Of a DNA stretch of 45,707 bases, positions 1 to 45,707 are shown piece after piece. The stretch lies in NCBI GenBank assembly GCA_003344405.1, contig NOWV01000120.1, positions 186,001-231,707 on the forward strand, in the 5' to 3' direction. Within the stretch, counting starts at the first letter, position 1, and every line of letters begins with the position of its first letter. The position numbers and the translations under genes are program-made. The notes under the pieces were generated by a model that was not told the DNA's origin, did no database searches, and saw nothing but the letters and a program-made list of their open reading frames with translations. This DNA comes from Trichoplax sp. H2 (lineage: Eukaryota).

Positions 1-60
1 CTGGAAATACTCGTCGGATTAAAATAATTCGTATCAATTGTTTTCCGTCACAACTTGCAG

Positions 61-1171
61 GGTATAGACAGTAGAGTACCGTCTAAATTTGATGCGTTGA
101 TACTGGTGAAATGTAGCAGAACCTGTTTTACAGCACATGTACTACTGGCAGCTTTGATGCAACTTGTAGTACAATACTGCATACTAAAAGTCAGCGTAAT
201 AAAAATATCATCTGAATGTCATAATGGTACACGTAATAAGCCTTTTTCAATTAGCTTGTCATTGTAGGATGAAAAGTATAGGATGCTACCAGGATATTTC
301 TTTTAGTAATTCCTCATGGTGCAGTATCACAGCTTACGGCAGAAGATTTTTAATTAAAGGAGATTTATGATTCAATTTCATATTTGCTATTGCTTTGCTC
401 CATACGCGAGATGAAAAGCGAAGTTAGGTGGTACTGTAATTACTCTAATGTTGTCTGATTAAAATCGCATTCTTCTAGTACACATCATCATGTGGCTAAT
501 TAAAAGTCCCTCAATGATATAATTCCTTAGTTTTTATTAGTATCGATACTACTTTCATGTCCTATATCCTACAAGCGAGTTGGAATAACAGCGTAATTCT
601 GGAGGTGGGTTTCATGATTCTATCAATGTCTCTTTTATCAACTGTATAGGCTTTAGCAGTGATACAAGCCCATATTCCAATGATTACCATTTATCGTCAA
701 CAACTGTCCAAAGTAGACATGGCTACGTGAATTAGTATCGTTTTGCAGAATATGATAATTAATAAGAGTAACGATAGTAAATTAAATTAATGTACTCGTA
801 TTCACTGACAGATCTACGGACAGTGTTGTACGGGATTGGCACTTTGTCAGTAAACATCTGCATACAGTAAGATGATAATTAAGAAACGGACAACCATCAC
901 AAATGCTGGACGATATTGGATGATCAAAAGTAAAACTTGAAAGCAGAAAGAGAGAGATCTACTTTTATGTCTAGAGCAGTAATTACTGATCACTTTTAAT
1001 GAATTCATTACCATCGCTGTTCGATTTACTCAATTACTCTAAATGTACTGTATCGTAAGCTGGAAACACATGTTGCGTTAGCCACGTTCCAATGAGAATT
1101 TTTTGAAGGGATTTAGTAAACTAGAAAGTATTGTGATAAAGGAATGGAAAGACTTTGAGAACCATAACTAA
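61..1171 (+). CDS. 3' part of an unidentified multi-exon protein-coding gene (5' end outside window)
   Basis: Six phase-compatible GT-AG exons: 61-105, 268-305, 541-604, 650-726, 812-866, 1109-1171. They join into an open frame GIDSRVPSKFDALILDEKYRMLPGYFFYIDTTFMSYILQASWNNSVILEALAVIQAHIPMITIYRQQLSKVDMATSTDSVVRDWHFVSKHLHTGFSKLESIVIKEWKDFENHN*. No family recognised. Confidence 0.6.
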
Positions 1172-2104
1172 CACCTTATTAACGAGGCTGGTAAAGCAAT
1201 CATTCTATACAAGTAACACAAGGATCAATAATCAACCAAAGGACTGGCCGATCCAAGACATATTTCACCAACTGTATTGACAATATTTTATCCTATCAAG
1301 CCCAATCACAAACTGATAAGAAAGTAGTGATATGAATTGTTGCGAAAGCGTGCACGCTGTTTTCTGAGTCTATAGCAATAGTTTTAGTCTTCCTTTTGTT
1401 GTGGTAGATGAAAATGATCTTTTGGAAGTGTCGTAGCTCCTCAGGAATAACTATCCAATACCCTCTGGTCGAATAATTAATTGATCGATCAATACTACTC
1501 CGTCACGTTCACAATTTGGTGTCATTTAGGAGCACCTTGATCAATCAATCTCTACCCAAGTCTACGCAAGTGTACCCATTTCTACGACGATTTTCTTCTT
1601 TACTAGACCTACTTTATTCACTAAATGGTCATGTTGATGACGTCGATGTATTCCATGTTACTATTCAAACGCCATGGGTAATATCTTATTGCTGTAGGAC
1701 AGTCCACTGTTGATTGCAATTCTGCTACTGTATTTTACTGAATTTGTACCTTAGTGATCAAGACGCAGTTACGCCAATTCTATTGTACAGCAAGTCAAAA
1801 TTATGATGTACAACAATTTTCAAATGGAGCATATAGGATGAAATAGAGCTCAACTAAATGTTTACATTCAAGACTGAAGTAAAATCCATTTCCTAGTAGA
1901 AATACCTGCTTTGCAATTTGCGAAATTCTTGACCTAGCAGAGAGCATTTTTTTTCCTTCTTTGATTGCAAGTGCGAGCTGGAAGTCTGTGGCCAGATAAT
2001 TAGCTTGACTGGGCTTGTGTGGGTCGATGCGAGTGCAAGATCGAGGTTTTGTTGTACGTGTTTCGATGGCACTGAAGCACTCAAGACGAAAGACTACCTT
2101 ACAG

Positions 2105-2532
2105 ATTACAGTACGGTACGGTACAGTACAGTACTGTACCGTACTGTTCAGACAAAGTGTATACTGAAAGATACAGTACTATGTACGGAGGCCAATGCTG
2201 GGCGTTGTACAGTATAGTACTGTACACTGTACAGTACTAAAATAAAACAATAGGACTGTAGAAAATTTGACGATGTACTGTAGCAAAATTGGCGATTCTT
2301 TTAGATATTTTGCAGCGGATGTTCAATAAAATAGAAATATAGCTGCGAATTTGAAATTTTTGACTCAAATGCTGCTGATTTATAAACAATTGAATAGAGT
2401 TCATCCATTTTTGGCACTTTTATTTCATTTTGAAAAATCGGAATAGAATTTCCAAACGTTGTACTGTACAGTACAGTGCTTTCTGTGACGTACTGTACAC
2501 TGTACTGTACAGTACAGCACAGTACTGTACAC
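2105..2532. promoter_or_regulatory. TACAGTA/TACTGTA motif cluster, putative (possibly bidirectional) promoter region
   Basis: Dense overlapping (C)AGTAC/GTACTG units at ~2105-2285 and ~2460-2532. The same clusters lie just upstream of ECH1 and AMT. The regulatory role is inferred. Confidence 0.4.
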
Positions 2533-3448
2533 TTGGTTCTTTACCCTGTCCGCCCGTCTTGAGTATCCGTATAGACTGTACAGACTGTCGTGACGACAGA
2601 TGACACAAGCCTGCCTTGCTAAAGATTGACGGGTCACAAAGTGTGACCCCTCCACCCCCCACAGGACCCTGAGCTAAGAGTGCCGGTTTTCAGCCTTGTT
2701 AATCATCACTTGTTAGATGCAGCAGAGGATTAAGGGATTCTACTAATATCATTCATAATTCAACAACAGCAACTGTGCAATGGCGTTCCTACAACATATA
2801 ACAAAATGCAAAAACTGGCGTTCACTGATAGGTATAACTATTATCATTTAAAACGTGCCAATAAAAATTGTTGTACCGTAGTAATCAGTACAACACTTGC
2901 TGTATTAGCGGGGAGTGTGTTAGTTTTGCATAACGTTATTATTTTATTTATTTATTTGTATACTCTCAGTTGATTTCCTTCAAGATTTGACAATACATGA
3001 CATTCTTAACTGTTGACGATAAAGCTACAGTACCATATAATTTGAAAATTCTTGACAGGCTTAGTGGTAGCTATTGACCGTCGGTAAATCGCCATAATTC
3101 CTACTTTTTATCAATCTAATTATTATGAGTAAGTTCCATCTTCGTAAACGATACGATACTGTACTGTACTGTATGCAATTGTGCAATGGACATATTCAAT
3201 CAAAAGAGAGGAATAGACTGTACTTGTTCACACTCTCATGCCCCATATCTATCTAGATTAAGTCTACTAGCAGTAAATACCCCCGTTACAATAATGAATC
3301 TGGCTCATTCTAATGCGATTGCATCCTCTATTTCTGAACGATGACTATCATGTACTTTATCAAAGTTTGCAGTTCGCATCTTGTCTTTAAATTAGGTTTG
3401 TATACCCATAAAATATAGTATTTCTTATAATTATTTACAGTATAGGCG

Positions 3449-3490
3449 CATGGTCTACTAGATACGCCATACTGTATCTAGTAGTCCATG
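3449..3490. repeat. 17-bp inverted repeat with 8-nt loop (second copy at ~6615-6656)
   Basis: CATGGTCTACTAGATAC-gccatact-GTATCTAGTAGTCCATG; one mismatch in the stem. Confidence 0.85.
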
Positions 3491-4527
3491 AAATGCGTAT
3501 ATAAGGCAACTGATTGTTTTGGCCTTTAAGAAGGTGTCAACTATCGGCTTGAATATCGAACTATCCGTCAAATCGTTGGTCTTTCAAATATTAAGTTATC
3601 CAGGTATCGCCAACTATCATAGCAAGGACTTACATGTCACAAAAGTCATCTTCGTGACATCTCTATACCAGTAATATTGATGATCTCCTTAACTGTAGCT
3701 TTCGTGGTTAACGGTTGATGTGATAGCAATCCTTAATGTAGGATTAGATAAACTAAAATAGTAGTTACCAACTGGTTTAACTTGATTGTATCTATCACCT
3801 CGAAGAATGTTAAGGTTGAAAGTACAATTTTGAAGCTCAGATGAAATATTTTAGCATACTCGATCTTTGATTATATCTACGTAGCAATAGCAACGGATTG
3901 GTATTGCAAGTGGCAATGGTGTAGATTAAAAAACGCACTCTCAAACGTTGTTGTAAATTAGGGATATTTCTAGCTCATAACATCATACTACTGTACTTGC
4001 AAGATATCATATTATTGTTTGCAGCCTTGCTTGCAAGCCTTAGCAGGGATTTCTAAGAGAAATTCGCTGGCTGTGCAGCGAATTCAGAGAGCTCAACAGA
4101 GTCTAAAATGGACACTCCACATTTGATCATTCAACTACGGCAGCCCAGAATATCCAAAATGTCACAGCTCACGCATGTACAGTGTACAGTATACTCATTG
4201 TACTGTACAATGTACTGTGCGTACGTTGGATACGGTACGGATTACGAAACTGTACCGCTGTACTGTTAGACCTGAGAAAGGTTCGGTTCAATACCTTTAT
4301 ACTGTATGATCTATATGTAGGTACTGTACTCTACTCTACTTCTTTCAGAGGTGCAATTTGTCCCGTGTAGGCGCGGCGCAGCAGTAGCCTAGCAACAGCG
4401 TAATTTGTACTCCGTAAAATATCCAATATTGCGATACTGTAACTACTGTATCTAAGTAACTATCTCGCTCTTCGAGCTAAAGGCAGGCCTAGTCGCCTTT
4501 GCAAAGTACGGCTAGGCGTTGTAGGCT

Positions 4528-5654
4528 ATGGCTTTATTTCGTTGTGCGATGGTGCACCGTACGTTTGATACTAACTTGCATCAAGGCTTAGCTAGCTAGG
4601 TAGACTATACTAAGGAAATTGCACAACTGTTGACACATTACATTCTTCTCAATATTTTATTCAACGTAGTCCAGTCTAATTTTCAATTAATTAAATAACT
4701 TGAAATCCATTTCATTGAAACTGACCTAGTATTCTACATTCAAAATTTTTTAAAATAGCGTGTGAGTAATTCAAAATAGAAATGTAATAAACGTAGTAAG
4801 GATTACTATAGTGATGCCGTATGATGAAGTATTCACGCGCTTTCTATCTACATTAACGTAAAAAGCGTACTTAGCCTAACGCATATAGTACGAACTAGAT
4901 AGATCTCAGACGATTCCGTACTACAACACGTTCTTGAAAATGTACAACCACTGATTAGGAGTGATTACATGATACAAACACTAACCTGTAGTCACTACTC
5001 ATTGTAGAACTGGTGACTTCTATTCGAGAGAGGCTTAACTTTCATTAATCCTATTTAGGCCACGGCAGAATGATGTCTTCGTATCAATTTAACACCTTGC
5101 AAGTGGAACAAACAGGCGATAATGTATATCATGTGCAACTTAATAGACCAGACAAGCGTAATTCTATAGATGACGATATGTGGAAGTAAGTAGTTGAACA
5201 TTCAATACACAAGAATAATCTGCAACTTGATATTATACAGACTTAATTGAAAGCTCTGAATCATATTGGTCACGTTGAATGAAAACTAACCAATTTTTTT
5301 GGCTATCGTGATGCTATATCACTCACTGTATGACATTGCTAGAGAAATCCCACAGTGCTTTGATAGTCTGGGTACTGATTCGTCATGCCGTGTTATTATT
5401 TTATCTGGAGCTGGTAAGATGTTCTGTTCAGGTGAGAAACGTGCCTAACAATCCTATGCGTATACTAGTCTAGTCATCGCGAAAAGTTATGGTACTCTAG
5501 CTAAAGTATTTTTTGCACTTTATTTAACGCTATAGGTATCGATCTCTCTGTTTTGGCAATGCTACAAGATCCCAATCAGGAGGTTGCTAGGAGAGCCATT
5601 GCAATGCGTATTGGTGTGAAAAAATTTCAGGATGCCTTTACCTCAATTGAAAAG
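4528..5654 (+). CDS. ECH1: Partial ECH1 copy (exons 1-4 only, truncated at the assembly gap)
   Basis: Exons 4528-4585, 5059-5185, 5343-5431, 5536-5654 match the complete copy, with an intact frame from MMSSYQF...LNRPDKRN...SGAGKMFCSGIDL...FTSIEK. Confidence 0.85.
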
Positions 5655-5767
5655 GTTCCTAAAAACATCTCATCAATTTTTGATACTGTATATTGTAATA
5701 GATCTAAGTAGTATTACTAGTTCCAACTCAATCTTACAGTAAGACTCGTCGAATTATTAAGTAGTTT

Positions 5768-5787
5768 NNNNNNNNNNNNNNNNNNNN
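5768..5787. other. Assembly gap (20 N)
   Basis: Run of 20 N exactly between the two duplicate copies. Confidence 1.
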
Positions 5788-8700
5788 AGCCTGCCTTGCT
5801 AAAGATTGACGGGTCACAAAGTGTGACCCCTCCACCCCCCACCGGACCCTGAGCTAAGACTGCCGGTTTTCAGCCTTTTTAATCATCACTTGTTAGAAAC
5901 AGCAGAGGATTAAGGGATTCTACTAATATCATTCATAATTCAACAACAGCAACTGTGCAATGGCGTTCCTACAACATATAACAAAATGCAAAAACTGGCG
6001 TTCACTGATAGGTATAACTATTATCATTTAAAACGTGCCAATAAAAATTGTTGTACCGTAGTAATCAGTACAACACTTGCTGTATTAGCGGGGAGTGTGT
6101 TAGTTTTGCATAACGTTATTATTTTATTTATTTGTATACTTTCAGTTGATTTCGTTCAAGATTTGACAATACATGACATTCTTAACTGTCGACGATAAAA
6201 TTACAGTACCATATAATTTTAAAATTCTCGACAGGCTTAGTGGTAGCTATTGACCGTCGACAAATCCGCATAATTCCTACTTTTCATCTATATTATGAGT
6301 AAGTTCCATCTTCGTAAACGATACGATACTGTACGGTACTGCATGCAATTGTGCAATGGACATGTTCAATCAAAAGAGAGGAATAGATTGTGCTTGTTCA
6401 CACTCTCATGTCCCATATCTAGATTAAGTCTACTAGCAGTAAATACTCCCGTTACAATAATGAATCTGGCTCATTCTAATGCGATTGCATCCTCTATTTC
6501 TTAACGATGCCTATCATGTACTTTATCTGAGTTTGCAGTTCGCATCTAGTCTTAAAATTAGGTTTGTATACCCATAAAATATAGTATTTCTTATAATTAT
6601 TTACAGTATAGACGCATGGTCTACTAGATACGCCATACTGCATCTAGTAGTCCATAAAATGCGTATATAAGGCAACTGATTGTTTTGGCCTTTAAGATGG
6701 TGTCAACTATCGGCTTGAATATCGAACTATCTATCAGATCGTTGGTCTTTCAAATATTAAGTTATCCAGGTATCGCCAACTATCATCGCAAGAACTTATA
6801 TGTGACAAAAGTCATCTTCGTGACATCTCTATACCAGTAATATTGACGATCTCCTGAACTGTAGGATTAGATAGACTAAAATAGTAGTTACCAACTGGTT
6901 TAACTTGATTGTATCTATCACCTCGAAGAATGTTAAAGTTAAAAGTACAATTTTGAAGTTTAGATGAAATATTTTAGCATGCTAGATCTTGATTATATCT
7001 ACGTAGCAATAGCAACGGATTGGTATTGTAAGTGGCAATGGTGTAGATTAGAAAACGCACTCTCAAACGTTGTTGTAAATTAGGGATATTTCTAGCTCAT
7101 AACATCATACTACCGTACTTGCAATATATCATATTATTGTTTGCAGCCTTGCTTGCAAGCCTTAGCAGGGATTTCTAAGAGAAATTTGCTGGCTGTGCAG
7201 CGAATTCAGAGAGCTCAACAGAGTCTAAAATGGACACTCCATATTTGATCATTCAACTACGTCGGCCCAGAATATCCAGAATGTCACAGCTCACAAATGT
7301 ACAGTGTACAGTACAGTACACTCATTTTACTGTACAATGTACTGTGCGTACGTTGGATACGGTACGGCTTACGAAACCGTACTGCTGTACTATACTTCTT
7401 TCAGAGGTGCAGTAAGTCCCGTATAGGCGTGGCGCAGCAGTGGGCCTAGCTGCGGCGTACTTTGTACTCCGTAAAACATCCAATATTGCGGATACTGTAC
7501 TGTATCTAAGTAACTATCTTGCTGTTCGAGCTAAAGGCAAGCCTAGTCGCCTTTGCAAAGTACGGCTAGGCGTTGTAGGCTATGGCTTTATTTCGCTGTG
7601 CGATGGTGTACCGCACGTTTAATACTAGCTTGCATCAAGGCTTAGCTAGCTAGGTAGACTATACTAATAAAATTGCACAACTGTTGACACATTAGATTCT
7701 TCTCAATATTTTATTCAACGTGGTCCAGTCTAATTTTAAATTAATTAAATAACTTGAAATCCATTTTATTGAAACTGACCTAATATTCTATATTCAAAAT
7801 TTTTTTAAATAGCGTGTGAGTAATTCAAAATAGAAATGTAATAAACGTAGTAAGGATTAGTATAGTGATACCGTATGATGAAGTATTCACTCGCTTTCTA
7901 TCTACATTAACGTAAAAAGCGTATTTAGCCTAACGCATATAGTACGAACTAGATAGATCTCAGACGATTCCGTACTACAACACGTTCTTGAAAATGCACA
8001 ACCACTGATTAGGAGTGATTACATAATACAAGCAGTAACCTGTAGTCACTACTCATTGTAGAACTGGCGACTTCTATTCGAGAGAGGCTTAACTTTCATT
8101 AATCCTATTTAGGCCACGGCAGAATGATGTCTTCGTATCAATTTAACACCTTGCAAGTGGAACAAACAGGCGATAATGTATATCATGTGCAACTTAATAG
8201 ACCAGACAAGCGTAATTCTATAGATGCCGATATGTGGAAGTAAGTAGTTGAACATACAATACACAAGAATAATCTGCAAAGTGATATTATACAGACTTCA
8301 TTGAAAGCTCTGAATCATATTGGTCACGTTGAATGAAAACTAACCAATTTTTTTGGCTATCGTGATGCTATATCACTCGCTGTATGACATTGCTAGAGAA
8401 ATCCCACAGTGCTTTGATAGTCTGGGTACTGATTCGTCATGCCGTGTTATTATTTTATCTGGAGCTGGTAAGATGTTCTGTTCAGGTGAGAAATGTACCT
8501 AACAATCCTATGCGTATGCTAGTATAGTCATCACGAAAAGTCATGGTAGTCTAGCTAAAGTATTTTTTGCACTTTATTTAACACTATAGGTATCGATCTC
8601 TCTGTTTTGGCAATGCTACATGATCCCAATCAAGAGGTTGCTAGGAGAGCCATTGCAATGCGTATTGCTGTAAAAAAATTTCAGGATACCTTTACCTCCA

Positions 8701-8821
8701 TTGAAAAGGTTTCTAAAAACATCTCATCAATTTTTGATACTGTATATTGTAATAGATCTAAGTAGTATTACTAGTTCCAACTCAATCTTACAGTAAGACT
8801 CGTCGAATTATTAAGTAGTTT
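5788..8821 (+). repeat. Copy 2 of the ~3.1 kb duplication
   Basis: Collinear with 2608-5767 and continues into unique ECH1 exons 5-10. Confidence 0.95.
7298..7505. promoter_or_regulatory. TACAGTA/TACTGTA cluster upstream of ECH1 (duplicate at ~4175-4450)
   Basis: GTACAGTGTACAGTACAGTACA...TACTGTACAATGTACTG...TACTGTACTGTA within 300 bp of ATG 7582. Confidence 0.45.
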
Positions 8822-10112
8822 CACACCTATAATTAGAATCCTTGAAGCGTATTACATCGTTTAACTAATTCGATGATTATATACATATTAGTGTCCCAAA
8901 CCTGTAATTGCAAGTATACATGGTGGATGCATTGGAGCCGGTAGTATTGTTTATTTCTCAGAAATAAAAAAATTTTTACAACATCAGCTGCATATCACTA
9001 TTGTTGATCGTATATTGAATTACTTTGACAGTGAAGCTATAATTTTTATGCTATCTTATATGTGCGTTGTAACTTACACTAATCGTATTACTTGTGATTT
9101 AAAGGTATCGATATGACAAGTGCTTGTGATATTAGACTTTGTTCTCAGGATGCTTTTTTCTCGATTAAGGTAAACGATGAGATTTATTCCAGCTGGTATA
9201 TATAAAATTATATAAGATAAGCCTCTTTAATTAATACAGTAACAAAGATGCATACTTTATCTTGTTCAAATTGAAGGAAGTTGACATGGGATTAGCTGCT
9301 GATGTTGGTACATTGCAGCGGTTTCCAAAAATCGTGGGAAATGATAGGTGCGTATTTGTAATTATAGCTCGTCAAAGTCTAGTATAAGCATCCTATGATT
9401 AAATTACAGGATATGGTATTTGCTATTGTGCTGCTTGAATTCTGTACATTCACTCTTAAGTGAATGTCATATTAAGAATTCTTTTTATAACACAGCTTAG
9501 TTAGAGAGTTAGTCTATACAGCAAGAAATTTTTCTGCTACTGAAGCGAAAGATATTGGCTTTGTTAGGTAACTGATATTAAATATGTATCATTTGCCCCA
9601 CCATACCATAAATGATTTGGAATAATAATAATGATATGGAAAATTTAATGTCTTTAGTTTATCTGATATAGTTATTTTAATGAATACTTCTACTAATTTA
9701 GTTCCGTTCACGCCGACGCCAAAACTCTTACTGACGCGTCAATAAAATTGGCTACCAATATTGCCAGTAAAAGCCCTGTTGCAATCACGGGTTCAAAAAT
9801 TAATATGAATTATTCTCGTGACCACTCGGTGGATGAAGGTTTAAACTATATTGTAAGTCTAATTCTATCATCAATTATTTCCATGCTTCAACAAAGTAAT
9901 ACTGCTATTGTATACAAATAGCGGTACGGGTATAAAAACGGCAATGCGTGGCATTATTGTTTCATTTTCATACGTTATATTCTTATCATTTACGAATATT
10001 TAATTTTATACGTTAGGCCAACTGGAATATGAGCATGCTGCAATCTGAAGATTTAATGACGTCAGTCCAAGCAGCTATGACAAAGACTCCGCCAAAATAT
10101 AAAGACCTTTAA
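7582..10112 (+). CDS. ECH1: Delta(3,5)-Delta(2,4)-dienoyl-CoA isomerase (crotonase superfamily)
   Basis: Exons 7582-7639 (tentative), 8113-8239, 8397-8485, 8590-8708, 8892-8940, 9105-9169, 9277-9347, 9496-9567, 9702-9852, 10017-10112. ECH1-diagnostic motifs: CPKPVIASIHGGCIGAGIDMTSACDIR, KEVDMGLAADVGTLQRFPK, SKSPVA, YSRDHSVDEGL, WNMSMLQSEDL. If exon 1 is not joined in frame the start is ATG 8124. Confidence 0.95.
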
Positions 10113-13100
10113 TACCATTCATCTAAATAATTTTCTTTAAATATATTTTACTGCTTTTGATGCGGTATTTGCGATCAATGAATGCAACGTCAGACTTTAG
10201 AATTTTAAAATCTATTTGCATTACATATTTAATGCGAAGAAAGATACAGTACTAGAGTTAGTTAATAATAGATTGCAGAAACTGTTTCTCATTATACGGC
10301 ATATGGTACGGTACTGTAGAACATAATTTAAGCATTCTATTTCGGTGTCATGTTACCTAGCTGACAATACACAATCTAGCTCTATGTTAGGCAGTAATAG
10401 GCAAATTTGATATACGTTACGTATGTTATTGAAACTCATAATTTTATTATAAATGCGGAATTAATAAAACACATCGCTAGCTAAAGCTTTAAAAGAACTT
10501 TAAATATTGTCTTGCTAATCGGTGCATTGTTTTACAATATGATATGATGAACTTTTAAAGAGCACAAATTTTTAAACTTGAATTTTGCTACCTTTGGAAA
10601 CTGAAGTATATCAAATGCAGATAATTACATGTTTTGTCACTTTGGTGCAGTAATCGTCGAGAGATTTTAAGCATGTAGTACGATATTGTGTCGTCCAAAC
10701 CCTGCAAGGACTGTTGTTAAAATTGATTTATCTGACAGCAGCGGCAAAGACTGCTTTTTAACTAGACGTATAACTTCTAAGCTTAACTCTAATATATAAA
10801 CATCAATTACTTTGATCATCAGCACGCCTCAAGCGTGAACTGCTCACGGTGCTCAGTGTACCTGTTTTAGCAATATTTAGCAAGAATTGAAGGATACCAA
10901 TATCACATAGCAATTTATACAACTTAAAACAACTTTTTTATTTCAACTTTGATTCTATAGTCATCAACGCAGAAATCTCCTTATCTTTTGTAACATAAAG
11001 GATATCACAATGATTTTACATAATAGATATAACATAGGCTTATTTTTTAACTTCTCATTATTCCATTTTGGCGATTCTAATCAATTATGCCTTCTCCGGA
11101 TAATAGCATATAATATAGACAATGAGCTATTTACGCTGTTACAAGATATTGTCGTCATGATATAAAACTGTAAAAGCGTTATGTTAATGATTTAATAACA
11201 TTCTAACACGTAAACGAATTGTAATTCTTAATTTAAATTTCGAGTGTGCCTTTTAGATTACTTATAGAGATATCATCAATTGCCAACAATATTCGATTCA
11301 TCGTAGTTGAAGCATACTCATAGAAGTCTAAAATTCACAAAATATAATGAAAGGCAATATATAATACACTGCAATTACAAAAATCCATGAGCATATCCAA
11401 TTTTATATCTAATTTCTTTTATTGCTATTGTCCTATTATTTATTAAAGGATTGTTATCGAAATTTATTAGGAGGGCTTCCATACTAATAAACATGCAGCT
11501 GTAATCTGTGATATACTTAATTACCTTTGTGTATCAATGGTTGTCTTAAATAGCTTGTTCAAGGTAATAATTTTGGTATATAATATTAAAAAACTATAAG
11601 CTAACTTCTATAGCTAAAGAAAATAGTAGATTACTTCATCTAAATTAAAAATTCTGTCTCATTTTTAATTGTGATTGTATTGTATTCTTGCGTGGAGTTT
11701 CGTTGCTATAATACTCCAAGTCTGATAAGTATATGAAGAAGCTATTCGTCGCCTCTAATTATCCGAATTATTTACTAGCTACTACTGATAAATATTATAG
11801 TTTATATCGAAATTTCGGAAAATTTTATGTAAATTTTCCTACAACTTTACACAAGATAAATTAATACGTTTGATACTCGTATATCACCTATACAAACACA
11901 TAAAATACCTTCCTCGCAAAACGTAAAGATTCTCGCCTAACAACTCTTAATAAAATTTGTAACAAATTTATTGCAATTAAAACTAGCCTACCGTATACTG
12001 GATATAACTCGACGGATTAGTGCTAGCTAGTTCAGTTAATTATACTGTAAGCTATATCCAATGATATGCCTATAGTACTGCAAGAAAATGGATAAACGTG
12101 ATAGCGAAAGTCTGATAAGACCATAAGCTATACAACATGAGAAATATGAGACTGGCTACACTGCATTGTTGTAATTCAGTGGGAATAGCAATTATTAAAA
12201 ACCATCTTTAATAAAAATTGATTACGAAATTTTCATAATTTGTAGAAAATTAGGATATTATTAAATATTTATACAAAGATAATCCTTACAGAATTTTACC
12301 CTAATAGAATTCAGTTATATTATTATTGAAGTAACATCTTCCAATATCTAGACAACAATAAATTTAGTGATGTACAATGTGCAGATGGTATGCTGAAAGT
12401 AATAATAATGTTACAACCAAGTTATTTATCCAGTTCATTTACTTGCTCGCGATATAAATTATAACTAGTCTGCTGATTAGTGAGTTATAAACTGCGAAGG
12501 TAATTTATTATAATAATAGTAGCTGTATTCTAAAAATATTTTCTACAGTCGTAATGCAATAATGCACAATACTGTACTTTAGAACGCTTTTTTTCTTCTA
12601 TTTCTTCTGTATTTGACAACAATAAGCGATTTATGAAATGTATAAAATTTTCATTCCATAAGAAACTGTATAGGTAGATATAAGCGCCATTACAGTAAAA
12701 CATTAACGTTGTGCCGTAATTTTAACGCCTATGTTCATGCATTATTTCCATTTTACTTTAAGATTGGGTATAAATTACCGCATAATGCGGGATTGCTTTT
12801 GTTTAGTTTTATTAAATTTCTTTTGATGATCTTAATCAGTTTTCGGTGTTCGGACAATAGCTAACAATGTAAAAATCATGCATTGTGTATACTACAGTAA
12901 CCGATGCTTATAATGAAAATTATAATGACTAGCTATGATATTAAAACATTAATATCAAATTTACTAGTTTATATTAGTTTTAAATTTTAACTCTGACTTT
13001 AACGTAGCTCTTGGATTGCTTATCAAGATCAACTGCCTAAGGCGGTACAGTTTTTTTGTATTCGAAATCCAAATGTATTTAATCCCAAATCGAATGCTTA

Positions 13101-13626
13101 TGATACCATAATGATACTGTCATGTACGCAGTATGATTTTAAGTAGATCTTACAACTGAGGTCTATAGTACGCTATATTGCATCTGAACGTTAGGAACAG
13201 CATCAGTTTAATCAAATGATGTTAGTATAAACATTTCAATGAGGTCCATGGTCTAAATTATAGATCACTTCCTTTGAAATAATTCTGCTGCAGTAGAGCA
13301 GCAAATGAAATCACACATTTATGCTATACTGGTAAAAGGCTCTCGGGCCTACATATTTACTGAGTGACTGTGCCAAGACTCGTATACTTAGTCACTCCTT
13401 CTACGTTCAGTACAGTATGCCACGAATTATTGGCAAAGTGATCACTTTCTCTTTCTGCTGGTTCCATGATTCGATCGCAATACAGTGTACTTTGCCGTAT
13501 TAGATTCTGCAGTGTTCGTACTGTGTTACTATCGAATAATTCCATTAACATCCTGACATGGAATTGACTAAAAAGAGTTTGATTGGCTAGTAACACTTCG
13601 AACCAAGCATAAAAATTACGCCTAGC

Positions 13627-16600
13627 ATGTTTAAACAGTCTATCATTATTACTTTCATTTTTACATTGGTGATATCAATCATTCGTGGAGGTTACTGTGA
13701 AGTTATTAGAAGTAATGCATCTTTCTCAACAATTTATAACTTAATACGTAAGTGATTTAATAACAAGGTAGTCAACGATTTTTATTAATTAATACATGAG
13801 GTGAGGTGAAAAATTTTAGTCACAAGTTGTTCGCATCATAATTACTGTTAATATTACTGCGTTCGCACATTTATTTTTATACCTTAATGATTGAATTTCT
13901 ATAAGGTTTCTCATTTTGATCTATGCTAGTAATAGACATTGAAAAATCGTTACAAACCCTAGCATACTCTTTACTGATACTTGACCACTTTCATATCTTC
14001 AACACACAATTAAAGTACGAATTTTAAAAGGGCTTGCTAGCATTCACAACGTAGCTAACTTATTTCTTAAATTTCAAGTAATTCATTAAACTTACTGAAT
14101 TTAACAACAGTTTTCTTTTTCGATTAAACATCCTTTGTAATTAATTTATTATAATTCGACTGCGCTGAAATATACTATACAGTATTGCACGAATAGTAAA
14201 GCCTAGAAAATTATACCTTGATGAAGTATGTATCTCATTCCATTTTGTATGCATGTTGAGTATTAATGAGCAAGAAGGTTATAAATTTGCTATAAATGCG
14301 ATGGCGCTGTAATGCAATACATGATAACTTTTAACGGGGAATACCGTCATCCTAAAATTAACCAACCAAACCTCAGACTTATAAAATAATGATGAGAAAA
14401 TTATAATAGGCATGATCGCGTAGAATAGCTAACAAATTAATAGCCAAGGTACAAATTCAAAAGACAAAATTTATAAAATTTTAACGGAAAATACTGAAAT
14501 TAATCAACGAAACATCAAACTTATAAATAATGATGAGAAAAGTGCAATAAGTGTAGCCATGTAAGATGATTCAAAAATTGATATGAAATGTACAAATTCA
14601 AAGAGAGTAGATTTATCACCTTGCCGGAGCCAATCAACCAAAAGAAAAAATAAACTATTCTCGATTAATAATAAAAGTAGAGTATTTTATATCTCAAATT
14701 TCTCTAGCTTCTGACTTCTCTACTACTAAACTTCCCAAATTCATCGCCCTTTCCAAAAGAGTTGGCGGTATTATGACTGTAGTTACAGTTTTATACCTCT
14801 CTAAAATAATGCCAATATGTGGTACTACAAATCACCCAAAATTAAGATACCTCGCACCGTATCATTCCCTTTAAATTCAGAGCACAAATCTCGTCATTGA
14901 TAAACTATTATAACGTAGAATAAAATGTTTATTATTATAATAAAAAATATGATTTATTTAGGGCCTCCAATCTCAAGTACGAGTTGCGATTTTGAGAAAT
15001 ATAATTGTCAATGGATTGATCTGGTTGGTATGAGTGCATTTTTTTGGCGTCGAAATCAAACACAAATGCAAACAAGTAAATTTAGTCCAATCGCAGATCA
15101 TACATATCAGAATGGTGAGTCTTTAGGGGCAATGAAATTCCTTTGATTGATTTCTTGGTTACTGATATAATGTTTGCTGATATTATAGTTTCGCCAAGTA
15201 GGCGTAAATGAGATTCCTATCAACCTTTCGAAGTTACAACCAAATTTTTTAAGCATATTCTTTAATTTTAGAGATTATTAAGATATAAGAAATAGCTGTA
15301 CTCGAAACATATTTTTGTGTGAAATACGGTTGATTCATTGATAATAGTAACTTTCATAATAAAAGCTTGTAAAATGTTGCTTGTGGATAAAATCGATAAT
15401 TTATTGAGTTTACTGGATAATAAAAGACTCAATTGAAAGATCGAAATAAATTTCAGAGTGTGACATAATAATTCCCGTACTTTGGTATTTAATAATCCTA
15501 TCCGTTCTTGAAGACAGGGGATTTTTCTTACTTATACAAAATTTGGATTATAAAATATTGGGGGAAGTTGCAGAAATTCTGAGTCCTCCCTTATTTCTAC
15601 CTTTACGTATTAACAATGCTATTGTAAGTACCATATTTTGATACTGGATTTCTTTTGCGACTTGTATCACTGGGTCATAACAAATTTTTACAGCTGCAAT
15701 AACGCTAAAATTTTGCAGTTAAACGTGCTTTTATTCATATCTAAAATCAATAGCAGTAAATGTACTGTAAGCTGTAGTCAATATGTGTTTTTTTATTTGT
15801 CATGATAGTGTAGCAAAGCAATATACATTAAGTAGTATACGCACATTGTTAACTGGATATAACTTACCTTTACTGTTTACTCCAATTTCTGGGTTTTTGC
15901 AGATAAAATTTTATTTTAGCATGTATGGACCAGGGGTAGGCAGCTTGTTAGTTTATGCAATTTACCCTAAATATGATAAAGATATTTCACGTCATCTACT
16001 ATGGGAAAGGACAGGTAGCATCCATGATCGAAATTGGCATAAGAAAACAATTTCTTTTACTCCAAAGTATTGGGAATATCAGGTAGGCTTCTATTATAAG
16101 AGTAGTTAGTAAAATTATTCGATACAATAGATGTTGTAGTGTATTTTTTTTGTTTTGATAGGTTTTTAAAATCGTAGACACATCTGAATATAACTATAAA
16201 TTAATAAAACCATATATATGAATATATGTGTGTTACAAATCTCCTTTGTAACAAGAAACCGGGTCTTAAACACTATCTTCACTAGTACTCGTGTTCCCAA
16301 CTAACTTAGGGGCCTATCGTAGTTGAACTAACTCTCAGATACACAAATAAGCTACTAATGAGTAATAGCTTTAAATAATTCACTTTATTTTCGTTAAACT
16401 TAGTCGTAAATGTACTAAAGAAAAACGCAAGAATATTCTTAGCAATAATAGTCAAAAGATCCTGCAAGTGACTAACTGGAACTGAGCAGCTAAGCTAGTG
16501 CTCGGCTTTTTATAGTCTCGGCCAGCACCGATGGTACACTTGTGAATATTCTTGACATAGCGACTTACACTGTACAGTACAGTATACATATCCTAGTATA

Positions 16601-19600
16601 GCAACTAGAGCCTCAAGGCTCTGCAAAGTAGTCGGTCGACCTTACACTTAAGGTGTTGTTAATTAACATTTACTGACTAAGCGTGTTAGCTCCGACACGT
16701 CAACAATATTGAACCTTGGCAATAACAAGTACTTATTAATAAACATTAATATCTAATAAGCTACTGGAGCAAACAATAATTGAAACGAGATGTTTTAATT
16801 AACATAGCAATTAATATTTCGGAGCATCGCTCCGTAACAGCGTGGTATAGATGACAGCCTTATTAATTTATTTGCAGATTGCAATACGCGGTACCATAGG
16901 TATTTCATTACATAGCAGTATTGGCTTGGACGACCTTATAGTCCATCCTGAAGGTGATGAAAGCATGAATAATATAAATCGTATGCGACTAGATACTGGT
17001 TAAGCATGATTTGCATACTCAAATTAAAATGTTGAAGACATATTCCGTGGACAAGCATGACGTACAATAGCAATTCACTTTATTCAGAAGATTCAGCAAC
17101 TAAACTCAGACTTTGCATATGTAAAATTTAAAATTTCTTCTTGATTTATTTACTAGGATAATGTCGTACGATAGTGTAAAATACGGTGTTGATTTGACTT
17201 TATTGCTGCTTTCGTGAATTTTTTAGTACCAAAATATGAAAATGTGTCATTTAAGATATATAATAGCCGTTATAAGAAATTTATTGAACGTAAGGCTATT
17301 AATTCAGGGATAGACTTAAAGATTTCTTAACTTTGCTTAATAGAGTTACATTGCTTTACTGATCGTGGCCAATATTATAGCGGAACATCATCTTTTACGG
17401 CTAATCGAACAATGTGCAAATATTGGAATGACACCATGATTTACAATAAGTTATTTAAAGAAAGAGAGAATAATGATGAAAGTTTACAAAATAACTATTG
17501 CCGAAATCCTGAACTTTTGCATGCTAGACCATGGTGCTATATCGACAGTTCTACGTTGCAATGGGGTTATTGCAACATTTCTTCTTGCAATAATCCTTCA
17601 AATTTTAATACGATGACTAGTATCAGGAAAGGTATATCATTATTCTCTACCTGGAGATGTATAACTTGCTAATACTATGTAGCGCCTGTATAACAAAATT
17701 TGATGCGAACCTATTACTTTATGCCACGAAGGACGCTATACAGTTTATAAACGATTTATAAGTTTAAGGATGATTCAATATAAATAATTATGAAAGAAAT
17801 AATGTGCGTATATCGTATGTTTATTCTCAAATACTAGGTGGAATGTTGGTTAGATTGATTGAAAGATTTAATTTTGCTCGAGTTGTTGTGTATCATGAAG
17901 GTCAATGGAGAGCTATTTGTAGTGAACTTTTCGACATTCCAGCAGCTTCGGTGATTTGTCGTCAATCAGGTTTACCTACGCCGGGCTATCCACGAGGTAA
18001 GATACAATGCTGATATTTTACCAGCTATAACTGCTTTAACATTGCGAGACTTTATGAAATTAGTTCTACTCCGCCTACAGTATATTATTTTACTTAGGTT
18101 AAATTTTTTCAACCTTATTTCTATTCAGAATTTAATAGCGATATTGGTAGTCCATGCTTACGAAATTTTCGTTGTACCGGATTAGAAGGCAACTTTTCTC
18201 AATGCACAACTTTTGATCGTGACGGAACGCCTTATGAATATTCTCGATATCAAACTGGTGTTATATGTGGAACTGAAAGTAATACATCAGTTTCACTTAA
18301 TTCAGTCTATGTTAAGATTTAATTTGACTCGATGATACTATTGATAAAAAATGCTTGGACATCAGATTAATGGCAGAATTACATTTGTGTACGAAAAGAT
18401 CAGACCGCTAAAAGTAACTTATATTGTTTTATATCTCCAACGGAAAGGGCAGATTATAAATGAAAGATTGAATAATCTGTACTTGTTGCCTCTTTTTAAC
18501 GTAATGCTCACTTACTAATTTTTTATAGAAAAATTCGAAATGGCATATGATTTTTCAGGTAATGATATCTTATGCGCTAATTACTTCCATATCTGATTTA
18601 TATTCAAATTATTATTTGCTAATTCCTAGTTTATCATCATTGATGTTTTAGCCGATTGATATAAATTTATAAAATTAGGAACGTTGAATTTATAAGATTT
18701 TAAGTGAACATACATATGAGCGTATTTAGTAAAACAGCTTTTATATATACCTTCACATCTCGGCAAATATCCAAGTTGTGAAGTAATTTTTTATCATTTT
18801 AATGGCTGATGTAATATTTACTGATATAGAAACCTATGAGGAATAATTCAATGCTAAAAAGTGCTTTTTTATATAACTTAAAATATAGAAGTTCCATTGA
18901 CATCAACTTCTTGCGATTTTGAGTATGGATTTTGTGGCTGGCATCATGTTTTCGGAACCAGCTCCACGATGTGGTACCGTAATAAAATAGAAGGAAAATA
19001 CCATGATTACCAATCTGGTACAATGAAGTCTCAGAATGATGGTAAATCTTTACATATCAGGGACTCGCTTAATATATACCACAATGCACTAAGTTAAATC
19101 AAACAAGTAAATGTTATGCAGTTTATGATGTTGAAAAGGAATATCATAAGTACAAAACACAAGCTCGTTCAAATTATTAATACGATCGATATAGCTGGGA
19201 ATTGTCATATAACTTTCTATCTAGTAAGAATGATAATTAGAAATTTTCGGTTACTATGACAAAACCTTGCTTTAAATCAAAACGCTTGGAGATGGAAAAT
19301 ATTCATCTTTATTTATCCTCGAAGACAGCTGATTTAAAATCGTTTATTTGAGAGAAGTGAAAATTTAAACATTAACTATAGCTTAAAGCTGAATTAATTT
19401 AAGAAAAATGGGGTAAAATTTTCTTTCATAAAATGTTACAATACCAATTTAAGGAAAATTTACTTTATTAACCGGCAATTACGATGACGTAATGAACGAG
19501 TTTTTAACCCTTAAAGGAATTACTGTAGAAATTAAATTAGTGCACTGCACGGGTTTACATTTTGTATTAAAATACAGTAGTACTTTATATTGATGTTAGC

Positions 19601-22384
19601 TACGGACTCTTATGCACATAAACAGTTTATTTTCATGCTATTCTTCGACAGCTGAATTCCTGATTATGATGTTGCAGTACGATATTGAAAATTCATAAAT
19701 TGTTACGTTCTGGATGTAATTAGGGCATGGCTGGCGCTTAATAAATGGCCGGAAAAACACTAGAGATACTAGAGGTTTAGCTGAGATAAGTAGTCCTTCT
19801 ATGATTCTACCTTCAGAAGCACAAGCAGTCTTCGTATGTATCGTCTTAACAGTATTTTTACACTGATGCGATACGGTACTAGTTCTCAGCCTTTGACAAA
19901 AATAATAAACGTAATGAACAGATTTGATTGCAATATATAAATAATTCGATAATTATTTTTATTTATCTTTCTTTAAGTCGCTAATAAACTAAGGATGTTT
20001 CTATTTATACTTCTTACATTAGTTAGAATTTTATCTAAAGAGATTTGGATCTGGAACTCGTACTTTGAGAGTTTTTGTAGTTTATCCGCGATACGATTCT
20101 AGCCTTAGCTATCATTTGCTACTGATTGATGGAACGTTGTACAAGAACTGGTACAAAGTGACTAAAGTCTTTCAACGACAATTTCCGGGTTACCAGGTAC
20201 CGTAAGTTGGATATAAAATAGCTAATGTAGCTGATATAGTATGCCATGGAAAGCGAAGAATAAACTTGTTAGTTCTTCTTATCAAGAATACCTACCTGTA
20301 TTTAATAATTTGTTCGTGCTTACAGATTATTATTCGATCTGAAGATTTCGGAATCGCTATTGATGATATTTTCATATACCCCTTAGGTATAGAAGTATTA
20401 CATCAATGTAACTTTTAAATTCACTCTTATTTAGTATTCTATCGCGAAATATAGACCATTTCAATTAAACATATAGGCGTGTTCCATATAGGAATGTTTC
20501 GATTTAGGGATATTTCATACCTATACAGCAATAAAATTTTTGCTATGATTGTCTTCCTTTATTTAGAGACGAATTGCTATACCGAAGACGGTAGATTTTA
20601 TGCCGGGCAAACATCAGTTGCAATCAATGGTAGTCATTGCATCGATTGGAGGAGCCCAAAAGTCTCAGTAAAACCTAGTGCAAGGATTAATTATGCAAAC
20701 AACTACTGTCGCAATCCTGATGAGGCACATTCAGCGCCTTGGTGCTACACCGACATGGATACTAATCCAAGTTGGGACTATTGCAATATCACGCCATGTT
20801 CAATTCCAGAAAATAATGGTCCTACTTATAATATTAGTTCATGTCAGTTAGATGTTTAAATTTGCTAGTTTGCTTTATGCTTTGCCATCATCAAAATCAC
20901 ACTGTATCGTCATCATGATCGCATTGGTAAATATTATAGTTTCAGATAATATTCCTATCATGTTGATGGGAGGTAACCACGGACGAATAGCTGTATATCG
21001 TAATGGGGTGTGGGGTTCTATTTGTGGCGATTCTCTAACAAGCGCGGATGCAACCGTTATCTGTCGACAGCTGGGCTTGCCGACACCTGGATTAATAACC
21101 TGTAATGGAAATAGACAAATACTTAGTTTAGAATTACTATCCTTATAAACTATTTTTAAAATTAATGAATATTGTTGCAATAAACAATATTTGTTATCAT
21201 TAATTCGTATTGAAAATGAAAAAGAATCCGAAATCGATCGCAAATTAATTTTACAATTTTGCTCTATTGTCATTGTCTTGCCTCGCTTCGCGTAAAGCCT
21301 CCATCAATAATGATACTTACCTAAATTATTAGTTGTAAGAAATATTTTGTAGCAGTAATGATTCAATTAATGTTGTTAATGTTTATAATATTTAAAGCAA
21401 TCGTGGGCGCAATGCTGTAAGCGGTCAAACAGACAGGTCATTTATTCTTATTACGAAGGCATGGTACATAAAATTATAATTAATTTATTCTTAGAGGGGA
21501 TAAATAAATAGTAAAGTTGCAATCTCGAGTAATTTTAATGCAAAATTTAATCTGTGGTATATTTTATTTTAATAGAAATTTTAGTTAGGGATGGAAGCTA
21601 TAGTTATAAAAATAAATTTTTATTAATATCTGATACACTGTACTATAATTGATTTTTTATAATGGAAAACTCTTAATATTTAAAGATTTCATTTATGGCT
21701 CAGGACCTATTCGGATAGACAAAATGTCACGTTATGGATCAGAATCTACTATATCTCAGTGTCCTATATCGTCTTCGGGTATATCAACCTGCAAATTCTT
21801 TAGAAGCGCAGGAGTTATATGCGAAAAACTTAGACCATCAGCACTAAAAAATTTGACATCGTCAAAATCGAATGGAAATGGTATTATAATTTAATAAATT
21901 ATCCGTAATTATGCTTAATACTGTACCTCAGGAATCTATAATCTCACCATAGTTTTTCCTTTTTAGTAAATTTAACGAAGAACCATCGAGAAAATGCAAT
22001 TATGATAACAATTGGATGTATTTTGGCAGCCATCGCTAGCATAACTTTTACTGCAGCGTATTATTTTCGTAGATTTTGGAAACGAAATGCATATCAAAGG
22101 GAAGGTGAGTGTCACTACCCAATGAATGACCTGAAGAAATTATGCTGATCTTATGGATTATTTTAATTTAACATTTGCTTTTAGACTGGTTACTAGTGTT
22201 TATTATTTATACTTTATCACTAAAGTCCATGAAAATTTTACAATCAATATTTCGTATGCAAATATTTCTATAAATGTTGGATTTGATATTAAAACTAAAG
22301 AAATTTCTATTTACAGAACCTGAAGCCTATAGGCAGCAAATGGATAGACGAAATCTAAATAAGGGTTATCCGCCAACATATTAA
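13627..22384 (+). CDS. Type I membrane protein: SP-MAM-Kringle-SRCR-MAM-Kringle-SRCR-TM-cytoplasmic tail ending PPTY
   Basis: 18 phase-consistent exons: 13627-13747 (signal peptide MFKQSIIITFIFTLVISIIRG); MAM1 14962-15114, 15514-15623, 15903-16082, 16878-16953 (SCDFE..C.W, ADHT, IGLDDL); kringle 17344-17631 (NYCRNP..PWCY); SRCR 17838-17996, 18129-18278; linker 18529-18558; MAM2 18889-19041, 19724-19833, 20023-20196, 20326-20386; kringle 20567-20818; SRCR 20946-21101, 21686-21880; TM 21967-22104 (AIMITIGCILAAIASITFTAAYYF-RRFWKR); tail 22317-22384. Confidence 0.88.
14356..14618 (+). repeat. Degenerate ~141-bp tandem duplication in intron 1 of the first receptor gene
   Basis: AATTAA(C/T)CAAC..AAC.TCA.ACTTATAAA..TAATGATGAGAAAA ... 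GTACAAATTCAAA occurs at ~14356 and ~14497. Confidence 0.7.
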
Positions 22385-24816
22385 GCTTCCCATAGATAAG
22401 GTGTAATCGCTAATGCAACTTGTATCCATCCATGATGACAAAAATCGAGCCATTAATATGAAATTTCTAAAGAGGTCCCAGTGGTCAATGTTTTACTATG
22501 TTGATTTCAATATAAGTCTAGGCATTATAATTATTATATTACCCGCCATATAGTCACCATGAAGAAATGATATCATTGCCGTAAATTTGAGTTACACTAT
22601 CATAAGTTTTTCAATCTAAAATTCCGTTATGTCACGTTTATGGGATTATTCGTATTACGGTGGAATAGGTAGGAAATCACATCCGTATATAAAACTTGCT
22701 AATTTAAACTTAGATACAATCAACGAATAAACAAAATAACATGTTAAGTTTATATCTATAGTTTCTATTCCAACATTATTTCATATTTCTTAAATTAGAT
22801 TACCCGTAATTAACGTAGGATATCCTTATCAGCAGTGCTTTGCTGTCTGTATCATTTGCATATCGTTGAGTTCGTATCCACATGGTGGCATAAATTATGC
22901 AGTAAAATTGATTAATATCATAAGTTTCTTGTATAAGTTATGAAAGAATTGGTTCATTGGCATTACTATTAATTAATAGAAGGAAACCGAGAGCATTATG
23001 TAAACGAAATAGAATTTTAATTTACATTGAGGATTATTGTACAGATCCATTTATGCCTAGAAAAGGTTTTGATTTACTGACGTTAATGCAGGTATTTACT
23101 TACATGATTACACTTGTCCTCGTAATGATACTGTATTATGAAGTTCCAAAAAATTTTGGTAATTTAAGTTTGTTGACAAGGAACGGGCATGCTATTTATT
23201 GTAGCCTACACTCAAGTAAGGAATATTATAGAGCTTCTTAAAAACATTAAATATTTCCATCCATTACGGAATCACTGACTCATTTGCGTATAAATAATTT
23301 CTTGTTTTTTCATTTATACTGTATTGATAATTAATGATATACTTGTACTTATAGAATCAATATGTCGATATCTCCGTATTACAGCGTACTTACAATTAAT
23401 TAATTGACTATAAAAGAAATATTTAAATAAAGCGTCACTAAAATTGACGTTCGTTATAGCAATCTGTTGTGGTAAGGTAAAATCTATACTTTTAAAACAA
23501 ACTAATGATGATGAGATTTGTAGTACAATTTGATGGTAGTACACAGTACGAGTATTTTTATCGAGGTGACTTAAGGAAAGTTCCATACAAATATATACAT
23601 GAAGTAATATAATGCTTGGGTTTACAGCCCCTCAGGTTCGCAATCGTCTAACACAAAATCTGAGTTATTAATAAAATTGAGCAAATCTGTAACGCGACAC
23701 AAAATCAGGTAAATACCGTATTTAAACTTAAAAAGTATCGTTTATTAATAGAACGTTAGATAAGAGTTGAATTCACTTTTCTTCCGCCATAATAACAGTC
23801 GAAAGTGGCTAAGATAAACCGGATAATCGACTTGGTCTCCATGACTTAGGACGATTTAATCTTATCTAATATGATATCAGGAGCAGAAAGTCTATGAGAA
23901 CCTACAGCAACGACAGAATTTATCATTTACTGTTCACCAGATATCCTTAACTGATCGTGAACTAATATGATATTTACAGTCTGTTTCAATTAGCCTTTAA
24001 GCTTTCCTCCAATGCTACTACGGATAACTATTCTTGCTGATACATCAGTATTGTATACTTTGTATCGTCGATTTAAAGTATCATACTGGCCCAATTAACA
24101 GTGCTACAAGTAAAGGAAAATTTGCCTAATTCTTTAATAAGTGGAAGAAACCTTGCTTCTTATTTCATTTTAATTGTTAAAAGCTATTTAGTATTACCTT
24201 GGTTTGTTTATGTATTGATACGTGCTATAGCATTTTATACAGTATTATAGTTGTAGAATAGCTGAAAATCAGTTGGTACAATAGTATAACATGTAAACTA
24301 AATTCATCGCGTTATATTTTTGGTGGTACCTGATACTGCAAGGTAGCAAATAACCCACGTGATAGTTTTTCTACCAGTAAAATTACAACTTTCCAATTGG
24401 TTGCCAATGCAACCGAATCAAGGCGTAACAAACTAATATAGAAATTATATCTCTTTTATCAGTGACTACAATAATATTTTCATAATATATCAACATTTTA
24501 TTATCGTTGTTACAGTATAAAAGTAGAGGCGAAAGTAAGCTATCAAGTTCGTTAGAAGAATTGTATTCTGGTCTAGCTACAGAATATTAGTCCATGGTGC
24601 GTAACTGAAGGGTTAATTTAAACTCTATTACTGACAGCTATCTTTGGAAATGATTGATGAATGAGCAAATTGGTGATATTACACTATACCTTAGCCTAGT
24701 ATAATTGATAATATTAGCCTTAATCAACCCTAATATAATAAAGGCTATAGTCTATTAGTCAGAACATTACTTTGGGTTGTCATTATCATCACTAAGAACG
24801 TTTAACGGCATCAAAT

Positions 24817-27800
24817 ATGATGTCAACTCACCTTAGATCTTTCATTTTAAATTGCCTGCTTTGCATCATTATTACCCTCTATTTGGATGAAAATTGCTTA
24901 TGCAGTGCGTCGAAATTGGGCTCTCCGATGCAATGTTTGTCCGGTTGTCAATGTCTTGATAAAAATGTGGCCATTTGTTCATCTCTACCCGAAAATTTCG
25001 ATAAAGAGCATCGTAACATAAAGAAAATGTAAGTTACAAGTCTAAATTTGACAATTTAATTTCATCCATTTATAGCTGAAGATAATATATAGCATGTCCA
25101 TTTACAATTCAATGCAGTATTTTAGATCATTAAATGGATGATATCGTTATGAAATAAATGCATTAATTAAGGCCGCCTGCAGAATCTTGCTTGATAATAT
25201 CAGTTATCTATCATTGTTATTTCCTTGACTATATTGTTTTTAGGCTTAACTTAACTTTTTAAATGTTTTTTAATATTAGTATTCTAATAAGACCAAATTG
25301 TAACTGCCAATTTGCAAGATGGTATCGTTGGATCAAATGGAAGGAAATTGATGTTGAAGGCGCTTGTTATCAACCTTCACAATTTTTGAATATTCCAGTT
25401 CAATCAATCCATCTTGAAGCACTTATTTGCCCTCAAGGTTACTATTATGAGCGAATTGTTAGATGTTTAGCTATTGTACTACTGCAAACTCGTGGACATG
25501 ATAGTTAGGTTTACATTTATTAATGCAGTAACTAGGTTAAAAATTTCATTGAATATGTTTTCATGCCACATTAACTTGCGACTTAAGGCGCTTCGTAGCA
25601 TTAAGAACCTGAAAATATTGCTATATCAAAAGCCGTGAATTGTACAATTAAATAGAATTACATCGGTAATTATAATAGATAGTCCAGAGCGTTATTGTTT
25701 TCATGTAAAGTTATCACCTAACATAACGGACAGTACCAGTAAGTGTCTTGCACCTTTTATGATATGTTATTACAAAATTTAAGAACTGTTACGGTAGTTA
25801 TCGCAAGACTACCGTAATCAAATTGCTAATCATTAAATGCATTACATGTGAACGATTGAAAAATAAAGTTCATTACAGTAGTTTATTATAATTATAAGCA
25901 CTTTAGATATTTTATCTGGCATGATTGAACCTGAATTCAGTACTTTCTTCAAATCATTTTAACCTTCTTATTCTTGTTGATTGTGCGTCTAATCGTTTTA
26001 TTTTTGAATATCGTAAACTATTACTATGAATAAGGAGGAAAAAGTGAAATATTCAGAAATAGAATTGTTCGTAGCACTGGCAGCCAACTTCCACCTTATC
26101 AATTTTCTAGTAAGTTTGCAGCATTTTTCCAACACATATCGAGTTAATATAGCACACTGCAACAATTTGGGATAATACTATCCGTAAAATACTCTACCTG
26201 ATATAGCGTACCCAGTCGATGCTATAGGCTGTGACTTTCAGAAAGGTCTATGTGGTTTTCGACAAATTAGAAATGCAGATTCAATCGATTGGGATTTAAA
26301 AAGCGGACCGACAACATATTCGATGGTAACCGGCCCTTTGTCCGATCATACATATGGGACAGGTACTATATTAACATCACATGCTATTAAGATGCTATAA
26401 TATTAGAGATTACCGATATTACTATTCTTGCTAGCCTACAGATTTATCTTATTAAAATTAATTATACTCGCACTGTAATATGAAGAAATTATTATTCAAT
26501 GCAATAATTTAAATAGACTAAAAATTAATTCATTGAAACAATCCATAGTACAATATTCATATTAAGATACTTAAATTAATATGCGAAAATTCTATCAATT
26601 TCAGCTACAGGAAAATATCTTTATATGAATTCTTTACCAAATCCTCAAAATAGTGTTGCTGAAATTATTAGTCCGCCGTTAATCATAGCCGATCAGGTCA
26701 AAACTGTTAATGTAAGTAATATATATAAAATTAAATGGCAAACCCGTTCAATAAATTCATTAGTGATACTACTACTGAAACGGAAGGAAATATAGAATAG
26801 ACCATCGACATTTAAATATAAAATAGACTAAACCAATAGAGCAATTACGAAGCAATTCCATTTTTTGTATTGCCTTATTTTTGTGACTATACCAGCTTTT
26901 ATTGAGATTTCAATCCATTTAAGTTTGTTAATTGCGGTTTATTCTCCATCAGATTATCTTCTATTATCAGCTATATGGACGCGATATCGGTGGTATTAGG
27001 CTTTATGCAATATATTCGAAATATAGCCTAACAAAGTATCAAATCTGGGAACGAAAATATAATAGAGGCCCTTACTGGAGAAAAGCTGATATTATGTTTA
27101 ATCCACAATACCCAGAATATCAGGTTTGTGTGTTAATGTAAATGAATATCCCCTCATTTCTATTTTACAATTATCGTTATACGTATTTGAATTCGCTATC
27201 ATAAAATTAATGTTAATTCTTTCAATTATTGAATGGGATGGTCACAGATTATTTTTCAAGCAATAGACGGAGGAACCTATAGCGATATTGCAATCGACGA
27301 CATTTACATTTCTCCATTTGGTACTCAATAAAATCTTACTTTTGTTGGGTTAATGTATATCATATAGTGTATAACGATAACTAAAATGTATTACAAAATA
27401 TCTTCTCTCGTAGAAGAAGATTGTTATAGCGGCAGCAACTATGGAATATATTACAGGGGTACAACCAGCACAACACAAGCGGGAATAATATGCCAGTCAT
27501 GGTTTACAGTATTTCCACATCAATCTAACTTTTCATCGACTTTTGAAAATCAATTGGAAGTTAATTACTGCCGTAATCCAGGAGGTAGTAAATCGAAGCC
27601 TTGGTGTTACACGATTAATGCCTCAATCCAATGGCAATATTGCGATCTTTCGCAATGTCCACCTCGGTTACCAATTAAACCGACATCATTGCCAGGCGAT
27701 TCGAAATGTAAGCGATCTTATGTCAGGCCTATAAGTGTACGGTTAAAGAAGTTGCTAAGTATAAATAGAAATCCTTAAATCCAGCTAGCATTTTTCTAGC

Positions 27801-30800
27801 AATAGATCTTCCTAGATAAATAATTTTGGTTGATATATAATTACAATATCATCTAATATTTTCGTGTATAATTATTTTCATCGTGTACAAATTTAGTTTC
27901 AATGTAGTACGATGCTATCAATTAAATTAATTGACAAATTTGCATAGAATACAGCCTAAACTATACTGTCTATTTCTTTTACGACCTAAACGTGTAACTA
28001 AGGAAAAGGGTAGATTCTCTGCGAAAATTTTACATTTCATTATAATTAGAGATATTGCATAGGATAATTTTCTGTTATTTTATTTCACCAACCTTAAAAA
28101 TTTTTTAATGCAAATGAAATGGTTTAGTTGCTAGCACGTTACCTATATCAATTGGCCCTAATGGGTTACTTGCTTTCTTTCGTGGCTCGGTATGGGGCAC
28201 TATTTGTATAAATAGTGATTGGGGATATACAGTCTCGACTGTAATCTGTAAACAGAAAGGCATTTCTATATCTGGTATAACAAAAGGTAAGCTTATCTTA
28301 TATTATAACATTAGTGCAGAAAGTAATATTTAAACGCTGTATTAATATACTAAGAATGCGTCATGATAAGGAGGTACAAATGCAGATACTTAAATGCAGA
28401 TTGATTTAATATGAACTTATTATCATAATTTTAATCTAGCTATAAAACTGAATAAAGCTTACGAAGGAGATCCATCTTGGTATTATCCTATTGAATGCAC
28501 TGGGCTAGAAGATTCTCTAGAACAGTGCAAGAGTAACGTTAGCGATGCTAAGGGTTTAGTAAGCTGTGACGATAACTACGCGATAGGAGTCGACTGTCTT
28601 CAACCTACCACAGGTACAATAAAAATTGATTACTATCCTGTATATAGTTAATCCATCTAGGAACAATGTTATCCGGAATTCTTGTTTGGCTCTAAATAAT
28701 GTGATCATATGATTTGTTTAAGGCTGGCCAACCCATGATCCTATCGAATATTATTCTGTCTTGGCTGGGGGGAAATCGTTACGTGAAGGCTACTTACAAG
28801 TATATTCTGGTTCAAGCAATTCTTTCACTACAGTCTGCTCAACTTTGAATAATTCTCTTCCACTCGATATTCCTGACGTTATGTGCAGGGAGCAAGGATT
28901 TCTCTATGCTTTATCAACTGAAGGTAAATTGTATTTACACCTTTGCAATAAATACCTACAGTATATTATTTTTAAGAAGTTATTATTAATCTTTTCATTA
29001 TACCGGAATATATTATTTAAACACAATTTATTAAATTGTTAATTTTTTCAATTTTATCGATTCAATATATTTATATAACATGTGCTGAAATGACAGCCGA
29101 ATTAATTGAGTTAGTCATTTGGCCACGAAAGTCTTGGATTTATGACCTTCGTTGTACTGGCTACGAACATAAGATCTATCGTTGCCAGCAAATGAAATAC
29201 GATAACGTGGATTTGGGACCGAAATGCGAGAGAAGGAACAAGTTGATAACTGCAAAATGCAAAGCTGACGGTATTTTCTTTTAAGTCTGGCTGTGATTTT
29301 TAAGCCTTTATTCGAAAATGTATGAAGTTGTAGCATAATAGGATAATAAGATAATCTCACAATATAAGATAGCTTTGCAAGGATTCCTGTATATTGTTCA
29401 GAGTAATTCCATTTTACATTGTTTGAGAATATTCAGTAGCTTTAAGTCAGCTATACGAGTGGATAAAGCTATAAAATTTTAATTTAAAAAAAATTGAAGT
29501 CACCTAAATATAATTATCTTATTACATTTAATAGAGAGTGATTTAAATACCCTTGACCCAAGCTGTGATTTTGAAAAAGGATTTTGTGGATGGAACTATA
29601 AACATCGGATTCCTTTTACTAATCTTGCCTATTGGGTGTATAAAGATGATAGCGAGGGACATTATCAACCAATTCCTGATTTAGCAGGTTTATAGACTAC
29701 TTGATGGATTATTGGCTACTTTTTAAAATTTTAAATAGCGATTTAAGATTATACCATGACAGTATTTCCAAAATGAATTTTGTTAACCGAATCCGTGCTT
29801 TTATCGAATAATTAGGTAATTTCGTTTATACCATTCAAGGTCCATTTTGGACTTCTGGTAGTTCGGCAGCATTAGCTAGTCCATTACTACAAATAGCTAA
29901 CGATGCCAATTTGGTTGCTTCCGTAAGTATCTTAAATTCGATATATCGAACCTCGAACTACGATGTGAAATTTTATTATTGATGCAACTTTTAGAGTTTA
30001 ATCATAAAAAGTTAAGTTATATGGATAAACTTGTAAGATTTTGAGACTATAATCTTTAATTAAATGGACATAAAACTATGCTCTAGCCTATTTCTACATT
30101 ATTAAATTTTAATATATTAGCACATTTGAACAAAAATCAAAATGTGGTTAGGGTTATCTTGCTTTACTATAGCATATAACTGTAACATTAGTTGCGAATA
30201 GAATTTTTATTAGAGATGTAGATTGGTTTACATCTATAATAAGGTAAAAGGATAAGTTTTCATAAAAAATGTTTAAACGTCGTCTTGCAGATATCTTTCA
30301 AGTATTATGTTTATGGAAGAAATTTTCAAAAGATTGAAGTATTAATTAAAAATGGCAGTCAAGAAGGAGCCAGTACTAAAACATTATGGAGCCAAGAGCT
30401 GACAGTTCAGCAGATTCCTGGCTGGATACCACAAACTTTACCATTGCAGTCCTCAACAGATTTTTCGGTTTGTATCTTGATTAAATAACTCAATGTATCA
30501 GACTTACTGAATCTGAAAGCAGGTTATCAACTATATTTCATTTTTAAAAATTTTAAAAGATTTTAATAGTGGCGTACTCAAAATATATCGATTATAACCC
30601 AAACCCGACACCACCATTAAGCGCTATTGCTCTGGATGATATTAAATTCACAAATATAATTAAAAGTATGTATCCTATATATTCAACTAGTTAATTTTCG
30701 ATAACGCAAGCTTACCTCAAATTTACATCCATCTTTATCTATATTTTCTAATATTGCAAGTAAATAGCTATAAAGGATTATAAATTTCTCAAGATATATT

Positions 30801-30966
30801 TAATTTTTTATCCAGAAATTATCCAGAAAATGATAGAACTGACCCCATCCCTATAATTTTGGTGACGTTGGGACTTCTTACTATTATCGTAGCTTTATTC
30901 GTAATAGTAGGCTATGTCTCGAAAAAGGAAACGAAGAGATCTGTGGTGGTTACAAATGATAAATAA
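24817..30966 (+). CDS. Type I membrane protein: SP-LRRNT-LRRCT-MAM-Kringle-SRCR-SRCR-MAM-TM-short tail
   Basis: 17 exons: 24817-25028 (signal peptide, CLSGCQC..VAICSSLP); 25280-25437 (PNCNC..W..W..CYQP..LICP); linker 26035-26109; MAM 26207-26362, 26605-26711, 26953-27123, 27248-27320 (TGPLSDHT, SDIAIDDI); kringle 27414-27707; SRCR 28128-28286, 28440-28613; SRCR 28723-28923, 29097-29270; MAM 29535-29687, 29816-29922, 30291-30467, 30560-30665; TM exon 30827-30966 (IPIILVTLGLLTIIVALFVIVGYV-SKK). Confidence 0.88.
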
Positions 30967-33502
30967 TAAAATTGTGTACGTAAGTATAATACATCAATTT
31001 TTCTTCAATAATGCAATAACTGCAGAGAATAAAGCAAGGTTTCAATAATGCTGGTTATGTAATAATACTGTAATTGTGACGTTAAGTCGTATCGATACTG
31101 ATAACTTACCATGTTCCTACACTTGTTGGTATTTTATTTAGTATTTAATTTTAAGTACTGAATAGTACAGTTTTTCTTAGAAAATTGAGAAATACGTTTA
31201 GCCAAAGCGGAAAATAGTTCATTTTTATCGAGTGTCGGACAACAGTTTTTGTTGGATGTGTCGTGGTGAAAATGCAGCTAATTCATCATTTTTGTATTGG
31301 CTCGTTATCATTTAGCAATTGTTTACTGCAGTGCAAATCGATTCCTAGGCCAAATGAAATGTTAGAATGGCTATTTTCATGTAGATTTATCACCAATAGT
31401 GTAGTTATTTCTATATAAATCATTCATTCGTAATAAACGAAAAATGATCTTCTTTAGGCTACTGTAACGCTTAGATAATACCCGCTACTTAGAAGATCAA
31501 TGGATGCGAATTTTTGAAATCGTTTCTCTTATGTGTTTTAATTACATAGCAAAAAATCATAAAGATTGATTACATTCATTTCGATGGAAAATAAGAGAAC
31601 TAAAAGATTGTAGTAATAGAACAGTTATGTATTATATTCTACTTCGTCAAATAAATACAAGCAGATCCTTAAATCTAATTTTAGGTATCAGTCTGCCTTT
31701 AATCAGTTTGCTCACTTGTTTCTTATCCTTTAGATTGGTTCTCAATTTTATGGGGAGCCTATGGAAATTATGCAGGAATTTATCCCAACAACTCAATTTC
31801 TTTGCTGATTTAATTAGTGGAATAATTTTAAGCCAGAAATACAATGTTGAATTTCATATGCTATTTGTATAAAATTTATTATAATATCAAACAGAATAAT
31901 TATTGCTATGTCTTGATTTCAATATTTTTCCAGCCAGTATCAAATGCTGCTGCATCCATTGAAAATTGCTTTGATGCAATACTCTACAGTCTGTCCTTGT
32001 AAAGGAATATATGATTCAACATTGGTTACTGATGGCAGATTATCATCGCTTCTTGTGCTCTTGTTCTCTTGTTTTATGCCGCATTGATAACAAGTCAAAT
32101 CACTTTTAGTTATCTTTGCGTGTTTATTCAATGCATATCTAGAAATAGCGCGTGGATGAATCGATATTAATAGATGATTATCATAATACTTACAATTCAT
32201 CGATATGACGATATTCATACTGTACTTATGATGTCGACATTTTCTAATGCTTAATATGTAATTACTTGCTTGCACATTGCAAAATAAAATCAGATATTGA
32301 ATTAAAGATATATTGAACTTCGATAATATAGGAAATTGAAAAATTTTTGTTGCATATCTTTGCATTCATCGGCGATTTTATTTTAAAATCGATCCAGCAT
32401 AACCCTAACTCAACTTAGTATAGAACAGTACCGTCATTCAAACTGCATATGCTTAGTAAAGGCATAGTACAGGCGTATATTGGATGAGGAACTTTTCGCT
32501 TGTCGAATGCAATGTTAACTTATCGTTATTGATATTCTTACTTTTCGTGAAAGTGCTGTATATGCACTCTATTACAGTTTATTCCATTGCTAAAGCGGTC
32601 AAGTGGAAGTATTCGCGACATCCTTGCATGATTGTGTTCAGTAGATGATAATAATGTTACATCAATCGATTATCATGCTGATGATGTAATCCTGTAATCT
32701 GTCACCATTGACTACATAGGAGTTGAAAATCGACTAGGGTAAATATTGTGCAGAAGCAAATCTGAAAGGAACTAAAGTTTTTCTCTTTCATATACCTGGT
32801 CGTACAACACGCAACAATTAGCTGACTACTAAATACTGCTGTCAAATACTTTAATATCTGTGGCATATTCGATTAGCAATCATGAGATGAAGATGTTCTT
32901 GCCACTTCAACACAATATCTAGAATATTCAGCATCAAGATAGTTCGCAGAATTGCAGTAGCATTCTTTACAGCATGAATAGTAACACTATTACTGATGTA
33001 GTGAACTGCAAACTGTGTCCTTGTAGCTGGCACTTCAAGGTCAACCCAAAACCCGGCTTGAACCTGACTCGAGGGCAGGATTCGGATTAAGAATTTTTGT
33101 GGTAATAAAGTGTTTGTATGGCAATTGTTTTCATTTCGGGTTCGAAAATGAATAATTTGATCGGGTTTTATTGGGTTCGAGTTACATTTTCACTCCGTTC
33201 AACCACTTTACTGTGCAGTAGTGCCTAGGACTACAAGAGTACAGTACTACAGCACAGGAAATGCGAAGAGAGCAATTCCAGAGACTGTTCAACTCTCCTC
33301 TACAACCCAAAATAATGTACTGTAATCAAGTCATGCTAAAGCCACCGTCCCCCCATTTTCCCTTGGAAAATCCATGGTGTCTGTCAGTATATTGCAAAAG
33401 ATATAAAAGATATTTCCCGATACTTGTAATGATACTTTGCAAAGTATGAAGTACAATCCATGCCTTGTGAAAGGAGAAAATTTTCTCTTACAAGTTCTCG
33501 GT

Positions 33503-34910
33503 ATTGAAATGCCACTAACCTAATAAATACGTAGGCCTCAAAATGAGTCCACTTTCCTGTCCTGAGGTATGCACAGTAGTTTGAAATGCCCCTAAGTTAA
33601 ATAGGTGGGCCTCAAAATGAGTCCACTTTCCTATCCAGAGGTATGTAGGTTGAAATGTCCTAACCTAATAAATACGTGGGCCTCAGAATGAGTCCACTTT
33701 CCTATCCCAGTGGTATGTAGTTTGAAATGCCCCTAAGTTAAATATGTGGGCCTCAAAATGAGTCCACTTTCCTATGCAGAGGTATGCCCAGTAGTTTAAA
33801 ATGCCCCTAATAACCTAATAAATATGTAGGACTCAAAATGAGTCCACTTTCCTATCCAGAGGTATGTCCAGTAGTTTAAAATGGCCCTAACCTAATAAAT
33901 ATGTAGGACTTAAAATGAGTCTACTTTCCTATCCAGAGGTATGTCCAGTAGTTTAAAATGCCCCTAATAACCTAATAAATATGTAGGACTCAAAATGAGT
34001 CCACTTTCCTATCCAGAGGTATGTCCAGTAGTTTAAAATGCCCCTAATAGCCTAATAAATATGTAGGACTCAAAATGAGTCCACTTTCCTATCCAGAGGT
34101 ATGTCCAGTAGTTTGAAATGGCCCTAACCTAATAAAAATGTAGTACTCAAAATGAGTCCAATTTGCTATCTAGAGGTATGTAGTTTGAAAAGCCTGTAAG
34201 TTAAATATGTGGGCCTCAAAATGAGTCCACTTTCCTATCCAGAGGTATGTAGTTTGAAATGCCTCTAAGTTAAATATGTGGGCCTCAAAATGAGTCCACT
34301 TTCCTATCCAGAGGTATGTAGTTTGAAATGCCTGTAAGTTAAATATGTGGGCCTCAAAATGAGTCTACTTTCCTATCCAGAGGTATGTCCAGTAGTTTGA
34401 AATGCCCCTAACCTAATAAATATGTAGGACTCAAAATGAGTCCACTTTCCTATCCAGAGGTATGTCCATTAGTTTGAAATGCCCCTAATAACCTAATTAA
34501 TATGTAGGACTCAAAATGAGTCCACTTTCCTATCCAGAGGTATGTCCAGTAGTTTAAAATGCCCCTAATAACCTAATAAATATGTAGGACTCAAAATGAG
34601 TCCACTTTCCTATCCAGAGGTATGTAGTTTGAAATGCCTGTAAGTTAAATATGTGGGCCTCAAAATGAGTCCACTTTCCTATCCAGAGGTATGTAGTTTG
34701 AAATGCCTGTAAGTTAAATATGTGGGCTTCAAAATGAGTCCACTTTCCTATCCAAAGGTATGTAGTTTGAAATGCCTCTAAGTTAAATATATGGGCCTCA
34801 AAATGAGTCCACTTTCCTATCCAGAGGTATGTAGTTTGAAATGCCTCTAAGTTAAATATGTACTGTAGGCCTCAAAATGAGTCCACTTTCCTATCCAAAG
34901 GTATGTAGTT
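33503..34910. repeat. Minisatellite, 19 units, mostly 69, 77 or 80 bp, two sequence variants
   Basis: Core CTCAAAATGAGTCCACTTTCCTATCCAGAGGTATG counted 19 times. Linker A (69-bp unit) is TAGTTTGAAATGCC..TAAGTTAAATATGTGGGC; linker B (77/80-bp unit) is TCCAGTAGTTT.AAATG.CCC(TAA)TAACCTAATAAATATGTAGGA. Confidence 0.97.
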
Positions 34911-35072
34911 ACTGTACTGTAGTTTCGATGACTGGGCGGTCGAAATACAGTACAGTAGAAGACAGTCAGGGCAATTTTAGATCGACACCACCATGATAAA
35001 CAGTACAGTGTTACAGTACACTCAGTCTACAGTATAGTACGGTATACTACAGTACTGTACACGGTACGGTAT
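34908..35072. promoter_or_regulatory. TACAGTA/TACTGTA cluster upstream of AMT
   Basis: TACTGTACTGTA, TACAGTACAGTA, TACAGTATAGTACGGTA, TACAGTACTGTACACGGTACGGTA lie 130-295 bp before ATG 35203. Confidence 0.45.
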
Positions 35073-35202
35073 GAACAGTTTGGCTCGCGGTTCCGCCCTA
35101 CGGTAGGTTGAGCTTTCACTGTAGTCAGTGTCAAGCACAAAAGCCCAGCGAAAGCCCAGTCCAATTTTTAAATTGAACAACACCTCCTAGAGACACCACG
35201 GT

Positions 35203-38123
35203 ATGGCTGCTGCAAGGGCTATCCAATCCGGTCATTTTTTATCTCGTATTGGCTATGATGTTCATTCCAACGTTGTCCAACGTTGTTTTGCGACTGGCTG
35301 GGCGACGGTTGGACGGTGTCGATGCACCGTCCAAAATGGCCGCTTATTAACCACTCAGGTAACAGGTTCATATCCAGCATCATTTTCTATTATTGACTAC
35401 TTTCTGCTAAGCAGGCACCTGTATGGCCATATTAAGATTGTATCATCAATAAGATAGAAATTGGCTTCTGTAAACTGTATTTTGTTCATGCAACCAATCG
35501 AGTACGTCTTTTGACAGTAAGGAATGATCATGTTATCCTCAATCATTATTATTTTTGGGGGGGAAGGGGGTATATTAACGTTGGATTCATTTGCGAGATT
35601 GGACTTTTGAACTCCATCATACTATAGTTATGTTGTACTAGTAAAAATGATGAAAGGATAATGATTCTGTTTTCATCTACGTTCATGACAAACGACAATA
35701 TCTTATAGTAATGTCTACAGTTGTTGTTATGATAGTTTTGCGTTGACGTCACTTCATACGAGTACAATGGATGCATAACCTGCAAGCGATTCGCTAGGAT
35801 AGAGTCTGTTTGGAAGAGAAAAATTGATCTTGCATCAAGTTATCCCTTGTAGGAATGCGACTTATTGCAAGGGATGTTGCCACTTTTGACAGCACTTACT
35901 CTTCGAGTTAACTAGGTCATCCATGATTACGTGCACTCTTTGTTATAGGGACAAAGTTTTGTTTCATAGAGTTAAGCAATGAATGAATAAATGAAGTTCA
36001 AATTAGAACATAGTATTGATTGATGTTGATAATATTGCCATATCTTGCAGTTGCGTCATACAATCAATGTAGTGTCTATTGCCTTCTGTTGATTTATTAA
36101 TGGGTCGATATCCTTACCAACACTTTAGGCTTCCGATGCCAAGAAGACGCCCCTCTATGATTTTCATCTACAACATGGTGGTAAAATTGTCCCTTTTGCT
36201 GGATGGGCACTTCCTATTCAATATACTGGTAGTGGTTTAGTGCAAGAACATTTACATACACGCCAAGAATGTTCTCTTTTCGATGTATCGCATATGCTAC
36301 AATTGACTTTCGGCAATTCAGGTTGTGTTAAGGTAAGGATGAGAATGACGTCAATTCTATGGATTGCTTAGATAACGATGGTCATATTAATTTTTAACAT
36401 AATTTACACTAATACCAAATTTCTAGCAAAATGAACTATCATACACTCTATTGCCAATATTTTCAACATACTGCGATTTTTTGCACTTTCCTGTATACAG
36501 TATCTTTCTGGTAATTCTATAATAAATGCCATAGCATGTATGATAGTTCATTTTGCTAGAAATTTGGTATTACAGTAAATTATGTTAAAAATTTATTTTC
36601 AACATACTGTGATTTTTTAGCAGTAGCTTTCTCATTATTCTATAATAAATGCCAAATATTCCATTAATATTCTATAGTTCCTTGAATCACTAATTGTTAC
36701 TGATGTGGCAAACCTTCCACAAGGTCGTGGTACATTATCTGTCTTTACTAATGAAAATGGCGGTATAATTGATGATTTAATCGTCAGTAAAATCTCGGAT
36801 GAATCAATCAGTGTAGTTTCCAATGCTGCTTGTAGCGAAAAAGTCGTACAACACATCCAGGTAAATAAATACTTTCACGCTTTCACCTTTCCAAGTTATC
36901 AGTCTAGCAGGTCGTATAATAATGTTGAAAATCTGGATTATTATTGGAAACTGAAAAAAATAAGCGTGGTGATCATTGTTGTTTCTACCACTATGTCGTC
37001 TAAATCTCTTCATTTTTAGACAAAAATGAACCAATTCAACTCATCATCCCATCAAAGTGTCGATGTAAAGGTTATTACTAATAGAGGGCTTTTAGCTTTA
37101 CAAGGTGATTACTATCCTAATTGTCCTCATCATTTGTAATACTTTACATAATATGGACATGGGTTATTTCGGCATTAAAATTATAGGACCAAAGTCTGCT
37201 GTAGTTTTACAGAGATTAACAAACTCTAATTTGAGTCAGATTCCGTTCATGGGCTATACGAATAGTAATATTGCTGACATTGATGGCTGCTTTATCGCAA
37301 GAGGCGGCTACACTGGAGAAGATGGATTTGAGGTTAATCTAATTTAGGAAAATATTATACTTAAATGATTTATTTATTGCTACTTGAACGATTGATTCTT
37401 TAATCTTTGAAAATTTATCGTTAGATTTCAGTTCCTTCGGACTATTGCGCTAAGTTAGCTCAAGAGTTTTTGAAACATCCTGAGGTTAAGCTAGCAGGCT
37501 TAGGTGCAAGGGATAGCCTAAGATTAGAAGCAGGACTATGTTTGTATGGAAACGATATCGATGAAGAAACCACCCCTATAGAGGCAGGGCTTGCTTGGAC
37601 AGTAGGTAAAGCTCGTCGAAACACAGGTAACTTTCCTGGATCGGATACTATCATAAAACAGTTGCAAGAAGGTCCGTCACGCAAGAGAGTTGGGTTAATT
37701 TCTACTGGTCCTCCTGCACGTGGTAAATTTTTCAAGTTTAAAACTAGCTCATTAATCAAGACAGTATGCACGTTGCATGATAACGCCAAACGCTTACAAT
37801 GGTTTAATATGCAAACATTTTATTTTATACTGACAGGCGGTACGAAAATTTTTTCAAGTCATGATGATGAAATAGGTACGCATGTTACAAGGATTTAATT
37901 CTTACCTGAACTTTATTTCAACTGACATTTCGATTTTGGGTTAGGCATAATTACTAGTGGTTCACCTTCTCCCAGTTTAAAGAAGAATATTGCTATGGGT
38001 TATATTAAGACTGCATTCTGCAAAATCGGTACAGAGGTGCAGTTACAAGTTAGAAATAAAAAAGTTAATGCTACCATTGCAAGAATGCCATTTCTTCCAT
38101 CGAATTACTACAATGTTAAATAA
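35203..38123 (+). CDS. AMT: Aminomethyltransferase, mitochondrial (glycine cleavage system T protein)
   Basis: Exons 35203-35358 (Arg-rich transit peptide), 36129-36332, 36678-36860, 37020-37104, 37187-37332, 37425-37722, 37837-37875, 37945-38123. Motifs [102 protein letters not shown]. Confidence 0.98.
36389..36660. repeat. 57-bp inverted repeat interleaved with a ~70-bp direct repeat in AMT intron 2
   Basis: 36389-36445 is the reverse complement of 36537-36593 with 2 mismatches. TATTTTCAACATACTG...ATTCTATAATAAATGCCA occurs at ~36458 and ~36594. Confidence 0.9.
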
Positions 38124-38826
38124 TACCACAGACTTTCATTTTTATTTATTATAATTTACTGGATGCTTCTTTGTCATTTTAATGTGTCTGAACTAGTCTT
38201 CAACACTATAACTTTGCTAGCTATAAAATTCCTGGGAAGTATTTTTCTGTCTGATTCGGATATCAAATCATTATAATTAGAAGGCTGTATGCACAATAAT
38301 TGTCACCCATTGAAGTGGAACGTTCTAATCTATTTAGATTTCGTATTGCTATTCGAAGGCATTCATAAAACTAAAAATTTTGCTTTTTACGTTGGAACAT
38401 TATCACAACTTTGAAACTTTGAATTATTCCCTAACATCAGATCACGTAAAACTAAAGCTATTTATTTTGCTAAAGACAATATGCCACTCATTTGTAGCTT
38501 ATTTCAACTGAACGTGATCAAGCCTTTGGTTCCACTATTGCCAGACTCTTGGCATACCTGTATATTACATTCTTCATTGTATATCTGAAAATAATTTTGC
38601 TGACATGTCTAATCTAGTGAGTGGTTAGAGTTATGAAAGTTGTTATTAAAAACATGCAAATTTAATCGGATATAAAAATTCATAAACAATCATTCATTAT
38701 CACTCCTAATTGATGACTAGTGTAAAAGTCGGCTGTGTTCACTTGGATACTTATTCTTTCTTACAGCGGGTTTTTACGTAATTAAATGGTCTTTACTAAA
38801 ATCAAGCTATATACATATAAGCATTC

Positions 38827-38978
38827 GTCTCCTGTTCATGTTTCTGCATGCAAGAAATCTACGTTGCTTAGATACCCGTATCGGTCGGATTTAATTTAAT
38901 TTAATTTGTCTCCTGTGCATGTTTCTGCATGTAAGAAATCTACGTTGCATAAGTACCCGTATCGGTCAGATTAAATTA
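38827..38978 (+). repeat. Two-copy tandem duplication, period 81 bp
   Basis: GTCTCCTGT.CATGTTTCTGCATG.AAGAAATCTACGTTGC...TACCCGTATCGGTC.GATT at 38827 and 38908. Confidence 0.9.
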
Positions 38979-40237
38979 ATAATGTCAATAAATCATTTTG
39001 CACTGTAATTTTATGTATTTTACCACTGTAAACTCGTATTGTTATATTAACGGAAAGTATTTGCTAGGATAGAACATCCCTTAATCAACTCATCGGATTG
39101 ATCATTATACTAATTTTTCACTACTAAGTTGCACTTGTGATACACATCAGCAAGAATAGAATTTCAAATTCATTACTTTTTTACGTAGTGTTATATGGCT
39201 TCTGCGATGATGATACATCATACGTGCACAATCAAATACGTCTCTTTTATGCCAATATATAGGTAGCTGAGACAGAGCGCAGTATCAGTGTCGAATAGAT
39301 AGATATTGTAATGGCATATTGCAACGAGTACTCCTGCTCACCTTTTGCTATTTTTAAAGAGTGATAAAAGCTTACTAAATTTCTCATCAAGATCAAACGC
39401 TAGCTATCGACAAACTCCTGTCTTCTACATTTAGATCAATCAATACAATACTGTACGACTCAGTCATATGCAGATATGCAGTTGCAATATTCCTCCAATA
39501 CTGGCCTTTAAAAAACTGCTGACAAGGCATCATGGCGAGTACTTAGACTTGTTTACAACTTTGATAGAGTACAGAAGAATAAGACGGCGGTGCCGTTTTT
39601 GTGCCTGCTGACTACCGTCTATTACTATCTGTACGGTATTCTCCATCTTAAATTGAGGTTCCACAAGTTTCGAAAGAATCGAAATATTTTTATATATATT
39701 TGCTTATTTATTAATTTCATATACAAGTAAAAGGATACCAAAATGTTTAATTGTAAAATTTATTTATTTCGCTTTTATCTTGCAGGGTATATGTCACCAT
39801 CTATCATGTTAAGTTTCATTCTTATACTGGTTATTTTGGTCTTACACGACCTTATCTTATATCTAAAAATTCAAATTAATAAATAAAAATGACGTAGATG
39901 ATAGGTTTCATAGAACTTCTGTTGCAGTAATTTTTTAAGACACAGACACTCAATATACACAAGTTTATAAGATAGCAATTGCTAAAAATTAGATATATAT
40001 AGAATCTTTAATATGCTTCATTCAGCGTAAAAAGATCCTATTCAAGCTATTTAACAACGTATAGTATTACTGCTATTATTACCACATACGTTAAATTATA
40101 TAAATCTGAGTGCTGTATATACTACATACAATTAATATTGCTTGGTAACAATAGGTACCATACTATGAATGTGATGTAAAATAATTCAAGGAACTTTAAA
40201 TGACAGTAGTATAACAGATGAAGCTACAATATCTATT

Positions 40238-43200
40238 TTACGAGTGCTTTCTATCGACAACCTTAATTTTAATTCCATTTGCGGGACACAAAGTTGCATA
40301 CACACTTAATTTCACTGGAACCTAAAGAAACAGACGTAAAAAGGTTACTAAGACTGCAATAATTTAGAAAAATGACATTGTACGCTACAAGATTATATAG
40401 ATGTCGTATAATCAAAGATATTTAGAAAAGCAGTTTAACAAATATTGCGACTTACTTCCGTCTCTGGAGCTCGAATAAATCTAAATCTTCGAAGAAGATA
40501 ACAAAGAGTAATCTTAATTTCGATCATAGCAAGACGCATGCCTATGCATACTCGAGGGCCAGTACTAAAAGGTAGATATGTAAACGGCTGTATATCATTT
40601 TTTCTTTCTTCGCTAAATCTAGAATTGGAATCATGAAAAAAAGAGAAAAAGTGCAGTATATAGATCAATCGTTACTAGGAATGGCATTAAGATTTACGAA
40701 TGTATATATGCGTATACTTTCAAATCTTAAAACGTAATAATCCTGGTTACCTTTCAGGGTCAAAATCCTCAGGATTTTCCCAGTACCTAGTATCGTGATG
40801 CAAACCATAAATAGGATACACAACAGAAGTTCCTTCGCTGAAATGGTAACCTTCAATCGTACAATCCTCACCACATTCCCTCATGCCCCTAACATAGATA
40901 TACGAATATAGCAGAAATAACCGTGAACCGAGGCTGCTTTTAACTAGAGAGTACAAGATGATCTCCTTACATGTATGCAGCCGGATAAATTCTTAGAACT
41001 TCGTCAATCACATTCTGTAAATATGTGACTTTTTGGATCCCGTCATATGTTAATTCATCATTCTTTTAATTTATGAATGGGGAAATAGAATTCATTGTTC
41101 AGTTTTCAACTACCCTGGTTAAAAATCTTTATTCATTAAAAGCAATACTGGATTGCTTCACTAATGAAAATACTGTATATTCAGTCAATTCATACCTCAT
41201 CAAAGACTTCCTCGATAGCTTCGACCAACTTATCTTGTATATCCGGACGAGTAGCAAGTACATAGGTGGTAAATGATAAAGTATTACTGGTGGTTTCATA
41301 ACCAGCTAAAAGGAAGGTCATAGCTTGAGCAATCATTTCATCGTCTGTCATCTTTCCTGCAGGGTCATTCTTTCCGGCATCTAACATTAACTGTAGCATA
41401 TCTTTTTGTTTTCCCTAGAAAAACAGCATAAGATATTCAAATACTCAATGGTAGTCAGATGAAATTTTGGCTAGGTAACTTACTGATTGAATACAATGTA
41501 AGTATTTACGATTATTTCGGATTCACATCAAATCAGAAAATTTAAACTAACATTTTCGTCAGGGTTTGTTTGTCGTTCACTTATCACTCGTTTAGCTGCT
41601 TTTTCTAAATATTCGATGCTTCCAAAATATCTTCGATCAACAATTTTTGCAATCGGCATGAGCGATGGCATTATTGCCACTATGAAATATTAATGGAGAC
41701 CAATTATTAGTTATAGCTTGCAAATACTGCATAGGGACTAGCCTTACAAAGGTTACACTAAAGTTTATTCACTTAATCCTGCTGTGAAAATTGATGGGCG
41801 AAATATTGCTGCAGCGTGCTTCAACATGGGTTCTTCAGCATTTCGTTGGCAATCGGCGTGGATACCAAATGCAGTAGCCATCACAACTTCTAGGGTATAT
41901 TTGCCATACCAGCTGTAATTTATATCAAGATGGTGTCGATATTGTAAAGACACGAAACAGAACAGTACAGTTAGAATTAGCGACTACTCGAGAATAAAGT
42001 ACCGTGTATACTTCATAGGGTTTATAGCAAGCGCTTACTAAAGAGAATAATGAATTTTTAAAGATACTTGAAACTGCAAATATTAGTGATGAAGTAATGG
42101 CATTACTTCCAAATTTCTATGGTTTCATTATCTTCTGCAGCTTTCCTTAGTTTCTCCGACATAATTTCCAGCGAATTTTCAAATAGCGGAATCATCTACA
42201 GTTCATTCAATTAGAAGATTGCGACAATTGCAGGAACTTCAAGTGTGATAAGATTGTACTAACATACTATTTAACTAGCGTTGTTCATGGCAACAAAACA
42301 AGTTAGATTAGCTAATGACAGGCAAATAGAACACTAAGTTTATCCGCGTGACCAGTAAAGGTAACTTACATTTTTTAATTTACTTGCAGTAAAGCTAGGA
42401 ACTAAAATGTTTCTTATACGTTTCCAGTGATCATCTCGGAGGCTCTCCAAATTCAGATCGAGAATTGTAGTAGTGGTAGCTCCAATCTTAATAAACGATA
42501 TTAAACAAAGTTTATTAGTTTCTGAGCGTCTGTATAGAGTTAGTTAGTAGCAAAATGACACGATATCTGAAAATTAGAACAAGACATTATCATTACTACA
42601 ACGGATATTTCCTTCTATACTATTCTTTGTTAATGAGTAGCACAATCTACTTTATTTGTAAACTTGGGAAATTCCTTGACAAGGATTTGCTTGACCACGT
42701 CAGGTTTGCCGACGTAACAAACACGAACGGGACCGAAGTAAAAACTACAATATGGAATTAAAATCGAGATATAATAAAGTTGATACTTTGCCTTTACAAT
42801 GTCCATAAGAAAGATTGAGCTAGATATTTTAGTTTATTTAAAGCAAATCGTAGTTAATATGTGAAGAATTATATTCATTACCCGAAAATATCTCCATACT
42901 TTGCGGCCAAATTCAATAATCCTGGATGAATTCCCTACGTAAAAAGATGAATCACACGATAATACTTAAAATTGTGTATTACTTTGATATGATACCATCA
43001 TAGCAGGGGCCTAAACTACTAACACTGTACTAGGACTGCGCTAAACTACAACATGATGATGACGAGAACTCCATATACTGTAGAACGATTATAATGGCAT
43101 GCATATTGTATAATACCTCTCTTAAAGTGCCATTGAGTATGTTGCCTACTAGCGGTATTGGTTTAGGACCTGGAATGCCATGATTAGAGAAATGTTGAAG

Positions 43201-44565
43201 TGGCTTGACAAATTTCCTGATAAAGTATATGCATAAAACATTAAGGTCGTATTTCATTCACAAGCTGATTTATCATCTGTAATTTGACTATTAATCGTTC
43301 AATTCTACCAGCTCCTACAAGTTGCAATAACGTTATAGCTCAGTATGTTTGTGACTATGGTATAGTACAGTAGAAATAAGCATCTATCCAATAGTGAATT
43401 GTTTGCACAGTAGGTGTCCACTTAGAGCAGAAGTAGGATAATAACAGAAAATCAATGATTAGACCTACACAATTATCTGCAGACAGAGCTTTAATTCTCT
43501 TATTAGAGATAGTGATATCAATTTTGCATTGGAAAAATAATTTACTGCAAGTCAATACAGTTTTGTTAAATCGTACAGTACAATAGCATACTTTAACAAA
43601 TTATGAAACTTAGACTTGTTCTATTCGATTAGGATTCGTTACAAGAGGCATTATAGTAGTTTTCATAACGATCACATGATATCATCGTATCCTACGATAA
43701 TTAAGTTATCACAGCTATAGATGTTAGGGTTTAGAACAATTTAATACAATATAATGGATAAATCCTGTAGATAAAAAGTCTCTTAGGGACTCCAATAGAT
43801 AATCATTAAATTGATGTACACGTAGAATGAGAACGGTTGAACGAGGTATCATGACTTCATTTTAGGGACAAATAAATAGGATATGTCTATGTGCAGTATG
43901 CTATGTGTATCAATAGAAAACGATGCAATAGTAGGCCACTGCATCTTTAAATTGAGCGATATTCTATCTTATTAACCTCAACCTTATTGATTAAGGATCA
44001 AAAGTAAGTCAATCCATTCTAAGCAAGTGTTTTTCAGATGTACTCGTATATAGGTTGTGCTATATTGTACAATTGTCATAGAACGTTATTAACACTAACT
44101 TCTTTCACACCCTTATTCCTATCTCAATCAGCTTTTGTTTTCTTCATGCAATGTCTAGTAAGCTGATTGATTAACTTTACTCTTGGTTAAGGTTCATTAA
44201 CTTAATTAAACGCGGAAAAAATGAGTCATATCAACTGTCTTTGCAGTTGATACAGTCATGGATCGATAATGGAAATCTTTGTTGCAAAAGTAAACAAGCT
44301 GGAATGACCTGAAGAATAATAGTATAATGGAATATCTAGCAAATTGATCGGAAGAAAATGAAAGAATCAATCCAGAATGAAACAAACATTAAAACGTGTC
44401 AAATTCTTAATGTGGATCATGTGCAATCGATTGATCGTGACTGTCAATGAGAGTAACCATTAGCATACAGTACAGTAATGTGGAAGTAATCCGAACTTAC
44501 TTGTAGAAGAGGTAGCCCAAAAGCACAGCAGCAGAAGTGATGAGGATAGACGTTGTTGCGTTCAT
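40238..44565 (-). CDS. Cytochrome P450, clan 3 (CYP3/CYP5-like), 13 exons
   Basis: N-terminal anchor [21 protein letters not shown] (44565-44501), proline hinge [14 protein letters not shown]-helix WKRIR, I-helix [11 protein letters not shown]-helix EVLR, FDPERF, heme motif [11 protein letters not shown]; last exon [27 protein letters not shown] ends at 40238. Confidence 0.96.
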
Positions 44566-45015
44566 GGTTTGTTAATTCTAATTATCGATGCTAATGCTTG
44601 CACTAAACTGGCTCAAGGAGAAATACAGGATTGTCACTATTTGGTGCTAGAAGAAAGTGGTGTATAATAAGATAATCTTATGAAGATTCGACAGAACAGT
44701 GTGGTAACTAGCTGCCAATGGCTATTTTTCTTCCTGTCGCAAAGGCTAAGCTAAGAGATTGATGACTGGATGGACTACCCTTTAATACGACGAGCACCGG
44801 TCATTCAGCTGCTTATATAGAGACGAGTATGGTATTGCTTGTTGATGATGACAGCAAAACTATCTATGTACACAGTAAATTCTACAGGATATCAAAGCGA
44901 TAGCCAATAACTGCAGTAAACATTGCAAAATGACGAGTAAGCAAATTTGGGGAAACTTCTTGCCACGTAGCCATGTACAGTACAGTAATGTATTGTAAAT
45001 AAATCAATCGTCGGT

Positions 45016-45056
45016 ACAGTACATTGCACTGTGGGGTGTACAGTGCAATGTACTGT
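45016..45056. repeat. Perfect 17-bp inverted repeat inside a TACAGTA cluster (44975-45120) upstream of the CYP
   Basis: ACAGTACATTGCACTGT-ggggtgt-ACAGTGCAATGTACTGT. Confidence 0.9.
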
Positions 45057-45707
45057 GCTGTACAACGGTGAACTGGTTAATTTCTACTGTACTGGATGAT
45101 TTGTACTGGAGACTGTAGACTGTGTGTTCATTTGCGTTTCTAACATTGGGATGGCAAAGTACATCATAATTCCCTTATTATTACGATGTGCTTTGACTGT
45201 TCTTGTCTGGAAGCAATCCTTATGCATCCCTCTCTGTTCCATTTAAGTTTTCCTTGTAGATGCTGCAAATGTCAATGAAAATACCATCTTTTAACCTCTA
45301 CGGAAGGAATTCTACACACTGTATACATGTAGAGTTTAGGCTGTAATCGTGCCCAATAAACACAATCCATATTCTTTCTTTCTTGCTGATGGAAGCATTT
45401 TGATGGCGCATCTCACGTGACAGGAATCCCAGATCAACACAGCCCAAAATGAGCAACGTGTCACTATGCTAATACGCATGTCCGATTTATAATTTCATTG
45501 GCGTCGTGGCCTAGGAGATAAAGCGATAGATAACGAAATGTTGTTATTTATTTTAAAAATAAAATTTTTAAAATTAGCTGAATTTTGGTAGACGCGGGGA
45601 TATGATCATGGAGATGATAATAAAGCGGGCAGTTTATGGAGATTAATAATGTACAGTTGAAGAACAGTATAAAGGAGAGACACTTTGCTGTGCTCCCGCC
45701 AAGATTA

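What the first reader, a model, noticed from the sequence alone, without database searches (positions are those of the whole stretch)
13627..30966. Tandem pair of protease-less MAM-Kringle-SRCR membrane receptors: candidate undescribed receptor family
Seen: two adjacent same-strand genes, each with signal peptide, MAM, kringle and SRCR modules, one TM helix and a short tail, and no catalytic domain. They share idiosyncratic MAM sequence (VYAIYPKY..LWER..W..F.PKY.EYQI vs LYAIYSKY..IWER..W..FNPQYPEYQI), so they are paralogues. Established: kringle+SRCR is the neurotrypsin (PRSS12) arrangement, which has a trypsin domain; MAM+SRCR occur in enteropeptidase; membrane kringles occur in ROR and Kremen. 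I know no characterised family with these exact architectures. Inference: a lineage-specific adhesion, scavenger or microbe-recognition receptor pair, possibly co-expressed.
Basis: partly seen in the sequence, partly recalled or inferred. Interest (0 to 1): 0.8.

Follow-up and report, generated by a model that had tools for sequence, protein, structure and literature searches.

The report
Placozoan MAM-kringle-SRCR membrane protein pair
Two neighbouring Trichoplax genes encode related single-pass surface proteins built from MAM, kringle and SRCR modules with no enzyme part; they are real, but already annotated and belong to a catalogued placozoan scavenger-receptor-like expansion whose function is untested.

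Summary
Window 13627-22148 and 24817-30966 (+ strand) are two multi-exon genes for type I membrane proteins. Neither has a protease or kinase domain.

- **Gene 2:** its structure is fixed by spliced RNA contigs from three studies. It encodes 878 aa: signal peptide, a small LRR-cap-like Cys-rich module, MAM, kringle, SRCR, SRCR, MAM, TM and a 14-aa tail.
- **Gene 1:** modelled from paralogy and GT-AG sites, with one junction seen in RNA. It encodes 830-849 aa: signal peptide, (MAM-kringle-SRCR) twice, TM and a short tail.
- **Relationship:** the two genes share exon sizes and intron phases and are 22-38% identical per domain, so they are old paralogues.

The "undescribed family" reading is only partly right. 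Gene 2 is NCBI TRIADDRAFT_51917 of Trichoplax adhaerens, an uncharacterised protein. Kamm et al. 2019 list 21 transmembrane "SRCR + MAM or Kringle" putative scavenger receptors in Trichoplax sp. H2. Najle et al. 2023 print this architecture, place both genes in placozoan orthogroups and put gene 2 in a peptidergic-cell module. A Hoilungia model fuses both genes.

Function is untested. The most likely role is a non-catalytic ligand-binding or adhesive surface receptor. Interest is low to moderate.

The parts
13627..13747 (+). Gene 1 exon 1: ATG and signal peptide. The donor is at 13690 or 13747, both phase 1; which is used is unresolved.
   Evidence: Hydrophobic N-terminus. An in-frame stop lies upstream of the ATG.
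14962..16953 (+). Gene 1 MAM-1, four exons: 14962-15114, 15514-15623, 15903-16082, 16878-16953.
   Evidence: tblastn with gene 2, GT-AG sites with phases 1/0/0/1, and Pfam MAM 20.7 bits on exon c.
17344..17631 (+). Gene 1 kringle-1, a single phase 1-1 exon with 6 Cys.
   Evidence: Pfam Kringle 70.7 bits; splice sites.
17838..18278 (+). Gene 1 SRCR-1, two exons: 17838-17996 and 18129-18278; 6 Cys.
   Evidence: Pfam SRCR halves, profile 10-42 (29.8 bits) and 60-99 (15.9 bits).
18889..20386 (+). Gene 1 MAM-2, four exons: 18889-19041, 19724-19833, 20023-20196, 20326-20386.
   Evidence: Paralogy only: tblastn E 3.9e-4 and 24-30% identity to the other MAMs. No Pfam hit on any of the 4 exons.
20567..20842 (+). 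Gene 1 kringle-2, a single exon with 6 Cys.
   Evidence: Pfam Kringle 66.5 bits. The donor at 20842 is confirmed by a loose end in run X8 whose 12 letters occur only at 20831-20842.
20940..21880 (+). Gene 1 SRCR-2, two exons: 20940-21101 and 21686-21880; only 5 Cys.
   Evidence: Pfam SRCR 42.2 and 20.4 bits. The acceptor at 20940 is seen in an X8 contig.
21967..22148 (+). Gene 1 last coding exon: TM helix, tail of about 26 aa, stop at 22146-22148. A strong unused-or-alternative donor lies at 22104.
   Evidence: Hydropathy and splice candidates. No RNA evidence for this exon.
24570..25028 (+). Gene 2 exon 1: 5'UTR, ATG at 24817, signal peptide, LRRNT-like Cys cluster.
   Evidence: RNA contigs X9 record 18 and X8 record 15 start at 24570 and 24585. 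An in-frame stop lies upstream of the ATG. Model.
25280..25437 (+). Gene 2 exon 2: LRRCT-like cap.
   Evidence: Joint 25028>25280 seen in 3 runs. PDB phmmer matches the C-terminal cap of Slit2 D4, 2v70_A, E 0.0052. Pfam gives nothing.
26035..26109 (+). Gene 2 exon 3: a 25-aa linker that is absent from the public model.
   Evidence: Joints seen in 3 runs; comparison with P0154.
26207..27320 (+). Gene 2 MAM-1, four exons: 26207-26362, 26605-26711, 26953-27123, 27248-27320.
   Evidence: Joints in 3 runs. Pfam MAM on exons a, c and d, collinear with the profile. Full-length MAM 130.8 bits.
27414..27707 (+). Gene 2 kringle, a single exon with 6 Cys.
   Evidence: Pfam Kringle 78.9 bits; 100% identical to P0154.
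28128..28613 (+). Gene 2 SRCR-1, two exons: 28128-28286 and 28440-28613; 6 Cys.
   Evidence: Joints; Pfam SRCR halves 19.6 and 22.5 bits.
28723..29270 (+). Gene 2 SRCR-2, two exons: 28723-28923 and 29097-29270; 6 Cys, divergent.
   Evidence: Joints. Weak Pfam SRCR halves, E 0.11 and 0.014. Two SRCR stretches are found in P0154.
29535..30665 (+). Gene 2 MAM-2, four exons: 29535-29687, 29816-29922, 30291-30467, 30560-30665.
   Evidence: Joints. Two MAM stretches in P0154. Exon-level Pfam E 0.19 and 0.018.
30827..30975 (+). Gene 2 last coding exon: TM helix, 14-aa tail, stop at 30964-30966, donor at 30975.
   Evidence: Joint 30665>30827, hydropathy, model.
31734..32275 (+). Gene 2 3'UTR exon. AATAAA is at 32283.
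   Evidence: The X9 loose end at 30975 equals the first 12 letters at 31734, with GT..AG. An X14 contig continues into 31734-31934. AATAAA.

Best explanation
These are two separately transcribed, tandem, anciently duplicated genes of the placozoan Trichoplax. Gene 2 is TRIADDRAFT_51917. Gene 1 is probably TRIADDRAFT_51918.

Each encodes a type I single-pass surface glycoprotein. Its ectodomain is assembled from one exon-shuffled cassette: MAM in 4 exons, kringle in 1 and SRCR in 2, with every cassette border in phase 1. Neither protein has a catalytic or signalling domain, and both have a short tail.

They belong to the placozoan-specific expansion of transmembrane SRCR proteins already catalogued as putative scavenger receptors.

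Most likely mechanism (inferred, about 45%): the ectodomain captures extracellular ligands such as microbial or prey surfaces, glycoproteins or debris. It may self-associate through MAM. The outcome (uptake, adhesion or signalling) would depend on partner proteins, because the tail carries no recognisable motif.

Gene 2 appears to be used in one secretory (peptidergic) cell programme in Trichoplax.
For: Shown
- **Gene 2 structure:** 15 of 15 listed joints are GT..AG, and two more were resolved by hand. The joints are shared by runs X8, X9 and X14, which come from three studies. The ORF is 878 aa.
- **Gene 1 structure:** a 16-exon ORF is open with canonical sites and the same exon sizes and phases. 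One junction, 20842>20940, is seen in X8.
- **Domains:**. All 11 and all 5 N-glycosylation sequons lie before the TM segment.
- **SRCR type:** 3 of 4 SRCR domains have 6 Cys, which is group A by the definition in PMC10855680 (passages read).
- **Independent genes:** gene 1 has a TM helix followed by a stop, and gene 2 has an in-frame stop upstream of its own ATG and signal peptide.
- **Identity:** P0154 is 100% identical over the kringle exon and shows 6 substitutions overall.

From papers
- Kamm 2019 (PMC6321704; passages and Dataset S3A read): 45 SRCR transmembrane proteins in Trichoplax sp. H2. [quoted passage not shown]
- Najle 2023 (PMC10580291; parts of Tables S3 and S4 read): orthogroups OG_4126 and OG_4127. 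Tadh_TriadG51917 has module membership 0.613 and TrispH2_007547 has 0.511, both in modules annotated peptidergic_lambda.

Closest solved MAM
- A "Scavenger receptor SR-C-like protein", 8yt7_A, E 2e-20.
Against: - No binding, localisation or knock-down data exist. Function is inferred from domain types alone.
- The H2 tags that Najle's orthogroups give for these two genes (007545, 007547) are not in Kamm's 21-gene list.
- The Hoilungia orthologue model sits in a dorsal-epithelium module, not a peptidergic one.
- A peptidergic-cell programme fits a cell-specific co-receptor or adhesion role as well as it fits scavenging.
- The tails show no endocytic motif that I could recognise.
- As recalled, not tested: the acidic pair of the classical kringle lysine-binding site is not kept in any of the three kringles.
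- The gene 1 model is mostly unverified by RNA.
Confidence: 0.72

Rival explanations
1. One gene, not two: the locus makes a single long receptor with 11 extracellular domains. Splicing would run from the end of gene 1 SRCR-2 (donor 21880, phase 1) to a phase-1 acceptor of gene 2 (26035 or 26207), skipping the gene 1 TM exon.
For: [quoted passage not shown]
- All cassette borders are phase 1, so such a join stays in frame.
Against: - Gene 2 contigs from two studies begin at 24570 and 24585, with a 5'UTR, an in-frame stop, an ATG and a signal peptide.
- Gene 1 has its own TM exon and stop.
- T. adhaerens, Trichoplax sp. H2 and Cladtertia H23 annotations keep separate models in two orthogroups.
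- Fused gene models of tandem paralogues are a common prediction artefact (general knowledge).
Confidence: 0.08
2. Gene 1 is a decaying or nearly silent copy, and only gene 2 is functional.
For: - SRCR-2 has 5 Cys and has lost the Cys of the conserved C-T-G motif.
- MAM-2 gets no Pfam hit on any of its 4 exons.
- The presumed orthologues are in no co-expression module in Table S3.
- Repeat fragments lie in two of its introns.
Against: - The frame stays open through 16 exons with canonical splice sites.
- A spliced contig exists.
- The orthogroup is kept in three placozoan genera, and all six domains are kept in the Hoilungia model.
Confidence: 0.12
3. Not a scavenger or immune receptor. Instead a cell-type-specific adhesion molecule or co-receptor of peptidergic secretory cells, working like Kremen (a kringle ectodomain with a short tail that recruits a signalling partner) or like MAM adhesion proteins.
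For: - Gene 2 and its H2 orthologue are in modules annotated peptidergic_lambda in two species.
- The tail has no signalling domain.
- The N-terminal LRR-cap-like module resembles the Slit and chondroadherin caps.
- MAM of MDGA1 and kringle of ROR2 are among the PDB matches.
Against: - Module membership is moderate (0.51-0.61).
- The Hoilungia model is in a dorsal-epithelium module.
- WSC and CUB of Kremen are absent.
- 7 of 11 listed exonic differences in gene 2 are non-synonymous, which looks more like a fast-evolving recognition protein. The sample is small, and 57 further differences were not shown.
Confidence: 0.3

Closest known systems
Placozoan transmembrane SRCR proteins "+MAM or Kringle" (putative scavenger receptors; Kamm et al. 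2019, BMC Genomics 20:5, Dataset S3A)
   Same: Same phylum. SRCR plus MAM and/or kringle plus one TM region, with no enzyme domain. Several listed members have neighbouring locus tags.
   Different: The H2 tags given for these two genes by Najle's orthogroups (TrispH2_007545, 007547) are not among the 21 listed; TrispH2_007546 is listed under "SRCR only". The exact domain order of the listed members was not visible to me, because Fig. 2 is an image.
Neurotrypsin / PRSS12 (kringle, SRCR repeats, trypsin domain)
   Same: Kringle followed by SRCR. Automatic names in Najle's tables include serine_protease_12 for the Hoilungia model.
   Different: There is no trypsin domain. These proteins are membrane-anchored and have MAM domains. 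The relation is through shared mobile modules only.
Enteropeptidase / TMPRSS15 heavy chain
   Same: MAM and SRCR occur in one protein. The MAM matches the enteropeptidase heavy chain in PDB (8h3s_A, E 3e-16).
   Different: Enteropeptidase is a type II protein with SEA, LDLa, CUB and a protease domain (domain list partly from the Pfam strings, partly recalled). None of these is present here.
Kremen1/2 and ROR1/2 (membrane kringle receptors)
   Same: Type I membrane proteins with an extracellular kringle. ROR2 kringle is a PDB match (7me4_A, E 1.6e-20). Kremen also lacks a catalytic domain (recalled; PMC3927612 passages mention kringle, WSC and CUB).
   Different: No WSC or CUB as in Kremen, and no Ig, Fz or kinase as in ROR.
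Class C scavenger receptor (SR-C / SR-C-like)
   Same: Type I membrane scavenger receptor with a MAM domain. It is the best solved match to MAM-1 (8yt7_A, E 2e-20).
   Different: The CCP and somatomedin B modules of insect SR-CI (recalled) are not found here, and SR-C has no kringle or SRCR.
P0054, an unnamed 1158-aa protein from the representative library
   Same: The only protein among the 109 scanned that has MAM, kringle and SRCR together without a trypsin domain.
   Different: Its architecture is ShK, C-type lectin x3, CUB, MAM, kringle x3, SRCR, with no hydrophobic C-terminus. Its source organism is unknown.

Membership tests
Placozoan TM SRCR "+MAM or Kringle" putative scavenger receptors (Kamm 2019) | SRCR domain (IPR001190) present | tested here: met
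   Pfam SRCR 66.5 bits with two stretches in P0154. Gene 1 SRCR exons score 29.8 and 42.2 bits.
Placozoan TM SRCR "+MAM or Kringle" putative scavenger receptors (Kamm 2019) | MAM or kringle domain present | tested here: met
   MAM 130.8 bits and kringle 74.2 bits in P0154. Gene 1 kringles score 70.7 and 66.5 bits.
Placozoan TM SRCR "+MAM or Kringle" putative scavenger receptors (Kamm 2019) | Predicted TM region (TMHMM or Phobius in the paper) | tested here: met
   Kyte-Doolittle 19-residue windows give 2.21 (gene 1, residues 799-821) and 3.22 (gene 2, 837-866). TMHMM and Phobius themselves were not available.
Placozoan TM SRCR "+MAM or Kringle" putative scavenger receptors (Kamm 2019) | Scavenger activity (ligand uptake) | not testable with these tools
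   No experiment exists for any member. The paper itself calls them putative.
Neurotrypsin (PRSS12) | C-terminal trypsin-like serine protease domain | tested here: not met
   No PF00089 hit in 32 exon pieces, in P0154 or in 23 flanking ORFs. The gene 2 stop lies before its last intron.
Enteropeptidase (TMPRSS15) | N-terminal signal anchor with SEA, LDLa, CUB and a protease domain | tested here: not met
   None of these families was found. The TM segment is C-terminal.
Kremen | Kringle followed by WSC and CUB | tested here: not met
   No WSC or CUB hit.
ROR / MuSK receptor tyrosine kinases | Intracellular kinase domain | tested here: not met
   Tails are 14 aa and about 26 aa, with no kinase hit.
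Group A SRCR superfamily | Six conserved cysteines per SRCR domain (definition in PMC10855680) | tested here: met
   3 of 4 SRCR domains have 6 Cys; gene 1 SRCR-2 has 5.
LRR proteins with N- and C-terminal caps | LRRNT and LRRCT cysteine caps flanking LRR repeats | tested here: inconclusive
   All 4 PDB matches of the 86-aa N-terminal module are C-terminal caps of LRR proteins, the best being Slit2 D4 at E 0.0052. Pfam finds no LRRNT, LRRCT or LRR, and at most one repeat fits between the caps.

The most novel reading that the evidence does not exclude
The conserved tandem pair is a dedicated surface recognition system of one peptidergic (neuron-like) secretory cell type in a nerveless animal. 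Because every cassette border is in phase 1, the locus could also produce read-through or fused isoforms, such as the 11-domain form modelled in Hoilungia. That would give combinatorial ectodomains from two genes.
Probability: 0.1. Interest if true: 0.55.

Novelty: already known. Interest (0 to 1): 0.22.

Why it matters
Placozoans have a very simple body plan but a large set of mosaic surface proteins. Nobody knows what these SRCR, MAM and kringle receptors bind.

What this work adds is a corrected, RNA-supported model of one annotated gene. The public model lacks the signal peptide and uses an unsupported exon. It also adds the cassette and phase structure shared by the pair, and the link to published expression and orthology tables.

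That gives clean constructs for a first functional test of the class. It does not reveal a new kind of system.

Tried and rejected
Searches that gave nothing or could not run
- **Genome-wide paralogue count:** no genome is held for this window.
- **Cluster members of P0154 and P0054:** the database was switched off, so their accessions and the organism of P0054 stay unknown.
- **Word-index search with the gene 1 kringle-2 ORF:** 0 of 54 candidates scored, so I could not fetch the public gene 1 model. Its identification as TRIADDRAFT_51918 rests on the orthogroup table only.
- **ESM Atlas:** it holds P0154 letter for letter but gave no usable neighbour.
- **Rfam on the whole window:** no match.
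- **Paper search for TRIADDRAFT_51917:** 0 papers. Searches for MAM domain + kringle + SRCR + transmembrane, and for kringle + SRCR + MAM + sponge, gave only general surveys.

Searches with limited power
- **Representative search with the gene 2 kringle exon:** the top 150 are ranked by summed score, so multi-kringle proteins dominate. I Pfam-scanned 109 of the 150; 40 were left out for economy and P0055 is too long. All three domains occurred in 1 protein (P0054). MAM plus kringle occurred in 4 (P0030, P0044, P0054, P0074). SRCR plus kringle occurred in 5 (P0039, P0054, P0061, P0092, P0144).
- **My quick local phmmer screen:** it missed several of these, so it is not used for counts.

RNA contigs
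- Most gene 1 exons have no cover in the four runs laid.
- No listed contig bridges gene 1 and gene 2.
- Both are absences in contig data, and 6 joints and 146 pieces were not shown. They are not evidence.
- Run X5 has pieces that run through introns, so it holds DNA or unspliced RNA.

Not attempted
- Structure and complex prediction. The domains are already identified by sequence, and I make no specific binding claim.

Full report
**What the window is.** It is AT-rich (GC 0.30-0.39 per 2 kb), intron-rich eukaryotic DNA. No whole genome is held for it. The kringle exon of the second gene is 100% identical to the NCBI protein [quoted passage not shown] (P0154, 836 aa). Outside one differently modelled stretch, the window-encoded protein differs from P0154 at 6 residues. 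The window therefore comes from Trichoplax adhaerens or a very close placozoan lineage. Flanking genes are an aminomethyltransferase on the + strand (36129-38123; GCV_T 62-64 bits) and a cytochrome P450 on the - strand (40435-43257; 63-66 bits).

**Gene 2 (24570-32275, + strand).**
- I laid four coded RNA-type runs on 12500-32499. Contigs of 2908 nt (X8) and 2874 nt (X9), plus shorter X14 contigs, cover the gene in spliced form. X14 is on record as RNA.
- All 15 listed joints have GT..AG ends once the stated offsets are applied. I resolved two more by hand: 29270>29535, and 30975>31734. In the second case the X9 loose end equals the first 12 letters at 31734.
- Joining the 18 exons gives one ORF of 878 aa, from ATG 24817 to the stop at 30964-30966. 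An in-frame stop lies just upstream of the ATG.
- The last intron lies in the 3'UTR, 9 nt after the stop, so the protein cannot continue into a further domain. AATAAA sits at 32283, just past the contig ends.
- The domain order is: signal peptide, Cys-rich module, 25-aa linker, MAM, kringle, SRCR, SRCR, MAM, TM, then a 14-aa tail.
- Pfam on P0154 passes all curated cut-offs: MAM x2 130.8 bits, kringle 74.2, SRCR x2 66.5. Exon-level hits are collinear with the profiles.
- The Cys-rich N-terminal module has no Pfam match. All 4 of its PDB matches are C-terminal caps of LRR proteins: Slit2 D4 2v70_A at E 0.0052, Slit 1w8a, and chondroadherin twice. I read it as a minimal LRRNT/LRRCT-like cap, at low confidence.
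- The public model lacks the first 37 residues, including the signal peptide. It also uses a different third exon, which no RNA contig supports.

**Gene 1 (13627-22148, + strand).**
- I modelled it from tblastn with gene 2 and from GT-AG sites that keep the phases seen in gene 2.
- Sixteen exons give an open frame of 830 or 849 aa, depending on the first donor.
- The kringles score 70.7 and 66.5 bits, and the SRCR first halves 29.8 and 42.2 bits.
- The second MAM has no Pfam hit on any of its 4 exons. It rests on paralogy: 24-30% identity, the conserved start motif around the two Cys, and the I-A-I-D-D end motif.
- The only RNA support is one junction. An X8 piece begins at 20940 with 12 loose letters that occur once in the window, at 20831-20842. 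That is exactly the end of the predicted kringle-2 exon.
- A strong donor at 22104 (AAG|GTGAGT) could give a different tail and is untested.

**Relationship of the two genes.**
- Both use the same cassette. MAM is in four exons of about 153/107-110/171-180/61-106 nt with intron phases 1-0-0-1. Kringle is in one phase 1-1 exon. SRCR is in two exons of about 159-201 and 150-195 nt with phases 1-1-1.
- Per-domain identities are 22-33% for MAM, 33-38% for kringle and 24-35% for SRCR.
- Three of the four SRCR domains have six cysteines, which is group A as defined in PMC10855680 (passages read). Gene 1 SRCR-2 has five.
- All N-glycosylation sequons lie before the TM segment: 11 in gene 1 and 5 in gene 2.

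**No catalytic part.** No trypsin, kinase or other enzyme family was found in 32 exon pieces or in P0154. The same holds for 23 ORFs between and around the genes on both strands; 0 of 23 reached a curated cut-off.

**What is already in print.**
- *Kamm et al. 2019* (PMC6321704; abstract, passages and Dataset S3A read). They report 82 putative scavenger receptors in Trichoplax sp. H2, of which 45 have SRCR domains. They find more than 20 partner domains, with most combinations restricted to the phylum. Dataset S3A has a column "SRCR +MAM or Kringle" with 21 locus tags, all with a predicted TM region and several with neighbouring numbers. The figure with the architectures and the PDF supplements could not be read.
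- *Najle et al. 2023* (PMC10580291; passages and parts of Tables S3 and S4 read).
  - Tadh_TriadG51917 is listed with architecture MAM/Kringle/SRCR/MAM, in module Tadh.darkred with membership 0.613.
  - TrH2_TrispH2_007547 is listed with MAM/Kringle/SRCR/SRCR/MAM, in TrH2.midnightblue with membership 0.511.
  - Both modules belong to multi-species module gc006, annotated peptidergic_lambda.
  - Orthogroup OG_4126 holds these two genes plus Hhon_g07641.t1 and HoiH23_PlH23_011230.
  - OG_4127 holds TrispH2_007545, TriadG51918 and PlH23_002320. I take these to be gene 1, from the adjacent numbering and the kringle- or SRCR-type automatic names. I could not fetch the sequence to check.
  - These three are in no module.
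  - The Hoilungia model has the 11-domain string that equals gene 1 followed by gene 2, and it lies in a dorsal-epithelium module. The tandem arrangement therefore predates the Trichoplax-Hoilungia split. The Hoilungia model is either a prediction fusion or a real long form.
- A full-text search for TRIADDRAFT_51917 found no paper.

**Relatives elsewhere.**
- A full-length search returned 21 proteins among 7256 candidates. Only P0154 itself carries SRCR, MAM and kringle together. The others share MAM alone (MALRD1-like, apical endosomal glycoprotein, enteropeptidase) or kringle alone.
- A profile-free search with the kringle exon found 5945 proteins at E up to 0.001. Of the best 150 I Pfam-scanned 109.
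  - One has all three domains (P0054), in a quite different secreted-looking architecture.
  - Four have MAM and kringle, two of them with astacin.
  - Five have SRCR and kringle, one of them a neurotrypsin-like protease.
- The resemblance to neurotrypsin, enteropeptidase, Kremen and ROR is through shared mobile modules only. PMC3927612 (passages read) calls this relation epaktology.
- The best solved match to MAM-1 is an SR-C-like scavenger receptor (8yt7_A, E 2e-20). The best kringle matches are plasminogen, HGF, apolipoprotein(a) and ROR2.

**How it probably works (inference).**
- A glycosylated, disulfide-rich ectodomain of binding modules is held on the membrane by one helix.
- The tail is too short for signalling and has no motif I recognise.
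- This points to ligand capture, adhesion or co-receptor function through partners.
- I favour ligand capture of the scavenger type, at about 45%. My reasons are the class expansion, the SR-C-like MAM, and the fact that 7 of the 11 listed exonic differences in gene 2 change the amino acid. That sample is small, and 57 further differences were not shown.
- A cell-type-specific adhesion or co-receptor role in peptidergic cells (about 30%) fits the module data equally well.
- As recalled and not tested: the acidic pair of the classical kringle lysine-binding pocket is not kept in any of the three kringles. If gene 1 really ends at 22148, its last four residues fit a K-K-x-x pattern.

**Verdict.**
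- The paralogy and the lack of a protease are supported.
- The claim of an undescribed family is not supported. The genes are annotated, the class is catalogued, and the architecture is printed in a public table. No member has been studied functionally.

Noticed in passing
window 2608-5767 and 5788-8900, with a run of 20 N at 5768-5787: A direct duplication of about 3.1 kb at 91-98% identity abuts an assembly gap. It duplicates a 68-aa ORF (5505-5711 and 8559-8765). This may be a haplotype or assembly duplication rather than a real tandem repeat.
   Followed up: partly
window 33504-34917: A minisatellite of 69-80-nt units, about 16 or more copies. Its reverse strand gives long repetitive ORFs that are not genes.
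   Followed up: partly
window 16231-16840 and 19937-19962 (two introns of gene 1): Fragments of a dispersed repeat. Contig depth is very high in all four runs, with loose ends on both sides, and three runs carry a contig that joins 16391 to 19937 with 9 other letters between. Rfam finds nothing there.
   Followed up: partly
window 24817-24927 and 25639-25700 versus 26035-26109: The public model TRIADDRAFT_51917 starts at an internal Met, so it has no signal peptide. It also uses an exon near 25639 that no RNA contig supports. RNA supports exon 26035-26109 instead.
   Followed up: yes
window 30976-31733: Gene 2 has an intron in its 3'UTR that begins 9 nt after the stop codon.
   Followed up: yes
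window 22104: A near-consensus donor (AAG|GTGAGT, phase 1) lies inside the gene 1 tail-coding exon. If used, the tail would differ from the modelled one, which ends in a K-K-x-x-like pattern.
   Followed up: no
window 8559-9921 (+), 36129-38123 (+), 40435-43257 (-): Neighbouring genes. The aminomethyltransferase (GCV_T) and the cytochrome P450 are confirmed by Pfam. The upstream ORFs look enoyl-CoA hydratase/isomerase-like by eye but gave no Pfam hit.
   Followed up: partly
window 24919-30857 (gene 2 coding exons): Of the 11 listed differences between the RNA contigs and the window in the gene 2 CDS, 7 change the amino acid. Four of the seven (at 25335, 28212, 29151, 30417) give the residue found in the public T. 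adhaerens protein.
   Followed up: partly
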